Source: Candidatus Woesebacteria bacterium | GTDB lineage: Bacteria; Patescibacteriota; Microgenomatia; UBA8517 | Assembly (NCBI GenBank): GCA_963784785.1 | Contig: CAWASW010000007.1 | Location: 66,394-130,393 of the forward strand | Reading direction: 5' to 3' | Length of the DNA: 64,000 bases | Shown here: piece by piece, positions 1 to 64,000 of the stretch | Layout of the letters: each line of letters starts with the position of its first letter | Position numbering within the stretch: position 1 is the first letter of the stretch | Translations under genes and position numbers: made by a program | Notes under the pieces: model-generated | Seen by the model: only the letters and a program-made list of their open reading frames with translations | What the model was told of the DNA's origin: nothing | The model's database searches: none

Positions 1-25
1 TGTATCTCGTAACTTGGTTATTATA

Positions 26-1027
26 CTAAGAACCAATCTTAAATTCAATGACATCTCCGTCTTTTACCATATAGTCTCTTCCTTCGCTCCTAACCTTGCC
101 TAATTCACGGCACACTTTCCAACCATTATTGGTCACAAAATAATCAAAATCGCAAACATCAGCCTTTATGAACTTTTTAATAAAATCGGTATGAATGACA
201 CCCGCTGCCTCTTGTGCCGATATTCCGTCATTTATTGTCCAGGCTCTAACTTCTTTTTCACCTGCAGTTAGAAACGTAATAAGACCTAGAGTCTTGAATG
301 CTTTTTGAATTAATTTATCTATTGCTGGCTCTTTTACTCCTAATTCTTTTAAATATTCTTTTTGTTCCTCATCTGATAGCTCTGCAAGTTCTGCCTCAAC
401 TTTTGCACAAACAGCAACTACCTGATTCTGGTCTATTCCTAGTTCTTTTGCATAACTAATTTCTAATTCCTCACTTCTTTTAACTTCCACCTCATCTACA
501 TTTACAACAACTAAAAATGGCTTTTTTCTGAAGTACTGAAGACTTTCAGTATCTGTGTTTTTTTTGGCCGAGTGCTTTTGTTCCATCTCTTCATCTGCAA
601 GGTCTAATTCTAGTCTTAGAATCTCTAAATCACTCTTTGGATCCTTGACTCCTTGCTTGATAACATCTGGATCACTAAAGGCACGGAGTACAAAACAAAT
701 AGCGTCTACTTGTCTTATATGATTTAGGAATTTATTTCCCAACCCTTCACCTTTTGAAGCCCCTTCGATTAAGCCTGCGATATCTACAAATTCTACAGTT
801 GCAGGCACTATCGGCGGCCTACTATGTACTTTGGACTCTGTACTTTGTACTTCGGCTAGCGCATCTAGCCGATTATCAGGGACTGGAACAATTCCTACAT
901 TTGGTTCAATGGTCGCAAATGGAAAATTCGCAACATATGCCATTTGTTTTTTCAGAAGTGCATTAAACAGCGTCGACTTCCCCACATTTGGTAACCCCAC
1001 AAGACCTACTTTTAAAGATGTGCTCAT
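26..1027 (-). CDS. ychF: Ribosome-binding ATPase YchF (Obg-family GTPase with C-terminal TGS domain)
   Basis: P-loop GLVGLPNVGKSTLFNAL at the N-terminus; length (333 aa) and the C-terminal TGS-like segment (GDVIEFKIG) are typical of YchF. Confidence 0.88.
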   Translation of the reverse strand: MSTSLKVGLVGLPNVGKSTLFNALLKKQMAYVANFPFATIEPNVGIVPVPDNRLDALAEVQSTESKVHSRPPIVPATVEFVDIAGLIEGASKGEGLGNKFLNHIRQVDAICFVLRAFSDPDVIKQGVKDPKSDLEILRLELDLADEEMEQKHSAKKNTDTESLQYFRKKPFLVVVNVDEVEVKRSEELEISYAKELGIDQNQVVAVCAKVEAELAELSDEEQKEYLKELGVKEPAIDKLIQKAFKTLGLITFLTAGEKEVRAWTINDGISAQEAAGVIHTDFIKKFIKADVCDFDYFVTNNGWKVCRELGKVRSEGRDYMVKDGDVIEFKIGS

Positions 1028-1100
1028 ATGTGTAGTGTATCATTTTTATAAAAGATCCAGAAAAAAATATTTAACACATTGTTAAAAAATTTATTCATAT

Positions 1101-3095
1101 TTATAAAGAATTAGGAAGCATAAAGATGAAAACATCATCTGGATCAAAAAGCATATCTGCCGGCCAAGTGTTGATACATAATCCATTGTTATTATTGCTG
1201 AGGAACAATACTTTCTCGTCGTACTCACCTGTACCCACAGGTTTCATGCCAACAGTAACTAGTTCACCGTGTTTTTGCTGTTCCATTTGCTGCCTCAGTA
1301 TCAAACCAATTTCAGGATGTATAACCTCTAAACCGAGAGCAACTGCTCTGTCACATATTCTATCAATTGTTGGCTTTTGAGATTCAAAGCCAAGGTCCCA
1401 AGCAGAAAGAATAACCACTTTTTCCTTTAAATCCATGTTGATTTTATCAAAGTTGATTTTTGAAATTAAATTTTTAGCATCAGGATAAACATAATATTGA
1501 TTTCTGGAAACTTTCTCTTGCAAATCTTGAATTACTTTTTTACCTATTTCTATATCCTTTATTCTGACTCTTTGTGATGGAAACACTGTATATATATTTT
1601 CTATATGATACTTTGCAAGTTTATCGAAAACTCCCGGTTTTAATGTACCCACAAATACTTTTGTGTCAGGTTTTATTCCATTCAATACTTCAGCAATTTG
1701 ATTTTCACCACAATCAAAAGAAGAAGCAATGTTTTTGTATAAATCTGAATACAAATCAGTACGTATATTATCAATACGAGGATCCTTCTTGTGGCCAAAA
1801 CCCTCTATCTCATTGCCTGACTCATACAAAAATTTGACCTCATCTTTAGCTAAATCAAAATTGCCACGGACTTTTTTGTCAATTTCTGTAAGCTTTTCCA
1901 TGTCGTTAACTTTTTTGCCATATTTATCACCACCTGGCAATTTCTCATATTTTTCTTTTGCAATATCAATAAATTCAGGTTCAAGATTTTGATCGCTATT
2001 TACTCCTCTAACTTCAGCCACAGATCCATTTTCCATTCTTACTGCAACTCTAGGTAATGACAATTTATCATCAGAATCTTTCGTAAAATAAATATAGATA
2101 TTACCTTGCTTTAAATAGTTTAATGCTGTCTCTTCTCCTGCGATACACCATCCAGTGCCTCTACCTTCAAGCGATTTAACTAGCTCGTCAGCTCCAGATC
2201 TTTGGGCAAAAGTTTTCCATTCCCCCTCTGTCCCAGACATTCCCCTCTCTTTAAGAGCGGTTAGTTGTTGTTCTCTTTGTCTATCTGCCAAATTATAATA
2301 GAGTTGGCCAAACCTACCCTGATAAGCTAGTTGTCCAAAATCATCCAGTTCTCTCTTCGCATCCTCCAAAACTCTTCGTCTTTCAATTACTTCATCTTTT
2401 TTTAGTCCAGCAATTGATTTCTCTTCAAACTGAATTTCTGCTACTTTCTTAACGTGTTTATACAAATTTGACAAAACCTCTTGATTTAACTCTGGAAAAA
2501 CACCGACATAGTTTTTGTCACGCTTGGGATAGGTAGCCTTTTGTTTATCAACTGATTTTAACTCGGATATATTTTTAAGTACATAAAAACGGAACCACGT
2601 TTCGGGATACGCAGATCTTGCGTCATCAGACAACAGATAATCGGTCCAATTTATTAGACTTGCTCTTTGTTCATTTTTTATGCTTTCAATTTCTTGTTTC
2701 TTAATATCATCACTTATCTCTAAATCTCCATGTCCACGTTCTCTAAGTAACCTTAGTTGGTTTTGAAAATGATTATCGGGAACATCTTCCTTTTTAATAA
2801 TTGACTCTTCTATAAAGGCACTGACTATTTGGTCTAAACGCTCACCGCGAGCTTTTCGTTCATCTTCTGTAATATCTTTTTCAAATGCTAGTTCTTCTAC
2901 CTTTTCAAGCATTTCAATAATTTTAAATGTCCGTGCTTCGGGATTAAGTTTATTTTTTTCTGGTAGAGATAATGTTGTTACGGCTAAATCCACGGCTGCA
3001 GAGCTAGATAATTTTCCATAGAATCTATTTATAAATTGTGCTCCTATCTCGGTAGTGGACTTATCTGCCATACTCACATTATATAGACAGTGCAA
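1101..3095 (-). CDS. Large hypothetical protein (664 aa), no recognisable catalytic motif
   Basis: Long uninterrupted ORF with coding-like composition; I recognise no conserved motifs. Confidence 0.5.
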   Translation of the reverse strand: MHCLYNVSMADKSTTEIGAQFINRFYGKLSSSAAVDLAVTTLSLPEKNKLNPEARTFKIIEMLEKVEELAFEKDITEDERKARGERLDQIVSAFIEESIIKKEDVPDNHFQNQLRLLRERGHGDLEISDDIKKQEIESIKNEQRASLINWTDYLLSDDARSAYPETWFRFYVLKNISELKSVDKQKATYPKRDKNYVGVFPELNQEVLSNLYKHVKKVAEIQFEEKSIAGLKKDEVIERRRVLEDAKRELDDFGQLAYQGRFGQLYYNLADRQREQQLTALKERGMSGTEGEWKTFAQRSGADELVKSLEGRGTGWCIAGEETALNYLKQGNIYIYFTKDSDDKLSLPRVAVRMENGSVAEVRGVNSDQNLEPEFIDIAKEKYEKLPGGDKYGKKVNDMEKLTEIDKKVRGNFDLAKDEVKFLYESGNEIEGFGHKKDPRIDNIRTDLYSDLYKNIASSFDCGENQIAEVLNGIKPDTKVFVGTLKPGVFDKLAKYHIENIYTVFPSQRVRIKDIEIGKKVIQDLQEKVSRNQYYVYPDAKNLISKINFDKINMDLKEKVVILSAWDLGFESQKPTIDRICDRAVALGLEVIHPEIGLILRQQMEQQKHGELVTVGMKPVGTGEYDEKVLFLSNNNNGLCINTWPADMLFDPDDVFIFMLPNSL

Positions 3096-3191
3096 TAGAT
3101 TTTACAATCCTTCCTTTATCATCCCTCTCCATCATTAATCTATCTTTATTTGGTTCTGGAATGCTTACCTTGAAGATGAAGTCAAAATTTA

Positions 3192-3512
3192 TCAAACGAT
3201 TCTTAAAGTTATAAGTTGGGACGGCGAAATGCATGTCCCAATATTCATTTCGCCAGAATCTCCATACAGCATGTTATATGGTTCATCTCCAGTGATATGA
3301 TAATGAGGATTAACAAAATTAGGAATACCTGAGTTACTTGGATAAATACGTGCTGCATGAAAATGATAGGTTAAACCGTTTTCTTCTGCATTAATCTGTG
3401 GGAGATCGACTATTACAATACCAGCATTGACGTCAGTTTCGTGTTTTTCATCAAGTAATTTAACAACATCTTGATGTGTTATTTTTAGTAGCAAATTATT
3501 AACACCGTCCAT
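3192..3512 (-). CDS. Small cupin-fold protein (putative)
   Basis: G(x)n-H-x-H-(x)3-E-(x)6-G-like segment GIPNFVNPHYHITGDEPYNMLYG resembles cupin motif 1. Confidence 0.35.
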   Translation of the reverse strand: MDGVNNLLLKITHQDVVKLLDEKHETDVNAGIVIVDLPQINAEENGLTYHFHAARIYPSNSGIPNFVNPHYHITGDEPYNMLYGDSGEMNIGTCISPSQLITLRIV

Positions 3513-3553
3513 AACAAAATTATATCACTAAATTTATTTTCAATATATTATTT

Positions 3554-3808
3554 ATGTTACAATGTGTTCTTATTTTAAAAATGACACTCGAAAAGCGCTC
3601 AGAAGATAGACATTTATATTTTGAACAGTTTGATCAAAAATTAGATAAAATCTTATATGATTTATCTAAAGGTCTAACACATAGGGAAATTGCTGATTCC
3701 ATTGGGTTCAAAGAAGGTACAGTAGACAAATTATTAGGCCGAGCTCGTAACGAACAACACAAGAATACAATGGAACTTATAACAGATTTCTGTAATAGAA
3801 GTTTGTAA
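3554..3808 (+). CDS. Small HTH protein (LuxR / sigma-70 region-4-like)
   Basis: LTHREIADSIGFKEGTVDKLLGRAR matches the LuxR-type HTH pattern. Confidence 0.4.
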   Translation: MLQCVLILKMTLEKRSEDRHLYFEQFDQKLDKILYDLSKGLTHREIADSIGFKEGTVDKLLGRARNEQHKNTMELITDFCNRSL

Positions 3809-3809
3809 A

Positions 3810-5270
3810 TTATACTTCCACAATTCGGTCCAGAAGTTCATCATCCCAGTAGAGCATTTTTTGCTCTGGGAAGAGGTAAGCTTTAGTAGGCTTTAGTTCT
3901 TTCATAAATTCAGGTGCATGGGAAACTATTATCATAGTTCCCTTGTATTCCTTAAGAGCTTCTAAAATAATTCTTTGAGACATAACGTCAAGATAGGTTG
4001 TTGGTTCATCAAGAATCAGTAAGTTATTATCTTTTCCTGTAAGACAAGCAATTGAAAGCCTTGTTTTTTCTCCACCCGATAAACTCCCCACTCTTTGAAG
4101 TTGTTTATCTCCAGCAAACATGAATTTCCCCAAAAAACTTCTTGCCATTCCCTCATTCATTTTTGTTGCTTCACAAAAAGTATCCATGACTGATTTATTA
4201 AAATCAAAAGTTTCAAATTCTTGTGAATAATAACCAACTGATAGTTCATCATTTCTGTACACCTCACCACTATCTGGTTCTAACATCTTCATCAAAATTT
4301 TAATAAACGTAGATTTACCTGCTCCGTTTGATCCGATTAAGGCAATCCTCTCCCCTCTTAAAATAGTAAAGTTCACGTCTCTTAAAACTTCCAAAGATCC
4401 GTAACTTTTTTTAAGGTCTACAGTTTTTATTGGAACTTCTCCAATTCTTTTAGGTTCTGGTAGACGAATTGAAATTTTCTTTAATTCCTGTGGAACTTCT
4501 GGAAGATCTTCCCTTTCTCTTTCTACTTTACGTCTTAAAATTGATTTTGTAGCTACAGCTCTTGAATTATTATATCTTTCCTCAGTTCTCTTTAGATGTC
4601 TTGATTTAATTTCTAATTCTTTTCTTAAGTTTTCTTCTTTGTCTTTTTTAAGCCTTTCATAATCAGAGTAAGTTCCTTTATATTCTTCAATTTTTCCATT
4701 GTATGGAGTAACCGCCAAAATCTTATCAAGTGACTGATCCATCAATTCCAAATCATGGGAGATAACTATTACTGCCCCATGATAATTGGCCAAAAATCTC
4801 ATAACCCATGCTTTACCAGAGATATCCATAAAGTTGGTTGGCTCATCAAGCATCAAAATATCTGGATTTTCAAAAAGAGCACGAGCCAATGCTAACTTAG
4901 TTTTTTGTCCACCGGATAATGTTTTGGGATTTTGCTCTAGAGCCACATTTAATTCAAGACCTTTAAACATTTTGTGAATTTCAAAATCAGCAAATTGAGT
5001 TTCTGAATCAACATATTGTCTGACGGTTGACGCTTTTTCCATTTTGGCATCGTGTTTTATTTCTTGAGGAACTAAACTAATTGTTCCTTCTAGTTTTACT
5101 TTTCCAGTGTATCCATGCTCTTCGCCTCTAATGATTGAAAGTATTGTTGATTTTCCAGATCCATTTGGACCCACAAGACCTACTTTTTGACCTTTTGAGA
5201 TACGAAAATTAACCCCTGAATAAAGAGGCTTTTCTCCAAACCCAAATGTGAGATCAGTTACTTGAAGCAC
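3810..5270 (-). CDS. ABC-F family ATPase (two tandem ABC domains, no TMD)
   Basis: Two Walker A sites (GLVGPNGSGKST, ALIGSNGAGKST), two LSGG signatures (LSGGQKTK, LSGGEKTR) and a charged inter-domain linker. Confidence 0.85.
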   Translation of the reverse strand: MLQVTDLTFGFGEKPLYSGVNFRISKGQKVGLVGPNGSGKSTILSIIRGEEHGYTGKVKLEGTISLVPQEIKHDAKMEKASTVRQYVDSETQFADFEIHKMFKGLELNVALEQNPKTLSGGQKTKLALARALFENPDILMLDEPTNFMDISGKAWVMRFLANYHGAVIVISHDLELMDQSLDKILAVTPYNGKIEEYKGTYSDYERLKKDKEENLRKELEIKSRHLKRTEERYNNSRAVATKSILRRKVEREREDLPEVPQELKKISIRLPEPKRIGEVPIKTVDLKKSYGSLEVLRDVNFTILRGERIALIGSNGAGKSTFIKILMKMLEPDSGEVYRNDELSVGYYSQEFETFDFNKSVMDTFCEATKMNEGMARSFLGKFMFAGDKQLQRVGSLSGGEKTRLSIACLTGKDNNLLILDEPTTYLDVMSQRIILEALKEYKGTMIIVSHAPEFMKELKPTKAYLFPEQKMLYWDDELLDRIVEV

Positions 5271-5299
5271 AGATGCCTATTATATCAGAACGAGGTTAA

Positions 5300-5758
5300 T
5301 TAAGCTGTGGCGAAGTTTTGGTATTTATCCAACCTGTCCACTCTTTTTACTAAATTATTAAAATCCTCCCCAGTTGGAGCATCCTCGTCAAGCGCATTAA
5401 GCTGTTTGCCTATCAAATCAGCCCTATCATTAATATCTTTGAATCCCTGCTTAGTTTCTTTTCTTAAATCACTTAAATTCAAGTTTGTATCATCAATTTT
5501 AGCACTCAGCTTTGCCTCAAATTGGTTTATTCTTGTTCCAAGTTTAGTTTCTACTTGGTTTATTCTTGTTCCAAGTTTAGTTTCTACTTGGTTTATTCTT
5601 GTTCCAAGTTTAGTTTCAACCTCACTTATTTTCCTTCCGAGTTTAGTTTCTACTTGGTTTATTCTTGTTCCAAGTTTAGTTTCAACTTGACCAATTTTCA
5701 CAACAAGATCTTTTTTCAAATCCTCAATCGCTTGAATTACCAATTTCGAATCATTCAT
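5300..5758 (-). CDS. Coiled-coil protein with 11-aa tandem repeats (TKLGTRINQVE x5)
   Basis: Translation shows five near-identical 11-residue repeats encoded by a 33-bp DNA tandem repeat. Confidence 0.6.
   Translation of the reverse strand: MNDSKLVIQAIEDLKKDLVVKIGQVETKLGTRINQVETKLGRKISEVETKLGTRINQVETKLGTRINQVETKLGTRINQFEAKLSAKIDDTNLNLSDLRKETKQGFKDINDRADLIGKQLNALDEDAPTGEDFNNLVKRVDRLDKYQNFATA
5514..5690. repeat. 33-bp near-perfect tandem repeat x5, in-frame inside the CDS
   Basis: ttggtttattcttgttccaagtttagtttctac repeated head-to-tail with 1-2 variant copies. Confidence 0.85.
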
Positions 5759-6022
5759 AATTATATTATTCTCTTTTTTTAAAAGTTTTCAACATATCAA
5801 ACTATGATAATATTTATCTAATGGCACATAACTATTTGAGAAAAACTACTTTTTATTTGATAAATATGGGGAATTGGAAGCTACCATTCAGTGGAATTGC
5901 TGTAATAGTAGCCATGTTAGCACTAACAGTTTATTACCTACAATTTAAAAGTAATAGAATTTTCAGACACAATATATGGCACATATTATCTGCAGGAATT
6001 TGTTACTTTTCAATCCTAACTT

Positions 6023-6787
6023 TCACTTCTTAAAAAAGTTACTTAATATATAAAATCCAATTCCAACCAATACTACAATTGGGCCGGTTGGAAGGTTAAA
6101 TGACTTGGCAATTATTATTCCAAAAACTGTAGACAGCAGGCCAATAGCTATTGATAAAAGATGATAACTTCGTATGCTTCCTGCAATATTTTTTGCAGTA
6201 ACAGCTGGGATTATTACTAACGCTCCAGTTAACAAAGTCCCCAAGAATTTAACGCCCAACGCAACGACCAATCCAACCAATAATAAATAAATTAAGTTAG
6301 TTTGAGAGATGTTTACTTTTTGTGCTTTTGCTAAATCCTCTGAAACAATTCCCAACATCAACTTTTTAGAAATTAATTTTGTAATAACAAATATAGTCGC
6401 TGCTCCCGCAACAATTATCAAGCCGTCAATAAATGTAATTTTATCAATATTTCCAAATAATGCCTCAAATATCTCAGGTTCTGGAGTAAGTAATATTCCA
6501 AGTGCTAAACTAGCAGTAAAGAAAATGCCGAATAGTGCTTCTGGATATACTTCCGATCTTTCACTTAAAAACCACACGGCAATTATCGCCAAAAATAAGG
6601 CAAAAATTGCACCAAGCATTGGATTAATACCAAAAGTAAGGGCTATCGCAATACCAGGTAGAGCTACATGGGAAAGTGCGTCCCCAACTAACGACATTCT
6701 TTTTAAGACCATAAAAGATCCTAAATAGCCAGATGCCGCTCCAACTAATCCCCCAATAAGTAATAAATATATTATGTCAGTGATCAT
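6023..6787 (-). CDS. ABC-3 family metal (Zn/Mn) ABC transporter permease (ZnuB/MntB/TroC-like)
   Basis: Polytopic membrane protein; N-terminal pattern LLIGGLVGAASGYLGSFMVLKRMSLVGDALSHVALPGIA is typical of the ABC-3 permease family. Confidence 0.8.
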   Translation of the reverse strand: MITDIIYLLLIGGLVGAASGYLGSFMVLKRMSLVGDALSHVALPGIAIALTFGINPMLGAIFALFLAIIAVWFLSERSEVYPEALFGIFFTASLALGILLTPEPEIFEALFGNIDKITFIDGLIIVAGAATIFVITKLISKKLMLGIVSEDLAKAQKVNISQTNLIYLLLVGLVVALGVKFLGTLLTGALVIIPAVTAKNIAGSIRSYHLLSIAIGLLSTVFGIIIAKSFNLPTGPIVVLVGIGFYILSNFFKK

Positions 6788-7397
6788 GTTTTAAATGTAT
6801 AGTTTGATCAGAATATTTTTTGACAATTTCTTCATCATGAGAAATAAAGATAATTGTTAAATCATTATCTTTTTTCAAGTTTTCGAACAATTCGTAAAAA
6901 GTCTCCTCCCCTTTAATATCTACTCCGGCAGTTGGTTCATCGAGAAGTAAAACATTAGGGTCTTTTAATAAAGCATAGGCAATTAAAATTCTTTGAAGTT
7001 CTCCACCAGACAAATTACCAAGTCTAGTGTTTAGTACTCTAACATCATGATGTTCATGTTCTGCCTTTAATTTAAAACCTACTTTAATCAAGATATCTTT
7101 TACGACTTTTAAGTCGATTTCTTTGAGATTTAAAAATTCCAAAACAGTAAGAGGCAAATCTTTTGAAATTGACATTTTTTGAGGAACGTATCCAATTCTA
7201 ACGTCTTCTGCCCATTTTATCTGCCCCTCGTATTTCACAAGATTCAATAAACACTTGAACAATACAGTTTTACCTGAACCATTTGGCCCAACTATGGCAA
7301 CCGTTGTATCACGAACAACATCAAAATTTAAATCATTTAATATTTTATGATTATTGAAACTAACATTTAAATTGTTAACTGTTAATATGTTTGTCAT
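6777..7397 (-). CDS. Metal ABC transporter ATP-binding protein (ZnuC-like)
   Basis: Walker A GPNGSGKT, signature LSGGELQR, Walker B LLLDEP; overlaps the permease gene (operon). Confidence 0.85.
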   Translation of the reverse strand: MTNILTVNNLNVSFNNHKILNDLNFDVVRDTTVAIVGPNGSGKTVLFKCLLNLVKYEGQIKWAEDVRIGYVPQKMSISKDLPLTVLEFLNLKEIDLKVVKDILIKVGFKLKAEHEHHDVRVLNTRLGNLSGGELQRILIAYALLKDPNVLLLDEPTAGVDIKGEETFYELFENLKKDNDLTIIFISHDEEIVKKYSDQTIHLKHDH

Positions 7398-8557
7398 ATT
7401 TTTAAAGTGTCACTTATTTTGACTTTGTATTTTATACTTCTGTAATAAGCAATAATCACCAAATTAACTAAAAATGTAGATAGCAACAATATAATCAAAT
7501 ATTGCCATCCAGCAGAAGTAAATCTTGGAAGTTCAGTCTTAGATAAGTATCCCATGATTCCTGACACAACTCCAATACTGGTAATGAGTTGCAACGATTT
7601 TATACTGTTATTTAAACTCTGATTTTCTATATCAGTTAATACTGACAAAACGTTTTTAACGTAATCTCTGGTCATGGACCAAACCTCTTTTATGTAAGTT
7701 AACGTATTTACCAAAGTCTCAAATTTATAGTCAAACACCTTTTGTAAATGTTCTTCCAATCCTAATTCGCTTGAAATCACCTGTCTAGTTTTGATGTACG
7801 ACCCCATCTGGTTTATTCTATTGTTTATAATACTGATAGTTCTATCATAACTATCAAGTTTAGATCTATTTTTGACTATTTCGCTGCCTTTAATACTTCC
7901 ACTGTCTTTAATATGAGTAATTTCTTCCCATATCGTTCTGTGTATATTCAAATATTTCTCTAACTGATCTTTGAACTCCCTAAAAAATATTTGCATCTCA
8001 ACTAAATTTGAAGCGTCCTTAAATTGAGTTTTTGTCACAGCCAAAACTATATAATTTGCAGTTTTAAAAACTGTGAATTTATCAGAATTAATTGTTGAAT
8101 AAACTTCCCCAAAAATCGATTCATCAACTTTGTAATCCTTGGGGCTCTTTGTCTGCACAACAACAACCGTCGGATGTTCAAGTTTTATATTTGCCAAAAC
8201 TTTTGGAGTTGGGGCTCCTAGAGAAAAAATATAAGATACTGCAGGATTTAATGTGTTCAAATAATAATTTTTGAGTTTCTCTCTTGATAACTCTATGTCA
8301 TCAGAGTCAAATTCAAGTAAATATAATCCATCTTCGTAATATTTTATAGATATTCCATTGCCATTCGTAGCATGTACATATTCAAGATATCCATTTTCTC
8401 TGGTACAGGTTGAGACATCTAAACTTTTTCTAAAAGCATCCAGTTGGTTCTGATCCAAAGGGAGTTTCGAAATCCCTTTATGTAAAAAGTCATATATCTC
8501 ACTTAAATGAAGTGTCGTCCGCTGATACCACCCCCCATAGAAAATCTTGTATTTCAT
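7394..8557 (-). CDS. CorA-like putative divalent-cation transporter with a degenerate GMN motif
   Basis: Soluble N-domain, long helical region and two C-terminal TM helices; GIMGY sits where CorA has YGMNF. It is the first gene of the metal ABC operon. Confidence 0.4.
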   Translation of the reverse strand: MKYKIFYGGWYQRTTLHLSEIYDFLHKGISKLPLDQNQLDAFRKSLDVSTCTRENGYLEYVHATNGNGISIKYYEDGLYLLEFDSDDIELSREKLKNYYLNTLNPAVSYIFSLGAPTPKVLANIKLEHPTVVVVQTKSPKDYKVDESIFGEVYSTINSDKFTVFKTANYIVLAVTKTQFKDASNLVEMQIFFREFKDQLEKYLNIHRTIWEEITHIKDSGSIKGSEIVKNRSKLDSYDRTISIINNRINQMGSYIKTRQVISSELGLEEHLQKVFDYKFETLVNTLTYIKEVWSMTRDYVKNVLSVLTDIENQSLNNSIKSLQLITSIGVVSGIMGYLSKTELPRFTSAGWQYLIILLLSTFLVNLVIIAYYRSIKYKVKISDTLKI

Positions 8558-8581
8558 AATTTAATATTATCACAAAATCTA

Positions 8582-9802
8582 CTACTCGTATCGTAATGCT
8601 TCGATTGGTTGTAGGTCACTAGCTTTTTTGGCTGGGTACCATCCAAAGACTATACCAATTATACCAGATACGCCAATTGCGAGGGCTATTGAACTTATTG
8701 AGATAGTAAATGGAAGACTCATAACTTTAGCCAAAATAAACGATATCAGTATCCCAAGTATCATACCCAAAAATCCTCCTAAAACTGTTAAAATTATGGC
8801 CTCAGTTAAAAACTGGGTTATGATAGTTTTCTTTTTGGCTCCCAAAGCTTTTCTAAGTCCTACTTCCCTAGTTCTTTCAGTAACTGTTACAAGCATGATA
8901 TTCATAATTCCAATGCCACCGACTAAAAGAGAAATTGCTGCAATTCCTGACAATAAAGATGTAAATATTCCTGTAATTGATGAAGCGGTATTTAAGATAT
9001 CCCCCTGATTCATAATTCTGAAATCTGCCTTTACTGGATCAGTTAATTTATGTCTATCTAGTAACAAATATCCAACTTGATCCTGCGCAGTAACCATTAC
9101 ATCAGCTGATTTTGCTTCAACTGAAATTGAATTTAAATAATTTTGTCCATATAAAACTTTCATTGCAGTTGTTAATGGAACGTAAACCATATCGTCTTGA
9201 TTCATAAAACCTGATCCACCTTTTTCCTTCGTAATACCAATAACCCTTAATGTCTGGCCCTCTATTCTTAGCGTTTGACCAACAACTGACGACCCTTCCC
9301 CAAACAAATCGATAACTACCTGTGGACCAATGACAACAACTTTGTTCATAGCATCAACATCATTTTGAGTAATGAAGGCACCAGTTGCCACTTCTATTTT
9401 TTTAACCTCTGCATATGCAGGAGTTACACCATAAACTTGTGTATTTGTGTTATTTTTTCCAGTTACTATCTGGCTTCTTCTAGAAATTTCTGGAGAAACT
9501 TTTGAAACAGTATTAACTGCAGCAGATGATACTATAGCTTTAGAATCTTCGTAAGTTAAAGTCGTAACAGCACCTCCGCCTCTGACATTACCTGACTGAA
9601 CGTTAGTAGGCGTTATTGTCAACAAATTACTACCAAGAGATTGGATTTGATCAGTAATTGATTTTTGTGATGCTTGCCCCAAAGAAACAAGAGCTATGAC
9701 AGAGCCGATACCGATAACAATTCCAAGAACTGCCAAAGCAGTTCTCATTTTATTTACTCTTAAAGTATTTAAAGCTTCTTCTACTATTTCTGCTACGTTC
9801 AT
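8582..9802 (-). CDS. MacB/FtsX-family ABC transporter permease
   Basis: N-terminal TM, large periplasmic domain and C-terminal 3-TM FtsX-type domain (LVGGIGIMNIMLVTVTERTREVGLRKALGA). Confidence 0.8.
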   Translation of the reverse strand: MNVAEIVEEALNTLRVNKMRTALAVLGIVIGIGSVIALVSLGQASQKSITDQIQSLGSNLLTITPTNVQSGNVRGGGAVTTLTYEDSKAIVSSAAVNTVSKVSPEISRRSQIVTGKNNTNTQVYGVTPAYAEVKKIEVATGAFITQNDVDAMNKVVVIGPQVVIDLFGEGSSVVGQTLRIEGQTLRVIGITKEKGGSGFMNQDDMVYVPLTTAMKVLYGQNYLNSISVEAKSADVMVTAQDQVGYLLLDRHKLTDPVKADFRIMNQGDILNTASSITGIFTSLLSGIAAISLLVGGIGIMNIMLVTVTERTREVGLRKALGAKKKTIITQFLTEAIILTVLGGFLGMILGILISFILAKVMSLPFTISISSIALAIGVSGIIGIVFGWYPAKKASDLQPIEALRYE

Positions 9803-9902
9803 ATATTAATTATCAATTTTCATTTATCAATTTACAATCAATTATCAATTCATCATTGTATCAATGAAAATTCAATGAAAATTGCAAATTGGAAATTGGA
9901 AA

Positions 9903-10565
9903 TTATTTTACTATCCTCCCATCACGAATTACTATCGTTCTATGCGCATACTCAGCAATATCTGGTTCATGTGTAATCATAATTATTGTTTTTCCTTCTT
10001 TGTTTAATTTTGTAAATATATCCATAATTTCGGCTGCCTGATTACTAGCAATGTTTCCTGTAGGTTCATCAGCTAATATTATTGCAGGATTTAAAACAAG
10101 ACTCCTTGCGATTGCCACTCTTTGTTGTTGGCCACCTGATAATTGCGCAGGAGTATTTTCAAATCTATCTGCGAGCCCGACCATAGTTAAATATTTTTTA
10201 GCAATTTCTAATCTTTTTTCTTTTGGAGTTCCTGCGTATGCCATAGGTAGCATTACATTTTTCATTGCTGAAGTTCTTGGAAGCAAATTAAAAGCTTGAA
10301 AAACAAATCCTATTTTTCTGTTTCTAATATCAGATAATTGATCGTCATCTAGATTTTCAACATTCTCCCCATCTAATACATATGAGCCCAACGACGGTTT
10401 ATCAAGAGCTCCCAAGATATGCATAAGTGTTGATTTTCCACTTCCAGAAGGGCCCATTATAGCTACAAATTCACCTCTCTTAATATCAAAAGATATATTA
10501 TCTAGTGCTTTAATTTCGATATCCCCAGTTCTGTAAATTTTTGAAACATTTTTTACTTGAATCAT
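9903..10565 (-). CDS. ABC transporter ATP-binding protein (MacB/LolD type)
   Basis: GPSGSGKST, LSGGQQQRVAIARSL, ILADEPTGN; its start overlaps the adaptor stop (ATGA). Confidence 0.9.
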   Translation of the reverse strand: MIQVKNVSKIYRTGDIEIKALDNISFDIKRGEFVAIMGPSGSGKSTLMHILGALDKPSLGSYVLDGENVENLDDDQLSDIRNRKIGFVFQAFNLLPRTSAMKNVMLPMAYAGTPKEKRLEIAKKYLTMVGLADRFENTPAQLSGGQQQRVAIARSLVLNPAIILADEPTGNIASNQAAEIMDIFTKLNKEGKTIIMITHEPDIAEYAHRTIVIRDGRIVK

Positions 10566-11601
10566 CTTGGAAAACCACCACCCATTCCGCTGAATACTGA
10601 TTTTGTAGTTGTAGTTGTCCTAGTATTTGTAGTACCTGTAATTACAGTTTGGCCCTCTGTAAGACCTGATTTAATCACAGTTTCAGTATCAGATGAAATC
10701 CCAACTTCGACATCAATATTCTTTTCTTTACCGTTTGACATAGTCTTTGCCTGTGTCTCTCCATTTGCTGTAATTAGACTTCATCAAGCTTTATATTAAC
10801 TCCATAGCTTGTGACGTTTGATGAGGTTGTACCAATCCTATCAACTGTTGCAACAACACCTGTAAAGGTTTTTTCCGTAATTGAATCAAAAGAGATAGTT
10901 GCCTTTTGCCCAATTTTTATTTTTGGAACATCAGTTTCACTAGCAGTTACATTAACAACAGGTGTCGCGTTATTCTCAATAGTTGCAATGCGTTGAGCAG
11001 TTATGACCATTCCTTCAACAATATTTATATTCGAGATTGTTCCAGTATAGGGAGCCACAATAACAGGCGAAGTCTGTTAATAAGAAAGCCTAGCCTGAGC
11101 TAAATTATTATAAGCATTATCATTTGCTACCTCTGCTTTTGTTCTGGTTTCCTTCATGGCCAAGGTTTCATCCGCTTCGTGACCTTTTATTTGATCATAA
11201 GTATATGCAATAGAGGCCTGAGTTGAACGATAGGTATTTAAGGCAGACTGTAAGCTTGTATATGCTTTTACATTTGCCAGTTCTCCATCTGTATCAGGTG
11301 TTATTTCTGCTATCTTTTGACCTTTATATACTTTATCTCCATCTTTAACATAAACTTTTTTAACAATTCCAGAAGTACTGGTGCTGATTGGTAAAATACT
11401 TGTTGATAATGCTTTACCTGAAGCTGTAATAGTTGAGACTACTGTCCCCTTTGCAACTGTTGCTGTTTGATAACTAGTTTTAGCAACTGAATTCTTGCTT
11501 ACCGAATACCAGATACCACCTGCTATAAGCAATATAATTGATATAGAAACCTTCCAATATGTTTTAGCTAGTAATAAATACTTTTGCATCTCTTTCATCA
11601 T
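10562..11601 (-). pseudogene. HlyD/MacA-family periplasmic adaptor disrupted by an in-frame TAA (11077-11079) and a frameshift near 10775-10800
   Basis: Three consecutive pieces on the same strand: N-terminal TM plus coiled coil (11601-11080), barrel segment VAPYTGTISNINIVEG... in the same frame after TAA (11076-10777), C-terminal VEVGISSDTETVIKSGLTEGQTVITG in another frame ending ATGA at the ABC ATPase start. Confidence 0.6.
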
Positions 11602-11639
11602 ACACCCTGAAGCTTAAATCTGAATACTTAAGAAGAGCT

Positions 11640-11673
11640 TAAAAAAAATACATCCGCATTTCTGCGGATGTAT
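11640..11673 (-). terminator. Rho-independent terminator for the minus-strand gene ending at 11697
   Basis: Perfect 11-bp inverted repeat atacatccgca/tgcggatgtat with a 4-nt loop, followed on the minus strand by a T8 run. Confidence 0.7.
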
Positions 11674-11696
11674 TCGACAATAAAAGATAATCTAAA

Positions 11697-12155
11697 TTAT
11701 CTATCCATCATCCTTGTGCCCATTCCTCGGCCTTCTCCATCGCCTTTGCCAACGGGCCTCATGTATTCACGAAGTTTTGTTTCGTCAATACCCTCGGTTT
11801 TGTACCAGTTTTGCATTTCGGCACGATTTGCTTGCCTTTCACCAATATGTTCCTCCATTTTGGCAAGTAGAGTGGTTTTTTGAGCCTCTGTAATTACACC
11901 ATCTTTGACAGCTTGAGATAGTTTTTCTACTCTTTGAGACTTCATTTCTTCTTGCTTCTCATCTCTTACAGCTTCAAAAACAGCTTCAACATCAGCTTCC
12001 TTGAGATTAAACTTTTGTGCTATTTTTGAAATTAACGATGCATGCATTGGATTATTGTCCGCTGCTAATACATAACTGCTTCCAAAATAGCCAACTGATG
12101 CTATTACTCCCAATGCTAATACGATTGCTAGCGTCTTTTTGTTAATATAAATCAC
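11697..12155 (-). CDS. Small secreted helical protein (DUF2680-like) encoded next to the two-component system
   Basis: N-terminal signal peptide/TM, then a charged helical domain; placed immediately downstream of the HK/RR pair. Confidence 0.45.
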   Translation of the reverse strand: MIYINKKTLAIVLALGVIASVGYFGSSYVLAADNNPMHASLISKIAQKFNLKEADVEAVFEAVRDEKQEEMKSQRVEKLSQAVKDGVITEAQKTTLLAKMEEHIGERQANRAEMQNWYKTEGIDETKLREYMRPVGKGDGEGRGMGTRMMDR

Positions 12156-12186
12156 CCCACTTCATATATAAAATATATTAACTTTC

Positions 12187-13107
12187 TTAACTGAAGATGA
12201 CCTTAAAAGTAGTACCAATTCCTAATTTACTCATAACCTTAATCTTTGCATTGTGATTATCTGCAATTTGTTTAGCAATAGAAAGCCCTAGACCATAGCC
12301 ATCATGACTTCTCGCTTTATCTCCTCTGTAAAATCTATCAAATATATGAGGTAGGTCACTATCTGGCATACCTAGACCGTGATCAGTAATCCTCAAAACT
12401 TTATTTTTTAAACTTATTTCAATTTCATTTCCGTTTCCATACTTTATGGCATTATCTAGCAAAATACCTACTAATTCTAATAAGGAATTGCTATCACCTT
12501 TAATCATAGTCTTCTCCAATTTTGAGGTGACTTTTCTCTTACCAATCGATTCGATAACCACTTCAGCCAGATCAACCTGTCTAACTTCAATTTTTTCGTT
12601 CTGATGTTTATTTAGTTTAAGTAAGTAATTCGATAACTTTGTCATGTTGTTAATGTCATCAAGGTTACTCTTAAGCAATTCTCTTGCTTCAGCAATTGTC
12701 ATTTTATTAGATCTTAGAGCTACCTCGATTTGCAACTTAAGTGATGCAAGTGGAGTTCGAAGCTCATGGCTTGCATTACTTACAAATTCTTTTTGCTCTT
12801 CCATCATGATTTTAATTGGGTCTAAGGTTTTACCAGCTAAAAAATATCCAGATAATCCTGATACTACTAAAATTATTCCATTGAGGGTCAATAACGAAAA
12901 GAAAATTCTAGCCTTTGTTTCGATAATAATATCTGGATCAATCAAAAATGCAGGGTTGGGTTTTGAAATTCTTTGTCTATTTTCAATTCTTGAAAGTTCT
13001 AATGTTGCCCCCTGATAAATTATTGCACTAAAAAACAAAGAAATGACCATAATTATAGCCAGATAATAAATAGTTAATTTTATTCTTGCTTCTGTAAACA
13101 TATTCAA
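12187..13107 (-). CDS. Sensor histidine kinase
   Basis: Two N-terminal TMs, H-box SHELRTPL, G1/G2 boxes DHGLGMP and GYGLGLSIAK. Confidence 0.85.
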   Translation of the reverse strand: MNMFTEARIKLTIYYLAIIMVISLFFSAIIYQGATLELSRIENRQRISKPNPAFLIDPDIIIETKARIFFSLLTLNGIILVVSGLSGYFLAGKTLDPIKIMMEEQKEFVSNASHELRTPLASLKLQIEVALRSNKMTIAEARELLKSNLDDINNMTKLSNYLLKLNKHQNEKIEVRQVDLAEVVIESIGKRKVTSKLEKTMIKGDSNSLLELVGILLDNAIKYGNGNEIEISLKNKVLRITDHGLGMPDSDLPHIFDRFYRGDKARSHDGYGLGLSIAKQIADNHNAKIKVMSKLGIGTTFKVIFS

Positions 13108-13709
13108 TCCATTTTGTACCCAAAACCTCTAACTGTTCTAATTGCGTCTTTCCCTAATTTATTTCTTAAGTATTTTATAAATACTTCTACAGTATTTGGC
13201 AAAATATCTGATTCGTAATTCCATACATGCGCAATAATCTCGTCTTTAGAAACAATCCTACCTTTATTTTTTGTCAGATACTCTAGAAGTTGGTATTCTT
13301 TTTTTGTAAGCCCCAAATCATTAATTAATATTTCTTCGTCTTTAATTTCTTTTGGCCTGCGAGCAAGCGACCGCACCCTAGCTATAAGTTCTTCAAATGC
13401 AAATGGTTTAACCAAATAATCATCTGCTCCAGAATTTAACCCTAAGACTTTGTCTTCGATTTCTCCTTTCGCGGTAAGCATCAAAATTGGTGTATGGATA
13501 CCTTCTTTTCGTAAATCTTTAGAAATTGATATGCCGTCTTTGTTTGGCAACATTAAATCTAAGACGATAATATCGTAACTTTCTGAAATCGCGAGATCAT
13601 AACCGTCAAGCCCATCAAAAGCTAGATCGCAGATCCAAGATTCCTGCTCAAAACCCTTCTTAATTGAAGTTGCTATCTTATGTTCATCCTCGACCACGAG
13701 TATCTTCAT
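13104..13709 (-). CDS. OmpR/PhoB-family response regulator
   Basis: Receiver domain (DD...D...K pattern, LDLMLP) plus C-terminal winged helix (RTVRGFGY); overlaps the HK start. Confidence 0.85.
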   Translation of the reverse strand: MKILVVEDEHKIATSIKKGFEQESWICDLAFDGLDGYDLAISESYDIIVLDLMLPNKDGISISKDLRKEGIHTPILMLTAKGEIEDKVLGLNSGADDYLVKPFAFEELIARVRSLARRPKEIKDEEILINDLGLTKKEYQLLEYLTKNKGRIVSKDEIIAHVWNYESDILPNTVEVFIKYLRNKLGKDAIRTVRGFGYKMD

Positions 13710-13751
13710 GTTTATTTTAATTATACTCTTGAAGCTTAAAATTGACTTAAT

Positions 13752-14810
13752 TTAGAGAGCTAGTCCAAGTGAAATAAGTATCATCATTATTCCAAAACCA
13801 CTACCCAAGATCGTTGGCCACTCCACTCCGGTCACAGGTATCGGTGCAGACGTAGGAGAACTTGATGCGCCAGAACAGTTACAATTAGAGACAGATGAAC
13901 AATCAGGATTCTTGCATAAACCCCTGTAGCAGAATAAACCACTAGCACAATTAGAGTTGCTACCACATGTACCACCACAGGAATTTGGCTCATTGTTAGG
14001 AGTAGGAGTTGCCGTTTGAGTTAGACATCTGCAATCTGTTCGGCTGCTACAGTTAACATTTCTACACAATCCGTTATTTCCTTTTAGATTGTTATTATCA
14101 TAGCATGCTAGACCTGAAGAACAAACAGTTTGTGGATTCGTAGTTAGGTTGCATGATTGGTTACAAGAGACAGTTATAGGAGTTGATGTAACTCTTGGAC
14201 TGGATGTGGCAATCGGAGTTGCGCTAGCGCTACAAATACAATCGCTGTCATTTACGCAGGCAAGTTTTCTACAAAATTTGTCTCTGAGCTTTGAATCTGT
14301 TGCACATATTAACCCATCTGGACAATCAACATTTGTGTTGCATGAGCTATTACATCTACTAGGAGCAGCCGTAGGAGTTGCTGTTGCATGTGCAGTTGCT
14401 GTCGGAGTAGGAGAACTTGGGCATGCAGTCATATTTGAAGTCCAAGAGGCACCATTACAACAGTAGTTACGATCTTTACAAAACTCGATTCTACCTTTCA
14501 TCTGCAAATTACAAAGACTATCTTTTGGAGATCCGTCTGCCTCAGCTGGATGACAATTCCATAGATGATTCTCCGCTCCAGCCACAGGGCACTGCTCAGT
14601 ACCCGCGACAGAACATTGAGGAACCGAAGCCTTTTCAGATATATTCTGCTGCTGTCTCACTAAAATAATGCCAGCTACAACCCCAATAGACAAAACTACG
14701 ATTCCAATAATCGCACTGACTATTTTCCAATTAGTCTTTTTTACAGACTTAGAATTAGATAACCCGACAACTTTTAAATTACTTGAATCCATTACAGATA
14801 ATAATGTCAC
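13752..14810 (-). CDS. Cys-rich membrane-anchored surface protein with three Cys-rich modules and Thr/Pro linkers
   Basis: N-terminal signal anchor, repeated C-x-C modules (e.g. NSCGGTCGSNSNCASGLFCYRGLCKNPDCSSVSNCNCS), C-terminal hydrophobic segment; paralogous to 55907-56674. Confidence 0.6.
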   Translation of the reverse strand: MTLLSVMDSSNLKVVGLSNSKSVKKTNWKIVSAIIGIVVLSIGVVAGIILVRQQQNISEKASVPQCSVAGTEQCPVAGAENHLWNCHPAEADGSPKDSLCNLQMKGRIEFCKDRNYCCNGASWTSNMTACPSSPTPTATAHATATPTAAPSRCNSSCNTNVDCPDGLICATDSKLRDKFCRKLACVNDSDCICSASATPIATSSPRVTSTPITVSCNQSCNLTTNPQTVCSSGLACYDNNNLKGNNGLCRNVNCSSRTDCRCLTQTATPTPNNEPNSCGGTCGSNSNCASGLFCYRGLCKNPDCSSVSNCNCSGASSSPTSAPIPVTGVEWPTILGSGFGIMMILISLGLAL

Positions 14811-14872
14811 AAATCAACACTTGAAATCAATACCCTAAATGCTTTAGCATTACGATTAATTGTACAATTATT

Positions 14873-15217
14873 ATGACAAAATACAGAGAATTTTTCGAAA
14901 GAATGATAACTAGCGAAAAACAAAAATTTGATGCGTTTACAAAACTTCATATGCAATTCAGTATGGACCAAGACAAACTCCAAGAGGAATTTAACACAGA
15001 GGGAACAAAGATTGTTGCAATAATACGCGAGTGGGAAAATAAATTATGCTCCACAAGCGACAAAGCAGGATACGGAGGCTACACCTCAAATCTTTCTGAA
15101 AAATTTTGGGGTGAAATCAGAAAATCCTTCCCACTAATTGATTATGTTGGAGTGATAGTTAAGAAGAAAAGCGCGGATCCTGAAACGGGGTTCAGGATTA
15201 ATAAAATCAATCTTTAA
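14873..15217 (+). CDS. Hypothetical protein
   Basis: ORF only. Confidence 0.35.
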   Translation: MTKYREFFERMITSEKQKFDAFTKLHMQFSMDQDKLQEEFNTEGTKIVAIIREWENKLCSTSDKAGYGGYTSNLSEKFWGEIRKSFPLIDYVGVIVKKKSADPETGFRINKINL

Positions 15218-16457
15218 GGCCAAGCCCTAAAACTTCATCAAAGCTAATTGCTAAATCATATTTGTCTTCACTTGGAATATTAGACTTCAGCATCTCAAAT
15301 AATACAGCCATAGCTTTACCAGTATTTAAATCATCATTAATAGCATCTCCAAACTTTAATCTATATTCTTCAATCTTGTTATTCTTTTCTGTTGACAAAG
15401 TATTTCTCGAACTAGATTTTAGATTATAGATTATAGATTTTAGTTTTTTAAGTCCTTTGGAGGCAGACTCTAAAGACATCCATGTAAAATTCATTGGCTT
15501 TTTATAATGAGCACCCAAAAACAAGTATCTTAAAGCGATTGGGTCAAACCCTTTTTCTATAATATCTGATATTGTATAGAAGTTACCCAGAGATTTACTC
15601 ATTTTAGTTCCATCAACCATTAAAAATGCATAGTGTACCCAGAATTTACTAAAAGGTTTTTTTCCAGTTGCTCCTTCGCTTTGTGCTATTTCGTTTGGAT
15701 GGTGGATTGATAAATGATCTTCACCTCCGGTATGAATGTCAATTTGTTCACCTAGATATTTCATACTCATGGCAGAGCACTCGATATGCCAGCCTGGAAA
15801 TCCATCTCCCCAAGGACTTTCCCAATGCATGGCATGATCAGCAAACTTACCTACGCTCTTAAACCACAATGCAAAATCTTGAGGGTTCTTCTTGTTCTCG
15901 TCTGTCTTCACCTGTTCCCTAACACCTATTCGCTTTTCGTTAATTTGTTGTCCAAACAACTTTCCATAATCCTCAAATTTTGCTGTATCAAAGTAAACAG
16001 CTTCCTCTGTATCATAGGCAAAGCCATTTTTAAATAACTTTTCAATGAGTTCAATTTGATCTTTGATATGATCTGTTGCTTTACAAACAGTTGTTGGTCT
16101 AATGATATTTAATTTGTCCATTGAATCGTAGAAATTCTTTGTAAAAAATTCTGCCACTTCCCAAACAGTTTTATTTTGTTTTTTAGCTCCTTTTTCAAGT
16201 TTATCTTCCCCATCATCTGCGTCAGATACTAAATGACCCACATCTGTAACATTTTGAACGTGATTTACCTTAAAACCATTATGTTGAAGAGTTCTCTTTA
16301 AAATATCGTCCATCACATATTTTCTACCATGGCCGATATGTGCATAATCATAAACAGTCATTCCACAGGTGTAGAGTTTTACTTCATTGGGATCTATCGA
16401 AGAAAAAAGCTCTTTTTGTCTGGTGAGTGAGTTATATAAATACAAATCCATAATCAA
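15207..16457 (-). CDS. cysS: Cysteinyl-tRNA synthetase
   Basis: Class I HIGH motif (AHIGHGR) and KMSKS motif present verbatim; the nearby Cys pattern is typical of CysRS. Confidence 0.9.
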
Positions 16458-16650
16458 TTGTCAGATTTTATGATATCAAACTTAAAATAAAATTTTAAAA
16501 TATGAATTTGTTCATCAGGAGGTAATCTGCAAGCGACTTTATATTCACTGGAACCTAATTGACCTTGAATTTTTTTTAACAACTTTTTGGGATCAACAAA
16601 TTTATCTTCATTTTGCAATTTGATCCTAATTTTTTGTCCACCTTCTACTG

Positions 16651-17076
16651 TCATTTTAATATTTTAACATCTTTTGGCTCTAAGCGTTTTACCCCTAATT
16701 TATCAAAATCCTTATCGAATGACACTACAATCATTTTTTTTGATTGTATTTCTGGATTTGAAGCTATTAATGCGTCTATAAACTTTACTGAAAAATTTGA
16801 ATATAAATCCAATGTTTTTGAAAAATCATACTTATCAAAAACTTTTAAGTTATTTAACTTTAGGATACTTGACAAACCCCTGTCTATATTGTTCTTAGAT
16901 TCATTATAAGACGAGCCAAGTACCCATACAATTTCTGATAATACTGTTGATGATGTGAAGGCTTTAATTTTCGAGTTTTTGACTAAGTTTAAAAATTTGT
17001 GACATTCATCAAACACTTTTTTGTCCTCTAGTTCCAATACTCTAATAAAAATGTTGGTATCAATAAAATACTTCAT
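16651..17076 (-). CDS. PIN-domain toxin (VapC-like)
   Basis: MKYFIDTNIFIR start and conserved acidic residues typical of PIN; overlaps the upstream antitoxin gene. Confidence 0.8.
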   Translation of the reverse strand: MKYFIDTNIFIRVLELEDKKVFDECHKFLNLVKNSKIKAFTSSTVLSEIVWVLGSSYNESKNNIDRGLSSILKLNNLKVFDKYDFSKTLDLYSNFSVKFIDALIASNPEIQSKKMIVVSFDKDFDKLGVKRLEPKDVKILK

Positions 17077-17315
17077 ACTCTTTTGTAATGAGTCTGCATA
17101 TCTTCTCGAGCCTTTAAGGCATTCATTCCTTTTGGAGCTCTACCAATTGGAGCAATATCTAAGATATCTAATGTTGGCTCAAGATTTATAGACTTCTTTG
17201 TCATAGAAATTGCAATTTTAGTATATGGTTTCATACCAAAAAATTTTCTCATTTCAAAAGGTATTGTAACTTGGCCTTTTTGAGTTAATGTGGCTAATTG
17301 CATTTGCATATACAA
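17073..17315 (-). CDS. AbrB/SpoVT-fold antitoxin (VapB-like)
   Basis: Swapped-hairpin signature TLTQKGQVTIP; 4-bp overlap with the PIN gene. Confidence 0.7.
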   Translation of the reverse strand: MYMQMQLATLTQKGQVTIPFEMRKFFGMKPYTKIAISMTKKSINLEPTLDILDIAPIGRAPKGMNALKAREDMQTHYKRV

Positions 17316-17382
17316 GTAATACTATTACAAAAGTATTACTTTGTCAAGAAGTATTACATTACTACAAAGTAGCAGGTTATAC

Positions 17383-17913
17383 TTATCCACTTGGTGGTAC
17401 TGGTTTTTCAACACGTGTCTCTTCTTTTTTAGCAGCACCTTTTTGTCCCCCACCCATCTTTCTACCTTTCTTGGAGGTTGGCATGTCAACTAACGAAGTT
17501 GTTTGCTGTGCATTTCTATTTCTAACTGCTTGAATTTGTGCCTTTAAAACATCACGCTGTTCATAAGAAAGTTCTGTAAATTCCTCCAATGGAATATTTT
17601 CCCCTTCTTGAATCCTTTTCATCACGTCATTAAATATTTTTTGACGTCTGATATCTTTTAACTCTGATTCCAAGGCCTGAAGATGCCTCCCATCTTGCTC
17701 TGCAACCTGAGCTTTATATTTTGTCTCATCCTGAGGAATCTCAGGATCTGACTTTGCTCCATCCTGAGGACGCTCAGGACCTGCATTAGCGTTTGGTAAG
17801 TTCTCAACTCCTGTTACCTGTTTTGCAGCTGTACGAAGTAATTCCAATGGCTCCTGTGCCATTTGCTGAGCTGATTTTTTAATTGCTTGTTTTACTTGGG
17901 CAGTAGTATTCAT
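17383..17913 (-). CDS. Hypothetical protein with a Lys/Gly-rich C-terminus
   Basis: ORF; low-complexity basic tail. Confidence 0.4.
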   Translation of the reverse strand: MNTTAQVKQAIKKSAQQMAQEPLELLRTAAKQVTGVENLPNANAGPERPQDGAKSDPEIPQDETKYKAQVAEQDGRHLQALESELKDIRRQKIFNDVMKRIQEGENIPLEEFTELSYEQRDVLKAQIQAVRNRNAQQTTSLVDMPTSKKGRKMGGGQKGAAKKEETRVEKPVPPSG

Positions 17914-17920
17914 TAACTAA

Positions 17921-18529
17921 TCATAACATTCTTCGACCCTCTAATGCTTGTGTCAAAGTTGTATCGTCTACATATTCCAAATCAGCACCAGTTGGTATCC
18001 CCATCCCTAGGCGTGTAATTCGTAATTCATAATTCATACTTCGTAATTGTTTTGTAAGGTACATCGCCGTTGCTTCTCCCTCCATTGTTGGATTTGTAGC
18101 AATGACAACTTCTTGAATCTTAAATCTTGAATCTTGAATCCTGTCCAGTAGTGACTGGACAAATATCTCATCCGGTCCAATATTTTCCAGAGGATTAATT
18201 GCTCCATGCAAAACGTGATAAAGTCCTTTGTATCTTCCGCTTCTTTCAAAAGCGATAACATCAAGTGGATTTTCAACAACTAAACAAACCGTATGATCAC
18301 GAGCATCGTCTGAACAAATTGCACAAGGATCACTTTCTGCAATATTCTTACAGACTGAACAAAGTACAGTATCTTTTTTAAGCCTACTTAGATTGTTACT
18401 AAATTCATCTAACTGTGTTTGAGGTACACGAAGTAAATAATAAGTCAGGCGTTGCGCCGACTTCGGCCCAATTCCAGGTAATTTTTCAAATGACTCCGTT
18501 AAAGAAGTTATCGCCTTTGCAATTCGCAT
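17921..18529 (-). CDS. recR: Recombination protein RecR
   Basis: HhH (LPGIGPKSAQRL), C4 zinc finger (CSVC...CAIC) and Toprim domain. Confidence 0.9.
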   Translation of the reverse strand: MRIAKAITSLTESFEKLPGIGPKSAQRLTYYLLRVPQTQLDEFSNNLSRLKKDTVLCSVCKNIAESDPCAICSDDARDHTVCLVVENPLDVIAFERSGRYKGLYHVLHGAINPLENIGPDEIFVQSLLDRIQDSRFKIQEVVIATNPTMEGEATAMYLTKQLRSMNYELRITRLGMGIPTGADLEYVDDTTLTQALEGRRML

Positions 18530-18530
18530 A

Positions 18531-19292
18531 ATGAATTATTATATAGTAAATTATATAAATATGGATACTATCCCAGACTTTCACAATTCAGGTTGGGAAA
18601 CCTCGAGACGTTTTATAAACCAACCAGATATTTTTGGGTCACCTGAATCATATTTAGATGTGCTTCCAACTTACTATGGACGAACCGCACATGATGTTCT
18701 AATTGAAAAAACCAGCAAAGGATTTAGCCGTTTATTGGATCTTGGAGGTGGAGGAGGAATTGGCGCTGTCGGAATACGTAAACGTTTTTCGACAGAAAAA
18801 TTAGATATCTCAGTGATTGGTAGTGAAGCCGACACACTAAAACCATTCAAACTAAGTCCGAGAGAGCTCGACTTTCGTGAACCATCTAAGGATCATTTAA
18901 TAGAAAATAACATTAACTTTCATCAAATTGATTTTACTAAAATCACTCCCGACGACATTGCAAGATTAGGGAGGTTCGATGTAATAACAGCAGTATATTC
19001 AGTTGGATGGATGGAAGAAGCCAAATACAAACTACTACAAAAAATTGAGGGCTTGCTAAAGCCAGATGGAATTGCCTTTGTTGGACCCTTGCAAATATTA
19101 AAAAACATCAGTGACTCATCTTGGCAGACAGAATCTGCGTTTACTTACTTAAACAGAACATATGGAACACAAATTGATATGAGCAATGGTGGCGTTGCGT
19201 TTCAAAAAGACAACAATAAGATACAATTTCCGAATATTTTTGAAACACAAGCAATAAATGCTGCAAGTGAGAGGGTTAAATTACTTTCCTAA
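18531..19292 (+). CDS. Class I SAM-dependent methyltransferase-fold protein
   Basis: Motif I LLDLGGGGG, acidic residue after beta-2 (VIGSEAD), motifs II and III (FDVITAV, LLKPDGIAFV). Confidence 0.55.
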   Translation: MNYYIVNYINMDTIPDFHNSGWETSRRFINQPDIFGSPESYLDVLPTYYGRTAHDVLIEKTSKGFSRLLDLGGGGGIGAVGIRKRFSTEKLDISVIGSEADTLKPFKLSPRELDFREPSKDHLIENNINFHQIDFTKITPDDIARLGRFDVITAVYSVGWMEEAKYKLLQKIEGLLKPDGIAFVGPLQILKNISDSSWQTESAFTYLNRTYGTQIDMSNGGVAFQKDNNKIQFPNIFETQAINAASERVKLLS

Positions 19293-19568
19293 TCCACCTA
19301 GAAGTCCAGATAATCCGCCGCCCATTTCCATCATTTTCTTTGCTGCTTCTTTTTGAACTTTTTTCATTGCTTCATTAATAAGATCAACTAAAAACTTCAT
19401 ATCTTCTCCATCCTTTTTAATGTATCTTATTTTTTGATCTCCTGTCACAGAAACTGACCATCCATTTTTTTCCATGGTTTCGATAATCTTTTCTAATTCC
19501 TTTTGAAGAGCTGAAGCCTGTTGCCTCATTTTATTTAACTCGCCTAATTGTTTAAATTTGTCAAACAT
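19281..19568 (-). CDS. ybaB: Nucleoid-associated protein YbaB/EbfC
   Basis: ~95 aa, with the typical MGG..GLLGGLG C-terminus and the dnaX-ybaB-recR context. Confidence 0.85.
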   Translation of the reverse strand: MFDKFKQLGELNKMRQQASALQKELEKIIETMEKNGWSVSVTGDQKIRYIKKDGEDMKFLVDLINEAMKKVQKEAAKKMMEMGGGLSGLLGGLGK

Positions 19569-19660
19569 ATCCTTAGATTAATAGATAAATAGATAATTAG
19601 AGAACTAGTAACGCATTCTGACTATTCATCTAGTCATCTATTTATCTAGTTCGCTAGCTA
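19569..19660 (-). repeat. ~65-90-bp conserved upstream element (family copy C), ending at the ybaB start codon
   Basis: Contains actagataaatagatgactagatgaatagt...ttctctaattatctatttatcta, shared with 45781-45851 and 59612-59687. Confidence 0.6.
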
Positions 19661-19965
19661 AACATTTGTTCAGCAACATTGATTATATTTTGATTATTCA
19701 CATCCGTCAACTCCTGCCTTGCAGGAGCCTCCTCAAGACAACATTCTATCCTAACTTCTTTGCCAAAAATACTAAGTGCAATGTCCTCCAACATTTTTTT
19801 TGTTTTTGTTTCTTCTAACTTATCTTTGTGAAATTGATAGTACACACCAAGTTTTATTCTATTGTCTTCAAAACCTAAAAGTTTTGCAGAATTTAGAAGT
19901 CCAGCAATAGACAAACTAATTGGTTTTACCTCTGCAAGAATTTTTTTCCAAGTGAAGTCATCCAT
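19654..19965 (-). CDS. DnaX C-terminal-domain-like protein (separate ORF, ATGA-overlapped with dnaX)
   Basis: Position immediately after the short dnaX and its helical character; could be a split dnaX. Confidence 0.45.
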   Translation of the reverse strand: MDDFTWKKILAEVKPISLSIAGLLNSAKLLGFEDNRIKLGVYYQFHKDKLEETKTKKMLEDIALSIFGKEVRIECCLEEAPARQELTDVNNQNIINVAEQMFS

Positions 19966-20972
19966 TAACTAATTTTACACCACTTGATGAGGGCTAGCTC
20001 AAGTGGTAATTCCTCTATCGGACTATACTTAACCATCTCTTTTGATGTCAAAATAAATTCAATTAAAGGAATTATTTCTTTGTCCTGTGTTTCTATCAGC
20101 ACCTGATGCAATTTTTCTAGCAATTCATCTGTCAGATATTCTATGTTTGATGATTTCTTAACAATTTCTAATGATTTGTTCAAATCTTTCTTAAGCACAC
20201 ACAAAATTAATTCATTTGCATTTGACTCCTTATCTTTATCAAGAAAACTTTTATCTGATACAAATTGTTCTAATGATTTTGCAGCGTCTCTAAAAGATCC
20301 CCAAGCTAATTTTACGATTTTATCAATTTCTTCTTTCTTAATTTTTATCTCTTCTTTGTCTATTATCCTTTGAAGAGATCTCATGATCTCTTCGCTAGTA
20401 GCTTTACTGAATTCAATAATAGTTACTCTACTTTTTATCGTCTCAATTAGCTTTTCAGGATTTGTAGTTGCCAATATAAAATAAACATGAGCTGGGGGCT
20501 CCTCAAGCGTTTTTAACAAGGCATTTGATGCCTCTGTCGTTAACATGTGGCATTCATCAATAATATAAATTTTAGCCTTAGAACTACTTGGTGATAATTT
20601 GACTGCATCACGCAATACTCTGATGTCATCGATTCCTCTGTTGCTTGCCGCATCCATTTCAATGACATCAATATTATTACCCGCAGTTATTGATTTGCAG
20701 CTCTCGCACTCGTTACAGGGTTCAACTATACCCTGTACACTAGACGCTATACGCTGGCAATTTATTGCCTTAGCCAAAATCCTTGCAAGTGAAGTTTTTC
20801 CAGTTCCTCTTGGGCCTGCGAACAAAAATGCATGTGGAATATTTCCTGATCTCAAAATATTATTTAAAGACTCACGAACTGAAGTTATATCTATCTCGTC
20901 AATTGTTTGAGGTCGATATTTTAGGTAGAGTGTCATCCTCTTTAAGATATCATTCTTCGTGATGAATTCCAA
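19965..20972 (-). CDS. dnaX: DNA polymerase III subunit gamma/tau (short form)
   Basis: AAA+ motifs GPRGTGKTS, DEVH-like IIDECHML, Cys cluster CNECESC, sensor 2. Confidence 0.85.
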   Translation of the reverse strand: MEFITKNDILKRMTLYLKYRPQTIDEIDITSVRESLNNILRSGNIPHAFLFAGPRGTGKTSLARILAKAINCQRIASSVQGIVEPCNECESCKSITAGNNIDVIEMDAASNRGIDDIRVLRDAVKLSPSSSKAKIYIIDECHMLTTEASNALLKTLEEPPAHVYFILATTNPEKLIETIKSRVTIIEFSKATSEEIMRSLQRIIDKEEIKIKKEEIDKIVKLAWGSFRDAAKSLEQFVSDKSFLDKDKESNANELILCVLKKDLNKSLEIVKKSSNIEYLTDELLEKLHQVLIETQDKEIIPLIEFILTSKEMVKYSPIEELPLELALIKWCKIS

Positions 20973-21336
20973 GTAAATGAAGTGCAGAGTGGCCTACTAA
21001 TTCTAGTACTTTTTCTTCAATCAATTTATTTTCCATCTTTGCTTCTTTTAGAACAATTGGAAAGCAAACTACTATTTCACCTAAATGCATTGTATTATCG
21101 ATATGTTTAAAATTACATACTTCAGATTCTACGAATGAAAAAACATTGTGAACTCGATTATCTTTTCGGTAATATTTCTTTCCCAAGGCTTTCATCTTTG
21201 CTTCCCCTACAAAAGAAACGTGACATTCCGCATCAGAAACTATTCCATTATTTTTAAAAAAGTCTTGAAGAAATTTACGAACCTTAACTCCACTTATTGG
21301 ATAATTAGATTGTTTTGATACGTTTATTTTCACCAT
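20950..21336 (-). CDS. ybeY: rRNA maturation endoribonuclease YbeY
   Basis: Metal-binding H..LHLLG.HH motif (HSALHLLGIHHE) at the C-terminus. Confidence 0.85.
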   Translation of the reverse strand: MVKINVSKQSNYPISGVKVRKFLQDFFKNNGIVSDAECHVSFVGEAKMKALGKKYYRKDNRVHNVFSFVESEVCNFKHIDNTMHLGEIVVCFPIVLKEAKMENKLIEEKVLELVGHSALHLLGIHHEE

Positions 21337-21349
21337 TCTAATTAACCGA

Positions 21350-21808
21350 TTAACTAAGTTTCTGTCTTACTAACTGCGCGACCATTGCACCATCTACTCC
21401 TCCATTTTTAGATTTTACATCTGCTATAACTTTCCCCATATCCGCAACAGTCTTTGCTCCCAACTCAAGTATTGAATCACTGATTAACTGATTTACTTGT
21501 TCTTCTGTCACTTCTGCAGGTAAAAATTCAGACAATATAGCAAGCTCAGCTTTTTCGTTCTCTGCCTGTTCTAAAGCATTTGCTTTTGTATACATTTCAA
21601 TTGCTTCTTTTCTCTTTTTTGCTTCCTTTCTGACGACTAGCAGTTCTTCTGCTTCTGTTAATTCTCTTTGTTCAGTTGCCGCTGGATCGTAAACATTAAT
21701 TTTTGCATTTTTAAGTTCTGCAGATAAACCACGTAAAGTTGATACCCTGACAGCATCGTGCGCCTTCATCGCATCCCCAACCATTTTCATTATATTTGGT
21801 GTAATCAT
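21350..21808 (-). CDS. GatB/YqeY-domain protein
   Basis: Length and sequence pattern of the YqeY family. Confidence 0.75.
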   Translation of the reverse strand: MITPNIMKMVGDAMKAHDAVRVSTLRGLSAELKNAKINVYDPAATEQRELTEAEELLVVRKEAKKRKEAIEMYTKANALEQAENEKAELAILSEFLPAEVTEEQVNQLISDSILELGAKTVADMGKVIADVKSKNGGVDGAMVAQLVRQKLS

Positions 21809-22143
21809 TATATTTTGTTAAGTATATCACTCTCATCCTCTAATTTTCCAGCCAATAAATGCCAGTGCACATGCATTACTTCCTGATATTTTCCCCCGTT
21901 AAAAATCATTCTGTATCCATCCTGTAATTTTTTGTCCGCAATTACTTTCTGAGCCACCTTAGCCATCCGTAAAATAACATCACCTAGTTCCATAAAGTTC
22001 GTAATATGCTTTTTTGGAATTACTAACAAATGGCGTTCAGCAACTGGGGCGTTACTGTTAAAAACAATGCAATCAGAATCTTCATAAACGAAATCAACCT
22101 TTATGTCACTTTTAATAATTTTGCAAAAAACACAATCTTCCAT
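21808..22143 (-). CDS. HIT-family (histidine triad) hydrolase
   Basis: HVHWHLL histidine triad; N-terminal C..C. Confidence 0.85.
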   Translation of the reverse strand: MEDCVFCKIIKSDIKVDFVYEDSDCIVFNSNAPVAERHLLVIPKKHITNFMELGDVILRMAKVAQKVIADKKLQDGYRMIFNGGKYQEVMHVHWHLLAGKLEDESDILNKI

Positions 22144-22145
22144 AA

Positions 22146-22562
22146 TTATTTAAGTTTAGCCCACAATTTCAGATCAGCAACCCCCTTTGGGGTAGAAATA
22201 TTCAAAAAATGCTTGTCATATGTAACAAGTGTTGAATTTGTCTCTATTGCCGAAGCTGCAATCCAAATATCATTGGTCGGGATTGGTTTTCCCTTCTTTA
22301 GCAACTCAGAAAATATCTTGCCGTATATTTTTGCAGTATTAATCTGAATAGAAGCTCTGTTAACAAAAATATTATTTAAAAATAAATCAAGGATTCTTTC
22401 ATTTACTTGTAATTTATTTCCTTGATAAAAACCTACATAGAGTTCTCCAACCACAATAGTAGGTACAAATACGATATCGCTATTTTTGATTTGATCTATT
22501 ATTTGCAAATCTCCTTTTACAAAGTTACTATAAGCGTTTGTATCAAGTGTAATCGAATTCAT
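22146..22562 (-). CDS. PIN-domain toxin (VapC-like)
   Basis: ITLDTNAY... start and PIN acidic residues; directly follows the antitoxin gene. Confidence 0.8.
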   Translation of the reverse strand: MNSITLDTNAYSNFVKGDLQIIDQIKNSDIVFVPTIVVGELYVGFYQGNKLQVNERILDLFLNNIFVNRASIQINTAKIYGKIFSELLKKGKPIPTNDIWIAASAIETNSTLVTYDKHFLNISTPKGVADLKLWAKLK

Positions 22563-22847
22563 TTATTTCCAATCTTCGGGGTATATCTTCTCATTAGCCT
22601 CATCTGTCACTCGATTTAATTCATCAGCTTCTTCTACACTCATAGTACCTGCTAGAGATAAAAGATCAGCTTTCGCTTTTCTCTTGATGGTTTCAGTGAT
22701 TAAGTGATTTTCATAGGCAGTATAGACACCGATTGGATTATTATTAGACAATACAACGACGCCATCTTTGGCTGTCTTGGCTTTTTTGATAACAGCCTTA
22801 AAATTTCTTTGAATTTCTGTGGTTGTAGTGTAGATTGGCATTAACAT
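22563..22847 (-). CDS. Phd/YefM-type antitoxin
   Basis: N-terminal pattern (T..E...NF...I..A......VVLS.N..P.GV) typical of Phd/YefM; adjacent to PIN. Confidence 0.7.
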   Translation of the reverse strand: MLMPIYTTTTEIQRNFKAVIKKAKTAKDGVVVLSNNNPIGVYTAYENHLITETIKRKAKADLLSLAGTMSVEEADELNRVTDEANEKIYPEDWK

Positions 22848-22871
22848 ACGATCAGATTATCATACGTATAA

Positions 22872-24068
22872 TTATCTGTCAAGTTCTTGGAGTACTTCCT
22901 CAAAATCCAGAAGACGAGAATTACTTGAAGTTCTTTCTTTGTATTCAATTTTATCTCCAGTCTTCTCTGATACTACAAGCCTTACAGGAATTCCTATTAA
23001 ATCAGAATCGCTAAACTTTTCTCCTGCTCCAATTTCTCTATCATCAAACAATACATCAATACCTTTTTCTAATAATTTTTCATATACGTCTTTCCCTTTT
23101 CCATTTAATCCAATTAAGTGAACCGCAAACGGTGCAATTTCTTTGCTCCAAATTATACCTTTTTCATCGTGTGAGACCTCTACCCATGTTCCCATTACGC
23201 GAGTAGGACCTATTCCATAACTTCCAAACCAGACAGGTTTTCTTTTTCCATCTGAATCAGTAAAAGTCATGCCCATTTTTTCTGCATACCATGTTCCAAG
23301 TGGAAAAATATTTCCTACCTCAATTGATTTTGCAGAGATGAAATCTTCTTTTTTACCATCCAAGACTTCCTCGTTCACAGCTTCAGTATCCCCTTCTTTC
23401 CAGTAGATTACATCCTCACCTGCCTCAGACAAAACCTGAAATTCGTGAGTAAATTTGTCTGTAAACACTCCGCCTGAAGCTTTGGCAATTTTGAAATTAA
23501 ATCCAAGTCTAGTAAAAATTTTAGAGTACGCTCCTTTTACTTTTTCATAATATTCCATTAAGTCTTCTTCAGTTGTGTGGGCTGAATATAGATCTTTCAT
23601 CATAAACTCACGGCCTCTTAATATTCCATTCTTAGCTCTAAGTTCATTTCTAAACTTTGTGGAAAAATGATATACAGCAACAGGTAAATCTTTATAGCTA
23701 TTAATGGTTTTTCGGAATAAATCCATTACTATTTCTTCATGAGTAAATGACAATACAAATTCTTTATCATGCATATCTTTTAATTTATACATGATCTCAT
23801 TTGCTTTATCCCATCTACCTGTTTCTCCCCAAATAGCCTTAGGGTGCAAAAGTGGCATTAACATTTCTTGTCCACCAACTGCATTTATTTCTTCTCTAAT
23901 TATTTGGTTGATTTTAGTAACAACTTTCCACCCCATAGGAAGAAGGGTCCAACTTCCTGCCATTAATTGATCCATAAACCCTGCACGAACAAGAAGCTTA
24001 TGATTTACACTTTCCGCGTCTTTTGGTGCCTCTTTTTTAGTTTTTGGAAATAGCTGACTTTGCAACAT
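22872..24068 (-). CDS. proS: Prolyl-tRNA synthetase (short form without editing insertion)
   Basis: N-terminus MLQSQLFPKTKKEAPKDAESVNHKLLVRAGF and class II motifs; only 398 aa. Confidence 0.85.
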   Translation of the reverse strand: MLQSQLFPKTKKEAPKDAESVNHKLLVRAGFMDQLMAGSWTLLPMGWKVVTKINQIIREEINAVGGQEMLMPLLHPKAIWGETGRWDKANEIMYKLKDMHDKEFVLSFTHEEIVMDLFRKTINSYKDLPVAVYHFSTKFRNELRAKNGILRGREFMMKDLYSAHTTEEDLMEYYEKVKGAYSKIFTRLGFNFKIAKASGGVFTDKFTHEFQVLSEAGEDVIYWKEGDTEAVNEEVLDGKKEDFISAKSIEVGNIFPLGTWYAEKMGMTFTDSDGKRKPVWFGSYGIGPTRVMGTWVEVSHDEKGIIWSKEIAPFAVHLIGLNGKGKDVYEKLLEKGIDVLFDDREIGAGEKFSDSDLIGIPVRLVVSEKTGDKIEYKERTSSNSRLLDFEEVLQELDR

Positions 24069-24081
24069 ATGGGTTATTGTA

Positions 24082-25188
24082 TCACTTAGTCATATTATCA
24101 AGAAAGCCGGAGATTGAGCCTGCTGAAATTAGACCTCTGACATCCTTAAAAGTTATTGCCAGTATTGCGAGAAGTAAAATTGCCATACCTACACCATGAA
24201 TTGTTGCCTCCAACTTTGATCCAATCTTTTTCCCAAAAATAGCCTCAATTATTATAAATAGCAATCTTCCCCCATCAAGTGCAGGAAAAGGAATAATATT
24301 TAGTATTGCAAGATTAACTGAAATTATGCCAAGTAAATTAATTAAAGGTAATATTCCAGTTTTGGCAACTTCTGAAGTAACTGCAAAAACTCCAACGGGA
24401 CCTGATACATCCTTTGGAGATTTACCGTGGAACAAATCAGTAAAAATTGAAATAAATCCGTTAACTACATTCTTGCCCCAGAAAATAGCCTCCTTGGTTC
24501 CATAATATGCCCCATAAAAAGGTCTTTGCCATATTGGTGCAAAGTAGGTCTCTGTATTTGTTATTGTTACTCCTAATGCACCTTGGCCAGCTGGTGGATT
24601 TGCTCGTGGTGTTATTGTAACCGTTCTTTCTTGTAATTCTAATTTTACTTTTTTACCTTTTTTGGTTTCGATACTTGAGACAAATTCTGAAACACTTTTA
24701 ACCTCTTTCCCATCAACTTTTTTAACGACATCACCAACTAATAGTTTGGCATCTTGTGCAGGTGAATTTGTTGCAATATCAGTTATTTTTACTTGCCCAG
24801 TATCTCTAGGAATTCCAGTAAACGAATAAACAATACCAAAAGCAACAATGGCTAACAAAAAGTTCATAATGACACCTGCTGTAATAACTGCAGTTTTTAC
24901 CCATAAAGATTTATTTAAAAATGCCTTATCCTTTTTGAACACTTGCCCTGAGCTGGCCGAAGGGTCCTCTGTCATTTCGCCGTGAAGTCTGACAAATCCT
25001 CCAAAAGGAAGTGCATTAATAGAATAAATTGTCTCCCCTATTTTCTTGCCAAATAAACGGGGGGGTAGTCCAAATCCAAACTCTTCAACCCAAATCCCAT
25101 TCCATTTAGCCACCATAAAATGTCCTAGTTCATGAACGATAACAAGAATTGAAAGTACTAGAAGAAAAATTAAAATAGACCAAAGCAT
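24082..25188 (-). CDS. rseP: Site-2 protease RseP (M50 zinc metalloprotease with PDZ domain)
   Basis: HELGH zinc motif in TM1, a PDZ segment and C-terminal LDGG. Confidence 0.85.
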   Translation of the reverse strand: MLWSILIFLLVLSILVIVHELGHFMVAKWNGIWVEEFGFGLPPRLFGKKIGETIYSINALPFGGFVRLHGEMTEDPSASSGQVFKKDKAFLNKSLWVKTAVITAGVIMNFLLAIVAFGIVYSFTGIPRDTGQVKITDIATNSPAQDAKLLVGDVVKKVDGKEVKSVSEFVSSIETKKGKKVKLELQERTVTITPRANPPAGQGALGVTITNTETYFAPIWQRPFYGAYYGTKEAIFWGKNVVNGFISIFTDLFHGKSPKDVSGPVGVFAVTSEVAKTGILPLINLLGIISVNLAILNIIPFPALDGGRLLFIIIEAIFGKKIGSKLEATIHGVGMAILLLAILAITFKDVRGLISAGSISGFLDNMTK

Positions 25189-25239
25189 AAATAGTAGTAT
25201 GCAGTATGTAGTATGTAGAATGCAAGAAGAAAAGTAAAA

Positions 25240-26181
25240 TTACTTCCTTAAGTCTCTAAAATGAACGCTGGCCTTTTGATTTATCATTACGCCATCAATT
25301 TTTAAACTTCTAAGTACGTCTTTAGCAGTATCTTTGTCTGTATTCGGATTCAATAAACCATTTTGGCCTCCTAACATCGTGCCTTCAGTTAATCCTTTAA
25401 AAACATCAAATGGTAAAACAACAACGTCATCATAATCCTCATAACTAAATTTTAGTCCTATTGTTTTTAGATCATTGCCATCATGACCCACAGTTATTAA
25501 TTTCAAATTATCTTGATTTTTAGCCCACCATCTAAAGAAATTTTCAACTTTCAATTTTACATCTGGTCTGTCTACGACACGATCCGTCCTTTCTGGCTTA
25601 TGGTGCATATCAATCGGGTAAATAACTCTTAACTTATTCCCTTCAAATGGTTTATCGTTAAATTCGTTTTCTCTTAGCGTTTGTAAAAATAGTTCTTTAG
25701 TGGATAAATCAACAGATCGAGGAAAACTCGTAGCATTTGACCGTTGCCCCTTATTAAAAAGGTCAACGAAACCAGACATTGTAATATCTAATTTCTCAGA
25801 CTCATGCCCATTTCCATAGCCTAATATTATTTGGTCCTCTTTATAACCACCATTTGCATGAATATAAATTATTCTTGTATCTGGATTGGTTAAAATTCTT
25901 TCAAGTTTTAATTCTTCTTCTTTTCTAGATCTTCTTTCATCTTCTACTGCTATAACTTCTGTCTGAGTCATTGTTGGCATTTTAGGTTGTAAATGATCTC
26001 CGGCAAGCCATTGATTAAACTCACGCTTGTTAAAATTTTTGTCTCCTCTTTCTTCCTCGAAATCAGACTCCAGCAATCTTCTATCAGCTTTTGTTAATCT
26101 GTCTGGTCCTTTTGGTAATTTATCTGACATACTTATAAACATAGTTAAAAAAAAATACAAAATGCAACCGGGAATTTTCAA
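25240..26181 (-). CDS. Hypothetical protein (true start probably at the internal MSDKLPKG)
   Basis: ORF; no motifs I recognise. Confidence 0.4.
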   Translation of the reverse strand: MKIPGCILYFFLTMFISMSDKLPKGPDRLTKADRRLLESDFEEERGDKNFNKREFNQWLAGDHLQPKMPTMTQTEVIAVEDERRSRKEEELKLERILTNPDTRIIYIHANGGYKEDQIILGYGNGHESEKLDITMSGFVDLFNKGQRSNATSFPRSVDLSTKELFLQTLRENEFNDKPFEGNKLRVIYPIDMHHKPERTDRVVDRPDVKLKVENFFRWWAKNQDNLKLITVGHDGNDLKTIGLKFSYEDYDDVVVLPFDVFKGLTEGTMLGGQNGLLNPNTDKDTAKDVLRSLKIDGVMINQKASVHFRDLRK

Positions 26182-26408
26182 ATTCTGTTAAGGTCTGACC
26201 TTTTTTAGCTCCACCTTCGAAAAATTGATTTCAATTTGACGAGCGAATTCAATCAAAAAGTTTGCATCTGCTCGACGAGGGCTTGCCCCGAAGAAGTCAT
26301 GCAAACATAGTATGAGTGAGGCAGATTGCTACCAATTTTTTGCAGGTGTGTCTTTTCTTCTTCCAATTCTTGCTTTGGACAAGCAAGGAAGAATCGTGTT
26401 AAATGAAG

Positions 26409-26963
26409 TTAAATTGTGAGGAGTTCCTGTTTTTTGGATTCACCAATTGTTTCAATTTTAGCAATATAAGAATCAGTTAATTCTTGAATTTTACTTTCTG
26501 CATCTTTCTTTTCATCTTCTGTAATAACTTTGTCCTCAAAACTCTTTTTGACATCATGCATTTCATCAGCTCTGACTGAACGTACCATTACTTTGCCATT
26601 TTCTAATTTTTGAGACAATAGTTTTACATATTTTTCTCTATCCTCAGTTGTTAATGGAGGGAATGAAATTCTAATTACTTCTCCATCAATTGATGGATTC
26701 ATTCCCATATTAGCTTCCATTATCCCCTTTCGGATGTCTCCAATAATTGATTTGTCCCAAGGAGATATAACAATCATTTGTGTATCAGGTGCTGTGATTG
26801 ACGCAACTTCCATCACCCTCATCATTTGTGTTCCTCCATATGCAGGAACCATAATATTTTCAACTAAAGAAGGTGTTGCCCTACCTGTTCTAATTCCTGA
26901 AATATCAGAGACAACAGAATCTACTACCTTTTGCATTTTTGAAGAAATTTGAGAGCTATCCAT
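26409..26963 (-). CDS. frr: Ribosome recycling factor
   Basis: Full-length match to the RRF pattern (~184 aa). Confidence 0.9.
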   Translation of the reverse strand: MDSSQISSKMQKVVDSVVSDISGIRTGRATPSLVENIMVPAYGGTQMMRVMEVASITAPDTQMIVISPWDKSIIGDIRKGIMEANMGMNPSIDGEVIRISFPPLTTEDREKYVKLLSQKLENGKVMVRSVRADEMHDVKKSFEDKVITEDEKKDAESKIQELTDSYIAKIETIGESKKQELLTI

Positions 26964-27024
26964 TGTTTATATAATATATGTCATCGCGAACGAATGCAAT
27001 GAGTGAGGCGATCTAACATCAAAC

Positions 27025-27061
27025 AGATTGCTTCTCCGCCCAAGGCGAATCGCAATGACAC
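27025..27061. repeat. 37-bp GC-richer intergenic repeat AGATTGCTTCTCCGCCCAAGGCGAATCGCAATGACAC (copy 1, tsf-frr spacer)
   Basis: Near-identical copy at 54783-54819; partial copies ttcgcaatgacact at 54834-54847 and 59101-59114; related atgagtgaggc-agattgct module at 26312-26330. Confidence 0.55.
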
Positions 27062-27062
27062 T

Positions 27063-27515
27063 TTAATTCTTTCCTAATTCAATTCTCACAACACGTCCAA
27101 GTCTTATATTTTCCCCAGTTTTTGCAATAAGCTCTTTGATTAAATCTTTGATCTTTTTGCTTGGATCCTTAATAAAATCTTGATTCTCCATATCTTCCTG
27201 GCCCATTGAAGCAGCCTGAAGTGCTATATCTTTTCCTAACTGTTCAAACAATTCATTTTTTGCAACAAAGTCAGTTTCTGAAAATAATTCCACTACTGCA
27301 ACGATCTTATTACTGTGGTGAGTGTATGAGAATACTTTTCCTTGTCCTGTTACTCTATCTTCTCTTTTTGCAACTTTCTCTAAGCCCTCTTTTTTAAGAA
27401 TTTCTAAAGCTTTTACCTCATCACCATTAACTTCTACTAAAACATTTTTAACACGCATAATACCTACACCTGTTGCCTCACGGATTTTTTTAATTAATGC
27501 AGTATCAATCTTCAT
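27063..27515 (-). CDS. tsf: Elongation factor Ts (short form)
   Basis: N-terminal UBA-like LIKKIREATGVGIMRVKNVL and its position after rpsB. Confidence 0.8.
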   Translation of the reverse strand: MKIDTALIKKIREATGVGIMRVKNVLVEVNGDEVKALEILKKEGLEKVAKREDRVTGQGKVFSYTHHSNKIVAVVELFSETDFVAKNELFEQLGKDIALQAASMGQEDMENQDFIKDPSKKIKDLIKELIAKTGENIRLGRVVRIELGKN

Positions 27516-27541
27516 AGCGTATAGCGTATAGCGTATAGGTC

Positions 27542-28267
27542 TTAGTTCTTACTGTTACCTTTTCGCTTTTCGCTTTTACCTCCTTTTCCTTGTCCTTCTA
27601 AAATAGCCTCTTTAATATATCCTAAAACTAGTTCAAGTGCTTTTGTTGCATCATCATTCATAGGAATTGGGAAATCTACTAGATTTGGATCTGAATTGGT
27701 GTCAACTAAACCGATTATAGAAACATTCTTTCTGTTTGCTTCTTTTATAGCTGTTATTTCTTTTTTGATATCTACAACTATTAGTAGGTCAGGAGTAGAT
27801 TTAAGGTTTGTGATACCACCAAAAAATCTTTCAAGTCTTTCTTTTTCTCTTTCCAAAAGAAGTCTTTCTTTCTTAGTATATTTTGCATAATATCCGGTTG
27901 AGAACTTAACCTTCATGTCAGCTAACATATCAATTGATCTTTTAAGTTGTGTAAAGTTTGTGATTGTTCCACCAAGCCATCTTTCAGTAACTACTGAAAT
28001 TCCAGTTTCTTGAAGTATTTCCAAAGCCTTATCTTTTGCTTGTTTCTTAGTAGCAAGAAGCAATACTGAACCGTTAGCTTTAACTACTTTGGTTATTTCA
28101 GCTAAGGCAACTTCTAAAGCTTCTTTAGTTTTTACAAGATCAAAAATGTGAACACCGTCTTGTTCGCCGTAAACGAATTCCTTAACTTTTGGATTCCAAC
28201 GTTTAACCTGATGCCCAAAATGTGCACCTGATTCTAATAAGTCTTCTAGTGATATATTTACTGCCAT
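27542..28267 (-). CDS. rpsB: 30S ribosomal protein S2
   Basis: LLESGAHFGHQVKRWNPK motif. Confidence 0.9.
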   Translation of the reverse strand: MAVNISLEDLLESGAHFGHQVKRWNPKVKEFVYGEQDGVHIFDLVKTKEALEVALAEITKVVKANGSVLLLATKKQAKDKALEILQETGISVVTERWLGGTITNFTQLKRSIDMLADMKVKFSTGYYAKYTKKERLLLEREKERLERFFGGITNLKSTPDLLIVVDIKKEITAIKEANRKNVSIIGLVDTNSDPNLVDFPIPMNDDATKALELVLGYIKEAILEGQGKGGKSEKRKGNSKN

Positions 28268-28379
28268 GATATTTATATATGTTTCCTTATACTTCTATAG
28301 ATTCGGAAGGTCCAGGAAACTGAATCTATATGCTTAGTGAGTATTATATTAGAGAATTTATAATCTAGCAACTAGGAAG

Positions 28380-29036
28380 TTAATTGGTGAATTTGAAGGT
28401 AGAAAGAATCTGATCAAATACTGCATCAGGTTCTCCGATAGAAATATCAACAATATATTTATACAAACTAATTTCGATTAATGTATTAGCATGAGAAACC
28501 AATAGAATTTCACCACAAGCCATTTCACAATGTTTGTATCTAATAGCAGAAGAATCTGCGATTCTAATAGAATTTATATCAAAATTTTGTTGAAGCGAAT
28601 TTTTCTGGATGTTGTTTAGTGCGTCATCTAGTGTCTTTTCGTTAGAAATTGATCCATATAATATCCACGATTTAGATTTATTGTCTTCCTTAGAATAAGA
28701 AAAAATCGTAGGATATTCAGAATTTCCAGGTTGATTCAATTCTGCAGGATATTTAAACGAAAAACCATATTTTTCATTTGTATATGTTTTCCAATTTGAC
28801 GTATCAATTGCTGCGCTATCAGTTGCAACTGGTTCTGCAGTAGGTTTTTGTGTTGCTGTTGCAGCTATTCTTAAATCTTCATTCTTCATTCTCAATTCAT
28901 TTGCAAGCTTTTGATTTTGAAATCCAAAATAAGCCGAAATTGAGACAGAAATTAATAACAAAATAGACATTAAAACAATCAAAAGAACATTATTTTTAGG
29001 CTGTTCTATTTTTGGGGTTACTATTGGAGTCTCCAT
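28380..29036 (-). CDS. Hypothetical membrane-anchored protein
   Basis: N-terminal TM; ORF. Confidence 0.4.
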   Translation of the reverse strand: METPIVTPKIEQPKNNVLLIVLMSILLLISVSISAYFGFQNQKLANELRMKNEDLRIAATATQKPTAEPVATDSAAIDTSNWKTYTNEKYGFSFKYPAELNQPGNSEYPTIFSYSKEDNKSKSWILYGSISNEKTLDDALNNIQKNSLQQNFDINSIRIADSSAIRYKHCEMACGEILLVSHANTLIEISLYKYIVDISIGEPDAVFDQILSTFKFTN

Positions 29037-29059
29037 TATTTAATGGTAACATATTCTTT

Positions 29060-29473
29060 TCAAAGTTTCTTTAATATATCTTTGTTAATTTTTATGTTCT
29101 CCAATGCAGACTTTGCTGCGGCTCTAGCAAGAGAAATTGCATTTTTAATATCTGGCATTATGACCTTATCGTGAAGTTTGCCGATTTTTAGTGCAAGTTC
29201 TTGCAATTCTTTTGATATTTCTCTAATTTCAAGTGACCTTTCTATAGATCTTTCTAAATATTTTTTTGACTTAGAAATTTTTAGTTTTAATAACTTGATT
29301 TTTTTTAATTTCAAATTGAGTTCTCTAACTCTGTGATGAATTTCTTTTGTCACGTTGTTCGATTCCAAATTACAAAGCATATCTAAAATTGAAGCTACGT
29401 AGAAGGCTGTAGTACTTGGATTAACTTTTCTTTTAGTTACCAGAATTTGATTCTGGCAAGCTTTGCTTATCAT
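29060..29473 (-). CDS. Hypothetical basic coiled-coil protein (possibly spurious; overlaps the folD 3' end)
   Basis: ORF overlapping folD by ~40 nt. Confidence 0.25.
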   Translation of the reverse strand: MISKACQNQILVTKRKVNPSTTAFYVASILDMLCNLESNNVTKEIHHRVRELNLKLKKIKLLKLKISKSKKYLERSIERSLEIREISKELQELALKIGKLHDKVIMPDIKNAISLARAAAKSALENIKINKDILKKL

Positions 29474-30290
29474 CTTCTATACTAGTTATAGTACTAGTTG
29501 CAGCTAAAATCAAGTTTTCGGATAGACAGGTAATTGTAACTGGTCCTACTCCCCCAGGTACTGGTGTAAAAAAGCTTGCTTTGTTTGAAACTTCTTGCAT
29601 AACGTCCCCTTGAGGAGAACCAACATCAATTACAATTGCATCCTCTTTGACCATTTCTGGAGTGATCAAATTCATTGCCCCTGTAGCTGAAATTACGGCA
29701 TCAGCCTGCAGGGTGGAACCCTTCAAGTCCTGTGTATCTTTGTCTACTTCCAAAACAATATATCCTAATTTTTTTAGCTCGTTAGCGAGCGGTTTTCCAA
29801 CCATTCCATTTGCTCCGATAACACACACAGTAATCACATCAATTCGTGTTTCGAATATCGCTAAAGCCAAAACCTCCATAACAGCTTTTGAAGTTGGATG
29901 AAGAAAAAGACTATCGCTTTGCAATCCATCGACATCCTTTTGTCTCGCGATAGAATTTACAATTTCCAATTTCCAATTTTCAATATTCTTTGGCAATGGA
30001 AACTGAACCATAATTCCATGAATTGTTTCATCATCATTTAGTGTTTGAATCAAAAACTTTATATCATCGAATTTGACGTCCTCTGGTAACTCATAGATAT
30101 CAACTTGACAGCCAAGACTTTCGATAAATTTCTTTTTTAAATTTGTATATAAAATACTTGCTGGGTCAGTTCCTATAAGTAAAGTAGCTAAATGAGGAAC
30201 AATACCTAAACCACGGACTTTATCAACGCTACTTTGAAGTAACATCTTTTTCTTCGCTACATATTCCTTGCCATTAAAAGTTATTGCCAT
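29433..30290 (-). CDS. folD: Methylenetetrahydrofolate dehydrogenase/cyclohydrolase
   Basis: FolD family pattern and NAD(P)-binding GxxGxVG (IGANGMVGKP). Confidence 0.85.
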   Translation of the reverse strand: MAITFNGKEYVAKKKMLLQSSVDKVRGLGIVPHLATLLIGTDPASILYTNLKKKFIESLGCQVDIYELPEDVKFDDIKFLIQTLNDDETIHGIMVQFPLPKNIENWKLEIVNSIARQKDVDGLQSDSLFLHPTSKAVMEVLALAIFETRIDVITVCVIGANGMVGKPLANELKKLGYIVLEVDKDTQDLKGSTLQADAVISATGAMNLITPEMVKEDAIVIDVGSPQGDVMQEVSNKASFFTPVPGGVGPVTITCLSENLILAATSTITSIEDDKQSLPESNSGN

Positions 30291-30310
30291 AATATGCGTA
30301 TTGTACCAAA

Positions 30311-31543
30311 TTATGGAAGAGGAAATCTTGAATTTAGTTTTTTGATTTCAGCTGCAATTGATTTCAGCATTTTAACATCTTCTAAATTAGCAACCACCTG
30401 CAATATATATTTTGCAATTAATTTCATTTCTTCTTCTTTCATTCCTCTTGTAGTCACCGCAGGAGTTCCAATTCTAATTCCTGATGGGTTGAATGGTCCA
30501 GCAGAATCATTAGGAACTGAGTTTTTATTAACAATAATTCCAGCCATCTCCAAAGCTTCTGCAACTACTTTTCCAGTCAAATTTTTAGGTCTTAGATCAA
30601 CAACTATCAAATGACATTCAGTTTTCCCTGTAACAATTGTGAGTCCTCCTTTTACCAATTCCTCAGATAAAACTTTGGCATTTTTGACAACTTGTTGACC
30701 ATATTGTTTAAATGCTATCCCTTCGGCTTCGGAAAGGGCTATAGCAATCCCTGCAGTTGTATTGTTATGTGGCCCACCCTGTAATCCTGGGAATACTGCC
30801 CTGTCTATTTTTTTAGCTATTTCTGCATCCTTTTCAATTCCTTTTTTGGTCACCATTATCATAGCTCCTCTAGGACCTCTTAGGGTCTTGTGAGTAGTGG
30901 TTGTAACAATATGTGCATATGGAACTGGAGATGGATAAGCATCAGCTAAAACAAGTCCTGAGACGTGAGAGATATCAGCAATAAGCCAAGCCCCAATAGA
31001 ATCTGCAATATCTGCAAACCTTTTCCAATCTAAAATAAGTGGATATGCTGTTGTCCCTATAAATAATAATTTTGGTTTTTCTTTCTTAGCCAGTTTCTCG
31101 ACATCATCATAATTTATGATCCCAGAATCATCAGTTCCAAATTGTACTGATTTAAAAAACTTTCCAGAAAAAGTAATATTTGGATGCCCATGAGTTAAGT
31201 GACCACCAGAAGATAATTTCAAACCCATGATGGTGTCGCCTTGGTTTAGAAGGGCAAATAAAACTGCAGAATTTGCAGGAGATCCTGAATATGGTTGGAC
31301 ATTAACATGCTCTACTTTGAACAACTCTTTAGCTTTTTCAATAGCTATTGTTTCGATTTGGTCTACAAACTCATTACCCTGATAGTATCTCTTGCCACTG
31401 TACCCTTCTGCGTATTTATTCATGAGTACTGACCCAACTGCATTTCTGACATCCTTTGATGCATAGTTCTCAGAGGGAATCATCATCAAGGTATCTCGTT
31501 GCCTTTCTTCTTCTTTTTTAATTAAATCGAGAATTTTATTCAC
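30311..31543 (-). CDS. glyA: Serine hydroxymethyltransferase
   Basis: LMMIPSENYAS, PLP-lysine region TTTTHKTLRGPRG. Confidence 0.9.
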   Translation of the reverse strand: MNKILDLIKKEEERQRDTLMMIPSENYASKDVRNAVGSVLMNKYAEGYSGKRYYQGNEFVDQIETIAIEKAKELFKVEHVNVQPYSGSPANSAVLFALLNQGDTIMGLKLSSGGHLTHGHPNITFSGKFFKSVQFGTDDSGIINYDDVEKLAKKEKPKLLFIGTTAYPLILDWKRFADIADSIGAWLIADISHVSGLVLADAYPSPVPYAHIVTTTTHKTLRGPRGAMIMVTKKGIEKDAEIAKKIDRAVFPGLQGGPHNNTTAGIAIALSEAEGIAFKQYGQQVVKNAKVLSEELVKGGLTIVTGKTECHLIVVDLRPKNLTGKVVAEALEMAGIIVNKNSVPNDSAGPFNPSGIRIGTPAVTTRGMKEEEMKLIAKYILQVVANLEDVKMLKSIAAEIKKLNSRFPLP

Positions 31544-31558
31544 AATTATTATTATACA

Positions 31559-32068
31559 TTACCTTTCTTTTCCTATATATGCACCTTCAATCATTCCTCT
31601 AAACCACAATCTATTTGAGACCTCTCGTATTAAATTGGCACGAACCACTTCAATTTCATCATTTGCATTAACAACAACCCAACGAGCATCTATTTCTGCC
31701 ATTTTACGATAGCCAGCATTAGCACGCCTATGAAATGCTTCACTCATTGCGTCCATTCTGTTCCATTCACCACTTTGTGATTTTCTACCTAATCCGACTT
31801 CGATATCCACATCTAATAGAACAGTTAAATCTGGTTCCAAACCTCCAGTTGCAAAGGTAATCAAATCGTTAAGTTTATGTATGCTTTGTTGATGACCAAA
31901 ACCTTGATAAGCTATGGTGGAGTCATAAAAACGATCGCAGACAACTATTTGCCCCAATGCTAATTTCGGTTTAATTACTTCTTCAACTATCTGAGCTCTT
32001 GCCGATTGATAAAGTAATGCTTCAGTTCGCGGATGCATCTCAACGTTTTTGATGTCATGCAAAACATT
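31559..32068 (-). pseudogene. tmk: Thymidylate kinase, C-terminal portion (separated from its N-terminus by an IS insertion)
   Basis: HPRTEALLYQSARAQ...DRFYDSTIAYQG...PDLTVLLDVD are the Tmk LID/core motifs; the fragment joins in-frame to 33199-33420 once the IS plus one TSD copy are removed. Confidence 0.75.
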
Positions 32069-32147
32069 GGCTTAATAGCATAGTGTGTTGATATAACAGA
32101 AAGATATAGTTGATAATACGCCTCATTTTGAGTTTGAATAGTATTCA

Positions 32148-32726
32148 ATGGGTCAAAGAACACTTTTGTGCATATCCTGTAATAGTAAAATGTTTCTGTG
32201 GGGAAAGACTGGAACTGGAAAGAAAAGATGGTTTTGTAAAGTTTGTAAAACTTCAAGAATTTACCACAATAAAAAGAAAGATTTTAAAGTAGTTGATCTT
32301 TTCAGACAGTATATTTTGTGGGGTTTGACATATGAAATGCTGTCTTCTGTCTCAGGTTTGTCTGTAAGATATTTGGAGGGTGAATTTCATAAGTTATTGC
32401 TTCTTGATCCTCCAAAACTTCCTAGATTTGATCAAACTTTGTCTGGAAGAATTGATACTGCATATCTTTTGATTGATGGGCTTTGGTTTGGAAGATGGTT
32501 TGTCTTGATGCTGTATAGACAAAGTGGAACTTTGTACCTTTTGCATGTATCTATTGCTGGTAGAGAGGCTTCAACAAAAATAGTTAAGGATTTGAGGTTC
32601 ATAAAGGAGGAATTAAAATACACATTTTCAGGCTCTGTAACAGATGGAGGAACTGCCATTTGTTCTGCGGTTGATGAAGTGTATCCCCCACTCTCCACAT
32701 CAGATATGTCTTGCTCATATGCATAG
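32148..32726 (+). CDS. Transposase, N-terminal part (C2C2 zinc-finger region)
   Basis: CISCNS...CKVCK zinc-ribbon; continues into the overlapping ORF in another frame. Confidence 0.55.
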   Translation: MGQRTLLCISCNSKMFLWGKTGTGKKRWFCKVCKTSRIYHNKKKDFKVVDLFRQYILWGLTYEMLSSVSGLSVRYLEGEFHKLLLLDPPKLPRFDQTLSGRIDTAYLLIDGLWFGRWFVLMLYRQSGTLYLLHVSIAGREASTKIVKDLRFIKEELKYTFSGSVTDGGTAICSAVDEVYPPLSTSDMSCSYA

Positions 32727-33171
32727 AGATATTGTAAATGCACTTGGTAGACACTCAAAAGATAGAAGAATTGAAGAATTAATAAAAATTGCAAACCACA
32801 TTTGGTTCATAGAAAGTCATGAAGCTTTGAAATACTGGGAAACAATCTTAAAAGATTGGGTTAAGGCTAATTTCTTCTTTCTGAAAGAGATGAGGACAGA
32901 TGATTCTGGCCACAGTTGGTATATTCATAAAGGTGTGAGAAAAGCTGTCAGGATCCTAATTAAACTTCCAAAAACCTCATTCAAGTTTTTAGACCACCCA
33001 ACTATGCCAAAAACAACAAATGAAATTGAAGCTACATTTGGGCATATAGGACAAAGATGGTTAAGACATAAAGGCCTTAAAAAGACTCGTTGGGAAAGTT
33101 ACCTTAAATGGTTTGTATATTATTACAACTTTGAAAAAATGAAGGCCGATAATAAAACAAAACAGGATTAG
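32644..33171 (+). CDS. Transposase, C-terminal part (frame +1 relative to 32148-32726)
   Basis: Overlaps the previous ORF by 83 nt; TTNEIEATFGHIGQRW resembles the T-N-x-x-E motif near the C-terminus of several DDE transposase families. Confidence 0.55.
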   Translation: MEELPFVLRLMKCIPHSPHQICLAHMHRDIVNALGRHSKDRRIEELIKIANHIWFIESHEALKYWETILKDWVKANFFFLKEMRTDDSGHSWYIHKGVRKAVRILIKLPKTSFKFLDHPTMPKTTNEIEATFGHIGQRWLRHKGLKKTRWESYLKWFVYYYNFEKMKADNKTKQD

Positions 33172-33198
33172 AAAAACAACACATTAGTTCCATTAAGC

Positions 33199-33420
33199 CA
33201 AAACATTTCTTATTTGTTCTCCAATTGAAGTTCCACCGGGCTCACGAGTTGGAAAAACAGTAAAACCTTGTTCTCGTAGAAATTGAATAAGACGCGGCAT
33301 CTGTGATGTTTTTCCACAGCCCTCCTCCCCTTCCAGATTTATTAAAAATCCACCATTTATTTTTCGCATCTTGAGGCAAAGATATCTCAGAGCTATCAAA
33401 ACTTCAATGAGGAAAAACAA
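33199..33420 (-). pseudogene. tmk: Thymidylate kinase, N-terminal portion (P-loop)
   Basis: FLINLEGEEGCGKTSQ P-loop and TREPGGTSIGEQIRNVL; read-through into the IS ends at a TAA 3 nt past the TSD. Confidence 0.75.
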
Positions 33421-33423
33421 ATT

Positions 33424-33849
33424 TCATTTTCTGCCAGTACTTCCAAAGCCCTTTTCGACTCTTGAAGAATCTGACAAATCTTCTACAAGTTCGATTGTTG
33501 GTTGTTTTGCATTTTGTAATATTCCCTGTGCAATTTTATCTCCCACTTCAATTTTATAGTCATTTCCACTCAAATTAATCATTATAATTTTCCACTCTCC
33601 TCTGTAACCTGAATCAATCACCCCACCCATAACATGCATTCCTTTAATTGCCATACTACTTCTGTCTCTGATTGATACAAAATAATCGTTAGGTATTTCT
33701 GATGAAATTCCGGTTGCAACAGCATAGTACTCCATTGGTATTAAAGTTTTCACTTCAATTGAATATATTCCAAACCCAGCGTCATCAGTATGTGCATACG
33801 ATGGCATAATTGCCTTCGAGTCAAGAAGTTTAAATTTTAGTTTGTTCAT
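33424..33849 (-). CDS. dut: dUTP diphosphatase
   Basis: dUTPase motifs GVIDSGYRGE and C-terminal GFGSTG. Confidence 0.85.
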   Translation of the reverse strand: MNKLKFKLLDSKAIMPSYAHTDDAGFGIYSIEVKTLIPMEYYAVATGISSEIPNDYFVSIRDRSSMAIKGMHVMGGVIDSGYRGEWKIIMINLSGNDYKIEVGDKIAQGILQNAKQPTIELVEDLSDSSRVEKGFGSTGRK

Positions 33850-34262
33850 TAAAATGATGTTTTAATTCCTACTTTTTTAAAATCAGAATCGAGTGTAAAA
33901 ACTTCATTAATTTTATAATCTTTAACCAAATTAAAAATTGAAGCGTCTACAAAGGATAGCTTATGTTCTGCAAATTTAATCATCGTCTCTGTAGATTTAT
34001 CAAACATAACTTCATCAACATCTAGCACTTTCAGCTCGCCAGCTTTGATAGCAGTATCAATTTGGTTTATTATTTTCTTCAAAACAACCTTTCCCAAAGT
34101 ATAAATAACTCTTGTATAAAGTTCATTCAATACATAATAAGAAGTATAAAATTGATATCTGTTATTGACATACTCGTCAAAATTACTTGAAGCCTCTTTA
34201 TGTTTGATCTCATTTTTAACAAAAATTGCCAAATAAGCACTAGTGTCAATAAATATTTTCAT
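33849..34262 (-). CDS. PIN-domain toxin (VapC-like)
   Basis: MKIFIDTSAY start and PIN acidic residues. Confidence 0.75.
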   Translation of the reverse strand: MKIFIDTSAYLAIFVKNEIKHKEASSNFDEYVNNRYQFYTSYYVLNELYTRVIYTLGKVVLKKIINQIDTAIKAGELKVLDVDEVMFDKSTETMIKFAEHKLSFVDASIFNLVKDYKINEVFTLDSDFKKVGIKTSF

Positions 34263-34265
34263 TAG

Positions 34266-34487
34266 TTAGTCGATTAAATACTCCGTATCGTCTTTCATTG
34301 CATAGTTTGTTGATTTTTTACCAAGATCAATTAAACCAATAAAATTCTGAAGATTTGATTTTTTGGCAAGTGGAGTTTTTGTAACAGAAAGAATTTTCAG
34401 CACGTTATGAGCATAGCGATCTACAAGATCTCGAATGATTTTTGATCTTGAAACACCTGTAAATTCCTGAGTTTCGTCAATTATCGC
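34266..34487 (-). CDS. Possible ribbon-helix-helix-type antitoxin ORF lacking a canonical start codon
   Basis: ~70-codon open frame ending TAA 3 nt upstream of the PIN ATG (…SGSVAIIDETQEFTGVSRSKIIRDLVDRYAHNVLKIL…); no ATG/GTG/TTG in frame, so it is absent from the ORF track. Confidence 0.3.
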   Translation of the reverse strand, partial: AIIDETQEFTGVSRSKIIRDLVDRYAHNVLKILSVTKTPLAKKSNLQNFIGLIDLGKKSTNYAMKDDTEYLID

Positions 34488-34609
34488 TACTGAACCAGAA
34501 TCTAAATATATTTAGTATCTTGTCATGAATATACATTACTATATATGGTGTATGTTTGTCAATATCTTTGGCACTTTTCTTTTTACTTATATGTTGTATA
34601 AATATCTAA

Positions 34610-35152
34610 ATGCTAATTATTGGAATTACAGGCACTTCAGGGGCAGGAAAAGGAACAGTCGTCGAATATTTAGTCAACAAACTTAAATTTAGACATTATT
34701 CTGTTGGCGATTACTTAATTGAGGAAATTAAAAAAAGAGGTTTGGAAGCAAATAGAGACAATCAAAGAGAGATTGCAAATGAGATAAGAACATTAAAGGG
34801 ACCGGATTTTATTACACAAGAATTATTTAAAATTGCAGAATCAAAACAAGAAAATGCAATTATAGAAAGTATCAGAAATCCAAAAGAAGTAGATTTCATA
34901 AAATCAAAGGGCGGCAAAATGCTTGCGGTAACTGCTGACCAAAAAATAAGATTTGAAAGAATTAAATTAAGACAATCTGAAAAAGACAACGTAACATTTG
35001 AGGAATTCCAGAAACAAGAAGAAAAGGAATTTCAAAATACTGATCTTAATGCACAGAATCTTCCAAAGTGTATTGAAATGTCTGATATTATTATTACTAA
35101 CAACGAGAGTTTAGAAAAACTATATGAACAAATTGAAGATGCAATTAAATAA
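34610..35152 (+). CDS. P-loop nucleoside/nucleotide kinase-fold protein (dNMP-kinase / dephospho-CoA-kinase-like)
   Basis: N-terminal Walker A GITGTSGAGKGT at residue 5; ~180 aa; overlaps the dCMP deaminase gene. Confidence 0.45.
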   Translation: MLIIGITGTSGAGKGTVVEYLVNKLKFRHYSVGDYLIEEIKKRGLEANRDNQREIANEIRTLKGPDFITQELFKIAESKQENAIIESIRNPKEVDFIKSKGGKMLAVTADQKIRFERIKLRQSEKDNVTFEEFQKQEEKEFQNTDLNAQNLPKCIEMSDIIITNNESLEKLYEQIEDAIK

Positions 35153-35627
35153 TCATGTTCGCCCTAGCTGGGATGAATATTTTTTAAATATTATGAGAAC
35201 TGTGTCCGAAAGGGCGACCTGCGACAGAGGACGAGCGTCTTCAGTTTTTGTAAAAGATAAACAAATCCTAGTAACTGGCTATGTTGGCTCCCCTATTGGT
35301 ATGCCACATTGTGATGAGGTTGGGCATCAACTCAAAAAAACAATTCATGAAGATGGGACAATTACTGAACATTGTGTCAGAACAGTACATGCAGAACAGA
35401 ATGCAATTTGCCAAGCTGCAAGACGCGGTGTCCCGCTTGAAGGCTCTACAGTTTACGTCAATATGACCCCCTGCAGAACTTGTGCAATGCTTCTAATTAA
35501 CTCTTGCATCAAAAGGGTTGTTGCAGCCAACAAATATCATGCCGGCGCCGAATCCGAAGCAATGTTTGCAAAGGCAAAAATAAAACTGGAATTTGTCTCC
35601 TCAGAAGTGGTGAAATATAACAAGTAG
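35124..35627 (+). CDS. dCMP (deoxycytidylate) deaminase, zinc-dependent
   Basis: HAEQNAI ... PCRTCA zinc-binding motifs of the CDA/dCMP deaminase family. Confidence 0.85.
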   Translation: MNKLKMQLNNHVRPSWDEYFLNIMRTVSERATCDRGRASSVFVKDKQILVTGYVGSPIGMPHCDEVGHQLKKTIHEDGTITEHCVRTVHAEQNAICQAARRGVPLEGSTVYVNMTPCRTCAMLLINSCIKRVVAANKYHAGAESEAMFAKAKIKLEFVSSEVVKYNK

Positions 35628-35650
35628 CTCGTTCCAAGTAAAAAATAAAT

Positions 35651-36483
35651 TTAGACAATACCTTTTTGAGCCTTCATATCAGCAATTGTTGGAGTTGGCC
35701 AAACTTCTTTCATTTTATTTAATACTGTTTGTTCTGGAACACCCAATTTGACACCAGCCCTAATAACAACATCTACATCTGACTTTCTAGATTCTAAAGA
35801 AAGTGGAAGCCCCAGCTCTTCTCTGTCTTCATTTGTAGAAGTACAAGCTTTAGCTATTTTTTTAAAGACATTTTCATTTAATTCGCCCTCTGTTATATTC
35901 ATCGCCTGTGCTATTTCAGCTGTTAATATATGGCTTGGCAATCTAGATTTTCCACTCTGTTCATCTTTGATTTGCCTTTTGTCCAAAATATCGTTTCTAG
36001 TTTCTTTTGTAGCTACTATTTCTTTACCAATATGTAATAGAACTCTGTCTTCAACTTCTTCTTTTGGAAAACCTACTTTTTGTGTTTCATCAAAAAATCT
36101 TGTAATTCCATCTTTTGTTTGTAGACTATCAGCTCTCCAAGAGGAAAACACTGTAAAGTAATTGTCATAAACAATATTAGCTGCGTCTGGATGAACATCC
36201 AAGGCTTTAACTAAATGTAATCTGGATTTTGTAACCTGCAGAAAGTGATCACTTGTTTGTCCAGACAGTGTATAGTGCTCACTATCTCGTAAAGTACATT
36301 GATTTATACCAACACATAAGTCTTTTTCTGCTTGCGTTGGAATATTGGGGGGGTATTTACTTTTGCCTCTGCGATTTCCTTTTGTACTAATACAAAGCTT
36401 TCTCTCCAACTAGCATCAGTGGCTTGATTATAAAATAATGCCTTGTAATCAATTTGTTGTTGAACTGGACTTTCAGGTAACAT
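35651..36483 (-). CDS. Hypothetical protein interrupted by a frameshift at a G7/C7 homopolymer (36344-36350)
   Basis: The frame starting ATG at 36483 (MLPESPVQQQIDYKALFYNQATDASWRESF...AKVNT) runs into the C7 tract and stops; the long ORF 35651-36409 continues in the adjacent frame. C8 would fuse them into a ~277-aa protein. Confidence 0.45.
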
Positions 36484-36529
36484 AATTTATTATAACACTT
36501 TTTGTTTATCGTCTAATTAACAAAAAAAC

Positions 36530-36811
36530 TTAATTAAATCTAATTTCCAAATTCTTCCCAAATGCTTCGGCGATTTTTTGTAGAAGGCCAATTGAAGGGC
36601 TGACAGTCATATTCTCTATCCTTGATATTACAGCCTGAGTTGTTTTTGCCTTTTTGGCAAGTTGCCTCTGAGACATCTTTGCATCAATTCTAGCTCTAAT
36701 TAATGCTCTTTGTGCTTGATATGCAGGTTCAAGCCTGTCCCATTCTTTTTTAAACTCAGGATCTTTTAATTGTTCTGCAAGATATTCATCAAAATTTGTG
36801 TGTTTAACCAT
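36530..36811 (-). CDS. XRE-family HTH antitoxin (HigA-like)
   Basis: Cro/C1-type HTH (MSQRQLAKKAKTTQAVISRIE) directly downstream of the RelE/HigB-like gene. Confidence 0.7.
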   Translation of the reverse strand: MVKHTNFDEYLAEQLKDPEFKKEWDRLEPAYQAQRALIRARIDAKMSQRQLAKKAKTTQAVISRIENMTVSPSIGLLQKIAEAFGKNLEIRFN

Positions 36812-36835
36812 AAGATTATGATATCTAATAAGGTA

Positions 36836-37174
36836 TCACATGTCAAGTAGTGTTTTATACCTACTAATTGCGACATTTAACTCTTTTATTGGAGTTTTCT
36901 GACTTTTTTTAACAAAAATATTTAGAATCATTATCTGACCATTTATTATTGATACAAGGATGATCCTGATATTATCATTACCTAAAATTCTATATTCCCA
37001 TAACTTTGTACCGATTAACTTTCTTAAATTTGGAATATCTCTACTTATACCAAATTCCTTTAACGCCGCTATAGCTTTCAATATTTTTGACCTGTACTGC
37101 TTTGAAGAATCATCAAGAATTTTCTTTACAACAGCCTTCCCATTTGAAGATGTATACAGCTCGACAATATACAT
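36836..37174 (-). CDS. RelE/HigB-family toxin (Gp49-like)
   Basis: ~110 aa; KLWEYRI...RIILV...KKSQKTP pattern of HigB/Gp49; toxin-first order. Confidence 0.65.
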   Translation of the reverse strand: MYIVELYTSSNGKAVVKKILDDSSKQYRSKILKAIAALKEFGISRDIPNLRKLIGTKLWEYRILGNDNIRIILVSIINGQIMILNIFVKKSQKTPIKELNVAISRYKTLLDM

Positions 37175-37219
37175 AAATTAATATTAGTACAAATGTTATT
37201 AAAAATAAAATTGAGGCGA

Positions 37220-39199
37220 CTATTCTTTTTCACCCTCGGCTACAGGTTTTTTCCATGAAGCATATTTACATTCTGGATAACGAGAGCATCCAAAGAAGTT
37301 TCCTCTTTTTGCTTTTTTGACTATCACGTCCCCTTCTTTACAATCTGGGCATTTCACTCCTACTTTATCCAAAAACTTTTCTGTATGCTTACATTCTGGG
37401 AAAAGAGAGCATGAGATAAACTTGCCAAATCTTCCTGTTCTTACTACTAGTTCTCCATCTGCACAGTCTGGGCAATGTTTGCCTAATTTCTCTGTTTCTA
37501 TTTTTACCCTAACTGAATCCTTTTCTACTGCTGCTAATTTCTTAGAAAATGGCGTCCAAAATTTTTTCATTTCTTTCTGCCATTTAATTTTTCCCTCTGC
37601 AATTCTATCTAAATCTAGTTCCATCCCTGCAGTAAAACCATAGTCCATTTCGTCAGGAAAATTAGTTACCAAAAATTCTGTGACAGCAAAACCAATTGTA
37701 GTTGGGAAAAAGTTTTTCTCTTTCTTTTCTACATAAGCTCTAAGTTGAATAGTTGAAATAATTGGAGCATACGTTGAAGGCCTACCAATTCCTAATTTTT
37801 CTAATGTCTTAATCAAAGATGCTTCATTAAATCTTGCTGGTGGTTGTGTAAACTTTTGAGTTGGATCAATTTTTACTAAATCTAAATTTTCATCTTTCTT
37901 AACTTCAGGAAGCATTACAATTTCTTTGTCGATATATGAATAACCTCCGATCACAAACAATTTTCTCCAACCATCAAAGACGAGCGTCTGACCCGACGCT
38001 CTTAGGTTGTAGGTTATAGCTGATAGGTTACAGATAGCTACAACGTCGATAGATGTTTCATTGTAAAGTGCTTGGCTCATCTGACATGCAAGAAATCGCC
38101 TACGAATAAGATCGTACAATTTTTCTTCTCCATATTCGCTATTACCTATGCCCTGTCCGCTATTACCTACGTCCGTAGGACGAATAGCTTCGTGAGCTTC
38201 TTGTGCTGATTTACTTTTTGTATGATAAATTATTGCTTTTTCTGGCAAGTATTCTTTTCCATATTCTTTTTCAATAAATTTTCTAGCAACCGCCACAGCG
38301 TCAGCAGATAAATTCAAAGAATCAGTTCTGTGGTATGTAATTAAACCCTCTTCATACAATTTCTGAGCTGCAGACATAGTTTTCTTGGCACTCCAGCCAA
38401 ACATTCTTGCAGCTGCTTGAGTTAAGGTCGAAGTAGTAAACGGTGGATACGCATTTTTTCTAACTTCTCTTTTCTTAACGTCCGCTACTTTATACTTTGC
38501 AATTTCTAGATCTTTTAAAATCTTGTCAGCGGTAGCTTTGTCTTTAACCTCTTGCTTAACTAATTGCACTTTAAAGCAATCCTGTAATACTTTTGATACT
38601 TGTAATACTTGTTTTACCTGTGCATAAATTTCCCAATATTCTTCTGGCTTAAATGCTTTTATTTCATTTTCTCTATCTACTATTAAACGAACAGCAACAG
38701 ATTGAACACGACCTGCAGATAATCCTCTTCTGACCTTTTTCCACAATAGCGGCGAAAGTTTATAACCAACAAGTCTATCAAGTACACGTCTTGCAATCTG
38801 AGCATCAACAAGATTTTGATTAACAATCCCTGGATTACTAATTGCTTCTTCCACTGCCTTTTGTGTAATTTCATGGAAAGATATTCTTTTAACTATTTTT
38901 GATCTTTTTCCAATTATGAATTCGACATGCGCAGCTATTGCTTCTCCTTCTCTATCTGGATCAGAGGCAATATAAATTTCATCAGCTAGTTTTGCTTTTT
39001 TCCTAAGATCTGCAATTGTTGATTTCTTTTTGTCTATTGGCTGATAGTCAGGTAAAAAATCATTTTCAATATCAATTGAGAGTTTGCTTTTAGGAAGATC
39101 CATGATGTGACCTTTGGTTGAATCGACAAGATAGTCAGAGCCGAGAAATTTCGACAATGTTCTTGCCTTGGTTGGACTTTCGACGATGATAAACTTCAT
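37220..39199 (-). CDS. topA: DNA topoisomerase I
   Basis: Toprim N-terminus (MKFIIVESPTKARTL), catalytic region, two C-terminal C4 zinc ribbons (CPDCADGELV..., CPDCKEGDVIV...). Confidence 0.9.
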   Translation of the reverse strand: MKFIIVESPTKARTLSKFLGSDYLVDSTKGHIMDLPKSKLSIDIENDFLPDYQPIDKKKSTIADLRKKAKLADEIYIASDPDREGEAIAAHVEFIIGKRSKIVKRISFHEITQKAVEEAISNPGIVNQNLVDAQIARRVLDRLVGYKLSPLLWKKVRRGLSAGRVQSVAVRLIVDRENEIKAFKPEEYWEIYAQVKQVLQVSKVLQDCFKVQLVKQEVKDKATADKILKDLEIAKYKVADVKKREVRKNAYPPFTTSTLTQAAARMFGWSAKKTMSAAQKLYEEGLITYHRTDSLNLSADAVAVARKFIEKEYGKEYLPEKAIIYHTKSKSAQEAHEAIRPTDVGNSGQGIGNSEYGEEKLYDLIRRRFLACQMSQALYNETSIDVVAICNLSAITYNLRASGQTLVFDGWRKLFVIGGYSYIDKEIVMLPEVKKDENLDLVKIDPTQKFTQPPARFNEASLIKTLEKLGIGRPSTYAPIISTIQLRAYVEKKEKNFFPTTIGFAVTEFLVTNFPDEMDYGFTAGMELDLDRIAEGKIKWQKEMKKFWTPFSKKLAAVEKDSVRVKIETEKLGKHCPDCADGELVVRTGRFGKFISCSLFPECKHTEKFLDKVGVKCPDCKEGDVIVKKAKRGNFFGCSRYPECKYASWKKPVAEGEKE

Positions 39200-39285
39200 G
39201 GGTTAATTTTTAATTTCTAATTTTTAATTTCTAATCAATTTCTAATTACTAATTAATAAAATAAATATTCAGTAAAAACTAAGAA

Positions 39286-39864
39286 TTAAGAACTAAAAAT
39301 TTTGTTAATGTAGTTTATTATTGTTTTTGGCTCATGTACAGCAGTAGCTCCATTTTCAATTAAATAATCCGTTGCTTCTGATCCCGCAATAGCGAAGACT
39401 TCAGTATCTTCATTTGCTGCATGGTTGGCGGTGGAGATTGTACCAGACCTTCTTTTTCCTTCAATAACCAAAACTGCTTGCGATAGTTTTACAATTAGCT
39501 GATTTCTGGCCAAAAAGTTTTTTGGTAATGGCTCTGTTCCCTCTGGAAAACCCGATACAACAGCACCATTTTTTGAAATTTGTTCCGCTAAATTTTTATT
39601 TTCTGGTGGATAAATAATATCAAGGCCTGAACCAATTACTGCTATAGTTCTACCTCCATATTTTAAAGCCGTCTCATGAGCCACAGTATCTATCCCTCGA
39701 GCGAGTCCTGATACTATTGTAATATTATTTTTAACAAGTTCTTTTACAAATTCCTCAGTTAATTTTCTACCTCTTGCTGACATTTCTCTTGACCCCACCA
39801 CAGCCACCGCCCTTTTGTCTTGTTCTTTTAATTCTCCTAAAATGTATAAGCAAAAATCATTCAT
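39286..39864 (-). CDS. dprA: DNA processing protein DprA (Rossmann domain only)
   Basis: VVGSREMSARG...IVSGLARGIDTVAHE...GSGLDIIYP motifs. Confidence 0.8.
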   Translation of the reverse strand: MNDFCLYILGELKEQDKRAVAVVGSREMSARGRKLTEEFVKELVKNNITIVSGLARGIDTVAHETALKYGGRTIAVIGSGLDIIYPPENKNLAEQISKNGAVVSGFPEGTEPLPKNFLARNQLIVKLSQAVLVIEGKRRSGTISTANHAANEDTEVFAIAGSEATDYLIENGATAVHEPKTIINYINKIFSS

Positions 39865-40624
39865 AAATCGTTTTCCATAGCTTTATAAAAACTTCATCGA
39901 AATCTGCTTTCTTAACTGGATGCTTTTTATCTAACGAATAAGATTTGTAATTCGCAAAAACTTTTCTTAGTACATCTCTAGATTCTCTCACTACACATTG
40001 GTCTTTATTAAAATCTACAAAGATAGTTGGTACATTTGTAGCAAAATCGACTGGTATTTTGTATTTTAGTGTCGATAACCACTGCATGTTTAATTCTTTT
40101 AAATTTTTGTTAGGAATATATGACACTTTACGTATTAAATTTCTAATTAATTGCATAAGCAACTTGAAATTACCTATTAAATCAAAGAAAGATATAAGGA
40201 GTTTACGTAAATTATTACTGTAATATCGTCCTGATGCAATTAATATTATTTTTTTGTATTTTTTATCGTCATTTCTAATCAACTGAGTTGCTATCTGCGT
40301 ACCGTAAGAAAAACCAATTAAATTTAAGTTATCCAATTTTAATACATTAATAAATTGAGCAACAGTTTCAGATGTTGAATTTATAGAGTTATCAAGTTGA
40401 GGTAAAGAATAACCTCTCCCTGGATAATCTGGGCAAATCCACAAATCTCTTGAATCGAAATATCTTTCAAAATTTTTAAAAAACTTACCAGAATGAGAGC
40501 CGGGGGCTAAAAGCAAACAAGTTCTTCTTGGGTTCTTGATACCATTTGACCAGTATCCAAACTGCTGACCGTTTATTTTAGTTTTATGTAATTTTAGTTT
40601 AATCATTTTTAAAATATTCGTCAA
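39857..40624 (-). CDS. Alpha/beta-hydrolase-fold protein
   Basis: Nucleophile-elbow GFSYG and overall length. Confidence 0.55.
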   Translation of the reverse strand: MTNILKMIKLKLHKTKINGQQFGYWSNGIKNPRRTCLLLAPGSHSGKFFKNFERYFDSRDLWICPDYPGRGYSLPQLDNSINSTSETVAQFINVLKLDNLNLIGFSYGTQIATQLIRNDDKKYKKIILIASGRYYSNNLRKLLISFFDLIGNFKLLMQLIRNLIRKVSYIPNKNLKELNMQWLSTLKYKIPVDFATNVPTIFVDFNKDQCVVRESRDVLRKVFANYKSYSLDKKHPVKKADFDEVFIKLWKTIYE

Positions 40625-42086
40625 AAATTTTTCTTGCTATTGGGCCGGCGACCTTACTCCCTTCACCTGATTTTTCAACCATGACAGTTAATGTAATTTC
40701 AGGATTTTCAATTGGAGCAAAACTGAAAAACCATGCATGTGTTTTGTCATCTTCATTTGTTTCTGCAGTTCCTGTTTTACAAGCAGCTTCAAGTCCATTA
40801 TGCTTCTCAGCGAAGTCAAAAAAAGTAAACCCTGTCCCTCCTGTTTGGCAAGCCTTCTTCATTCCTTCTTTTACTAAACCGATATTTTCTGATTCTATTT
40901 TTAAGTCCACACATTTTGTTTTGCCAACTATTTTTAAGTCACATAGCTTTCCACCATTTACTACTGCTAAGTCCGCTCTATGTATTCCTACTGCAGTTAG
41001 TGCCAAGTCCCCTTGTCCAATCGAAAAATGATAAGTATTACCCAAGAACCATTTTTCTTTTTTTACTTTTTCTTTCCAATCTGGTGATGGAACTAAAGAC
41101 AAGACTTCACCATTCATATCAATATCAGTGAGTTTGGTAAGACCAAATCTCTTCATCCAATCAACCAAGCCATTAATACCAACCGCTTCCCCAATTTTAT
41201 AAAAAAAGGTATCAGTTGAACGAGCTAACGCTTTAGTTAGATCAATCTCGCCTTCTCTTCCACCATACTGAGTAAAGTACCAATTTGAATAGGAATAGTT
41301 ACCATAGATAGACTCTGTAGTTACGACACCAGTATCAATATATCTAAAGTCTTTGTCTATCTTTTTTTCTTCCAAGGCAGCTATTGTTACAAGGGGTTTA
41401 AAAATAGAACCAGGATGATATAGTCCCCCAATTGCACGATTAAAAAGTGGCAACTCAGGATTTGTAAGAGATGGTCTTATATCATCTGGATTATAAGTAG
41501 GTGAAGAAAAAAGCGCTAAAATCTGACCATTTTTGTCGGTTGCTACAACTGATCCAAGTTTACCAATCATTTCTTTTGCAACTGTTTTTTGCAAATTGTA
41601 ATCAATATTGGTTTTTACGTCAGTTCCTACAATTGGCTTTCTAATTCCAATTGTTCTAATTTTTTTGCCTTGGCTATTTACTTCAATTAGCTCCTCGCCA
41701 TCTATGCCAGTTAATATACAATTATATTCCTGTTGTAATCCGCCACGACCAACGACCTGACCTAATTTGTATGTTCCTTTATCAATACATTTTGGATCAA
41801 TTTTTCCAACTTCAGACTCATTAGTTTCTTGTAGGTAACCAGTGATATGGGCAAAATCAGGTCCATTTAAGTATTCTCCACCTCGTGCTAAAATTTTCCC
41901 TCTTTCAGCTTTTATTTTAATTCTATCTATTCTATTTCCTTCTGATAGATTTCTGTAAAACTCGCCTTTTATTATTTGGAGCTCAAAAAGTCTGGCTATT
42001 AAAATTAATAATCCAAGAATCAAAATGCCCCTCAAAAACCAAGAAAACCACGAATCATGTTTTGAGGATGTCGCAAGCGTTTGCAT
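40599..42086 (-). CDS. Class B penicillin-binding protein (PBP2/FtsI-type transpeptidase)
   Basis: N-terminal TM, SxxK (GSIFKP) and KTG (KTGTA) motifs; encoded immediately after mreB. Confidence 0.8.
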   Translation of the reverse strand: MQTLATSSKHDSWFSWFLRGILILGLLILIARLFELQIIKGEFYRNLSEGNRIDRIKIKAERGKILARGGEYLNGPDFAHITGYLQETNESEVGKIDPKCIDKGTYKLGQVVGRGGLQQEYNCILTGIDGEELIEVNSQGKKIRTIGIRKPIVGTDVKTNIDYNLQKTVAKEMIGKLGSVVATDKNGQILALFSSPTYNPDDIRPSLTNPELPLFNRAIGGLYHPGSIFKPLVTIAALEEKKIDKDFRYIDTGVVTTESIYGNYSYSNWYFTQYGGREGEIDLTKALARSTDTFFYKIGEAVGINGLVDWMKRFGLTKLTDIDMNGEVLSLVPSPDWKEKVKKEKWFLGNTYHFSIGQGDLALTAVGIHRADLAVVNGGKLCDLKIVGKTKCVDLKIESENIGLVKEGMKKACQTGGTGFTFFDFAEKHNGLEAACKTGTAETNEDDKTHAWFFSFAPIENPEITLTVMVEKSGEGSKVAGPIARKIFDEYFKND

Positions 42087-42104
42087 ATCTACATAATACC
42101 AGAA

Positions 42105-43277
42105 TTATTTAAGACCTTTTGTAATCCTGATTTTGGAAAGAAGTGAGGGATTTGTAAGTAAATTTCCACAACCTCTGACAACACAGGTCAATGGATCTTC
42201 TGCAATGTGAACTGGCATTTTTGTTGCATCTGCTATTGCTTTATCTATACCATGAATTAATGCCCCGCCTCCTGCAATATAAATTCCTTTTTCCATAATA
42301 TCTGATATTAATTCTGGTGGCGTTTCCTCTAAAGTATCTGATATTCCCGTTATAATCTCATGAATTATTGGGCCCAATGCTTCTCTTATTTCTCCTTCAG
42401 TTAATTTTACTGATCTTGGAAGTCCAGTTTCCAGATCTCGTCCTCTAATAACATGCACTTTTAATCTTTTAGGAACAGACTCTTCATAAGCAGTGGCAGA
42501 ACCAATTGAAATTTTGACTGCTTCAGCCGACGGCTGGCCCAACAATACAGAATATTTTAATTTAACATAATTTATTATTGCTTCATCCATTTCATCCCCC
42601 GCAACTCTTAGTGATCTGCCAATTACAATTCCTCCAAGCGAAATCACTGCAATTTCGGAGGTCCCTCCACCGATATCAACTATGAAATTACCTTCTGGAG
42701 AATCGACATCAAGGCCAGCTCCAATTGCAGCTGCCATTGGTTCCTCTATTAAATCAGCACGTCTTGCACCAGCGTCAACTGCAGCGTCAGCTACGGCTCT
42801 TCTTTCTACTTCTGTCACTCCAGATGGTATCCCTATAACAACGTGGGGCCTTGGAATACGAGGGACATTTCCACCTGTCTCGTGAACTTTCTTTATATAG
42901 TATGTAAGTATTGATGAAGCTGCATCAAAATCAGCAATCACACCATCTCTGAGTGGTCGGACAACCTCAATAGTTGAAGGAGCACGACCAATCATCTTTT
43001 TTGCAGACAATCCAATTGCCAAAATTTCTTTTGTTTTTTTGTTTCTGGCTACAGCAGAAGGTTCACGTACAGCGACACCTTTATTCTTTATAAAGACAAG
43101 AGTATTTGCAGTTCCTAAATCAATTCCTAAATCAGTTGAAAAATAGCCAAAGATTAGATCTATTGGATTTGGTATACTTTTGAAAACTGACATGATTCCA
43201 GTAATTTTTAACATATTATTTTTTATAATTCCGCTAGTTTTCTTAAAAAACACATCTGAACTTTTTGAATTCAACAA
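42105..43277 (-). CDS. mreB: Rod-shape-determining protein MreB (annotated start gives a ~40-aa N-terminal extension; true start probably internal)
   Basis: Actin-fold motifs GIDLGTANT, DIGGGTSE. Confidence 0.9.
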   Translation of the reverse strand: MLNSKSSDVFFKKTSGIIKNNMLKITGIMSVFKSIPNPIDLIFGYFSTDLGIDLGTANTLVFIKNKGVAVREPSAVARNKKTKEILAIGLSAKKMIGRAPSTIEVVRPLRDGVIADFDAASSILTYYIKKVHETGGNVPRIPRPHVVIGIPSGVTEVERRAVADAAVDAGARRADLIEEPMAAAIGAGLDVDSPEGNFIVDIGGGTSEIAVISLGGIVIGRSLRVAGDEMDEAIINYVKLKYSVLLGQPSAEAVKISIGSATAYEESVPKRLKVHVIRGRDLETGLPRSVKLTEGEIREALGPIIHEIITGISDTLEETPPELISDIMEKGIYIAGGGALIHGIDKAIADATKMPVHIAEDPLTCVVRGCGNLLTNPSLLSKIRITKGLK

Positions 43278-45192
43278 GATTGTAACACTTTACGCCTTTA
43301 CAGCCTTGATTGTATCAGCTTGGGCAATACAGTCAATTCGAATTAAAAAGTTTATATTTAAAAAAACAATTTTAGATATTCCCCTAGTTATCTATTTATC
43401 TATTTATTTAACCAGCTCTCTATTGTCAATCGATCCAAGAACATCATGGCTTGGTTACTATTCAAGGTTTAATGGAGGTTTAGTTTCGCAAATTTGCTAT
43501 GCGTTACTTTATTGGGCCTTCGTCTCACACATGTCAGCGAAGCAGTCCCTATACGCTATACGCTATTCCCTAATCTCTACAGCAATCGCCGCAGCTATGG
43601 CTGTCGTAGAGCATTACGGGATATTTACTACCTGCGGGATAATGGGATTTGGTTACAGAGAATCTTGCTGGGTCCAAGATGTACAAAATAGAGTTTTTTC
43701 AACACTTGGTCAACCTAATTGGCTGGCAGCAACGATCACTGCGTTAATACCAATGACTTGGTATTTCGCAATTTTTGATTTTAAATTTTTAATTTTTAAT
43801 AAATTGAATTCAAATTTTAAATTTCAAATTTCAAATTTAATCTGGCTTGTTATTTCAATGCTATTTTTTGTCACGTTGCTGTTTACCAAATCTCGATCAG
43901 GGCTACTTGCTTTTGGGATTGAAGCAATTGTCTTCTGGGGATTTTTATTTTTAAGAGAGAAAAATAAGTATTTAAAAGAATTTATATTTATCTTTTTATC
44001 ATTTAATTTTTTAGCATTTATATTTTGGTTTTTACCAAGCATCCAATTAACTAACAACCAAGCTTCTGTTTCAAGTGGCCCCGCCCTTGAGACCGGGGGT
44101 ACTGAATCTGGAACTATTCGTAAAGATGTTTGGCTTGGTGCGATTGAAGTTTTTAAACACTATCCTATTCTTGGAACTGGACCAGAGACTTTTGCTTTTA
44201 GTTTCCCTATGTATAAACCAGTCGAACACAACTTAACTTCTGAATGGGATTTCATTTACAACAAAGCACACAATGAATATCTAAACCTGCTTGCAAATGT
44301 CGGGGTCCTTGGCTTTCTTTCATATTCATTATTAATATTAGTATCAATAAAACAAATCGCAGGTAATTTACAATTTACAATTTACAATTTACATTCAATT
44401 TCTAATTTGAAAATTAACAAAAATGAAAATTCATTGATAATTGATAATTGGAAATTGAGAATTGGATTGCTTTCCGGTTATATTGCAATCCTCGTTACTA
44501 ATTTTTTTGGATTTTCTGTAGTTCCTGTATCACTTTTATTTTTTCTATTTCCTGCGTTAACAGTACAAAGTACACAGTACGAGGTACTTAGTAATGGCAG
44601 ATCAAAGCTCGACGTAAGTCAGGTGATTGGTGTTATCTTTGTACTATGTACTATGTCCTATGTACTATTTTGCATAGCAAAATATTGGCAGGCTGATGTT
44701 TACTACAACAAATCAAATTTTGACAAAGCTATTTCAATTTCTCCAAACGAACCAAACTACATTTCAAAATTAGCCCTATCCGATAACTCAGTCGAAACAG
44801 CGTTAAAAGCGGTTGAAATGAACCCTTATAACCAAAACTCTCGAAAAATTTTAATCAGTAATTTAGTCAAGAGTTCGACTAAGGACTCAAACGGTATGAA
44901 ACTTGCTGAAGCAGTCATCAAAAATGGTATTTTATTATCACCAAACGATCCAAGACTTTACTATCAATTAGGCATTTTACAATTAAGAATTGGTGAACAA
45001 AAAAGTGGAATCGATAGTCTAATTAAGTCAACTTTACTCAAACCAAACTATAAAGAAGCAAGATTTGCACTTGGCGCCACTTATTTAGATGTTAAAGAGT
45101 TTTCTAAAGCAAAAATTGAACTTGAATACATACTGAAGAATATCGACCCAAATGACGAGTTGACTAAAAACTATTTGAAAGAACTATTGTAG
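43180..45192 (+). CDS. O-antigen-ligase (Wzy_C)-like polytopic membrane protein with C-terminal TPR repeats
   Basis: Multiple TMs; KAHNEYLNLLANVGVLGF matches the Wzy_C core; C-terminal TPR-like helices; its 5' end overlaps the annotated mreB start on the other strand. Confidence 0.6.
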   Translation: MKTDMIPVIFNILFFIIPLVFLKNTSELFEFNKIVTLYAFTALIVSAWAIQSIRIKKFIFKKTILDIPLVIYLSIYLTSSLLSIDPRTSWLGYYSRFNGGLVSQICYALLYWAFVSHMSAKQSLYAIRYSLISTAIAAAMAVVEHYGIFTTCGIMGFGYRESCWVQDVQNRVFSTLGQPNWLAATITALIPMTWYFAIFDFKFLIFNKLNSNFKFQISNLIWLVISMLFFVTLLFTKSRSGLLAFGIEAIVFWGFLFLREKNKYLKEFIFIFLSFNFLAFIFWFLPSIQLTNNQASVSSGPALETGGTESGTIRKDVWLGAIEVFKHYPILGTGPETFAFSFPMYKPVEHNLTSEWDFIYNKAHNEYLNLLANVGVLGFLSYSLLILVSIKQIAGNLQFTIYNLHSISNLKINKNENSLIIDNWKLRIGLLSGYIAILVTNFFGFSVVPVSLLFFLFPALTVQSTQYEVLSNGRSKLDVSQVIGVIFVLCTMSYVLFCIAKYWQADVYYNKSNFDKAISISPNEPNYISKLALSDNSVETALKAVEMNPYNQNSRKILISNLVKSSTKDSNGMKLAEAVIKNGILLSPNDPRLYYQLGILQLRIGEQKSGIDSLIKSTLLKPNYKEARFALGATYLDVKEFSKAKIELEYILKNIDPNDELTKNYLKELL

Positions 45193-45216
45193 CCTCAAAA
45201 ATGGTACAATATACGT

Positions 45217-45774
45217 ATGGTACAGAAAATTATACAGTCTGGAGAGAAAAAACTAAGGGAAGTAAGTAAGCCAATCGAAAAAATAGATAAAAAGATTGCA
45301 AAACTTGTTCAGGACTTACGAGATACACTGGCTGTTCAAAAAGATCCTGAAGGAGTTGGTCTTGCTGCTCCTCAAATAGGTATAAATTTAAGAGCTTTTG
45401 CTGTCGATTTTAAAGAATTAAAAAGAATAATAATTAATCCAGAGATAATAAGCAAAGCTTGGCCCTCTGGGCTAGAAAAAAAGAAAAAGCCCCACTCCGC
45501 CAAGGCTTCGAGGGGCAAGAGTGAAATTCTTGAAGGGTGTTTGTCACTTCCCCACTATTACGGACCATTGAAAAGAGAAGACTATGTAAAATTAAAATAT
45601 CTAGATGAAAACGGGAAAGAGATCATAGAAGAATTCAAAGATTTTAATGCTCAAATAATCTTGCATGAAGTTGATCATTTAAATGGGTTTTTATTTATAG
45701 ACAGGCTATTGGAACAAAAGAAGAAACTATACAAGTTAGATAGTAGTGATGAATGGGAGGAGGTGGAGATATAG
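45217..45774 (+). CDS. def: Peptide deformylase
   Basis: GVGLAAPQIG, EGCLS, HEVDHLNG motifs. Confidence 0.9.
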   Translation: MVQKIIQSGEKKLREVSKPIEKIDKKIAKLVQDLRDTLAVQKDPEGVGLAAPQIGINLRAFAVDFKELKRIIINPEIISKAWPSGLEKKKKPHSAKASRGKSEILEGCLSLPHYYGPLKREDYVKLKYLDENGKEIIEEFKDFNAQIILHEVDHLNGFLFIDRLLEQKKKLYKLDSSDEWEEVEI

Positions 45775-45780
45775 AGAATT

Positions 45781-45851
45781 AGACAAATAGTAAACTAGAT
45801 GAATAGTTTTGTTCTATCTAGTTATCTAATAATCTAGTTATCTAGTATTCT
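45781..45851 (+). repeat. Conserved upstream element (family copy A), ending at the fmt start codon
   Basis: aaactagatgaatagtttt identical to copy B; followed by tatctaataatcta. Confidence 0.6.
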
Positions 45852-46760
45852 ATGAAGCTGATCTTTTTTGGAACACCAGATTATGTAATTCCAGTTCTGG
45901 AAAAGTTACACAAGTACCATGAAATTGTAGCTGTTGTTACTCAATCTCCAAAGCCTATGGGGAGGGAAAAAACTCTTAGTTACTCTGCAGTTGATGCATG
46001 GGCATTTAAAAAACATATTCCAAGAAACTTTGATTACGTTGATCTACCTGAGGCTGACATGGGAGTCTGTGCGTCTTTTGGGATGATTATTCCTCAAGTT
46101 ATTTTAGACAAGTTTAAATATGGAATATTAGTAATTCATCCGTCACTACTACCACAATTTAGGTGGAGCAACCCAATTAGAGCAACACTTATCACCGGCA
46201 CAAATCCAACTGGGGTGACAATAATTAAAATGAATGACAAATGGGACGAAGGACCAATTCTAACCCAATTTAAAGAGGAAGTATTACCTGATGATACCAA
46301 CGAGACGCTACGAGAAAGACTATTTAAAAAATCTGCTGATGTTCTTTTGGAGATGATACCTGCCTATGTCGACGGAAAAATTAAATTAAAAAAACAAGAT
46401 AGCAAAAAAGCTACATATGCAAAAATGATTTCCAAAAACGATGCTTTCATTCCTTCTGTTTATCTCAAGAACGCGATGGAAATTAACGATTCTAAAGAGT
46501 CTTGGAATATTCCGTTTATAATAAATTATTCAGTTATACCTAATGCAAATTTATTAGATAGATTTATAAAAGCCATGAGCTTCTGGCCTGTGGCTTGGTC
46601 TAAATTAGAAATAAGAGGTCAAGAAAAAAGAATAAAAATAATTAGTGCACATATAAACTCTGAGTCTGGATACTTGGAACTTGATGAAGTTCAACTTGAA
46701 GGCAAAAAGCCAACTACATGGAAACAATTCAAAGGTGCATATGGAATTGAAAGATTCTAA
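45852..46760 (+). CDS. fmt: Methionyl-tRNA formyltransferase
   Basis: N-terminal formyltransferase domain (IFFGTP..., IHPSLLP); follows def. Confidence 0.85.
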   Translation: MKLIFFGTPDYVIPVLEKLHKYHEIVAVVTQSPKPMGREKTLSYSAVDAWAFKKHIPRNFDYVDLPEADMGVCASFGMIIPQVILDKFKYGILVIHPSLLPQFRWSNPIRATLITGTNPTGVTIIKMNDKWDEGPILTQFKEEVLPDDTNETLRERLFKKSADVLLEMIPAYVDGKIKLKKQDSKKATYAKMISKNDAFIPSVYLKNAMEINDSKESWNIPFIINYSVIPNANLLDRFIKAMSFWPVAWSKLEIRGQEKRIKIISAHINSESGYLELDEVQLEGKKPTTWKQFKGAYGIERF

Positions 46761-46774
46761 CTGAAGTTAATTAA

Positions 46775-46972
46775 TTAAGCCTCTTTGATCTTAAGTCGTT
46801 TTATACAAGCAGTACATAGCTTTTGGCCATGCCACTTTTGAATATTTGGTTCAAAAGTTCTTTTTGTTTCTTGAGCTCTTTTCTTCCATCTTTTTCCAGC
46901 AACACCACGCCCGTGAGTCTGTGAAGACCCGAACATTGTTTTCTTTAAGCAATTATCGCAAGTAAATGACAT
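46775..46972 (-). CDS. rpmB: 50S ribosomal protein L28 (probable)
   Basis: C..C...G...H......TKRTFEPNIQK resembles the L28 pattern (TKRRFLPNL). Confidence 0.6.
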   Translation of the reverse strand: MSFTCDNCLKKTMFGSSQTHGRGVAGKRWKKRAQETKRTFEPNIQKWHGQKLCTACIKRLKIKEA

Positions 46973-47043
46973 AGTTTAATTAAAAATTAATAGTTAACAG
47001 TTAAAAATGAATTATTAATTATTCACTGTTAACTCTGAACTCT

Positions 47044-47694
47044 ATGGATTATACTAGTAAATACACTATTTCTCAATATATGATTATTATCTGGATTTTA
47101 GCCTTCATTGTAGCAATCACAATTCATGAAGCATCTCATGCATGGATGGCTGACCGTTTGGGAGATCCTACCGCTCGTCTTATGGGTAGATTATCTTTAA
47201 ATCCCCTAGTACATTACGATCCAATCGGAACAACACTTTTACTTGGACTGTCAATTATGAGAGCCATGGGAGCTCCTGTTATCCCATTTGGCTGGGCCAA
47301 ACCTGTTGAATTTGATCCATATAATCTGAAAAATCCAAGGCGTGATTCAGCCCTAATTTCGTTTGCAGGCCCTGCTTCAAATTTAATTATTGCTTTAGTT
47401 ATTTCACTAATAGGAAGAATAAATCCCCTATTATCTCTATTTGCAGTTCCTTTTATAATTCTAAACGTTTCACTTGCAATTTTTAACCTTGTTCCAATTC
47501 ATCCATTAGATGGCGGAAAGATACTTATAGGTATACTACCTGCAAAATATGCTTATGATGTAGAAAATTTCTTAAGTAGATTCGGAACAATACTGCTCTT
47601 TATGCTAATACTGCCAACCTTTGGAGGCTCATCTTTAATTTCACAATTTATATCTCCTGTTATTAATTTCTTTTTACTTCTTCTCATTCCCTAG
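47044..47694 (+). CDS. M50-family membrane zinc metalloprotease (SpoIVFB/site-2 protease-like)
   Basis: HEASHA zinc motif inside a TM helix; a second conserved motif NLVPIHPLDGGK. Confidence 0.75.
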   Translation: MDYTSKYTISQYMIIIWILAFIVAITIHEASHAWMADRLGDPTARLMGRLSLNPLVHYDPIGTTLLLGLSIMRAMGAPVIPFGWAKPVEFDPYNLKNPRRDSALISFAGPASNLIIALVISLIGRINPLLSLFAVPFIILNVSLAIFNLVPIHPLDGGKILIGILPAKYAYDVENFLSRFGTILLFMLILPTFGGSSLISQFISPVINFFLLLLIP

Positions 47695-47953
47695 TCCCGA
47701 TTGTATCGGGATTGATTCATCTGATACAATGTATATGGTCCTGTTTGATTAGTGTTTTAGTCAGATTTTCCTGACTAAATCTATGAATTGGGAGGATGCG
47801 TTTGATAATCGTTCGCGATTATTGACAGTCCACCCACCTGAAGCAATTCAGGAAATTCACTGAGGCACTTTTCAGATGGGACCATTTTTGTATTAAAAAC
47901 GTATTATATTTGATATGAGATTCAACATTAAAAATGTTATAATTCCATTGTTC

Positions 47954-48025
47954 GCCGGCGTAGCTCAGTGGTAGAGCAGAACTTTTGTAAAGTTAAGGTC
48001 GGGGGTCCAAATCCTCCCGTCGGCT
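47954..48025 (+). tRNA. tRNA-Thr (anticodon UGU)
   Basis: Manual cloverleaf: 7-bp acceptor gccggcg/cgtcggc, D-arm tagctcagtggtagagca, anticodon loop ttTGTaa, T-arm ggggg-tccaaat-cctcc; preceded by an extended -10 tgttataat. Confidence 0.85.
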
Positions 48026-48037
48026 CAGATACGATAC

Positions 48038-48233
48038 GATACCGTTGCATAAACGGTCACTTGTTTAGCCTTAAATGATTTGTTGTTTTTCGTTAAAATA
48101 ATAACACTTTCGTCCGATTACTCGGACAATGCTGAAATTGGTTGTAGAAGCGTTTACTTAGTGAAACTACCTTTTTAGGCCGAAAGTATAGTAAAATCAG
48201 TGTATTTTAGAAGACCGAAATGTAACGGTCTCG
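48038..48233 (+). repeat. 196-bp structured repeat, copy 1, immediately 3' of tRNA-Thr(UGU)
   Basis: Near-identical to 52319-52514 (2-3 mismatches); begins with hairpin accgttGCATAAaacggt and ends with hairpin gaccgAAATGTAAcggtc; contains a further hairpin gtccgaTTACtcggac. Confidence 0.8.
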
Positions 48234-48293
48234 CTCAAGAATACGGGATAATTTTATATTGACTTCGGTTATACTTCGTACTATATTTTATAT

Positions 48294-49085
48294 ATGCCCG
48301 CTCGATGGTCCAAAGAAGTTGAGCTTATTAAATTTAGAGAGTTATATGATTTATATGTAGTTCAAAACAAAACAATCGGTGAAATTGGTAAGATCTTGCA
48401 TTTGGCTGAGGCAACTGTTTACGATCGACTACTGAGACTTAACATAAAACCAAATCGTTCAGTTAAGAAAAATTACAATAATCAAAGAAGCGATATAACA
48501 ATTCCACACATTCATACAAGTGAACTCGCTGAATTTTTTGGCATTATGTTGGGTGATGGATGTATATCTCCTACTCAGGTTATGGTCACTTTGGGTAATA
48601 AAGAATTAGACTATGTAAAATACGTTTCCAAACTGATTACTAAGATTTTTAAAATAACACCTAGAATTTACATACGTAAACGTGGATATTATGTTGTATC
48701 TTTTGGATCTACAAAGGCTGTTATATGGCTTATAAATAACAATTTGGTTATGAATAAAGTTAAAAAACAAGTCAAGGCACCTGAGTGGGTTTTAGAAAAG
48801 AAAGTATTTGAACAAAACTTATTAAAAGGATTGTTTGATACTGATGGTTCTGTATATCGGGTACGTTTTGGTGTACAATTATCATTCTCGAACAGATCAT
48901 TGCCTTTATTAAAAGATGTTTTTAATAGTTTAACATTATTAAATTATCATCCATCTAAAATTAGCAGATCTCAAGTTTATTTAACGAGAAAGAAACAGGT
49001 TTTACGATTTTTTAAAGATATAAACCCTGCTAATATAAAACATAGACAAAGATTTGAAGAGTTTGTAAAATATTACGATAAATAG
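48294..49085 (+). CDS. Double-motif LAGLIDADG homing endonuclease
   Basis: Motif 1 FFGIMLGDGCIS and motif 2 LKGLFDTDGSVY ~100 aa apart; sits between two tRNA genes. Confidence 0.8.
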   Translation: MPARWSKEVELIKFRELYDLYVVQNKTIGEIGKILHLAEATVYDRLLRLNIKPNRSVKKNYNNQRSDITIPHIHTSELAEFFGIMLGDGCISPTQVMVTLGNKELDYVKYVSKLITKIFKITPRIYIRKRGYYVVSFGSTKAVIWLINNNLVMNKVKKQVKAPEWVLEKKVFEQNLLKGLFDTDGSVYRVRFGVQLSFSNRSLPLLKDVFNSLTLLNYHPSKISRSQVYLTRKKQVLRFFKDINPANIKHRQRFEEFVKYYDK

Positions 49086-49090
49086 TAAAA

Positions 49091-49173
49091 GCCAAGGTGG
49101 CTGAGTGGTCAAAAGCACGAGTCTGTAGAACTCGCTCCGCAAGGATACCTAGGTCCGAATCCTAGCCTTGGCA
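49091..49173 (+). tRNA. tRNA-Tyr (anticodon GUA) with a long variable arm
   Basis: Acceptor gccaagg/ccttggc, anticodon stem-loop cgagt-ctGTAga-actcg, T-arm ctagg-tccgaat-cctag. Confidence 0.8.
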
Positions 49174-49206
49174 CACTGTTTTAGAGTAATAAATTTGTTC
49201 TAATAA

Positions 49207-49811
49207 TCAGAACTCCACAGATTCAACAAACTCAAGAAGTTTTTCACCTATAGCTTGTTGCCAAAACATGTCTTGTTCTTCTTGTGTCATGTCTGCAATA
49301 TATTTGTTTGTAGCAAGGTCAATCTGGATACTTTCTAACGAGTATCCTGCTTGTTTGTTTGTAGTTGGAGTTGATACAAAAGTTCTTGGTGATTTTATGA
49401 TAGTTTCTTTATAATTACCTTCTGGAGTTGCAATACAAATTCCAAATTCCCGATATCCTTCTGCTTTACCTCCTAGATTATCAATTAATTTAGAGTAATA
49501 CTCAATCATTTCTTCATCTGTAGTTACTGTGTGCCCATCAATCCTTCTAACATTTAAGGCTGGTTGTTTATCATCAGTAACCCATTAATGTAGAGTGTAT
49601 TATCCATTGAAAAAACTGTCTTACCTAATGCTTTTGCATATATTAGTGCCTTCTTCCTTACATTTTCATTTGCGTTTTTTCCATCTTCAATAACTTCAGG
49701 AAGTAGTGATTTATCAGCAACGCCATTCACTTCAATACCACTAGGCGCCAAAGCTCCCCTAATTTGTTTTATCTTTGCTTCATTTGTAGTTCCAAAAATT
49801 AATTCTTTCAT
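49207..49811 (-). pseudogene. rdgB: Non-canonical purine NTP pyrophosphatase (RdgB/Ham1 family) with a frameshift near 49520-49555
   Basis: N-terminal piece LIFGTTNEAKIKQIRGAL (Ham1 start) and C-terminal piece in another frame; the junction reads ...YINGLL / TDDKQPALNVRRIDGHTVTTDEEMIEYYSKL across frames. Confidence 0.55.
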
Positions 49812-49830
49812 CCTCCAATTATTCCTATAT

Positions 49831-50331
49831 TTATTTTTTATTTTTTTCTACAAACTTTTCTACCCATGATGGCAAGTAACCTTTGTGCATATTATATATT
49901 TCAGGTTTGGAAATATCATTCCAATGAAGTACTTTTCTACAATTATCTGCTCCACATCTACATTCCCAATCATAGGCAATATCAGTTCCTTTTGCTTCAT
50001 CAATATCCGTAGTTGCATAGTCATATGTTAGTTCTTCACCTTTTTGCATATCTCTTTTGGCTGAAAGTTCGTTATCTGAAGTCCACCAAGTGTTAGCGTC
50101 ACAGCTGTGGTTCCATGATTCTCCCTTTCCCGTAGCTACAACAAAATTTCCATCACTATCTGGATATGCATCTTTTTTAGTTTCTTCTGGAAGTTCTTCC
50201 CATTCCTCTTTTGTATATTTTTCAGTTTTTGTTAACTTCCAAATTAAAGTATCTTTTGGAATAAACTCTGAAGCAAATACACCATTTCCTTTGTTTGAAA
50301 TTTCTTTTTCATAAACAGAAACATACATCAT
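49831..50331 (-). CDS. SET-domain protein (putative lysine methyltransferase)
   Basis: NHSCDANT (NHSCxPN), ELTYDY, and post-SET Cys cluster CRCGADNCRK. Confidence 0.8.
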   Translation of the reverse strand: MMYVSVYEKEISNKGNGVFASEFIPKDTLIWKLTKTEKYTKEEWEELPEETKKDAYPDSDGNFVVATGKGESWNHSCDANTWWTSDNELSAKRDMQKGEELTYDYATTDIDEAKGTDIAYDWECRCGADNCRKVLHWNDISKPEIYNMHKGYLPSWVEKFVEKNKK

Positions 50332-50347
50332 ATTCAGTGAGTTTATA

Positions 50348-50739
50348 TTAAAAAGATTCTCTTATAACTTCAAACATTTTTCTATGCCCATTATCATTTG
50401 GGTGAAGACCATCCGCAAAATCTTTCTGCTCAAGACAGCCAACAAGAGATACAAATCTGCAATTATTTTTATCGGCAATTACATTTAATATCTTGTCATA
50501 ATTTTTAACCCTATTTAAATCATATGATTTGCCTTTTGAACTTTCTGGAAATGGTTTCAAGAGTGAATCGTCCCCTAGTGTTAATCCAATAAATGTAATA
50601 TTTTTACTAAAACTTTTAGCATCCCTAATTAAACTTTCAACATTCTTTATAAATATTTCCTGATTAAATCTACCCAGCTATTTTTAATATAAGCTGCTTG
50701 GGTGACGCTATCTCCAAATACGCGATAAGTTTTGTCCAT
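50348..50739 (-). pseudogene. SGNH/GDSL-family hydrolase with a frameshift near 50640-50660
   Basis: Block I FGDSVTQ in the N-terminal frame (MDKTYRVFGDSVTQ...RKYL*) and block V DGLHPNDNGH in the C-terminal ORF (50348-50560) in a different frame. Confidence 0.5.
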
Positions 50740-50789
50740 GATGCTTTTCAGATTATATTACTAGAGGATTTACAAAACCACCACTTTTT

Positions 50790-51245
50790 CTATCTCTCGA
50801 GGTTGGTCTTTTTTACCAATTTAGCAACATAGACGATCTTTCTAAGTTCTCCATCTTCACCTTCAATCTCACTAGACCCTGTAAGTCTCTGATATTCTGA
50901 CAAATAAGTGGATAGGGCTTCCTGTGCTTCTTTTAATTCGTTCTTCATCTCAGTCACTTTGTCATTTGCCATCTTGCCCTCGGGAGTTGAAAGAATCTTC
51001 GCTTTTACATCTGATTTTTTCTTACTTGCCTCTTTAGCTTCTTTGTCTGCAATTTGATATTCCTCGTTATTACTAAAAAGATCATTAAGCATTTCCTTCA
51101 CAGGTTTTAAGTCTTCTTTGACTCGAGCTATACGGGATATTAGCGTTTTTATAAGTGACTCAACTGAAAGCTGAGTTTTAACGGTATCTGGAACGATATC
51201 TGTTACTTCTGGGTCCAATTCGTTTAACTGATTATTATCATCCAT
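50790..51245 (-). CDS. Hypothetical acidic coiled-coil protein
   Basis: ORF. Confidence 0.4.
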   Translation of the reverse strand: MDDNNQLNELDPEVTDIVPDTVKTQLSVESLIKTLISRIARVKEDLKPVKEMLNDLFSNNEEYQIADKEAKEASKKKSDVKAKILSTPEGKMANDKVTEMKNELKEAQEALSTYLSEYQRLTGSSEIEGEDGELRKIVYVAKLVKKTNLER

Positions 51246-51306
51246 GGCCTAATAAAGTTACACAAATCTGTTATAACAAGCAATAGGCTTTTTTAAAATT
51301 AGGTGA

Positions 51307-52296
51307 CTATTCAAAAACTGGTTGACCGATTTTTGGAATATAAGTTTTAAATTCCTCGCGCTTTACTAATTTTTTATCTTCAAATGTCATTTTAACCACT
51401 AATCCTTTTTTAGTTTCTTCACTCCACATTTGATCAAATATAAAGTTACCCAAAGAATAATACACAGGGGCATTCCCGATTATCTCAAAATTTTGCACCC
51501 AATGTGGATGATGGCCAATTATTATATCCGCCCCACTTTCAATCATTTGTTTTGCAACTATACGCTGTACGCTATTCGCCACTGCCTTGTATTCTTCCCC
51601 CCAATGTGGACTAGTAATAAGAACATCGACTAATTTATCACTACTAGCGATTAGATCTTGGTCACTTGTAGTAAATTTATTTGAGACTAAATCAAAACCT
51701 AAAAAACCAAACTTAACACCATTCTTTTCAATTATCTCCAAGTTCTCATAACCCACTGATTTAATTCCAATATTACTTAAGTTTTTCTTAGTCTCTTCAA
51801 AACCTTTGTTACCATAATTATTAGTGTGATTGTTTGCTAAGGTCACGATATCAATACCAGAATTAGTCAACCCCTGAGCGATCTCAGGACTGGTGCAAAA
51901 CGAGAAGCTTCCTTTATACTGCCTAGGACAGTCCTTAATAACTGCATTTTCAAGATTTCCAAAAGTAATGTCGGCATTTGACAAAAAGCCTTGGACATTT
52001 CTAAAAGGATATAAATAGTCATTTTTATCAATCGCCTCCCCCATTACAGAGCGGCCAAGCATGATATCACCAGTGAAAATAAGAGTTGCTTGGTCAGTTG
52101 GAGGATTAGTTAATTGGACAAACGAAACTGGCACAAGAGCGATCAAAAACGCAATTAGGGAAGAAATTAGATTATTAAGCATGATATAATCATACCACTC
52201 TAATCGCCTAGATAAGAAAATCTTGTCTATGTATATGATGCCTAGATAGCTCAGTGGTAGAGCACCAACTTGGTAAGTTGGGGGTCGTGAGTCCAA
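51307..52296 (-). CDS. CapA/PgsA-family metallophosphoesterase (poly-gamma-glutamate capsule-type)
   Basis: N-terminal TM, GDIMLGR, FGNLEN, GHHPHW motifs. Confidence 0.8.
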   Translation of the reverse strand: MDSRPPTYQVGALPLSYLGIIYIDKIFLSRRLEWYDYIMLNNLISSLIAFLIALVPVSFVQLTNPPTDQATLIFTGDIMLGRSVMGEAIDKNDYLYPFRNVQGFLSNADITFGNLENAVIKDCPRQYKGSFSFCTSPEIAQGLTNSGIDIVTLANNHTNNYGNKGFEETKKNLSNIGIKSVGYENLEIIEKNGVKFGFLGFDLVSNKFTTSDQDLIASSDKLVDVLITSPHWGEEYKAVANSVQRIVAKQMIESGADIIIGHHPHWVQNFEIIGNAPVYYSLGNFIFDQMWSEETKKGLVVKMTFEDKKLVKREEFKTYIPKIGQPVFE

Positions 52297-52311
52297 TCCT
52301 CACTCTAGGCT
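52240..52311 (+). tRNA. tRNA-Thr (anticodon GGU)
   Basis: Acceptor gcctaga/tctaggc perfect, anticodon stem-loop ccaac-ttGGTaa-gttgg, T-arm cgtgagtccaatcctcac. Confidence 0.85.
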
Positions 52312-52318
52312 CAACCGA

Positions 52319-52514
52319 GATACCGTTGCATAAACGGTCACTTGTTTAGCCTTAAATGATTTGTTGTTTTTCGTTAAAATAATAACACTTTCGTCCGATT
52401 ACTCGGACAATGCTGAAATTGGTTGTAGAAGCGTTTACTTAGTGAAACTACCTTTTTAGGCCGAAAGTATAGTAAAATCAGTGTGTTTTAGGAGACCGAA
52501 ATGTAACGGTCTCG
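52319..52514 (+). repeat. 196-bp structured repeat, copy 2, immediately 3' of tRNA-Thr(GGU)
   Basis: See copy 1; starts 7 nt after the tRNA 3' end. Confidence 0.8.
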
Positions 52515-52574
52515 ACTTTTTTAGGCTCAAAATTGAGGCTGGATTGAATTTTATTATGGTGTTAAAATAACTAT

Positions 52575-52760
52575 ATGGCAAAAAAGGGAGCAAGAGAAAT
52601 CGTAGCAATGATCTGTCCAACCTGTAAAGCACAAAACTATGTGACAGACAGGAATAAGGTTAATATGGATACAAAAGGTAAAGGGAAATTAGAACTTAAA
52701 AAATGGTGCCAAGTTTGTAAAAAACAAACACTTCATAAAGAATCCTCAAAACTTAAGTAA
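52575..52760 (+). CDS. rpmG: 50S ribosomal protein L33
   Basis: MAKKGAREIVAM.CPTCK..NY...KNK.N....LELKKWC..CKK.TLHKE is the L33 zinc-ribbon pattern. Confidence 0.85.
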   Translation: MAKKGAREIVAMICPTCKAQNYVTDRNKVNMDTKGKGKLELKKWCQVCKKQTLHKESSKLK

Positions 52761-52858
52761 GAATATCTTGCTTTTGCAAAGTAAGTATTTAGATATAACT
52801 AAGTTACTATTCAGATATACAATTAGGTATATTTTTTTATTTATTCAGGTCGGGGGGT

Positions 52859-52932
52859 GGCAAGGCTGGAGGGAATCGAACCCCCACTAAAAGATTTGGA
52901 GTCTTTTGGTCTACCATTAACCTACAGCCTTA
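52859..52932 (-). tRNA. tRNA-Trp (anticodon CCA), genomically encoded CCA end
   Basis: Revcomp gives acceptor aaggctg/cagcctt, anticodon stem-loop aaaga-ctCCAaa-tcttt, T-arm ggggg-ttcgatt-ccctc, then gCCA. Confidence 0.8.
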
Positions 52933-53575
52933 TACTATTGGCAAAGGTATTATATAGGGAAGCAAGTTCATGAGCAACTTTATAGTCATAATATGTAACA
53001 TGAAGACTTCCCATATAATTTTCTCTTTTTCGCTTTCCTGTATGAGGTTTTAAATAGCTTTTGTTAAATTTATTAAGTGGAATGTTAGTTACTCTTGACC
53101 AAAATTTGAGGATCTCCGTTTCATTATGATATTTGTGAATATGAACTATTGCCCTAAATTTTTCTTCATCTAACTTAAATGACTTTCTTAGAGCATACAT
53201 AAAAGTCGATATCATTTTTGGGTCTGAATTGGTAAAACCTAGTCTTGTAAATCCCCCTTTTTCACCCTCTGTCCAAATAAATATAGCTGCAATTAATTTA
53301 AGAAGCGATGTCGTCATTTTAATTTTCTTAAACGATGACATTGCTTTATTCGACACCTCGTTCAAAACAAGTTTCCTACGATTACTAATTGTTTTAAATG
53401 CTCTTTTTCTAGCTGTATCTTGCCTATCTCGAATGATCTTTTTACCTGACTCTGTGATCTTTTCCTTCGAAGTCCAGAGTGAAGCTGTGCTTTTAGCTAT
53501 TTTTAACTCGGAAGAAATTTGGCCTAATGAGTAACCAGATCGCCTTAATAGTTTAGCTTTTTTTAACTACATTGC
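52922..53575 (-). pseudogene. HTH-containing endonuclease-like gene remnant (no canonical start for the HTH portion)
   Basis: Open frame upstream of the 147-aa ORF encodes LKKAKLLRRSGYSLGQISSELKIAKSTASLW (HTH) but is preceded by ATG-TAG; the downstream part carries a degenerate GxxxGEKGG segment. Function uncertain. Confidence 0.3.
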
Positions 53576-53654
53576 TTTTATATACATAGGTTATGTAAAT
53601 TAACTATACTGTTCGTTTTAAGTAGTGTCGACACAAACGATAGAAGTGTAAAAT

Positions 53655-54083
53655 ATGATAATGAAAATAGTTCTTGTAGGTGGATGTTTTGATATTCTTC
53701 ACATAGGTCATGTAAAGTTTTTAAAAAAGGCCAAAAGTTTTGGTGATTATTTAATTGTTCTATTAGAATCTGATGTAAACATTAAAAAACTTAAAGGCCC
53801 CACTCGCCCAATTCAAAATGAATTACAAAGAAAAGAAATTCTTTCTAGTTTAAAGTATGTTGATAAAATAATTATGGTACCAAAAAATGCCACTCACGAA
53901 ACATATCACAAATTAATAAAAAAAATTAAACCAAACATAATGGCAATTACCCAAGGTGATCCAATTAAACATTTAAAACTCATGCAAGCCAAATCAGTCG
54001 GAGCTAAATTAAAAGTAATTAAAATGTTTGGAGATTTATCTACTACAAAAATTATTGAAGGACTTACGGAGAGCGGAGACTGA
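53655..54083 (+). CDS. Cytidylyltransferase-fold nucleotidyltransferase (TagD / RfaE-domain-II-like)
   Basis: GGCFDILHIGH (H-x-G-H) at the N-terminus; ~140 aa. Confidence 0.75.
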   Translation: MIMKIVLVGGCFDILHIGHVKFLKKAKSFGDYLIVLLESDVNIKKLKGPTRPIQNELQRKEILSSLKYVDKIIMVPKNATHETYHKLIKKIKPNIMAITQGDPIKHLKLMQAKSVGAKLKVIKMFGDLSTTKIIEGLTESGD

Positions 54084-54166
54084 TTTTTTTGTTGATTTTC
54101 TAAATTTTTTGCTGGTGCAATTACTTGCAAAAAATTTAAAAACTATCAGTCCCCACTCTCTTTCTT

Positions 54167-54367
54167 CTACTTCTTTTCCTCCTCTTTTTTTTCTTCCGCG
54201 GGCGGATTCGCCGGGACAGGGGTAAATGTCATTCGTGAATTGGTGATGTTACTCAGCCAAACACCCATCGACATCGATGGTTTTTTCGGATAACAAGCGG
54301 GGCAAATCTTTATGCTCCCTTTCTTACCGTTCGGGCAAATACAGCCAGACATTTTGACCTCCGTCAA
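54167..54367 (-). CDS. Possible small zinc-ribbon protein (low confidence)
   Basis: C-I-C-P...C-P-A-C spacing; sits in a locally GC-richer region. Confidence 0.25.
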   Translation of the reverse strand: MTEVKMSGCICPNGKKGSIKICPACYPKKPSMSMGVWLSNITNSRMTFTPVPANPPAEEKKEEEKK

Positions 54368-54531
54368 AAAAATAAATTTCCTCAGCTAACGCTTTGGTAA
54401 AAAGAATTATAGGTTAAAATAAATTTTTTGCAAGACCCTCCCTAACTACCTATAGCAAATTTTTAAACTTTTGTTATAATCCTAATCGTCGTAAGTTCAA
54501 AATCTTTTATTTTGCTTAGGAGGCAAAAAAT

Positions 54532-54663
54532 GTCTGGAAAAGGTTTGTTAAAAAGTATCAAGGAATCATATCGCAAATGGAAAGCACGCCGCCGTGACAA
54601 AAACGGAAAAAAGGCGCTCGCCAATATCGGCAAGGTCAGCGGCAAGAAAAAGAACGGATCGTA
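54532..54663 (+). CDS. Small basic ORF (43 aa) with a strong SD
   Basis: taggaggcaaaaaATG; MSGKGLLKSIKESYRKWKARRRDKNGKKALANIGKVSGKKKNGS; not in the ORF track (<60 aa). Confidence 0.3.
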
Positions 54664-54782
54664 ATTGATCGATTGGATTGAGAGAAGTGATTTAGGAATC
54701 GGAAAAATTGCAAAATTGCGCAAAAAATCCGAATCAATATCCTAAATATCAGCTCTCAATCCAAGTAAGTCCCCCACAAAAC

Positions 54783-54819
54783 AGATTGCTTCTCCACCCA
54801 AGGCGGATCGCAATGACAC
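54783..54819. repeat. 37-bp GC-richer intergenic repeat, copy 2 (upstream of gmd)
   Basis: AGATTGCTTCTCCACCCAAGGCGGATCGCAATGACAC; 2 mismatches to copy 1. Confidence 0.55.
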
Positions 54820-54875
54820 CCATGAATTTATTTTCGCAATGACACTGGAGATTACTACGAAGTAGCAAGCTACGC

Positions 54876-55889
54876 TTACTTAAGTCTTGCAAGGTGGGCA
54901 TCAACCATGAGGGCTACTAACTCTTTGAATTTTGTTTTTGGCTCCCAGCCCAAAATTTCTTTGGCTTTGGCAGGATTACCAATTAGAGGTCCTGTTTCAG
55001 TAGGCCTGATAAACCTTTTATCAATTGTTACGTGATCTTCATAATTTAAACCTACATATTTATATGCCTCTTCACATAATTCTTGAATTGAATGTGTCTC
55101 CCCTGTTGCAAGTACAAAGTCATCTGCTTTTTCAGCTTGCATCATTCTCCACATGCCTTCTACATAATCACCTGCAAAGCCCCAATCTCTTTTTGCTTCC
55201 ATGTTTCCAAGTTGTACTTTTCCATCCTTTACTATTGGTTCACCCTCTTCATTTAAATGATTTGAGGTTCTAATTTCAAGCTTTGCACAAGCTGCTGCAT
55301 AAGTTACCTTTTGAGTTACGAAGCCTAGATGTCTTCTTGGTGACTCATGATTAAACAAAATTCCATTTGTGGCAAACATGTTGTAACTCTCTCTATAGAT
55401 CTTTGTCATACAAAAAGCATAAAGCTTGGCTGCAGCATAAGGATTAGCAGGATTAAATGGAGTTGTTTCTGTCTGTGGGATTTCTCTAACCCATCCAAAC
55501 ATTTCAGATGAACTTGCTTGGTAGAATTTAGTCTTTGGATTAACATCAAGTGTGGCGTCAAGTACCCTATGTGCTCCAATTCCTGTAATCTCTGCTGTGT
55601 GAATTGGTTGTTTAAATGATTCTGATGGATGAGATTGAGATGCAAGATTATAAACTTCATCTGGCTCTACCTTTTGGATAATTTCTCTTAAGGATACTGG
55701 ATCTAATAAATCTCCTTGAAATAATTTCAAACTTTCTTGAATATGACCAATGTTGGCATAGTCCTCATGAGATGTTTTTCTAACTATGCCTGCTACCTCA
55801 TACCCTTTGCCTAAAAGTAACTCAGCCAAGTACGATCCATCTTGACCTGTGATCCCTGTAATTAATGCTTTTTTGTTAGCCATTGACAA
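54876..55889 (-). CDS. gmd: GDP-mannose 4,6-dehydratase
   Basis: ALITGITGQDGSYLAELLL, catalytic S...YxxxK region. Confidence 0.9.
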   Translation of the reverse strand: MSMANKKALITGITGQDGSYLAELLLGKGYEVAGIVRKTSHEDYANIGHIQESLKLFQGDLLDPVSLREIIQKVEPDEVYNLASQSHPSESFKQPIHTAEITGIGAHRVLDATLDVNPKTKFYQASSSEMFGWVREIPQTETTPFNPANPYAAAKLYAFCMTKIYRESYNMFATNGILFNHESPRRHLGFVTQKVTYAAACAKLEIRTSNHLNEEGEPIVKDGKVQLGNMEAKRDWGFAGDYVEGMWRMMQAEKADDFVLATGETHSIQELCEEAYKYVGLNYEDHVTIDKRFIRPTETGPLIGNPAKAKEILGWEPKTKFKELVALMVDAHLARLK

Positions 55890-55906
55890 TATAATAGCAT
55901 ATTTCT

Positions 55907-56674
55907 ATGATGTATATAATGGCATCATTAAAATCAAGAAATCTTCTAATCTTAGGTCTCATTCTAGCAATGTTTGTTGCCCTTCCACTTTTTGTCTGGT
56001 CATTAATTAATATAAATTTGGATATCAGAGAGAGAGCTTTTATACCTCAATGTATGCCACGGCCAGCTTGTCTTGATGAAAGACCTCATCCATGTCAGAT
56101 ATCAGAACCAGAAGCTGGTTGGTGCCCTGCTGGTACTGCCACCGCAGTTTCTACAGCCACTGCAATTGCAACAGCAACATCAATTGCAACTTCGACAGCA
56201 ACAGCATTACCAACAGATAGTCCAGTTGGAGGAAATGATAATGCAAATTCTTGTGGAGGAACCTGTGGCAGTAATTACAACTGTAAAGCAAATTTATATT
56301 GCTATAGAGGGTACTGCAGAAATCCATTCTGTTCAGAAAATAGCACCTGTGACTGTTCAAATGTTGGTGCTACTCCAACTGTTAAACCAACAGTTAAACC
56401 AACTGTCAAGTCATCAATCAAACCATTTGCAGGTCTTAGTTCATCAAGCCCAAAGACAACTGCAAAATCGACATCTGTTGCATCAGAATCATCTCGACCA
56501 TTAGACAAATTTAATACAGATTCTGTTACAACCCCTAAAAACATGTTTTGGTTAAATAACGCAATGTATATCTTCTTAGGATTCTTGTTACTTGTCATCA
56601 CTACAATTTATTATGCTGTAAAAAGAAACAAGAGTAATAGTATTCCCCGAATAATGCCACCTACAAATATCTAA
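55907..56674 (+). CDS. Cys-rich membrane-anchored surface protein, paralog of 13752-14810
   Basis: Signal anchor, Thr/Ala-rich linker, module SCGGTCGSNYNCKANLYCYRGYCRNPFCSENSTCDCS, C-terminal TM. Confidence 0.6.
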   Translation: MMYIMASLKSRNLLILGLILAMFVALPLFVWSLININLDIRERAFIPQCMPRPACLDERPHPCQISEPEAGWCPAGTATAVSTATAIATATSIATSTATALPTDSPVGGNDNANSCGGTCGSNYNCKANLYCYRGYCRNPFCSENSTCDCSNVGATPTVKPTVKPTVKSSIKPFAGLSSSSPKTTAKSTSVASESSRPLDKFNTDSVTTPKNMFWLNNAMYIFLGFLLLVITTIYYAVKRNKSNSIPRIMPPTNI

Positions 56675-56732
56675 TTTATTATGTTAGAATAGGTCTCAAT
56701 GTTTAATTTGGAAGGAGGCGAGTTTTCAATAT

Positions 56733-56927
56733 ATGTTTATAGTAACAAAAAAACAAGGAGAGTCAGACGACTCATTAGTAGCAAGATTTCGCAAAAAGAC
56801 TTTAATGTCTGGTCTTTTGTTGGAGCTTAGAGACAGAGAAAGATTTAAGAAACCTTCTGAAAAAAGAAAAGAGAAGAAATACAAACTTAACTTTGCCAGA
56901 ATGTTGGAAAAGAAAAGAAACTATTAA
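56733..56927 (+). CDS. rpsU: 30S ribosomal protein S21
   Basis: ~64 aa basic; SLVARFRKK...LLELRDRERFKKPSEKRKEKK matches the S21 pattern. Confidence 0.75.
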   Translation: MFIVTKKQGESDDSLVARFRKKTLMSGLLLELRDRERFKKPSEKRKEKKYKLNFARMLEKKRNY

Positions 56928-56929
56928 AA

Positions 56930-57355
56930 ATGGAAAACAATAAACTCGTTGTTAACCCTGCGCAAGAATATGTTAATAGTCTTTTTACTGAATCCTTGAT
57001 TGGGAACAATAATAAATTAGTTCTTGTAGATGGAAAATATAAAGATATAGAAATTAAACAACTGTGTCTTAAAAGTTCTGATGAAAAAATACATCCGGTA
57101 TCTATAGCTGAAAATTTAGTTTTGGTCGGTCTTGTAGATGAGCCTGTTGAGTTTTCTGATATTATTTGGAATAGTGAATCAGCAACACCAATTAAGCTAA
57201 AGGAGGCTGTCGAACAAGGTAGATTGCCAAAAGATTCGAAAAAAGGTGTCTTGGCAATAGTTGCCACAGCTGAGAGAATTAAAGGGACAAGTCAATTTGA
57301 CATAAATAATAAAGTGTTTGAGGAACAAAAAAAGATTGAGAAATTATTAAAATGA
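56930..57355 (+). CDS. Hypothetical protein
   Basis: ORF between rpsU and secE. Confidence 0.4.
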   Translation: MENNKLVVNPAQEYVNSLFTESLIGNNNKLVLVDGKYKDIEIKQLCLKSSDEKIHPVSIAENLVLVGLVDEPVEFSDIIWNSESATPIKLKEAVEQGRLPKDSKKGVLAIVATAERIKGTSQFDINNKVFEEQKKIEKLLK

Positions 57356-57534
57356 AGACAGCCGTCAATTTTCTCACTGAAGTCAAACCTGAGCTTGAAA
57401 AAGTCACTTGGCCAAAACGAAATGTCGTGATAAACTACCTAGGTCTAGTTATAACTATATCTGTAGTTGTAGCATTTTTTGTAGGAAGTGTAGATTACGG
57501 TCTTACCAAGGGTTTAGAATATTTTTTAAAATAA
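57352..57534 (+). CDS. secE: Preprotein translocase subunit SecE
   Basis: 60 aa, single C-terminal TM, KVTWPKR motif, immediately upstream of nusG. Confidence 0.8.
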   Translation: MKTAVNFLTEVKPELEKVTWPKRNVVINYLGLVITISVVVAFFVGSVDYGLTKGLEYFLK

Positions 57535-57540
57535 GATAAT

Positions 57541-58149
57541 ATGAACGACGAACTAAAAATTAACGAGAAAGGTACTGGAAACAAAAAGATTCCAGGACAT
57601 ATCATTATTACTGCCTCAGAAGATCCAAAGGCAAAATGGTATGTAGTTCACACATCATCTGGTCATGAAGTTCGTGTCATGGAAACATTAAGACAAAGAG
57701 TAGAAACAATGGGACTTAAAACCACTGTTTTTGAAATGTTAGTCCCTACCCAAGACAAAATTATCATAAGAGGTGGAAAAAAGGCACAAGTAAAAGAAAA
57801 GATTTTTCCAGGATACATGCTTGTTAAAATGATATTAGATGATGCAACCTGGCTTGCAGTAAGAACAACAGCAGGAATCACAGGATTCGTCGGAGCAGGA
57901 AATAAGCCTACTGCCCTATCTGAAGTAGAAGTTAAAAACATTCAAAAATTCGTAAGCTCACCTGCACCAAGATACAAAACAAAATTTGTTACAGGAGAAG
58001 CAGTCAAGATTACAGACGGACCTTTCTCAGATTTCTTAGGAACAATTCATGAAATTGACGAAGAAAAAGGAAAAGTCAAAGTATTGGTCTCAATCTTTGG
58101 AAGAGAAACACCTGTAGAATTAGACTTCTTGCAAATCCAAAAGATTTAG
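57541..58149 (+). CDS. nusG: Transcription termination/antitermination factor NusG
   Basis: NGN domain (KWYVVHTSSGHE) and KOW domain (GEAVKITDGPFSDFLGTIHEID). Confidence 0.9.
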   Translation: MNDELKINEKGTGNKKIPGHIIITASEDPKAKWYVVHTSSGHEVRVMETLRQRVETMGLKTTVFEMLVPTQDKIIIRGGKKAQVKEKIFPGYMLVKMILDDATWLAVRTTAGITGFVGAGNKPTALSEVEVKNIQKFVSSPAPRYKTKFVTGEAVKITDGPFSDFLGTIHEIDEEKGKVKVLVSIFGRETPVELDFLQIQKI

Positions 58150-59015
58150 ATTCCTATTTTCCAAACTCCTTTTTCTCTAAATGCAGGGATTGTTTGCCTC
58201 TTTGCTAAATTAAAAATACTTGATGATTTATCATTCTTTTTCTTAGCATAATCAGAAAGCGAAATAATTTTTAAGCCTTTTAAATACGCAATTCTTTTGT
58301 GTAGTGATTCTAGCAAAGCTTTGCTTATTATCTCAATCATAGTCTTTATCCTTTTTGTTTCGTTGTATTCATTAAATGCATAATAATAATTAATTTTTTC
58401 CTTGTTCTTTACTATAATGTTTGGAAATCCGAGATTGGAAAGCATAAAATTAATCAACACTCTACCAATCCTACCGTTACCATCATTAAAGGGATGAATT
58501 GATTCGAACTCTAAATGAAATTCACTTATTTTATCCAAAAAATATTTATTATGATTACTCGTATAATTTACTAATAATTCACCAATCAAACTCGCTATTT
58601 TATCAGGATTTGAACCAATATGAGTTCCAACTCGTACATATTCGTTATTGTTTCTAAATCTCCCAGAAATATTTAAATTAATATTCTCTAAAAGCATTTT
58701 GTGAATAAACAACATCAAATCTATATTTAATTCTAATTTGTTTCTATCTTTTAGATATTTAAAAATTCTGGCCAGGTTCTTAGCCTCGAAGACTTCGCGC
58801 AAGTTTAGATCTCTTGAAATCTCATGTTCCATAAGTATTTTCTCAGTTTCTTTTAATGTAAGTGTTGAATTTTCAATTGCGTTGGAGTTGTATACACTAT
58901 CTGCAATTTCAGCTTCGTCAATCAAATTAAGAAGTGACTCTTTACCCAGCTTTAATTTGTCAAATTCTTTCTTTAATTCCTCAATTTGAGATTTCCTAGT
59001 ATTTCCAAGTGTCAT
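58146..59015 (-). CDS. Class II Fic-domain protein (putative auto-inhibited AMPylase)
   Basis: Fic motif HPFNDGNGRIGR; inhibitory-helix-like SNAIEN ([S/T]xxxE[G/N]) lies N-terminal to it in the same polypeptide. Confidence 0.85.
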   Translation of the reverse strand: MTLGNTRKSQIEELKKEFDKLKLGKESLLNLIDEAEIADSVYNSNAIENSTLTLKETEKILMEHEISRDLNLREVFEAKNLARIFKYLKDRNKLELNIDLMLFIHKMLLENINLNISGRFRNNNEYVRVGTHIGSNPDKIASLIGELLVNYTSNHNKYFLDKISEFHLEFESIHPFNDGNGRIGRVLINFMLSNLGFPNIIVKNKEKINYYYAFNEYNETKRIKTMIEIISKALLESLHKRIAYLKGLKIISLSDYAKKKNDKSSSIFNLAKRQTIPAFREKGVWKIGI

Positions 59016-59053
59016 ACAAGAAGAATAGCATACTCACGTAATTTTGTCAAATT

Positions 59054-59097
59054 GACGTGAATTTATGTCGTTTCCAACTTAAATTCACGTCGTTTTT
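59054..59097 (+). promoter_or_regulatory. Perfect 12-bp inverted repeat (gacgtgaattta ... taaattcacgtc) followed by a T-run, between the Fic start and rplK
   Basis: Seen directly; could be an operator for Fic or a leader hairpin/attenuator for rplK-rplA. Confidence 0.4.
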
Positions 59098-59185
59098 AGG
59101 TTCGCAATGACACTAGATTATAAGTTTATGTCTATGTTATAATACCAGTACCTCGATATTTATCGAGGGAGATTATATAAATCGA

Positions 59186-59611
59186 ATGGCAAAGAAAATT
59201 AAAGTAATAGTTAAAATTAACCTCAAGGGAGCAGAAGCTACCCCAGCACCTCCAGTCGGAACTGCACTTGGACAACATGGTATTGCAATCATGGAGTTTG
59301 TCAAAGCATATAACGACAAGACCAAAGACATGAAGGGACAAGTTATTCCAGCAGTTATCACCATTTTTGAAGATAGAAGTTTTGATTTTATAATCAAAAA
59401 GGCTCCAATGTCAGTAATGATCAAAAAGGTTTTAGGTTTAGAAAAAGGATCTGGAACTGCAGGAAGAGCAACACATGCAACAATGACAAGAGCACAAGCA
59501 GAAGAAGTAGCAAAAGAAAAGATGGACGATTTAAACACCAAAGACTTAGACGCAGCAGTTAAAATAGTCGCAGGAACAGCAAGATCAATGGGAATCAAGG
59601 TAGAAGATTAA
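59186..59611 (+). CDS. rplK: 50S ribosomal protein L11
   Basis: PAPPVGTALGQHGIAIMEF motif. Confidence 0.9.
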   Translation: MAKKIKVIVKINLKGAEATPAPPVGTALGQHGIAIMEFVKAYNDKTKDMKGQVIPAVITIFEDRSFDFIIKKAPMSVMIKKVLGLEKGSGTAGRATHATMTRAQAEEVAKEKMDDLNTKDLDAAVKIVAGTARSMGIKVED

Positions 59612-59687
59612 TAGCAAACTAGATAACTAGATGAATAGTTTTTTTCTAATTATCTAATAATCTATTTATCTAATTAACTAAACCAAT
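59612..59687 (+). repeat. Conserved upstream element (family copy B), ending at the rplA start codon
   Basis: aaactagataactagatgaatagtttttttctaattatctaataatctatttatctaatt. Confidence 0.6.
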
Positions 59688-60497
59688 ATGGGGAAAACTA
59701 AAACAGCTAAATTAACAGATACAGCTAAAGTTACTAAAACTTCTGCTGAAGAATATGCTGAAAAGAAAGCAAAGAAGGCTGCATTACAAAATAAAGTAGA
59801 AAAAGTATCAGAGGTAATAACAAATGAGGTACCAAAAGTATCAGAAGTATCAAAAGTAGAAACAGAACAAGAACCAGAAGTTCCAAAAAGAAAAGAGAAG
59901 ATTTTAACTATTTCATCTCGTGGTAAAAAATACTTAGAATCAAAATCAAAGGTTTCCAAAGCAAATCTTTACAAAATTGAGGATGCAATCAAGGCTGTTA
60001 AAGAATCAAGCTACTCAAAATTTGATGGTACAATGGAACTACATTTAAATGTCAAAAAGACGGGTATAAATGTTCAAACCACTCTTCCATTTTCAACCGG
60101 AAAACAAAAAAGAATTGAAATTGCTGATGAAAAAACATTAGCAAAGCTTAAAGAAGGAAAAATTGACTTTGATTTACTTCTTACAACTGCAGAAATGATG
60201 CCAAAACTAGCTATGTTTGCAAGACTATTAGGTCCTAAAGGATTAATGCCAAATCCTAAAAATGGAACAGTTATAAAGTCAGTTAAAGACGTCGAAAAGT
60301 TTAAAGGTAACATGATTACACTTAAGACTGAGAGAGAAGCTGCTTTAATTCATACATCATTTGGAAAAGTATCACAGAAACAAGAAGAGCTTGTAACCAA
60401 TGCTGAAGCCATTTTAACAGCCCTTGGAGGATCAAAGTCTATAGTTAGAGCTTTCATGAAGTCAACAATGAGTCCTTCAGTTAAAATAACTATCTAA
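59688..60497 (+). CDS. rplA: 50S ribosomal protein L1 (with ~60-aa Lys/Glu-rich N-terminal extension)
   Basis: L1 core (…LLGPKGLMPNPK.GTV…). Confidence 0.9.
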   Translation: MGKTKTAKLTDTAKVTKTSAEEYAEKKAKKAALQNKVEKVSEVITNEVPKVSEVSKVETEQEPEVPKRKEKILTISSRGKKYLESKSKVSKANLYKIEDAIKAVKESSYSKFDGTMELHLNVKKTGINVQTTLPFSTGKQKRIEIADEKTLAKLKEGKIDFDLLLTTAEMMPKLAMFARLLGPKGLMPNPKNGTVIKSVKDVEKFKGNMITLKTEREAALIHTSFGKVSQKQEELVTNAEAILTALGGSKSIVRAFMKSTMSPSVKITI

Positions 60498-60738
60498 CTT
60501 GTTGCTTCATTATTCTTAATACTCTTCTGTTTGCCATCTCGATTTTTTCGTAATCTGCTTTAGTAACTTTAAATCCAGACTCTACACCTACACAATTATC
60601 TGGATATCGTAGTATTAGGGTGGATTAATCTAAGATTATATGATTGATAACTTTTACCAAAATATTTTTTTCCTGCCTAGTTTGCAATGTTGCATCAAGA
60701 TTTTGAAATTTATCAACCATATTACATTTTTTTGATTT

Positions 60739-61176
60739 TTATTTATTTTGCAAATCTTTCAAAGCCTCGCCACCGACATCGTCATGATCCGTAGGAAACC
60801 AGTTTACTCCGTCATCAGAACCAAGTGTTACGGGTACAACACCATGCGAACCTGTCGCATCTGATGTTAGAAAGGTACATGTATGACTGTAAACAACAGT
60901 CGATTTTTCCCCTGGCTGACTAAGTAATATTTCTTTTAATTTGTTTGAAGGTATACCGCCCCTTATATTCCAATTTACTGACTTCGATACAGAACTATTA
61001 GGATCATATTGATTTTTACAATCTCTAGACAAAGAACATCCTATGCACCCCTTTTTTGCGTACTTGGTTCTACAAAAAACGCTTCTACGGCCTTTGCCAT
61101 CACCAATGTCAGTTTTTCCAACCCATGTATTGACTAAATTTGTAAATGTCAACTGCGGATCAAATTGTTCTATCAT
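60739..61176 (-). CDS. Hypothetical Cys-containing protein inserted between rplA and rplJ on the opposite strand
   Basis: ORF; no motif recognised. Confidence 0.4.
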   Translation of the reverse strand: MIEQFDPQLTFTNLVNTWVGKTDIGDGKGRRSVFCRTKYAKKGCIGCSLSRDCKNQYDPNSSVSKSVNWNIRGGIPSNKLKEILLSQPGEKSTVVYSHTCTFLTSDATGSHGVVPVTLGSDDGVNWFPTDHDDVGGEALKDLQNK

Positions 61177-61244
61177 CTTAGAGCTGATATTACAGATGTT
61201 TAAATTATTTTTCTTGAGTTCTTGTTGAGTAAAATAGGCAGAAG

Positions 61245-62060
61245 TTGTATACTATGGATATGACTGAGGCTGATTACATCTGTTTTTTGGCAAAAAATGT
61301 TACTTTAGGCCATTACCAAAATGATGGTTTTTATGTTGTTCCTAAGTATATAAACCATCCAAAATCTGTCTATTTCCCTGACCTTAATTATTCTTCTAAA
61401 TTCTGGAGTTTAATCTCAAAATGTAAAGCAAGAGATTTAGGTGATAAATTTCCAAAAGTTGCAGTTTTAGAAGTAGATTCAAAAATTGATTCCAAAAAAT
61501 CGAAAAGGATTACTTATAGGGATATAACTTTTGATTTGCTCGAAACAGAATATGGAACAATAGGAAGTTTTAATAAGTACATGATGACAAACAGAATAGG
61601 CAACTCAGAACAAGAATTTGAAAAAACTTTTACCCTAATGACACTTCTACTTAAAAGTAAAGAGAGAGGAGAAATAGGAGATGTTGTGTGGCACAAGAGA
61701 AATGCTGTCATTGAATATTTATTTGGTAAATTTAAAACAAAAGAATCAATGGAACTTGCAAAGAAAAGCGAAAAATATTTAGAAAAACTTGGATTTAGCA
61801 ACAAAATTCAACTTCCTAAGCTTAAAAATTTAACAAGACAAGAAGAAGATGTCCTAAATTTACTTCAAGAAAATAATGGAAATATTGTTTCATTTGATAA
61901 AATGGCAGAGGTTTTGTGGAGAGAAAATTCAGACGATAAATTCTCACTTGAGGCCATGGCAAAAGTAATTGAAAATGTAAGAAGAAAAATTAAAGATACT
62001 GGAATAAACAAAGAACTAATCTTCACCAAAAGAGGCAGTGGATATATATTAATTACTTGA
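61245..62060 (+). CDS. Transcriptional regulator with C-terminal OmpR/PhoB-type winged-helix domain and an unknown N-terminal domain
   Basis: C-terminus LTRQEEDVLNLLQENNGNIVSFDKMAEVLW...KVIENVRRKIKD...IFTKRGSGYIL fits the trans_reg_C pattern; no receiver domain. Confidence 0.55.
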   Translation: MYTMDMTEADYICFLAKNVTLGHYQNDGFYVVPKYINHPKSVYFPDLNYSSKFWSLISKCKARDLGDKFPKVAVLEVDSKIDSKKSKRITYRDITFDLLETEYGTIGSFNKYMMTNRIGNSEQEFEKTFTLMTLLLKSKERGEIGDVVWHKRNAVIEYLFGKFKTKESMELAKKSEKYLEKLGFSNKIQLPKLKNLTRQEEDVLNLLQENNGNIVSFDKMAEVLWRENSDDKFSLEAMAKVIENVRRKIKDTGINKELIFTKRGSGYILIT

Positions 62061-62093
62061 TTTTATATTTACAAAAGTATTATTATTTATTTA

Positions 62094-62303
62094 ATGACCT
62101 CATTAGTTTATAGGGATTTTTTAACTAATACTTCTGTGGCATGGTTTACTGCTGGAGTTATAACTCCAATTTTTATTGAAAAAATATCAAAGCGAGATTT
62201 ATTAAATAGCATTATCGCGATAATCATGTTTGTGGTATTCTTAAGAGTAGCAAGAGTTCTAGAAACGAACGAGAAAGGAAAAGTAAATGATAAATCAAGA
62301 TAA
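62094..62303 (+). CDS. Small hydrophobic ORF (low confidence)
   Basis: ORF only. Confidence 0.25.
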   Translation: MTSLVYRDFLTNTSVAWFTAGVITPIFIEKISKRDLLNSIIAIIMFVVFLRVARVLETNEKGKVNDKSR

Positions 62304-62538
62304 AATATTATTTGCATATAGCATAGGTGTAATAATGAGCGCAATAATAATTGTTTATATATATTTTGATGTTTTCAAGAAGAAACACAAAAAATGAATT
62401 TAAATATTGAAAATACTGTATACATACTTGCAGGGATATCACTAGTTATTATATTCTGGATAATCCATAAAATGGATCAGGAAGTTAAAAATTAATCTTC
62501 ACCAAAAGAGGAAGTGGGTATTTACTTGTTAGATAATT

Positions 62539-62712
62539 ACCCTAATGTTCTTGATCCTTCGCGTACAGGCTGCTTAGGTGCCTCTTTTGTATTCTCCATT
62601 CTTTTCTTAATCTCATCTTTTGTGTAAGAATCATTTTTTTCACCTTGACCTGCTTCAATTATTCTAATCCTTCCATCAGGGTCTGTCGTTGTTGTCTTTG
62701 TTGGTGTCATTT
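62539..62712 (-). CDS. Small ORF (57 aa) with a strong SD
   Basis: aaggaggtgatttgtaaATG; MTPTKTTTTDPDGRIRIIEAGQGEKNDSYTKDEIKKRMENTKEAPKQPVREGSRTLG; not in the ORF track. Confidence 0.3.
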
Positions 62713-62803
62713 ACAAATCACCTCCTTGATTTTCATAATGAATATAATATAATACAATCTGTCCTAAGAAAACAAGCAGCATCTTATTTTAGAAGCGCAA
62801 GTC

Positions 62804-63337
62804 TTGTCGAGGAATATGAACAGAATAAACAAAACAGATTTAATAACTAAGCTTTCTCCTAAGCTTAAAAGTGCTTCCTCAATTGTCTTTGTAAATTTTG
62901 CTGGTTTATCCGTTGGTCTTCAACAGAAATTAAAATTACAGCTTAAAGCTATAGGATCAGACATGACAGTTGTTAAAAACACCCTCATAAAGCTTGCAGG
63001 GAAAGAAGCAGGTCTAGCAGAAGAAGTATTAACAGATGAAGTACTATCAGGTCAAACTGCACTCATTATGACTGAAGGAGATTCAGTAGCTCCAATCCAA
63101 GTTTTAGGAAAATTTGTTAAAGAAAACCAAGTACCAAACTTCAAAGTAGGTATAATCGATGGCAAATTCCAAGGAAAAGAAGCATTACTTAAGATTTCAA
63201 CCTTACCTACAAAAGAAACTTTATACAGTCAAGTTGTTGGTTCTTTGATGTCACCAATGTACGGATTGGTAGGCACACTAAATGGAAATATGCAGAAACT
63301 AGTGTATATTCTGAAGGAGGTGAGTACACGTGGCTAA
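62804..63337 (+). CDS. rplJ: 50S ribosomal protein L10
   Basis: L10 family pattern; followed by rplL with an 8-nt overlap. Confidence 0.9.
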   Translation: MSRNMNRINKTDLITKLSPKLKSASSIVFVNFAGLSVGLQQKLKLQLKAIGSDMTVVKNTLIKLAGKEAGLAEEVLTDEVLSGQTALIMTEGDSVAPIQVLGKFVKENQVPNFKVGIIDGKFQGKEALLKISTLPTKETLYSQVVGSLMSPMYGLVGTLNGNMQKLVYILKEVSTRG

Positions 63338-63719
63338 CAAAGTAAATGAATTAGTAGAAGAAATTTCAAAACTCACAGTTTTAGATTTATCAGAACTTGT
63401 TACTGCACTTCAAGATAAACTTGGAGTTTCAGCAATGCCAGTAGCAGCAGCAGCTCCAGTAGCAGCAGCCGCAGCCGGCGATGCTCCAGCAGGAGAAGCA
63501 TCTGGTGGAAACCAAACTGTAGTAATGACAAATTCAGGAGCAACCAAAATTGCAGTTATTAAAGCTTTGAGAGAAATCAATCAAACTTTAGGACTTAAAG
63601 AAGCAAAAGATGCAACCGATAACGTTCCATTTGAGGTTCTTAAAGATGCAAAACCTGAAGATGTTAAATCAGCAGTCGAAAAGTTAAAGGCAGCTGGTGC
63701 AACAGTAGAGTTAAAATAA
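63330..63719 (+). CDS. rplL: 50S ribosomal protein L7/L12
   Basis: Ala/Pro-rich hinge and C-terminal domain ending KLKAAGATVELK. Confidence 0.9.
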   Translation: MANKVNELVEEISKLTVLDLSELVTALQDKLGVSAMPVAAAAPVAAAAAGDAPAGEASGGNQTVVMTNSGATKIAVIKALREINQTLGLKEAKDATDNVPFEVLKDAKPEDVKSAVEKLKAAGATVELK

Positions 63720-63755
63720 GAGTATTAGTTAATTAGTATCTTAGAAAAACAGAAA

Positions 63756-63779
63756 AGCCGCTCGAAAGGGCGGTTTTTT
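63756..63779 (+). terminator. Rho-independent terminator after rplL
   Basis: 6-bp stem with a GAAA tetraloop (ccgctc GAAA gggcgg) followed by T6. Confidence 0.75.
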
Positions 63780-63815
63780 GTGCCTACAAATAATCACACC
63801 TCCGAGGTGTGATGT

Positions 63816-64000
63816 TTAGGAGATACGTGAGAGGAGATAGTCAGAAAAGGCCTTAAGTTCAGGTGAAGTCCTCGCGTCTGGCTCAATTCCTGGGCCTTTA
63901 TTAACCTCAATGATATAAATCTTTCGAGTCAACTTCTCAATTGCCAAATCAACACCTGCAATATCGAGTCCCAAAATGGCTGCAGACTTCAATGCAATTT
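63816..64000 (-). CDS. ATP-grasp (RimK-like) ligase, C-terminal part (partial; continues past the window edge)
   Basis: Revcomp translation ...IALKSAAILGLDIAGVDLAIE...KIYIIEVNKGPGIE... matches the ATP-grasp C-terminal subdomain. Confidence 0.55.
   Translation of the reverse strand, partial: IALKSAAILGLDIAGVDLAIEKLTRKIYIIEVNKGPGIEPDARTSPELKAFSDYLLSRIS

Follow-up and report, generated by a model that had tools for sequence, protein, structure and literature searches.

Two positionally conserved families of predicted Microgenomates envelope proteins share an eight-cysteine module

The DPY unit is an extracellular, disulfide-stabilised hairpin with two disulfides and the cysteine pattern Cx5Cx5Cx4C, which is found within structural proteins (PMC12723725). 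In Dumpy, a protein of the Drosophila apical extracellular matrix (PF21164; PDB 1OIG), hundreds of copies of this unit alternate with EGF modules. Bacteria possess autonomous Cx5Cx5Cx4C repeats, classed by Pfam as DUF7107 (PF23416), Dickkopf_N (PF04706) or EB module (PF01683), which form long arrays of four-cysteine units in proteins devoid of Patescibacteria anchors. Another described system to which the locus studied here can be compared is the LPXTG/sortase system (TIGR01167; PF04203); MdbA-like oxidoreductase, VKOR and sortase are overrepresented in CPR bacteria, and sortase is near-ubiquitous in Microgenomates (PMC6744442). We found nothing in the literature specific to the module motif described below or to CPR sortase substrates. 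To our knowledge, the molecular make-up of the Patescibacteria cell envelope is almost unknown, even though the lifestyle of these organisms depends on it.

The window analysed here, a 64,000-nucleotide stretch of a Woesebacteria contig from an uncultivated, ultrasmall bacterium, contains two genes, A and B, whose products share a 35-amino-acid module with eight cysteines, three copies in protein A and one in protein B. A first-pass annotation of this DNA had proposed both open reading frames (352 and 255 aa) and their common module, and all of them turned out to be real, with a BLASTP match between A and B of 30 identities over 52 positions (58%; residues 272–323 of A and 110–161 of B; E=8e-18). 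The other two modules of A align more weakly with B (E=4e-4 and 0.015), and a module profile finds three stretches in A. Used against a library of 1.84 billion proteins at E<=1e-3, the profile retrieved at least 1251 protein clusters, a recurrence that speaks against a chance resemblance. Nearly all named sources are Microgenomates/Patescibacteria, and those with a credible name all belong to this lineage, a restriction that the annotation had suspected. The cysteine spacing 3,5,5,4,4,5,1 is common to the third module of A, the module of B and 147 of 173 modules in relatives. Among 136 unique canonical copies, G3, T4, G6, S7, N8, N10, G20, R23, N24 and P25 are near-invariant, and the mean column identity of the module is 72%.

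The longest reading frame of A (13752..14810, minus strand) opens with a GTG at 14810 and would yield 352 aa. The true start is likely the ATG at 14792 (M7), which defines a gene of 346 codons for amino acids (13752..14792) and is favoured because the N-termini of the homologs, which open with MADDIKVVGLS, support it; the public database entry identical to A (P0001, 346 aa) also starts there. The conserved N-terminus (14628..14792, this and all following features of A on the minus strand) consists of a cytoplasmic KVVGLS..K..KTNWK stretch, a hydrophobic transmembrane (TM) helix that would act as anchor (14658-14723) and the post-TM motif RQQQNISEKA (14628-14657), a pattern found in 102 of the 120 family members. 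The next region (residues 66-130; 14421..14615), hereafter the N-domain, defines the A family and contains eight cysteines that are invariant or near-invariant in an alignment of 39 sequences (alignment A2). Its AF2 model reached a pLDDT of 86.3; searches of Pfam and, with the A2 profile, of PDB sequences gave no match, and Foldseek detected no similar fold in the PDB (best E=3.6, TM 0.2). Regular expression and profile both located the two divergent modules, module 1 (14232..14354; cysteine spacing 3,5,5,10,4,5,1) and module 2 (14025..14165), which carries insertions and has a spacing of 3,9,5,12,4,5,1 also present in five relatives. Module 3 (13875..13979) is a canonical copy, CGGTCGSNSNCASGLFCYRGLCKNPDCSSVSNCNC. 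The first of the linkers reads PSSPTPTATAHATATPTAAP, and not ATPTPT... as initially quoted. With eight cysteines in the N-domain and eight in each of the three modules, A has 32 in total. It ends with a tail resembling a sorting signal, IPVTG-VE-WPT-ILGSGFGIMMILISLGLAL (13755..13841), which lacks a basic end.

Protein B has 251 aa when read from MASLKS (55919..56674, plus strand), within a longest reading frame of 255 aa (55907..56674). Its N-terminal signal anchor (..ALPLFVWS..) and the post-TM motif NINLDIRERA (together 55943..56038, plus strand as for all features of B) are common to the members of its family. They are followed by a small head with four cysteines, CMPRPACLDERPHPCQISEPEAGWC (56051..56125), found also in P0121, P0123 and P0125; other relatives have at this position a DsbA-like/Thioredoxin_4 domain (PF01323/PF13462; P0122 and P0126) or a cohesin domain (PF00963; P0130). 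The canonical module, CGGTCGSNYNCKANLYCYRGYCRNPFCSENSTCDC (56252..56356), precedes a stalk rich in Thr, Lys, Pro and Ser (56357-56560), a TM helix (56561-56620) and a conserved cytoplasmic tail, KRNKSNSIPRIMPPTNI (56621-56671), whose motif IP[HR]I.PPTNI is found again in members of the B family and in related loci. The whole protein has 12 cysteines. The C-terminal hydrophobic segment attributed to both proteins does exist in each of them, but it corresponds to different things: IPVTG-VE-WPT and a hydrophobic stretch in A, a TM helix and its cytoplasmic tail in B.

The two proteins had been presented as paralogs. This holds for the module, which aligns well, whereas outside it they are non-homologous save for the short post-TM motif [ND][IV]xE[KR]A; judged by sequence and gene context, A and B as whole proteins represent two distinct families, each with its own synteny, that differ in their N-termini, heads and anchors. 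A-family genes are single-copy and adjoin cysS. Their products begin with the conserved N-terminal anchor and the 8-Cys N-domain, may then carry a variable cassette and finish with a (I/V/L)P(V/E)TG-xx-WPT hydrophobic tail, and protein A possesses all the characteristic traits (KTNWK-TM-RQQQNIxEKA, N-domain, PxTG-WPT tail, and a site beside cysS and the gene hyp114). B-family genes occupy a conserved position between gmd and secE-nusG and encode a variable head followed by a single module, a stalk of Thr/Lys/Pro and a TM helix with an IPxIxPPTNI tail behind it; B itself combines the LPLFVW anchor, the module, the stalk, the TM helix with that tail and the gmd/secE-nusG site. As the module is missing from 80 of the 120 A-family members, it must be dispensable for the core function of that family. 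At the same locus, different genomes may show no insert, Cys modules, Fn3, SLH, a lectin-like insert, DsbA or cohesin. The expansion of the family looked for in related genomes did not materialise, with two to three module genes per genome (in a related-locus search with canonical modules only, alignment A3). Together with the conserved synteny, this indicates conserved rather than fast-expanding families. The neighbour of A, hyp114 (14873..15217, plus strand), encodes a 114-aa cytoplasmic hypothetical protein for which Pfam gave no match. It adjoins the A-type gene in 10/10 loci, upstream or downstream and always on the opposite strand. An operon of A with a two-component system was discarded, as the response regulator and histidine kinase genes adjoin the A-type gene in no more than about half of the loci and are missing from others. 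The Pam pilus described in a preprint is unrelated.

No Pfam or NCBIfam model reached its threshold in A or B, either with the full proteins or with the isolated modules, in agreement with the initial impression of an unrecognised family. However, sequence comparison assigns the module to a known class of small disulfide modules, of which it is a variant, with a 24-residue core related to the Cx5Cx5Cx4C two-disulfide units. In hhalign, module positions 8-31 matched the autonomous repeats classed as DUF7107, Dickkopf_N or EB with 96.6% probability (E=6e-10). These bacterial repeats were retrieved by the module profile itself, and Dickkopf (Dkk) N-terminal domains are also among its Foldseek neighbours; their Pfam models gave no match above threshold in A or B. 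Unlike them, the clasped eight-cysteine form with CGGTCGSN was seen in Microgenomates-type proteins alone. The Dumpy DPY unit has the same spacing between the second and fifth cysteines (C2-C5) and similar residues (xSDCxxxxxCxxGxCRxP). PF21164 (Dumpy_DPY; gathering score 27) matches 10 of 108 relatives, with 32.8 bits over the C2-C5 region in P0259, and has no match at E<=10 in A, B or the isolated modules 1 and 3. Similarly, the module profile (A1) found 1oig as its best match among PDB sequences (E=0.004), all such matches being weak, as were those obtained with the sequence of A. The C2-C5 spacing of 5,5,4 in module 3 of A and in the module of B is that of DPY, from which modules 1 (5,5,10) and 2 (9,5,12) of A depart. 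Compared with DPY, the CPR module adds four invariant cysteines (C1, C6, C7 and C8) and a CGGTCGSN..RNP signature, and it occurs singly or in two to five copies beside bacterial anchors rather than in the very long EGF-interspersed arrays of Dumpy. The likeness of these sequences may reflect either homology or convergence.

A resemblance to disulfide knots or EGF domains had also been suggested. The AF2 model of module 3 of A (pLDDT 80.7) is indeed a small disulfide-rich minidomain with a β-hairpin at FCY/LCKN, and its Foldseek neighbours in the PDB are all knottin, Dkk or kiwellin peptides (rmsd 0.4-0.8 Å over 20-23 residues), none of them significant: the best match has E=0.68 and a probability of 0.63 with only 20-23 residues aligned. 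The EGF part of the suggestion fared less well, since no EGF model of Pfam matched A or B at E<=10, and TGF-alpha and betacellulin matched just the C-terminal half of the module, at E 0.27-0.5, when the profile was compared with PDB sequences. The N-terminal domain of the plant protein kiwellin (kissper; 4PMK/4X9U), second in Foldseek, can be aligned with the module (SSCNGPCRDLNDCDGQLICIKGKC with NSCGGTCGSNSNCQSGLFCYSGYC; E=0.055, not significant), but its C-terminal half differs and we consider this as a resemblance only. Knottins such as squash trypsin inhibitors, conotoxins and the potato carboxypeptidase inhibitor (PCI) are free secreted peptides, which the module is not, although its first six cysteines have a PCI-like spacing. 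It is most improbable that the modules are surface-displayed protease inhibitors of knottin type. Squash trypsin inhibitors do figure among the top Foldseek neighbours and the isolated module 1 gave a weak match to the carboxypeptidase A inhibitor family PF02977 (20.9 bits; 14.9 bits for full-length A), but this score misses the gathering value of 25, all Foldseek E-values are >=0.68 and the module is embedded between linkers. Its conserved residues presumably match neither the reactive loops of inhibitors nor the inhibitory C-terminal tail of PCI.

Four natural variants of the module have lost C6 and C8 together, which leads us to propose a C6-C8 bond. This co-loss is compatible both with a knot using C7 and with a DPY-like core plus a clasp; the existence of the C2-C5 region as an autonomous unit in tandem arrays suggests the DPY-like pairing rather than the knotted one. 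Based on these four variants and on analogy with the known units, the disulfides are probably C1-C7 and C6-C8 around the C2-C5 unit. The module would thus be a DPY/Dickkopf-like two-disulfide hairpin (C2-C5, Cx5Cx5Cx4C) clasped by two additional disulfides.

The N-terminal anchors of A and B are positive-inside, which places the rest of both proteins outside the cytoplasm. This extracytoplasmic location had been anticipated in the first-pass annotation, and the topology bears it out, with N-terminal anchors, Thr/Ala/Pro linkers and C-terminal hydrophobic segments all present. A reading of the cysteine clusters as metal-binding or cytoplasmic was rejected in view of the topology and of the relatives in which DsbA or cohesin domains are fused. 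The module is always the folded domain closest to the anchor: the median distance from the end of the last module to the PxTG-like motif is 27 aa in the A family and 18 aa in other families, and that to the TM helix in the B family is 74 aa. Our preferred reading, to which we give a probability of about 0.5, is that A and B are copies of two positionally conserved Microgenomates envelope families sharing a mobile four-disulfide module that serves as an anchor-proximal pedestal or wall-zone unit. The N-terminal signal anchor would insert each protein into the membrane, and the cysteine-rich parts would fold outside the cytoplasm through disulfide formation. Protein A would then be retained through a C-terminal, non-canonical signal of sortase type (IPVTG-xx-WPT and a hydrophobic tail without basic residues) and B through its TM helix with the short conserved cytoplasmic tail. 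Within the wall zone, the module would most likely form a rigid pedestal, resistant to proteases, under variable heads (DsbA-like, cohesin, Fn3, SLH, DUF11 and further Cys modules).

The strongly conserved surface of the module suggests that it contacts a conserved component of the cell's own envelope and not a variable host ligand, although in such a small domain Gly, Asn and Pro could be so highly conserved for purely structural reasons. In a related alternative, the module would be a small unit for carbohydrate binding, comparable to hevein or CBM1, that tethers or orients envelope proteins non-covalently on peptidoglycan or another wall glycan through a conserved face of aromatic, Asn and Arg residues. 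Positions 9, 16, 18 and 21 are kept as Tyr/Phe and N8, N10, R23 and N24 are near-invariant, with positions 16/18 and 21/23 lying on the two strands of the predicted hairpin; the placement in the wall zone and the conservation across genomes would equally fit a conserved self ligand. Nevertheless, we hold this function to be rather unlikely: no CBM or hevein model of Pfam matched even at E<=10, the Foldseek neighbours include no carbohydrate-binding fold, two of the aromatic positions are occupied by Ser and Leu in module 3 of A, and we know of no glycan-binding role for DPY/Dkk units. Sequence by itself does not separate the pedestal role from a ligand-binding one.

Patescibacteria are episymbionts, and the surface location of A and B, together with a domain shuffling at the same locus between genomes that is typical of interaction proteins, could point to a lineage-specific adhesin for attachment to the host, be it the module or A and B as a family. 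Such a function would nonetheless be surprising. The module is among the most conserved parts of these proteins and lies beside the anchor rather than at the tip, the opposite of what is expected from a host-specific adhesin tip; moreover, there are only two to three copies per genome, and both genes reside within housekeeping synteny blocks. A role in adhesion looks unlikely for the module itself, and the variable heads appear as better candidates.

Whatever the function of the module, two conserved and easily recognised envelope families can now be defined, as well as a lineage-restricted disulfide module, a candidate non-canonical sorting signal and a small domain without known fold, for none of which did we find a Pfam/NCBIfam model or literature. 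They could serve to build annotation models for more than 1000 'hypothetical proteins' and, even if this finding alone explains neither attachment nor any other phenotype, they offer points of entry for proteomics, for labelling with antibodies or in cryo-ET and for work on sortase biochemistry in Microgenomates.

In the tail of A, the IPVTG motif (residues 324-328), for which B has no equivalent, is followed by 22 mostly hydrophobic residues up to the end of the protein. It shares with the LPXTG/sortase system the pentapeptide [ILV]PxTG and the hydrophobic stretch after it, and 115 of the 120 A-family members end in the same way, with [ILV]Px[TS]G and a hydrophobic stretch. In contrast with classical LPXTG signals, the tail has no basic residues and carries additional conserved WPT and GxGxG motifs that have no counterpart in them. 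These differences make it quite conceivable, if somewhat short of even odds, that the C-terminus of A is not a sortase substrate but a plain membrane anchor with a juxtamembrane motif, or a signal for a different, undescribed enzyme. In fact, the last six residues are free of K/R in 119 of the 120 members (A ends in ...SLGLAL), and TIGR01167 (cut-off 15.9 bits) does not match the tail of A, as opposed to the 23.2 bits of the canonical LPKTG..KKFKLI tail of the same lineage. The module is found on such LPKTG..KKFKLI proteins too, 8/9 of which have a PF04203 sortase gene directly downstream, and sortase genes were found only beside these canonical genes: there is none in the 64-kb window (searched by regular expression and with an HMM from Microgenomates sortases) or beside any of the A-type and B-type genes examined. 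Against this alternative, [ILV]Px[TS]G sits exactly at the position of LPXTG with about 22 hydrophobic residues after it, and known sortases accept variant pentapeptides such as (S/P)PXTG. The near-ubiquity of sortase in Microgenomates (PMC6744442) also speaks for a sortase-type signal, on which the attachment of A may depend in the pedestal model that we favour. More speculatively, and with the odds against it, the tail might reveal an undescribed C-terminal sorting system of Microgenomates, defined by [ILV]Px[TSA]G, xx-WPT and a Gly-rich hydrophobic tail without basic end, and distinct from the LPKTG/sortase pairs of the same genomes. It would display conserved envelope proteins made of CPR-specific parts, namely the clasped four-disulfide DPY-like wall module and the 8-Cys N-domain of no recognised fold; in that case the A-type protein, which is single-copy and invariably accompanied by hyp114, would belong to the core of the Microgenomates envelope instead of being an accessory adhesin. 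One genome, DATFUL01, encodes both an A-type protein (L044) and a sortase of the kind found next to the canonical LPKTG genes (L062).

The longest ORF at 13752..14810 on the (-) strand encodes a protein of 352 aa (A) and the ORF at 55907..56674 (+) one of 255 aa (B), as the first-pass annotation had it; G+C is ~34% across the whole window. The true start of A is likely the ATG at 14792, because an identical public protein (P0001, 346 aa) begins there and the A homologs open with MADDIKVVGLS. The 32 cysteines of A fall into an 8-Cys N-domain and three 8-Cys modules, and the 12 of B into a 4-Cys head and one module. BLASTP aligned A 272-323 with B 110-161 (30/52 identities, E=8e-18) and the remaining two A modules more weakly with B (E=4e-4 and 0.015), which bears out the Cys module proposed to be shared by the two proteins. 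Outside it, their only common ground was a short motif, [ND][IV]xE[KR]A, a few residues beyond the N-terminal TM helix (NISEKA in A, 14628-14657 (-); DIRERA in B, at 55943-56038 (+) with the signal anchor), which occurs in 102/120 listed A-family members and many B-family members. It could mark a site of processing or serve in recognition; a classical AxA signal-peptidase site looks different. Since A and B differ in everything else, the paralogy first proposed for them is confined to the module and does not extend to the whole proteins, which belong to two families with different plans.

The search for A homologs yielded at least 250 proteins, each either unnamed or listed as 'hypothetical', with Woesebacteria, Patescibacteria or Saccharimonadales as the named sources; feature counts were taken over 120 listed members. 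They have in common a conserved N-terminus (IKVVGLS..K..KTNWK, TM helix, RQQQNIxEKA), the 8-Cys N-domain, Thr/Ala/Ser/Pro linkers, an optional central cassette and a C-terminal tail of the form [ILV]P[VE]TG-xx-[WL]PT-..G.G.G..LAL. The Cys module was present in only 40/120; the other members carry Fn3, SLH, DUF11 or unassigned inserts instead. The N-domain (residues 66-130 of A; CHPPE.DG...CN.AGRIE.CG...YCCP..GG.WT..M..C, with invariant Cys in an alignment of 39 diverse members) gave an AF2 model with four short strands (pLDDT 86.3), which Foldseek did not match in the PDB (best E=3.6, TM 0.2); it had no Pfam match and no PDB sequence match. The B family (153 proteins) follows a plan unlike that of the A family: a signal anchor (..ALPLFVWS..) precedes a variable head and a single canonical module, after which a Thr/Lys/Pro/Ser stalk leads to a TM helix and a tail with conserved IP[HR]I.PPTNI. 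The head may be missing or consist of a 4-Cys mini-domain (as in B), a DsbA/Thioredoxin_4 domain, a cohesin or extra Cys modules. From these comparisons, A and B emerge as real, conserved envelope proteins whose Cys-rich parts are predicted to be extracytoplasmic.

The 136 unique canonical copies of the module have the consensus CGGTCGSN(Y)NC(Q/K)(A/S)(N/G)(L/F)(Y/F)C(Y/F)xG(Y/F)CRNPxCxxDTDCxC, with a Cys spacing of 3,5,5,4,4,5,1, all eight Cys (C1-C8) invariant and ten other positions conserved at >=94%; variants such as A modules 1 and 2 have insertions after C2 and C4. Neither A and B nor the isolated modules matched anything in Pfam or NCBIfam at threshold; the best score, 20.9 bits for PF02977 against a gathering score of 25, lends sub-threshold support to a protease inhibitor. 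The AF2 model of the module (66-sequence alignment, pLDDT 80.7) has a hairpin at FCY/LCKN and found no significant Foldseek match in the PDB (best E=0.68), the non-significant list consisting uniformly of knottins, Dkk and kiwellin (0.4-0.8 A rmsd over 20-23 residues). Among PDB sequences, the best hit of the module profile was the Dumpy DPY module 1oig (E=0.004) and the next the N-terminal part of kiwellin (E=0.055). DPY modules have two disulfides (PMC12723725) and the spacing Cx5Cx5Cx4C, which is exactly that of C2-C5. Their Pfam family, PF21164 (Dumpy_DPY), was detected in 10 of the 108 module-bearing representatives scanned (best E=5e-9); its match in the database protein P0259 covered C2..C5-RN and, at 32.8 bits, exceeded the gathering score of 27. 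The module profile also retrieved proteins of non-CPR type (that is, other than Patescibacteria-type) built of tandem Cx5Cx5Cx4C units, which Pfam assigns to DUF7107, Dickkopf_N or EB. Because hhalign matched the canonical modules to these units (96.6% probability, E=6e-10, module positions 8-31), we read the core C2-C5 as a self-contained two-disulfide unit belonging to a broad class already known. The view that the module family is unrecognised thus stands for database annotation and fails for the core. Four natural variants lose C6 and C8 jointly, which points to a C6-C8 bond and leaves C1 and C7 to pair with each other. We infer a 'clasped DPY-like unit', although the module may alternatively form a true knot. 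Small disulfide units of this kind are known, and the module is a variant of them, with a function that is only proposed. The module, the A N-domain and the A tail are unannotated, and we found no literature on any of them.

An exhaustive profile search recovered 1251 cluster representatives at E<=1e-3 (393 at E<=1e-10), most of them anchored at the N-terminus and, by one of several anchor types, at the C-terminus. The family expansion considered in the first-pass annotation did not appear: each genome among the GTDB species representatives has 2-3 module genes (for example, CP011214.1 and CP066686.1 two each, DATFUL01 three). By record title, 41 of 64 loci in GTDB genomes belong to Woesebacteria, Amesbacteria, Microgenomates or 'Patescibacteria group', five to merely 'bacterium', 17 to 'uncultured Gammaproteobacteria' and one to 'Alphaproteobacteria' (the last two titles: L008, L012, L013, L018, L020, L022, L027, L028, L031, L036, L055, L057, L061, L063, L067, L069, L070, L048). 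All four Gammaproteobacteria-titled loci checked for synteny (L008, L013, L028, L031) showed the gene order of Microgenomates around nusG, and in three a gmd matched that of the window at E<=1e-180; the proteobacteria-titled loci whose proteins were checked encoded Microgenomates-type families. These labels are doubtful and probably wrong, and the supposed lineage specificity holds for the module. The median distance from the last module to the PxTG-like motif is 27 aa in the A family and 18 aa in other families, and from the last module to the TM helix 74 aa in the B family; the module is always the folded unit nearest to the anchor. It is mobile, close to the anchor and restricted to Microgenomates.

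In its motif (PxTG-type in 115/120 listed members) and its position the A tail is like a sortase signal, but it differs in its added WPT and GxGxG and in the missing basic end (K/R absent from the extreme C-terminus in 119/120), and TIGR01167 did not match it. Canonical LPKTG...KKFKLI tails of the same lineage (TIGR01167, 23.2 bits) occur on a third type of module-bearing protein in related genomes. A sortase gene (PF04203, E 1e-19 to 1e-24; catalytic LQTC within LQTCDPPGT) directly follows the LPKTG protein in 8/9 loci (L022, L024, L040, L049, L059, L062, L063, L068; match at ~6001 in most), in what looks like a dedicated substrate/sortase pair in Microgenomates. The module is, by these signatures, also present on bona fide sortase-linked proteins. 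We detected no sortase gene within the 64-kb window, nor next to genes of the A or B type. Both tail types are present in several genomes, and DATFUL01 has an A-type gene and a sortase. Sortase is reported to be near-ubiquitous in Microgenomates, and MdbA-like oxidoreductase and VKOR to be enriched in CPR (Meheust et al. 2019, PMC6744442). Processing of A by sortase is therefore plausible, at close to even odds.

We propose that the module would fold via four disulfides into a rigid minidomain. In the wall zone it would act as a pedestal resistant to proteases, with variable heads above, and the unusual conservation of its surface points to contact with a conserved self component. The main rival, binding of wall glycan, would account for the conserved Tyr/Phe/Asn/Arg positions. 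Conservation and position disfavour the module itself as a host adhesin; the variable heads at A-type and B-type loci could still be interaction domains.

In every locus examined, A-type genes directly follow proS-HIT-yqeY-ybeY-holB/dnaX-ybaB-recR-hyp-cysS, and in ~20 loci B-type or other module-bearing genes lie between divergent gmd and secE-nusG-L11-L1; by gene order, both are positional orthologs in housekeeping neighbourhoods. Next to A lies a gene for a 114-aa cytoplasmic hypothetical protein (14873-15217 (+), no Pfam match). In 10/10 loci, taken from different genomes, it adjoins the A-type gene and has the opposite orientation, upstream in some and downstream in others; as the pairing outlasts local rearrangement, it hints at a functional link. 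A response regulator and a histidine kinase follow A in the window; since only about half of the A-type loci examined have them next to the gene, we do not count them as functional partners. Downstream of A, a membrane-fusion adaptor (HlyD/YknX-type) of a MacB-type ABC exporter (10774-11601 (-)) is split into separate short ORFs, HlyD_2/biotin-lipoyl (11077-11601 (-)) and the HlyD_3 barrel (10774-11058 (-)). It is one 388-aa gene in the relative L002, and the split could reflect a pseudogene, a frameshift or an assembly error.

In the window, gmd (GDP-mannose 4,6-dehydratase; 54876-55889 (-), PF16363, E=1.6e-114) and B are divergent, with start codons only ~17-30 bp apart, and divergent gmd and module genes 27-140 bp apart recur in many genomes. 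Deoxyhexose synthesis and the glycosylation of the Thr/Ser-rich stalk might be linked. A 670-aa membrane protein at 43180-45192 (+) combines a Wzy_C domain (O-antigen ligase-like, E=2e-19) with TPR repeats. Among enzymes of the Wzy_C type are protein O-oligosaccharyltransferases acting on Ser/Thr within low-complexity regions rich in Ala and Pro, for which the Thr/Ala/Pro linkers in both A and B would be candidate substrates. A further envelope-related gene encodes a PGA_cap protein (poly-gamma-glutamate capsule synthesis, CapA-like; 51307-52296 (-), PF09587, E=1.6e-58). Three PIN-domain (VapC-like) toxin genes (16651-17315, 22146-22847 and 33849-34262, all (-); PF01850, E ~1e-12) are scattered among housekeeping genes, and a small partner ORF lies upstream of two.

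Follow-up and report, generated by a model that had tools for sequence, protein, structure and literature searches.

Three look-alike stretches between stop and start codons of a Woesebacteria genome look like insertions rather than a shared promoter or regulator site

Three similar spacers and their surroundings

The window, by which we mean the whole 64-kb stretch of Woesebacteria DNA that was analyzed, contains three similar stretches of approximately 76–85 nt, located directly upstream of ybaB, fmt and rplA (family A, Table 1). Judged by homologues of its RplK, the window belongs to Candidatus Woesebacteria (Microgenomates, CPR). The identities of ybaB, def, rplA and of the two Trans_reg_C (OmpR-type) proteins encoded in the window were confirmed by Pfam, while fmt was identified by a precomputed Formyl_trans_N match on its product. 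An earlier sequence-only reading had described these stretches as elements that abut start codons and share one orientation relative to the downstream gene. Both the three locations and the common orientation hold. The copies do reach the ATG, but each of them also adjoins the stop codon of the upstream gene, and therefore fills the whole intercistronic spacer.

Table 1. Repeats at stop–start junctions and related repeats in the window
Feature	Position	Strand	Setting	Flanking codons
Family-A copy 1	19566..19656 including stop and ATG; element 19569-19653, 85 nt	minus	between a 103-aa ORF following dnaX and ybaB	stop TAG 19656-19654; ybaB ATG 19568-19566
Family-A copy 2	45772..45854 including stop and ATG; element 45775-45851, 77 nt	plus	between def and fmt	def stop TAG 45772-45774; fmt ATG from 45852
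Family-A copy 3	59609..59690 including stop and ATG; element 59612-59687, 76 nt	plus	between rplK and rplA	rplK stop TAA 59609-59611; rplA ATG from 59688
Family-B hairpin, period-7 arms AATTTCC.../...AATTGAT	9803..9908	minus	fills the spacer between the genes for an ABC ATPase (9903-10565) and a MacB/FtsX permease (8582-9802)	ends at ATG
Family-B hairpin	39197..39300	minus	between dprA (39286-39864) and topA (37220-39199)	ends at ATG
Family-B hairpin	44364..44475	plus	in-frame inside a Wzy_C/TPR membrane-protein gene (43180-45192)	
Tandem-only filler, (ATACGCT) x3.6	27514..27538	minus	upstream end of ORF 27063-27515	runs into ATG
Tandem-only heptamer filler	25196-25224			abuts a start codon

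Pairwise global alignment of the three family-A copies gives identities of about 70% (60–61 of 86–88 columns) and scores of 28–31, compared to −0.4 to 1.7 (sd about 4, maximum 17) for 500 dinucleotide shuffles (z = 6.7–7.3). With single copies as nhmmer queries, the other two copies appear among the best non-self matches in the 64-kb window (E = 1.6e-5 to 0.023). These z values near 7 and the single-copy matches show that the resemblance is not mere low-complexity AT-richness. The concern, raised with the original observation, that the similarity might dissolve when scored against shuffled sequence can be set aside, as not one of the 500 shuffles reaches the real scores. All three copies contain the 14-mer ACTAGATGAATAGT. 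The core AACTAGATGAATAGTTTT is identical in two of them as had been claimed, although it is 18 nt long and not 19. Profile and covariance-model searches found exactly three family-A copies in the window. A candidate fourth copy at 43377-43411 proved to be ordinary coding sequence (IPLVIYLSIYL) that is conserved in orthologues. A 6.6-kb piece that includes copy 2 is present with identical sequence in a second sample (L001; ERR12037365).

The same window harbors a second palindromic family (B), with two copies at gene junctions and one inside a reading frame (Table 1). In the copy between dprA and topA, the 5' arm takes in the dprA stop codon; the corresponding spacer in the relative L048 is 48 nt long and does not contain such a repeat. 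The in-frame copy accounts for a 29-aa insertion that is missing from the L048 and L049 orthologues. Tandem arrays are also frequent: the window contains 19 arrays of period 7 and 12 of period 8, compared to 3.2 and 3.9 in shuffles and approximately one array per 10 kb in relatives. Many of these arrays reside inside conserved ORFs without a change in ORF length, and identical units recur at unlinked sites.

The 62 co-directional ORF pairs in the window are separated by a median spacer of 23.5 nt. A Shine–Dalgarno (SD) core, scored as a 4-mer at −20..−4, precedes only 7 of 80 ORF starts, a rough figure because the first possible start of each ORF was taken. The sequence-only reading had the element replacing an SD sequence in two of the three cases. 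Such a sequence is indeed absent before fmt and rplA, but this absence is not special in a window with so few SD cores. The idea that the hairpin draws an SD-like run from the last part of the upstream gene near to the ATG fits def (GGAGGAGGTG) and the family-B copy at 9803, not the other copies, and was rejected as a general rule. Gene direction and the sign of the GC skew change together in the window. A cognate transposase was sought in the window, where only a frameshifted IS66-like remnant was found and a tblastn search with a Y1 transposase gave no match; a Y1_Tnp gene is present in the relative L008.

Palindromic anatomy and predicted folding

Each family-A copy is an imperfect palindrome that consists of a 5' arm, a short loop of 7–15 nt and a 3' arm. 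The 5' arm comprises three to four octamer units ending in TAG (for example, CAAACTAG ATAACTAG ATGAATAG), and the 3' arm comprises three to four complementary units starting with CTA (for example, CTAATTAT CTAATAAT CTATTTAT). The units can be written as NNAACTAG/NNAAATAG and their complement. On the minus strand, copy 1 contains the 5' arm CGAACTAG ATAAATAG ATGACTAG ATGAATAG, a loop and the 3' arm CTAATTAT CTATTTAT CTATTAAT CTA, followed by AGGAT and the ATG. In copy 2, the 5' arm AGAATTAG ACAAATAG TAAACTAG ATGAATAG and the loop TTTTGTT precede the 3' arm CTATCTAG TTATCTAA TAATCTAG TTATCTAG TATTCT, which runs up to the ATG. Copy 3 starts with the 5' arm TAG CAAACTAG ATAACTAG ATGAATAG, continues with the loop TTTTTTT and ends with the 3' arm CTAATTAT CTAATAAT CTATTTAT CTAATTAA CTAAACCAAT at the ATG. 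The element had previously been described as built from direct repeats. Direct repeats of TAGATRA are present, but the architecture is that of an inverted repeat with three to four octamers per arm. Consistent with this symmetry, the reverse strand of every copy also matches the family profile (26–39 bits, versus 50–72 bits for the forward strand).

RNA folding predicts an imperfect hairpin of roughly 17–29 base pairs for each copy, with energies of −17 to −24 kcal/mol (z about −2.3; 2–5 of 200 shuffles fold as well). The predicted stems are rooted −4 to +5 nt from the stop codon of the upstream gene and 2–16 nt from the ATG that follows; in copy 2, the stem begins on the def stop codon itself. 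The apical stem, in which CTAGATGAATAG pairs with CTAATTATCTA, is the best-conserved part of the family. The outer units vary in sequence and number, and the ends are the least conserved part. Compensatory double changes were found by RNAalifold at 0 of 16 consensus pairs, in an alignment of only five sequences in which most pairs are invariant. We also looked for a strand asymmetry of folding caused by G-U pairs and found that sense and antisense RNA fold with about equal stability.

Several ideas as to how the hairpin might act on the downstream start were tried and dropped. In a masked-start coupling model, which places a ribosome footprint on the upstream stop codon of the five known family-A copies (see below), the mean unpaired probability of the start codon shifts from 0.37–0.66 to 0.37–0.71 with mixed sign, and the start is not consistently unmasked. 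A relay mini-ORF would be conceivable, with an ATG in the core that opens a reading frame of 4–12 codons in five of five copies; its stop is placed inconsistently relative to the next start. In family A, a TAG recurs every 8 nt, and the stops TAG, TAA and TGA together occupy three frames on both strands. As a unifying rule for junction arrays, all-frame stops were rejected, because other arrays such as (ATACGCT)n have none. Two further scans of the window, one for ungapped palindromes and one of sliding-window MFE, proved too insensitive or too noisy to be of use.

Orthologous junctions and further copies

At the orthologous junctions of relatives, the genes flanking family A overlap, lie close together or are separated by a different sequence. 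The spacer between rplK and rplA measures 2 nt in L005, 1 nt in L051, 2 nt in L050 and 9 nt in both L052 and L053, and it is replaced by a TAATG overlap in L008. L006 and L007 carry an unrelated 94-nt periodic palindrome of ATTGGTAATT units at this junction. Between def and fmt, we found a TAATG overlap in L048, a spacer of 7 nt in L049, and 33 nt of the form (NNNCTAG)x5 in L008. Approximately 127 kb of DNA from Woesebacteria relatives contains no copy of family A or family B, compared to three dispersed family-A copies in the 64-kb window. Since these spacers are overlapping or short and lack the element, family A is an addition to normally tight junctions and not a conserved leader. From sequence comparison, the three look-alike stretches thus look like insertions, not like a shared promoter or regulator site, because close relatives lack them. 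Comparing filled with empty sites in relatives gave no consistent target-site duplication; the boundaries are blurred by the TA/TAG-rich units.

The comparison also bears on the suggestion that the copy before rplA overlaps the expected L1 autoregulatory leader. A spacer of only −1 to 9 nt in six relatives leaves no room for a conserved L1 leader, and the element has no match in Rfam at the gathering threshold or at E ≤ 1.

To extend the family beyond the window, the pattern TAGATGAATAG N{8,30} TTATCTANNNATCTA was run on 185,579 representative genomes and on JGI metagenomes. The 185,579 representative genomes gave only a chance match, in a Bacilli MAG, while the JGI metagenomes returned two matches. 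The first (L003) is situated on a CPR-like contig with 31% GC, between the genes for the N- and C-terminal transketolase subunits (tktN/tktC); relatives that share this TktC cluster lack the element and carry a DUF3800 gene in its place. The second (L004, 41% GC) lies between mraZ and rsmH on a contig that, judged by its RsmH, belongs to Anaerolineales, a different phylum. A profile made from the three window copies alone scores these matches at 39 bits (L003) and 22 bits (L004), whereas 38 decoys reach no more than 11.9 bits. These decoys are looser-pattern matches in IMG/VR viral contigs, none of which scores as an element. A motif search for further copies had been proposed as a check on the initial observation; it has now yielded two, both at unrelated junctions. 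Related octamer units (CAAACTAG, CGAACTAG) occur in two phyla.

Three relatives (L056-L058) are close to L004, with 97% identity in RsmH and 90–96% identity at the nucleotide level. Their mraZ–rsmH junction does not contain a hairpin; it holds a tandem array, (NNAACTAG)x5, and reads TAG TCAACTAG CTGACTAG CAAACTAG TTAACTAG T ATG. By its sequence, this array resembles a lone family-A 5' arm. At the rsmH stop/ATG junction, L004 carries a second, unrelated palindrome of approximately 110 nt (GTCATTGCGAG...CTCGCAATGAC), where L056 has an ATGA overlap. A search of 234 kb with the covariance model R1 found no additional copies; the only weak match was the L056 tandem array (25.5 bits, E = 0.08).

With these additions, five of five known copies are located between co-directional partner genes and in one orientation, namely at the junctions dnaX-like ORF/ybaB, def/fmt, rplK/rplA, tktN/tktC and mraZ/rsmH.

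Origin, possible roles and known repeats

On balance, family A is probably a REP/MITE-like foldback repeat, small and non-coding, that survives only at stop–start junctions, and we infer that its role, if any, is played at the RNA level. The sequence-only reading had offered three options: a shared promoter or 5'-UTR module, a regulator binding array, or a small mobile repeat that landed in 5' leaders. Only the mobile repeat fits the evidence, given the presence or absence of copies at orthologous junctions and the occurrence of copies at unrelated junctions in two other organisms. Because a copy brings stops in all frames of both strands, it can survive only outside ORFs, and in a gene-dense genome this leaves positions exactly between a stop and the next start of an operon. 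Such a survival filter would explain why the copies look as if they abut start codons, and no regulatory link is needed. Parallel cases are the family-B copies, two of them at junctions and one in frame within an ORF, and the second palindrome of L004 at the rsmH junction.

As to how such a repeat may spread, copies would be added at the DNA level, either by insertion or by copying from other copies. A possible maker is a hairpin-recognizing, strand-specific HUH/Y1 transposase acting in trans. Once in place, a copy would be co-transcribed with its flanking genes and would fold to an imperfect hairpin, with the extra ~75 nt looped out. The base of this hairpin would bring the stop codon and the next AUG close together, such that a terminating ribosome may stay near the next start in an organism that mostly does without SD sequences; the hairpin could in this way keep the translation of the two genes coupled. 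Looping-out is also a plausible reason why gene pairs that overlap in relatives tolerate the insert. The uniform orientation would fit either a strand-specific HUH/Y1 enzyme or selection on the RNA. Since gene direction and GC skew are linked in the window, these two causes are inseparable.

Some observations run against the foldback-repeat reading. There is no definable target-site duplication and no cognate transposase in the window, and conservation peaks at the apex of the hairpin and not at the ends, contrary to classical MITEs, which have terminal inverted repeats. The tandem-only forms in L008 and L056 could mean local growth and not transposition, and the uniform orientation in five of five copies could equally reflect RNA selection. 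With identities of only about 70%, no copy represents a recent transposition. The idea of coupling by the hairpin, in turn, is met by the inconsistent exposure of the start codon and by the equal stability of sense and antisense folds.

A different account, which we consider unlikely, is that family A is a selected cis-acting RNA hairpin, a functional mRNA element kept because it tunes the expression ratio of partner genes. It could serve as an RNase III-type processing site, as a 3' stabilizer comparable to REP in malE-malF, or as a stop–start bridge for reinitiation or shunting, and a trans factor would recognize the conserved apical CUAGAUGAAUAG. This account draws on the same orientation relative to transcription in five of five copies, on the conservation of the apical stem instead of the ends, on the placement of the stop and start codons by the foot of the stem, on flanking genes that are always functional partners, and on the related octamer units in two phyla. 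Transcribed MITEs are also known RNase III substrates (PMC10969869). However, even close relatives do not keep the hairpin at orthologous junctions, where overlaps and spacers of 1–9 nt are found. Furthermore, compensatory change is seen at 0 of 16 consensus pairs, the sense strand has no clear advantage in folding energy, no Rfam family matches, and placing a ribosome on the stop codon of the upstream gene leaves the modeled accessibility of the start almost unchanged.

Local growth of arrays without transposition is a quite unlikely origin. Slippage and template switching at stop–start junctions would build arrays of 7–8-nt units, sometimes as inverted duplicates, and the copies would resemble one another through a shared mutational bias or through gene conversion between arrays. 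The enrichment of the window in period-7 and period-8 arrays over shuffles is consistent with this process, as are the tandem-only fillers, of which there are two in the window (Table 1), one between def and fmt in L008 and one between mraZ and rsmH in L056. Unit number differs between copies, and at the mraZ–rsmH junction the array is either tandem or a hairpin in near relatives. Slippage alone, however, does not explain an identical apical core of 14–18 nt at three unlinked loci, the 39-bit match in another organism, or identical heptamer units at unlinked sites. Because of these three gaps, some copying between loci would still be needed.

Bolder, and in our view highly doubtful, is the proposal that dedicated, fast-turnover arrays of TAG units (NNAACTAG every 7–8 nt, a stop in every frame, tandem or foldback) occupy stop–start junctions of two or more phyla (Woesebacteria and Anaerolineales) as a translation device for largely SD-less genomes. 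If this were true, the hairpin would hold the terminating ribosome by the next AUG, allow reinitiation or shunting across ~75 nt and block out-of-frame read-through. Units shared across phyla would then point to a common trans-acting factor or to exchange between CPR episymbiont and host lineages.

Very improbable, finally, is a DNA-level regulatory module (binding sites of a regulator of the OmpR or another type, or a promoter common to the copies) that controls ybaB, fmt and rplA, even though the copies contain direct repeats of TAGATRA, the window encodes two Trans_reg_C proteins and copy 2 includes one promoter-like match. That match is weak (9 of 12 positions); no promoter-like site is present in copies 1 and 3, such sites are about as numerous as in shuffles, and the copies do not share a sigma-70-like promoter. 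In OmpR/PhoB boxes, direct repeats stand about one helical turn (10–11 bp) apart and are bound by tandem winged-helix domains. Units that recur every 8 bp in inverted arrays do not fit this arrangement, and the proposed OmpR/PhoB array is not supported. The suggested link to the regulators of the window fares no better: relatives without the element keep the Trans_reg_C gene next to rplA in synteny, and the flanking operon partners overlap or nearly touch in relatives.

Other known types of element were considered as well. No intrinsic terminator-like site was found in the three regions, where the stems are AT-rich and not followed by a T-run. A TIGR array was rejected because every copy consists of one hairpin with a period of 8 nt and the neighbors are all housekeeping genes; as far as described in PMC12045711, TIGR arrays are tandem interspaced guide-RNA units beside a tas gene in phages and parasitic bacteria. 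By eye, the copies also lack the motifs of attC sites and of K-turn or box C-D RNAs.

If the foldback-repeat reading is right, three housekeeping operons lose a tempting but wrong label as a regulon, a promoter or an OmpR array. A tiny, gene-dense CPR genome would hold several families of palindromic short-period repeats that are placed precisely at stop–start junctions, with one of them in-frame in proteins. Essential gene pairs that overlap in relatives (TAATG) would be split here by a hairpin of ~75 nt and yet must be expressed. This amounts to a natural experiment, and the locus would lend itself to work on reinitiation and translational coupling in organisms in which SD sequences are seldom used. 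The occurrence across phyla, together with tandem and hairpin forms at one junction in near-identical strains, provides a handle on the origin of such repeats.

A description of comparable elements in CPR genomes was not found in the searchable literature, and the closest parallels come from other groups. Cyanobacterial STRR, which have no known function, consist of tandem 7-nt units that recur in many intergenic positions within a genome. Unlike family A, they are tandem only, GC-richer, from a different phylum and not tied to stop–start junctions. Eukaryotic foldback (FB) elements have inverted arms of short tandem repeats whose number varies between copies; they are kilobase-sized, and some encode a transposase. 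The plan of their arms is like that of family A, a likeness of design for which homology is without evidence.

Among bacterial elements, Rickettsia palindromic elements (RPE) insert in-frame in proteins (PMC10969869). RPE are palindromic repeats of a reduced genome that are found in essential genes as well as at junctions, and the in-frame family-B copy of the window behaves likewise. Family A is unlike RPE in that its stops in all frames allow no read-through, its length is half that of RPE and its arms are periodic. The Correia/NEMIS and ERIC (IRU) MITEs are inverted repeats of approximately 100–150 bp that are co-transcribed within operons and present or absent between strains, as family A appears to be, and RNase III or RNase E cleaves the hairpins that they form in RNA (PMC10969869). 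In these larger MITEs, the terminal inverted repeats are defined and the target is duplicated (TA for Correia), whereas in family A, with 61–85 nt, no duplication was seen and the apex is the most conserved part. Measured against the general definition of a MITE, family A has inverted symmetry over its whole length, and a parent IS or transposase is missing from the window.

The REP/BIME sequences of enterobacteria and pseudomonads, which are mobilized by the Y1/HUH transposase RAYT, are short imperfect palindromes (20–40 nt or compound) with many dispersed copies. Family A differs from REP in its AT-rich, tandem-octamer arms, whose units end in TAG but form no GTAG head next to a GC-rich stem. 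There is also no RAYT gene in the window, with Y1_Tnp occurring only in the relative L008, and family A sits flush between stop and start whereas REP lie just after the 3' ends of genes. What the two have in common is the location in spaces between co-directional genes that are, or in family A would be, transcribed, the hairpin expected in the mRNA, and the conservation of the whole palindrome and not just its ends.

Surroundings of the family-A core and translation initiation

In all five copies of family A, the foldback repeat that fills stop-start junctions, an ATG within the conserved core TAGATGAATAG opens a mini-ORF of 4 to 12 codons (MNS... or MNR...), the stop position of which varies among the copies. 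About 25 nt upstream of copy 1, which precedes ybaB, and within the 103-aa ORF on that side, we found an 11/12 match to a sigma-70-like promoter (TTGACG-17-TATAAT, 19682-19710, minus strand). If this predicted promoter is active, copy 1 would lie within the ybaB 5' leader.

Judged from the sequence, translation initiation in this organism appears to proceed mostly without a Shine-Dalgarno sequence. A GGAG, GAGG or AGGA core at -20 to -4 precedes 7 of the 80 predicted starts (about 9%; all ORF starts of the window), a count that is approximate because the first possible start codon was taken for each ORF. Between rplA and rplJ, the compared Woesebacteria keep a gene that encodes only a Trans_reg_C winged helix and no receiver domain, regardless of the presence (window) or absence (L051, L052 and L053) of family A.

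Short tandem arrays and family-B hairpins

The window contains 19 tandem arrays of period 7 and 12 of period 8, a strong excess over shuffles (3.2 and 3.9) and over the approximately one such array per 10 kb in relatives. The majority lie within conserved ORFs, namely ychF, cysS, recR, folD and the Wzy_C gene, which alone holds seven, and the length of these ORFs is changed little or not at all relative to their orthologues. Some heptamers are found unchanged at sites that are not linked to each other: AAAGTAC starts at both 820 and 44562, and ACGCTAT is shared by 27514, 43549 and 20724. Period 7 is also that of the arms of family B, the second hairpin family of the window. Separately, a 33-nt unit is repeated five times in tandem (85% matches) at 5522-5689, inside the ORF at 5300-5758.

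Coordinates of repeats and associated genes (window positions unless a contig is named)
Feature	Position	Strand	Remark
GTCATYGCGA...TCGCAATGAC repeat	26964-27062; 54779-54860; about 59095-59115
GTCATYGCGA...TCGCAATGAC repeat	L004 2614-2721		Anaerolineales contig
Trans_reg_C-only gene	61245-62060; L051 5847-6866; L052 9831-10631; L053 4498-5298
Core TAGATGAATAG with mini-ORF ATG	19621-19633 (-); 45795-45807; 59627-59639		also in L003 and L004 copies
IS66-family-like DDE transposase remnant	32148-33171		frameshifted; weak Pfam match, E = 7.5e-5
Y1_Tnp gene (IS200/RAYT-like HUH transposase)	L008 14489-15166		Woesebacteria relative
Period-7/8 arrays (examples)	820-852; 15413-15448; 18015-18048; 18111-18140; 29954-29984; 43288-44668
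Tandem-only array (ATACGCT)x3.6	27514-27538	-	up to or near start codon of ORF 27063-27515
Tandem-only array (CATACTN)x4	25196-25224	-	up to or near start codon of M50 protease gene 24082-25188
Family B	9803-9908	-	operon junction filled up to ATG
Family B	39197-39300	-	operon junction filled up to ATG
Family B	44364-44475	+	in-frame 29-aa insertion in Wzy_C/TPR protein, missing from orthologues
Family B (fourth copy)	43769-43841	+	14-aa variable segment, same Wzy_C/TPR gene

Other repeats and transposase genes

A palindromic repeat with the ends GTCATYGCGA...TCGCAATGAC and the inner motif AGATTGCTTC occurs several times in the window. Comparison with the near relative L056 identifies its copy in L004 as an insertion at the rsmH stop/ATG junction. 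Furthermore, the window has a 196-nt direct repeat (48038-48233 and 52319-52514, 99% identical), each copy of which directly follows a tRNA-Thr gene; the two tRNA genes differ (TGT and GGT). A LAGLIDADG_3 ORF (48294-49085) comes after the first copy. A search of the window for a Y1_Tnp homologue found none; a gene of this kind is present in the relative L008, and this type of enzyme is a candidate for mobilising hairpin repeats.

Follow-up and report, generated by a model that had tools for sequence, protein, structure and literature searches.

Insertion sequences (IS) of the IS256 family are 1.2–1.5 kb long. They carry a single open reading frame and a subterminal repeat motif and transpose by a copy-out/paste-in route, and both IS256 and ISCth4 make A/T-rich duplications of 8 bp (PMC7780238). 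The 64,000-nucleotide stretch of DNA analysed here (the window) holds an element that appears to be a distant relative of this family. In all likelihood, transposition placed a 1131-bp IS in codons 55–57 of tmk (dTMP kinase), a single, syntenic gene in this Woesebacteria-like CPR/Patescibacteria genome. The tmk gene is essential wherever it has been tested. Overall, the insertion is an ordinary IS insertion, and the main value of the locus lies in annotation, in that it shows where the elements of a compact IS lineage, a distant relation of IS256/IS1249, begin and end, which termini they carry and what target duplication they make.

The element and its insertion site in tmk

The coordinates of the element were read straight from the sequence. 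It spans positions 32069–33199 on the plus strand (1131 bp) and was annotated as an insertion sequence of the IS1249-like zinc-ribbon type, distantly related to the IS256 superfamily. Direct reading of the left junction gives GATGTCATGC followed by AAAACATT and then by the first letters of the element, GGCTTAATAGCATAGTGTGTTG; at the right junction the element ends in CAACACATTAGTTCCATTAAGCC and is followed by AAAACATT and TCTTATT. The 8-bp target-site duplication AAAACATT is therefore present at 32061–32068 and again at 33200–33207; the chance identity of two given 8-mers at 34% GC has a p of ~3e-5. The left terminal inverted repeat, GGCTTAATAGCATAGTGTGTTG (32069–32090, plus strand), was found by repeat search and consists of the terminal GGCTTAAT and a subterminal GTGTTG box, and these termini are kept in relatives. 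Its right counterpart (33177–33199, minus strand; reverse complement GGCTTAATGGAACTAATGTGTTG) was found by repeat search and sequence reading. The terminal 8 nt of the two repeats match perfectly, the GTGTTG box is present in both, and in total about 17 of 23 positions match, with one indel. The sequence-only reading had described an element of ~1130 bp with imperfect inverted repeats of ~23 bp and a perfect 8-bp direct repeat, and re-inspection recovered all of these. Fourteen related elements in other assemblies have these termini too and are likewise flanked by perfect 8-bp duplications. Perfect duplications thus flank 15 elements, namely those of the window, L007, L008 and 12 further loci, including all that lie on long contigs.

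A sigma-70-like site (TTGATA-18-GATAAT, 32088–32117, plus strand) is found at the inner edge of the left repeat, precedes the transposase ATG by 30 nt, and is a possible transposase promoter by consensus match only; the number of promoter-like sites in the region equals the chance expectation. A promoter-site scan of the region gave no convincing promoter reading outward from the IS. A 196-bp tRNA-linked repeat, compared with the IS ends, gave only chance matches of 13–15 nt.

The tmk gene lies on the minus strand and is split after codon 57 by the 1131 bp. Both parts were delimited by the ORF listing, profile matches and orthologue alignment. The 5′ part (33200–33369, minus strand) holds codons 1–57 with the P-loop GEEGCGKT and corresponds to a 58-aa gene call in L001; past the junction it reads through one Ala codon into a TAA supplied by the IS terminus, and the ORF ends at 33193. 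The 3′ part (31559–32068, minus strand; gene call in L002) holds residues 55/58–223 with the DRF motif and the LID region. The ORF of this fragment starts at a TTG at 32062, built from the duplication plus flank, and no Shine-Dalgarno-like sequence was seen upstream of it. The IS termini supply stop codons beside both junctions, and the locus has no uninterrupted tmk coding sequence able to yield the enzyme. The start of tmk is most likely the ATG at 33369, where homologues begin and with which the independent gene call agrees, and not the TTG at 33420 from which the P-loop half had initially been drawn.

Deleting 32069–33207, i.e. the element and one repeat copy, leaves an open frame of 672 nt that encodes 223 aa. 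The restored protein scores 160.6 bits against the TIGR00041 dTMP kinase model (cut-off 83.25) and E = 9e-45 against PF02223, and it keeps the motifs GEEGCGKT and CDRFYDS. At the protein level it aligns without gaps at the junction with intact Woesebacteria orthologues, and the restored gene is 81.6% identical to L018 DNA over 662 nt, free of indels at the insertion site. The earlier claims of a precise insertion into tmk, and of an in-frame Tmk once the element and one repeat copy are removed, are thus borne out by the junctions, the duplication and the restored frame. A relative with an intact tmk has the same synteny: topA, a toxin-antitoxin pair, the deaminase, the kinase, PIN, tmk, FTCD_C, rpsB, tsf and frr.

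Eighty-six columns of the Tmk alignment are invariant across nine orthologues, and the two halves retain every one of these residues. A second copy of the IS (L007) is 100% identical over 1131 bp, has the same frameshift (see below) and is flanked by its own duplication, AGTTTTCG; inside the 64-kb window no further copies were found by blastn and tblastn. Because the second copy is identical and shares the frameshift but has a different duplication, the element is multicopy and recently active. The undecayed halves of tmk and the identical second copy likewise make the insertion recent, as had been proposed from the sequence. The MAG deserves a flag, since an essential gene would be called absent or pseudogenised in it owing to a recent insertion.

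The event may be pictured as follows. Cuts staggered by 8 bp at the A/T-rich AAAACATT, and their repair, would have produced the duplication, with copy-out/paste-in via a circular intermediate as the likely route by analogy with IS256-family elements. As the sequence shows, tmk is cut into a P-loop fragment of 57 residues and a remainder of 166. Because dut, tmk, glyA and folD follow one another closely in a single direction and the IS points the opposite way, glyA and folD are likely to suffer a polar effect as well.

Family placement and the split transposase

The transposase matches the IS1249 model along the whole protein (121.6 bits, E = 4e-35, curated cut-off 300), with residues 7–326 aligned to positions 3–323 of the model's 382. 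It scores 91.4 bits against the zinc-binding variant of IS256 and 30.4 bits against the IS256 model itself (cut-off 150 for each), and the window copy is sub-threshold against Pfam PF00872 Transposase_mut (18.9 vs 21), a family for which relatives at 53–64% identity have precomputed matches. All 17 relatives tested match the IS1249 and IS256 zinc-variant models first (NCBIfam NF033544, NF048019). With the family profile, no solved IS256-family structure was found at E ≤ 1, where only spurious zinc-finger matches appeared; the solved transposase of ISCth4 is out of reach of this profile. As judged from these profile matches, homology of the transposase to IS256/IS1249 appears clear, though below the curated cut-offs. 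Since the scores fall under the cut-offs and no structure matched, both the family placement and the copy-out/paste-in route rest on distant homology, and the element is best treated, on sequence grounds, as a divergent lineage and a distant relative of IS256/IS1249.

Like members of the IS256/IS1249 group, the element has an N-terminal four-Cys zinc ribbon, a TTNxIE motif and a DDE core in which D and E are widely spaced. It also shares with them one ORF in intact copies, termini that start with GG, a subterminal repeat motif and A/T-rich 8-bp duplications (PMC7780238); the GGCTTAAT termini and 8-bp duplication agree with the GG ends and 8–9-bp duplications of the IS256 family. Unlike that group, it scores far under the cut-offs (121.6 of 300; 91.4 of 150) and its hosts here are Patescibacteria, and at 1.10–1.14 kb the elements of its own group are shorter than those of the IS256 family. 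Compact elements of this group, with these termini, 8-bp duplications and, as a rule, a single ORF of ~340 aa, occur widely in Patescibacteria. As all scores are below the cut-offs, the group is a common lineage that the curated IS models miss.

The sequence-only reading had guessed at an IS1595-like element, and the profile search does not sustain this. The element shares with the IS1595 family an N-terminal zinc ribbon, 8-bp duplications and a small size, but the catalytic domain of its transposase does not match: the IS1595 model NF033547 gives 14.2 bits and E = 0.03 over 41 residues (cut-off 75), against the full-length match to IS1249. The IS1/IS1595 zinc model NF050000 gives 23 bits and E = 9e-5, and only the N-terminal zinc ribbon resembles IS1/IS1595. 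IS1595 is also absent from the families of the 17 relatives at E ≤ 0.001, and the assignment was rejected.

In the window the transposase is split over two overlapping frames, as had been noticed at the outset. ORF1 (32148–32726, plus strand; 192 aa) encodes the CxxC...CxxC zinc ribbon, the predicted catalytic residues D110 and D166 and an out-of-frame tail of 12 residues, and ORF2 (32644–33171, plus strand), in the +1 frame, encodes the QICLAHMHR motif and the predicted catalytic E292 (TTNEIEA). The frameshift site is a run of five Cs (C5; 32685–32689, plus strand), where relatives without the extra C read TAT-CCCCAT or TAT-CCTCAT; this extra C (C4 to C5) falls between the second catalytic D and the E. 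The CxxC..CxxC residues, D110, D166 and E292 do not vary among 17 sequences; TTNEIEA surrounds the E, and by position and motif D110, D166 and E292 would form the catalytic DDE triad. In cluster data ORF1 exists in two forms, each on three contigs, and neither ORF2 nor the Met15 form of ORF1 gave a record in an exact look-up.

Relatives at 80–93% identity have a single ORF of 340 aa, and a single transposase ORF is present in at least 65 of 76 related loci, so that the single ORF of the IS256 family is seen in the relatives and not in the window copy. If the earlier description implied a designed split, the one extra C found here and the single ORF of these relatives speak against it, and a programmed frameshift as a family trait was rejected as both close and distant relatives carry one ORF. 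The split is either a disabling frameshift or a base-calling error and not a trait of the family. As the extra C would part the two catalytic aspartates from the catalytic glutamate, the window copy is most likely non-autonomous and dependent on transposase made elsewhere. That identical frameshifted copies spread raises the small question of mobilisation in trans versus +1 recoding at CCC-C.

Junction support and the fate of the interrupted allele

Logan, a separate k-mer assembly of run ERR12037365 that may derive from the same reads as the MAG, includes two flanking contigs that break off inside the IS, after 26 and 28 nt of it, and the IS interior as a separate contig of 1076 nt. The three contigs are 100% identical to the window, and their layout supports both junctions and a multicopy repeat. 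A chimeric assembly, in which repeat mis-assembly joined the IS into tmk, had been raised as an alternative, and a multicopy IS does break short-k assemblies. Yet both junction sequences recur in the output of this second assembler, the flanks together make up one gene whose surroundings show conserved synteny, and a chimera would make no target duplication, so that a precise 8-bp duplication with exact restoration of the frame is not expected from one; we find a chimera scarcely credible. The split transposase, in turn, could be an artefact, the true element having C4 and an intact 340-aa ORF and every copy having suffered a systematic Nanopore homopolymer error. C5 could be a base-calling error because the MAG seems to come from a project that used only Nanopore reads, with Medaka polishing; MAGs of that project received one Medaka round, and its authors discuss residual indel errors (PMC12313526). 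Both IS copies and the Logan contig show C5 alike, the pattern to be expected of a systematic error. Against the artefact, the insertion of one C into a C4 run is not known as a typical error of R10.4.1. Moreover, 26 other G/C runs of 5–7 nt in the window lie beside long ORFs at ~92% coding density, compared only as a whole, and the project's authors tie homopolymer trouble to runs longer than 6 (PMC12313526). We therefore regard a sequencing artefact as unlikely, while giving it some weight.

Taking the ordinary insertion as real, a fixed null allele of tmk is unexpected given the essentiality of the gene, and the likeliest answers for a cell without Tmk would be intact alleles present alongside it in the population or a further enzyme, encoded outside the window, that phosphorylates dTMP. 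It is possible, if far from assured, that the population is a mixture in which cells with intact tmk live beside those with the IS-bearing allele, that the assembler reported only the haplotype with the insertion, and that sequencing caught a transient, deleterious or even lethal event. The normal essentiality of tmk, an insertion that is very recent and an IS that is active and multicopy all fit such a mixture, and in its recent precise insertion, its active multicopy IS and its undecayed target the locus resembles population variants with an IS in a housekeeping gene seen in metagenome assemblies. It differs from these in that the target is normally indispensable and in that, in the one run examined, the occupied allele seems to prevail: the Logan flanks run straight into the IS, where an abundant empty-site allele would have left a branch. 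An exact 30-mer across the restored site had 0 matches in JGI metagenomes, and no full-length Tmk of >83% identity exists among 5.8 billion protein clusters, which also argue against a mixture. A minor empty-site allele, at less than an estimated quarter or so of the coverage, could nevertheless have been lost when the Logan graph was cleaned. The apparent dominance of the occupied allele would favour a tmk-null genotype that is fixed and viable, with dTMP phosphorylated by another enzyme (a second tmk or the kinase at 34610–35152) or thymidine nucleotides taken from a host. This kinase is a complete NMP-kinase-fold protein of the AAA_18/UPF0200-like type, just over threshold against the phage dNMP kinase family PF21448 (29.3 vs 27.1 bits), and it sits in a thymidylate-related cluster (dut, dCMP deaminase, glyA, folD). 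On the other side, its match to PF02223 Thymidylate_kin is only E = 0.97 (9.5 bits), its nearest solved structure is the uncharacterised AdkA-like protein SSO1041, and blastn and tblastn found no second tmk in the 64-kb window. The kinase and deaminase also adjoin an intact tmk in related Woesebacteria, so the pair was not acquired as a Tmk replacement. Fixation of the null genotype is thus quite unlikely; were it real, it would point to a non-canonical dTDP route in CPR bacteria. Very unlikely is the combination in which the tmk-null genotype is fixed and viable, dTDP/dTTP come via the AAA_18/UPF0200-like kinase and dCMP deaminase or from a host, and the frameshifted IS is self-mobile by +1 slippage on CCC-C. 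If such slippage yielded some full-length transposase, the spread of identical frameshifted copies would be explained.

The neighbouring kinase and deaminase

The sequence-only reading had raised the question of functional compensation by the kinase at 34610–35152. Compensation acquired for the purpose is unsupported, because the pair is present in relatives with an intact tmk and the kinase is not Tmk-like. Its best matches are AAA_17/AAA_18, PRK08356 and the kinase half of dCTP-deaminase models. Kinase and deaminase (34610–35627) are both homologous to the halves of the anti-phage dCTP deaminase, a kinase-deaminase fusion (NF041025); in contrast to that single polypeptide, the pair consists of two overlapping genes and scores 43.9 against NF041025 (cut-off 400). 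Against the PADLOC dCTPase profile the pair matches with E = 8e-20 over profile positions 155–329 and E = 4e-15 over 431–484, and the split arrangement of the two genes is kept in relatives.

The insertion in tmk

The tmk gene (dTMP kinase, minus strand) is split by an insertion sequence (IS) of 1131 bp at positions 32069–33199, as read from the window sequence. On the plus strand the left junction (32051–32090) reads ...GATGTCATGC-AAAACATT-GGCTTAATAGCATAGTGTGTTG and the right junction (33177–33216) CAACACATTAGTTCCATTAAGCC-AAAACATT-TCTTATTTG. The IS ends are inverted repeats whose terminal 8 nt match perfectly in a repeat search of the window; a second box, GTGTTG, is common to both ends at positions 17–22 or 18–23, and overall about 17 of 23 positions match, with one indel. 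The perfect 8-bp direct repeat AAAACATT lies on both sides of the IS. Two given 8-mers are identical by chance at 34% GC with p ~3e-5, and this octamer occurs seven times on the plus strand and three times on the minus strand of the 64 kb. Both junction sequences thus bear out the sequence-only reading of an IS with inverted repeats and an 8-bp direct repeat inside tmk, and the insertion is confirmed.

Removal in silico of the IS and one repeat copy left an open minus-strand frame of 672 nt, in line with the restoration that had been proposed. Its 223-aa product scores 160.6 bits against the TIGR00041 dTMP kinase model (cut-off 83.25) and E = 9e-45 against PF02223, and can be aligned over its full length to intact Tmk proteins of Woesebacteria (66–83% identity), joining ...GEQIRNVL to HDIKNVEMH... 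without a gap. The restored DNA also runs colinear with L018, the intact gene nearest to it (81.6% over 662 nt). The 5' part of the gene was also correctly recognized, except that translation most likely begins at the ATG at 33369 and not at the TTG at 33420. Stop codons supplied by the IS termini adjoin both junctions. Translation of the interrupted gene would yield a P-loop peptide of 58 aa; the 167-aa remainder could at best be initiated at a TTG, before which no ribosome-binding site is visible.

The locus is ordered topA, a Gp49/HTH pair, dCMP deaminase, kinase, PIN, (dut), tmk, (glyA, folD), FTCD_C, rpsB, tsf, frr, RseP and ProRS. In Candidatus Woesebacteria GW2011_GWA1_33_30 and related assemblies, genes in this order surround a 224-aa tmk that is uninterrupted; the interrupted locus is thus the normal tmk locus. 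Spacers of 55, 15 and 20 nt separate dut, tmk, glyA and folD, respectively, and since the IS is oriented against these closely spaced genes, a polar effect on glyA and folD is likely.

A divergent transposase with a one-base frameshift

The transposase is encoded in two pieces, ORF1 (32148–32726) and ORF2 (32644–33171, +1 frame). Dropping one C from a five-C run (32685–32689) joins both frames into a 340-aa protein. The 90%-identity cluster of this fused transposase includes four 340-aa proteins and one 339-aa protein, all uninterrupted at this point, where they read ...DEVYPH(M/A)PHQICLAHMHR...; two relatives differ here from the window in their DNA, with TAT-CCTCAT and TAT-CCCCAT in place of TATCCCCCAC, and at least 65 of 76 related loci have one intact ORF. 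Therefore, while the transposase is indeed split over two frames as first described, the split is a one-base insertion, and a two-frame architecture was rejected because relatives read through. As the frameshift falls between D166 and E292, neither ORF alone includes the full active site.

That the extra C is a sequencing error is conceivable, as this project's MAGs were built from Nanopore data alone with a single round of Medaka (PMC12313526), but we consider it rather unlikely: the authors linked residual errors to homopolymers longer than 6 (PMC12313526), and the window, with long ORFs and ~92% coding density overall, has 26 other G/C runs of 5–7 nt. If the frameshift is real, the element has moved in spite of its defect, since identical frameshifted copies occupy different sites. 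The simplest explanation would then be an intact copy supplying transposase in trans; none was seen in this genome among the copies recovered. Less likely, ribosomes may occasionally slip +1 on CCC-C, which is known as a shift-prone context.

Searches with IS-family models did not support the initial IS1595-like guess. The best match of the fused transposase, covering all of it, was to NCBIfam IS1249 (E = 4e-35, 121.6 bits), followed by 'IS256 family transposase, variant Zn-binding type' (E = 6e-26, 91.4 bits), with weak, local matches to the IS256, ISH6 and IS66 models; IS1595 was rejected at 14 bits over 41 residues. All 17 relatives tested ranked the models alike. Every IS-model score of the fused transposase is below the curated cut-off and the family profile reached no solved transposase structure, so the IS appears to be a divergent lineage distantly related to IS256/IS1249 and not a textbook member. 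Invariant in the alignment are C8/C11/C30/C33 (zinc ribbon) and D110, D166 and E292, the last within a TTNEIEA motif.

The transposase has 438 homologues at E ≤ 1e-10, of which the few named ones are 'transposase [Patescibacteria group bacterium]' or Saccharimonadales; most are on contigs ~1.1 kb long, which are collapsed repeats. Elements in other assemblies are 1.10–1.14 kb long and have the termini GGCTTAAT and the GTGTTG box in common, and 15, including every one on a long contig, have perfect 8-bp, mostly A/T-rich duplications. IS256-family elements similarly have a single ORF (split in this copy), a subterminal repeat motif and A/T-rich 8-bp duplications, and transpose by copy-out/paste-in through a circle (PMC7780238). 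On short-read contigs (L009 and many of 1.2–2 kb among the related loci L021–L080) the 8-mers on the two sides are often unequal, while on long contigs duplications are always perfect; the short-read assemblies have probably collapsed the repeat and joined flanks that belong to different copies into chimeras.

Copy number and the empty site

On the best-supported reading, held with fairly high confidence, the insertion in tmk is recent and genuine, and the IS an active, multicopy element of Patescibacteria with distant kinship to IS256/IS1249. No additional copy is present in the 64-kb window, but the check for further copies found one on CAVZPH010000003.1 (379-kb contig, MAG MFD02832.bin.3.209) that is 100% identical over 1131 bp, has the same five-C run and is flanked by its own duplication, AGTTTTCG. 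That locus and the window also have in common a 195-bp non-IS repeat at 100% identity; both come from one genome or from two that are nearly identical. Three long contigs are on record with the exact 192-aa ORF1, and three more with a version starting at Met15.

In Logan, a separate k-mer assembly of run ERR12037365, the contig from the dut side stops after 26 nt of the right IS end, the one from the glyA side starts 28 nt inside the left end, and a third contig of 1076 nt holds the IS interior. All three match the window at 100% identity, a picture typical of a multicopy repeat. Both junction sequences are thus present in the output of a second assembler, although its reads may be those behind the MAG. 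With the same reservation, contigs crossing the junctions unbroken make an abundant empty-site allele unlikely in ERR12037365; a minor one may be present in the population. No intact tmk allele of this genome was found by a protein-cluster search or by searching metagenome contigs for the exact empty-site 30-mer.

Neighbouring genes and repeats

The 64-kb window includes no second tmk, and neither thyA nor thyX. The 180-aa kinase (34610–35152) has a generic NMP-kinase fold (AAA_17/AAA_18; PRK08356, E = 4e-17). Among solved structures it is closest to the uncharacterised SSO1041 AdkA-like protein, and it matches Thymidylate_kin at E = 0.97. A score just above threshold against a phage dNMP-kinase family (29.3 versus 27.1 bits) is the only hint that it may phosphorylate dTMP. 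Its gene overlaps the start of the dCMP deaminase gene (35124–35627) by 29 nt. The overlapping pair adjoins intact tmk in relatives, so the insertion cannot have prompted its recruitment, and acquired compensation, the question raised earlier, is unsupported. The two proteins each match one half of a fused anti-phage dCTP deaminase (PADLOC dCTPase, E = 8e-20 and 4e-15), and the kinase matches NCBIfam NF041025 (E = 1e-11); the split two-gene version is kept in related Woesebacteria next to dut and tmk. The role of the pair could lie in housekeeping dUMP supply, or it may be a defence-type enzyme in split form.

The nucleotide-metabolism genes are flanked by two toxin-antitoxin-type modules (33849–34262 and 36533–37177), a PIN-domain gene directly upstream of dut and a Gp49 (HigB-like) and HTH_3 pair adjoining topA, both of which keep their position in relatives. 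The remaining window is ordinary core chromosome, including YchF, CysRS, RecR, DnaX, MreB, PBP2, Def, Fmt, NusG and L1. It also encodes a 166-aa SET-domain protein (49831–50331, E = 2e-12), here in a bacterial genome.

A ~196-bp repeat (48038–48233 and 52319–52514; 2701–2895 in L007, the locus at 1–4907 of CAVZPH010000003.1) lies directly 3' of tRNA-Thr(tgt), tRNA-Thr(ggt) and, in L007, tRNA-Met. The copy at 52319–52513 is 100% identical to that of L007, and the other window copy differs at 2 positions. The repeat has inverted terminal sequences (GAGATACCGTTGCAT ... ATGTAACGGTCTC), which are paired with each other in its predicted fold (z = -3.0), and no Rfam family matched at the gathering threshold; in appearance it is either a MITE or a structured RNA. 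L007 is titled 'uncultured Actinomycetota bacterium' and has 35% GC; this label looks wrong, as its IS and tRNA-linked repeat are 100% identical to those of the Woesebacteria-like window. In L007 the IS copy lies 26 bp downstream of the repeat, and a 258-aa open frame ends inside the tRNA-Met preceding it. Between the repeat and tRNA-Tyr in the window, a free-standing 263-aa ORF (48294–49085) has a LAGLIDADG_3 homing-endonuclease-like domain (E = 1e-12).

Follow-up and report, generated by a model that had tools for sequence, protein, structure and literature searches.

The 195-bp repeat that follows both tRNA-Thr genes of the window (the whole 64,000-nt stretch of Candidatus Woesebacteria DNA analysed here) is best read as a MITE, a non-autonomous internal-deletion derivative of a ~1.17-1.19-kb Mutator/IS256-type insertion sequence (IS) of Woesebacteria-like CPR bacteria, and we assign this reading a probability of about 0.85. 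An earlier note had proposed a miniature non-autonomous mobile element beside the tRNA genes, and this proposal is supported by terminal inverted repeats (TIRs) shared with ISs, by additional copies and by empty sites. A gene-less small transposon is an ordinary kind of element; its position behind a tRNA gene in every copy found is an unusual habit.

A 195-bp unit and its additional copies

A repeat search of the window recovered a 196-nt direct repeat at 48038-48233 and 52319-52514 (99% identity), with two mismatches upon alignment. The repeat described earlier after both tRNA-Thr genes is real, but its length required correction, as the unit is 195 bp (GATACC...GGTCTC) and the 196th common base is flank. 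Copy 1 (48038-48232, + strand) lies downstream of tRNA-Thr(UGU) (47954-48026, + strand; identical in the close relative L032) and runs from an IRR-type end, GATACCGTTGCATAAACGGTC, through an internal hairpin (48110-48129) to an IRL-type end, GACCGAAATGTAACGGTCTC. Copy 2 (52319-52513, + strand) carries the two mismatches to copy 1 and lies downstream of tRNA-Thr(GGU) (52240-52312, + strand), both tRNA genes being called by ARAGORN and Rfam. Also found as described were a hairpin at each end and one in the interior, with palindromes ACCGTT/AACGGT inside one unit end and GACCG/CGGTC inside the other. Comparison of the 5' end (GATACCGTTGCATAAACGGTC) with the reverse complement of the 3' end (GAGACCGTTACATTTCGGTC) revealed that the two are inverted repeats of each other, forming imperfect TIRs. 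Within the window, the 18- and 20-nt end sequences occurred only at the two repeat sites (chance expectation ~0.01), the unit itself contains no transposase gene and tblastn gave no match to a transposase of the parent-IS type.

Another contig (L011) carries a third copy after tRNA-Met, with 100% identity to copy 2, and a fourth lies in a relative (L007) after tRNA-Trp, with L009 providing the matching empty site. In addition, a solo 38-nt end was present in another relative (L026) after a tRNA-like gene called by ARAGORN alone. The two window copies and the L011 copy are at least 99% identical and stand behind three different tRNAs; the close identity therefore indicates recent spread. Short-read contigs break within the element, the behaviour expected of a repeat.

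These additional copies bear directly on the explanation that a segmental duplication or gene conversion joined the two tRNA-Thr loci without any mobile element. The two tRNA-Thr genes are 70% identical, an 18-nt identical block could have seeded recombination, and the window copies lack clean abutting duplications. However, identity ceases precisely where the inverted repeats stop, tRNA and unit are separated by a different spacer at each locus, separate duplicated targets flank the two window copies, and more copies lie behind tRNA-Met and tRNA-Trp on other contigs. Simple segmental duplication, which we consider hardly credible, was rejected on the third and fourth copies, both in unrelated contexts; just two copies, matching an ordinary trailer in relatives, would have counted against the earlier note's reading, but we found further copies and empty sites.

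Parent insertion sequences and the fold of the unit

Exact-pattern scans recovered full-length ISs with the unit's ends from Ca. Woesebacteria GW2011_GWB1_33_38 (L012 and L013) and from 16 metagenome stretches, such ISs being seen in Ca. Woesebacteria and groundwater metagenomes. They span 1169-1182 bp (GATACCGTTACATAAACGGTC...TGTAACGGTCTC; 1169-1188 bp overall with L041, described below), have imperfect inverted repeats of about 20-30 bp and contain one ORF each, of 298-301 aa, encoding a Mutator/IS256-type DDE transposase. The L012 transposase matched Pfam Transposase_mut (PF00872) at 46.2 bits (cutoff 21), and PF00872 was precomputed for most of the transposase homologues among the matches listed. 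The best NCBIfam match was IS256 (E = 6.6e-20), but the score of 71.4 bits fell below the cutoff of 150 for the IS256 equivalog NF033543; on sequence comparison, the putative parent IS is therefore placed in the Mutator superfamily with IS256 as the nearest named family, rather than as a proven IS256 member. Three IS copies were flanked by perfect 9-bp target duplications (CATCGATTG, AATCTATAC and CCCAATTGC); IS256-type elements produce target duplications of 8-9 bp (ISfinder family descriptions).

The unit aligned, in the same order, with 52-58 nt at the start of these ISs (81-87% identity) and with 81-85 nt at their end (63-70%). Of the subterminal sequence it retains ~65 nt on the transposase-distal side and ~100 nt on the transposase-proximal side, and the transposase gene has been lost. 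It is this collinearity with both IS ends that identifies the unit as a MITE. L041, a 1188-nt contig spanned entirely by one complete IS, is a candidate partner; it comes from run ERR12037365, which also gave contigs L002, L030 and L031 with 100% identity to the window, and may or may not lie in the same genome. Its agreement with the MITE amounts to 27/29 nt at one end; at the other it is 61/81 nt and takes in a block of 17 identical nt (27/29 and 18/20 nt over the terminal stretches). Since the subterminal sequence is just 75% identical to that of the best partner, and no counterpart of the MITE interior (about 48100-48150) was detected in the ISs, the unit did not arise by recent deletion from any of the ISs found. 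Like IS256/p-MULT-derived MITEs, it is small and non-coding, has imperfect TIRs in common with a transposase-bearing IS, occurs in multiple near-identical copies with presence/absence polymorphism, and has a parent IS with a single PF00872 transposase and 9-bp target duplications. Unlike them, its parent IS is short (1169-1188 bp) with a transposase below the NCBIfam IS256 cutoff, and the window copies carry fillers between duplication and ends.

The inverted ends and the parent transposase also weigh on the earlier assignment to IS200/IS605-derived PATEs, which a Y1 TnpA mobilises as ssDNA by way of their subterminal hairpins and places 3' of a particular short sequence. Like PATEs, the unit is a short structured element with a hairpin close to each end, and all copies face the same way relative to the tRNA. 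PATEs, however, have neither inverted repeats nor target duplication, insert 3' of a fixed tetra- or pentanucleotide and use a Y1 transposase, whereas the ends of the unit are inverted repeats of each other, target duplications are present, the bases 5' of the element vary by site (...GATAC, ...CCGA, ...TTCG, ...ATTG and ...ATAC) and the distance to the tRNA ranges from 4 to 11 nt. The full-length relatives encode a DDE Mutator/IS256-type transposase, not TnpA/TnpB, and have 9-bp target duplications. The earlier note had suggested looking for a TnpA/TnpB gene with matching end hairpins; the full-length elements recovered with these ends all code for a PF00872 transposase. We rejected the PATE reading as contradicted by the TIRs, target duplications and differing left flanks, and give it next to no chance of being correct.

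A structured small RNA gene, or a cis-acting RNA co-transcribed with the tRNA as a terminator or processing module and duplicated because it is useful, would offer a different explanation of the hairpins. Folding of the unit's tRNA strand gave a closed multi-branch structure (-54.2 kcal/mol, z = -2.8), the tRNA's orientation is common to all copies, and the 3' hairpin and T-run of copy 2 resemble a terminator, with a terminator-like score in a terminator scan. Yet the closing stem of this fold is the inverted-repeat pair, both ends of which are common to transposase-bearing ISs, and the opposite strand also beats its shuffles (z = -1.95). Rfam 15 gave no match to either copy, whether at the gathering score or with E relaxed to 10, the unit is missing at the same sites in close relatives, and the near-identical copies are too alike for covariation. 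The small structured RNA suggested in the earlier note appears very unlikely, its fold being explained by the inverted ends, and the MITE may have a secondary use as a terminator.

Target duplications, empty sites and neighbouring endonuclease genes

The unit had been thought to lack a target duplication, but both window copies of the MITE are bracketed by a repeated tRNA 3' end. At copy 1, the last 5 nt of tRNA-Thr(UGU), GCTCA (48023-48027, + strand), recur directly 3' of the MITE as a target-site-duplication-like copy (48233-48237, + strand), followed by the native trailer AGAATACGG. The 10-nt filler between tRNA end and MITE, GATACGATAC (48028-48037, + strand), reads as two additional copies of the MITE's first 5 nt and is missing at the empty sites of L032, L034 and L039. 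Window positions 48235-48299 aligned at 89% with positions 7887-7951 of L034, where the stretch directly follows the tRNA. At copy 2, sequence reading and comparison with L033 placed the left copy of a 9-bp duplication, TAGGCTCAA, at 52306-52314 (+ strand), comprising the tRNA's last 7 nt and 2 more, with a 4-nt filler, CCGA (52315-52318, + strand), between it and the MITE. On the right, also by comparison with L033, an 8-nt filler, GACTTTTT, and the second TAGGCTCAA copy (52522-52530) together occupy 52514-52530 (+ strand), and the window from 52523 aligns with L033 from 9835, which is the tRNA 3' end and native trailer. Neither window copy therefore has a clean abutting duplication, the 5-bp repeat of copy 1 having filler on one side and the 9-bp repeat of copy 2 being displaced by 4 and 8 nt. 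The L011 copy is abutted on both sides by a direct repeat, TAATTCG, of 7 bp, not 9.

Close relatives lack the MITE at the site of copy 1 (L032, L033, L034 and L039) and at that of copy 2 (L033, L036, L037 and L039). At the former, an identical or near-identical tRNA-Thr(UGU) is separated from tRNA-Tyr by 22-26 nt across L032 and L039 (26 nt in L032). At the latter, tRNA-Thr(GGU) is followed without a MITE by rpmG (ribosomal protein L33, Pfam Ribosomal_L33; 52575-52760, + strand, in the window) after 28-46 nt in all four relatives (46 nt in L033).

The LAGLIDADG ORF reported downstream of copy 1 was corroborated by a match to Pfam LAGLIDADG_3 in two stretches (48.6 bits, cutoff 22.5; motifs FFGIMLGDGC and LKGLFDTDGS). 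This free-standing double-motif homing-endonuclease gene (48294-49085, + strand) has an N-terminal HTH and ends 5 nt before tRNA-Tyr(GUA) (49091-49174, + strand; ARAGORN and Rfam). Its promoter-like TTGACT-17-TATATT (48259-48287, + strand) is kept in L033 and L034 ahead of an unrelated ORF in place of the LAGLIDADG gene, which is also missing in L032 and L039, and the gene is an insertion separate from the MITE. On the other side of copy 2, tRNA-Trp(CCA) (52858-52931, - strand; ARAGORN and Rfam) lies, as stated earlier, on the opposite strand to rpmG and secE (57352-57534, + strand). The ORF upstream of it is indeed start-less, with an in-frame TAG directly after the sole upstream ATG; this "remnant" (52922-53566, - strand), whose 3' end overlaps tRNA-Trp, is a pseudogene of an uncharacterised protein family with an HTH and a single LAGLIDADG fold. 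tRNA-Trp and this ORF are inverted together relative to L033, L036, L038 and L039.

T4-like phages, with Seg-type genes in their tRNA region, exemplify free-standing homing-endonuclease genes in stable-RNA clusters. Here, as there, endonuclease genes with their own promoter lie between or just upstream of tRNAs and are present or absent among close relatives. Unlike the Seg-type genes, the setting is a CPR bacterial chromosome, and the likeness is confined to the LAGLIDADG gene and the HTH-LAGLIDADG-fold family and leaves the 195-bp unit aside. Were the unit a cassette that travels with hotspot endonucleases, or is captured at the breaks they make, its fillers and irregular duplications would be explained; filler nucleotides at the window junctions are atypical for precise DDE transposition, and endonuclease-like genes (LAGLIDADG, HNH, GIY-YIG and a weak PD-(D/E)XK-like match) lie beside tRNAs in the window and relatives. 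However, copy 2 has no adjoining endonuclease gene downstream, L033 and L034 carry an endonuclease-like gene at the copy 1 site with no MITE, and clean duplications occur in L011 (7 bp) and the full-length ISs (9 bp). As the MITE and the endonuclease genes occur independently, the cassette put forward in the earlier note is very unlikely, and the LAGLIDADG and other endonuclease-like genes, as predicted endonucleases, are selfish elements that entered this stable-RNA hotspot independently.

Insertion behind tRNA genes

Judging from its family, the MITE would depend on a transposase supplied in trans by a full-length IS from another part of the genome or from the community, which would bind the ends, copy the element out via a circular intermediate and paste it into a staggered cut. 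Transposition through circular intermediates is known for the Mutator superfamily (PMC3942029).

All five tRNA-adjacent cases (the two window copies, L011, L007 and the solo end in L026) share the same orientation, with the identical end facing the tRNA. The fixed distance from the tRNA claimed earlier did not hold, the start lying 11 and 6 nt past the tRNA for the window copies and 8, 10 and 4 nt in the other cases. Among IS insertion sites with flanks (full-length or end-truncated, 10 distinct), 9/10 are not beside tRNAs and the tenth, in L014, is ~92 nt downstream of tRNA-Ile. IS256 insertions have been reported as apparently random (PMC3942029), unlike the unit copies, all of which were seen 4-11 nt past tRNA genes. 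This pattern suggests that the element prefers, in one orientation, tRNA ends or the hairpins behind them as targets, or that selection strongly favours such harmless sites, five sites being no proof. The tRNA is left intact because the duplicated target takes in its last 5-7 nt. We tentatively raise the possibility that this IS256-like branch, or at least the MITE, has an oriented preference for the tRNA 3' boundary or hairpin, such that the staggered cut would overlap the tRNA end and the duplication would restore the gene.

Targeting of tRNA ends is known for integrases and eukaryotic retroelements, and such a preference, if true, would be their DDE-transposon counterpart. Within the Mutator superfamily, to which the parent IS also belongs, TnGBS, ISLre2 and ISKra4 transposons insert in an oriented manner 15-17 bp upstream of sigma-A promoters and form circular intermediates with a junction that carries a few flanking nucleotides (PMC3942029). 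They provide an earlier example of elements inserting in one orientation at a constant type of landmark instead of a sequence motif, but the landmark here would be a tRNA 3' end or hairpin, not a promoter, and the distances from unit copies to the nearest promoter-like hexamers were not constant. If true, the preference would represent a second landmark-directed mode in the Mutator superfamily, beside promoter-targeting TnGBS/ISLre2.

Overall, a speculative PATE or new-RNA reading is replaced by a MITE with an identified parent IS type, which accounts for short-read assembly breaks at this locus in these organisms and points to recently active DDE transposons even in CPR genomes of about 1 Mb. 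The stable-RNA genes here are a landing zone for unrelated selfish elements, including the MITE, at least three endonuclease families and the HTH and LAGLIDADG-fold family at tRNA-Trp. Ultimately, the recurrent position of the MITE behind tRNA genes provides a testable hypothesis on target choice by Mutator-type transposases.

The repeat unit as an inserted element

The tRNA-Thr(UGU) gene (47954-48026, +) and the tRNA-Thr(GGU) gene (52240-52312, +) are each followed by a copy of the same direct repeat (196 nt at 48038-48233 and 52319-52514, 2 mismatches). Repeat search and alignment thereby bore out the two copies described in the earlier note, and the hairpins it reported are present in the sequence, whilst its size of 196 bp is corrected to a unit of 195 bp (48038-48232 and 52319-52513). 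The unit ends GATACCGTTGCATAAACGGTC and GAGACCGTTACATTTCGGTC are mutual inverted repeats, and within the window the 18- and 20-nt end sequences occur only at the two copies, with ~0.01 occurrences expected by chance.

Loci of relatives, retrieved via homologues of the neighbouring M50 peptidase, provided empty counterparts of both sites. In L032 and L039 the tRNA-Thr(UGU) gene is identical or nearly so and tRNA-Tyr (49091-49174, + in the window) lies 22-26 nt downstream, L033 and L034 carry a gene between these two tRNAs with the unit absent, and in L033, L036, L037 and L039 rpmG starts 28-46 nt after tRNA-Thr(GGU). On these alignments, the unit is an insertion and not a native tRNA trailer; the further copies and the relatives' empty sites dispose of the reading as an ordinary trailer restricted to two sites. 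The same alignments revealed target duplications flanking the window copies, where none had been claimed. Downstream of copy 2, TAGGCTCAA repeats the tRNA 3' end as a 9-bp duplication, with fillers of CCGA (left) and GACTTTTT (right) before the inverted repeats, whilst downstream of copy 1, GCTCA repeats the tRNA end and a 10-nt filler, GATACGATAC, occupies the left side.

L011, drawn from a 379-kb MAG contig, holds a third copy, which matches copy 2 at 100% identity, begins 8 nt after tRNA-Met and is abutted on both sides by TAATTCG. L011 also carries a 1132-bp insertion sequence (IS) that is 100% identical to positions 32069-33200 of the window, and the two therefore stem from one organism or from nearly identical ones. 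In L007, a relative whose L33 protein is identical, the unit begins 10 nt after tRNA-Trp; L009 is the empty counterpart of this site, with the insertion point inside a hairpin. Complete copies are 99-100% identical to one another. The unit is thus polymorphic by insertion, as judged from sequence comparison, and has spread recently to multiple copies.

RNA-based readings of the unit were also considered. Rfam matched no family in the unit, either across the whole window at gathering score or across 47900-53700 at E up to 10. RNA of the tRNA strand adopts a closed fold (z = -2.8), its closing stem being formed simply by the inverted-repeat ends. Readings as a group I intron, a ribozyme or a retron-like element were dropped, there being no model match and no adjacent reverse transcriptase.

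A parent insertion sequence of the Mutator superfamily

When one genome per species was scanned for exact patterns, the 5' end of the unit turned up in two Ca. Woesebacteria GW2011_GWB1_33_38 contigs and one other MAG contig, and a metagenome scan added 16 further stretches; viral contigs scanned for the unit end sequence gave no match. In the Woesebacteria contig and most sufficiently long metagenome stretches, this match forms one end of a 1169-1182-bp element closed at its opposite end by the inverted repeat ...TGTAACGGTCTC and containing a single ORF of 298-301 aa. The ORF matches Pfam Transposase_mut (PF00872; 46.2 bits, cutoff 21), and its best NCBIfam match is the IS256 family (E 6.6e-20), at 71 bits below that model's 150-bit cutoff. 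The parent IS is therefore a member of the Mutator superfamily with IS256 as its nearest family, but it fails the NCBIfam IS256 cutoff. Perfect 9-bp duplications (CATCGATTG, AATCTATAC and CCCAATTGC) flank three IS copies and show that the IS makes 9-bp target duplications; flanks were swapped at two further IS loci, a pattern that recombination between copies, or their chimeric assembly, would be expected to produce.

The unit aligns collinearly with these elements over their first 52-58 nt (81-87% identity) and their last 81-85 nt (63-70%), and comparison of the ends shows inverted repeats common to the unit and an IS encoding a DDE transposase. The unit is a MITE, with most of the defining features of such elements. 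Three defining features of IS200/IS605-derived PATEs, the assignment proposed in the earlier note, were tested and none was found.

No transposase of the parent type is encoded within the window. The transposase family comprises 827 clusters (E up to 1e-30), which lie mostly on contigs of ~1.1-1.3 kb. One member, the 1188-nt contig L041, consists of a complete IS over its whole length and derives from run ERR12037365. The same run is the source of L002, L030 and L031, contigs that align to the window at 100% and terminate within the unit. L041 agrees with the unit at 27/29 nt of one end and 61/81 nt of the other, with one block of 17 nt free of mismatches, and is the best candidate for the autonomous partner of the unit. 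By analogy with the Mutator superfamily (PMC3942029), the IS transposase would mobilise the unit in trans, possibly through a circular intermediate whose junction can carry a few flanking nucleotides. This scheme leaves the fillers of the MITE copies and the 5-, 7- and 9-bp duplications unaccounted for.

In two diverged copies of the parent IS from different datasets (L041 109-270; L012 about 5030-5180, +), the ATG is immediately followed by A AAA AAG and then by a zinc-ribbon segment (CPKC...CKxC) that lies in the -1 frame and runs on into the transposase. This conserved layout would fit programmed -1 frameshifting or slippage during transcription, and the two parts may be fused in some homologues of 320-420 aa.

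A second IS of 1132-1133 bp, unrelated to the unit, occupies window 32069-33201 and L011 855-1986 in 100% identical copies. It is IS1249/IS256-Zn-like, encodes its transposase in two overlapping ORFs (192 and 175 aa) and is flanked by 7-bp duplications (AAACATT in the window, CGAAAAC in L011, where it lies 26 nt from the MITE copy). It was rejected as a partner, its inverted repeats GGCTTAAT... being unrelated to those of the MITE. L011 (CAVZPH010000003.1) is labelled 'uncultured Actinomycetota bacterium' and has mobile elements in common with the window at 100% identity. The neighbouring genes in the window have their best protein homologues in Woesebacteria, Microgenomates and Patescibacteria; the label looks wrong.

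Endonuclease genes and neighbouring features

The LAGLIDADG gene behind copy 1 was confirmed (Pfam LAGLIDADG_3, 48.6 bits) and is an insertion independent of the unit. It is missing from L032 and L039, whilst in L033 and L034 a different ORF (257-259 aa) is preceded by the same promoter and leader (89-90% identical to window 48235-48299). This ORF contains zinc ribbons and otherwise has only weak matches, PD-(D/E)XK-like and to DUF1064, endonuclease I and NUMOD3. A shared promoter and leader, together with two initial codons (Met-Pro), front unrelated ORFs in different relatives (window 48235-48299, L033 7917-7957, L034 7887-7951), which, from the sequence, looks like endonuclease cassettes swapped behind a fixed expression signal. 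Different genes occupy these sites in relatives: L003 has a GIY-YIG gene and L001 a 23S-IVP gene, each upstream of rpmG, and in L026 a gene with an HNH motif lies upstream of a tRNA-Ser. A sequence search of PDB chains with one protein of this analysis returned no match. Beyond copy 2, both rpmG and secE (57352-57534) were found as previously described, as was the ORF upstream of tRNA-Trp (52858-52931, minus strand), which lacks a usable start. The rpmG/tRNA-Trp region has no member of the HTH-LAGLIDADG-fold family in L003, L009 and L039.

The block between tRNA-Tyr and tRNA-Thr(GGU) (49207-51245, -) varies among relatives and contains decayed genes. All on the minus strand, it holds a Ham1 family match covering only profile positions 1-74 of 186 (49554-49811), followed by an ORF of 100 aa that matches nothing in Pfam (49207-49509). 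Also present are a SET-domain gene that is intact (49831-50331), the C-terminal fragment of a GDSL lipase (50348-50560) and an ORF of 151 aa whose sole match, to TerB_C, is sub-threshold (24.9 bits, cutoff 26.3).

Between the M50 peptidase gene and tRNA-Thr(UGU) lies a 6S RNA-like gene (47735-47886, +) with an extended -10-like TGATACAAT upstream. It scored 36.7 bits to Rfam RF00013 (E 3.4e-6, 281-nt search), short of that model's gathering score of 46.4, and is strongly conserved in L032, L033, L034, L039 and L040, with seven base pairs kept through two-sided changes. Many tRNAs of the lineage, including those at 47954-48026, 49091-49174 and 52240-52312 and others in L007, L009, L032, L033 and L036, have the T-loop GUCCRA, with C instead of the near-universal U55; orthologous tRNAs of close relatives have the canonical GUUCRA. 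Both tRNA-Thr genes diverge among relatives far more than the flanking protein genes. Further afield, a 41-nt repeat (27021-27061 and 54779-54819, 95% identical), which includes a short palindrome (ATTGC...GCAAT around CGCC-CAAG-GCG), may represent a further small repetitive element, and 5475-5722 holds six tandem copies with a 33-nt period (83-nt repeat family) within overlapping ORFs.

Placement beside tRNA genes

Besides the complete copies, a solo 38-nt unit end was detected in L026, 4 nt after a tRNA-like gene called by ARAGORN but not by Rfam at gathering score. The same unit end faces the tRNA at all five sites (the two window copies, L011, L007 and L026), at distances that vary, so that the constant spacing proposed earlier did not hold. 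Positions up to ~12 nt from the four tRNA ends make up ~0.15% of the window, and both window copies lie there; the association is too strong for chance. Among ten distinct full-length or end-truncated IS sites with flanking sequence, nine do not adjoin tRNAs and the tenth (L014) lies ~92 nt downstream of tRNA-Ile.

The association could reflect a target preference, or could result from survival of insertions only at harmless sites. The left flanks (45 nt) of insertion sites tend to be more structured (median percentile ~0.13 against 3000 random 45-mers), which is only suggestive of insertion after hairpins, as background composition and intergenic location confound the comparison. Distances to a promoter -35 box, which are constant in TnGBS, proved not to be constant here. 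IS256 insertions are reported to look random, and oriented promoter-targeting is described in other Mutator-type families (PMC3942029), providing a precedent for the placement of the unit at tRNAs, not evidence. The consistent, oriented placement of the unit just after tRNA genes may be what surprises the specialist.
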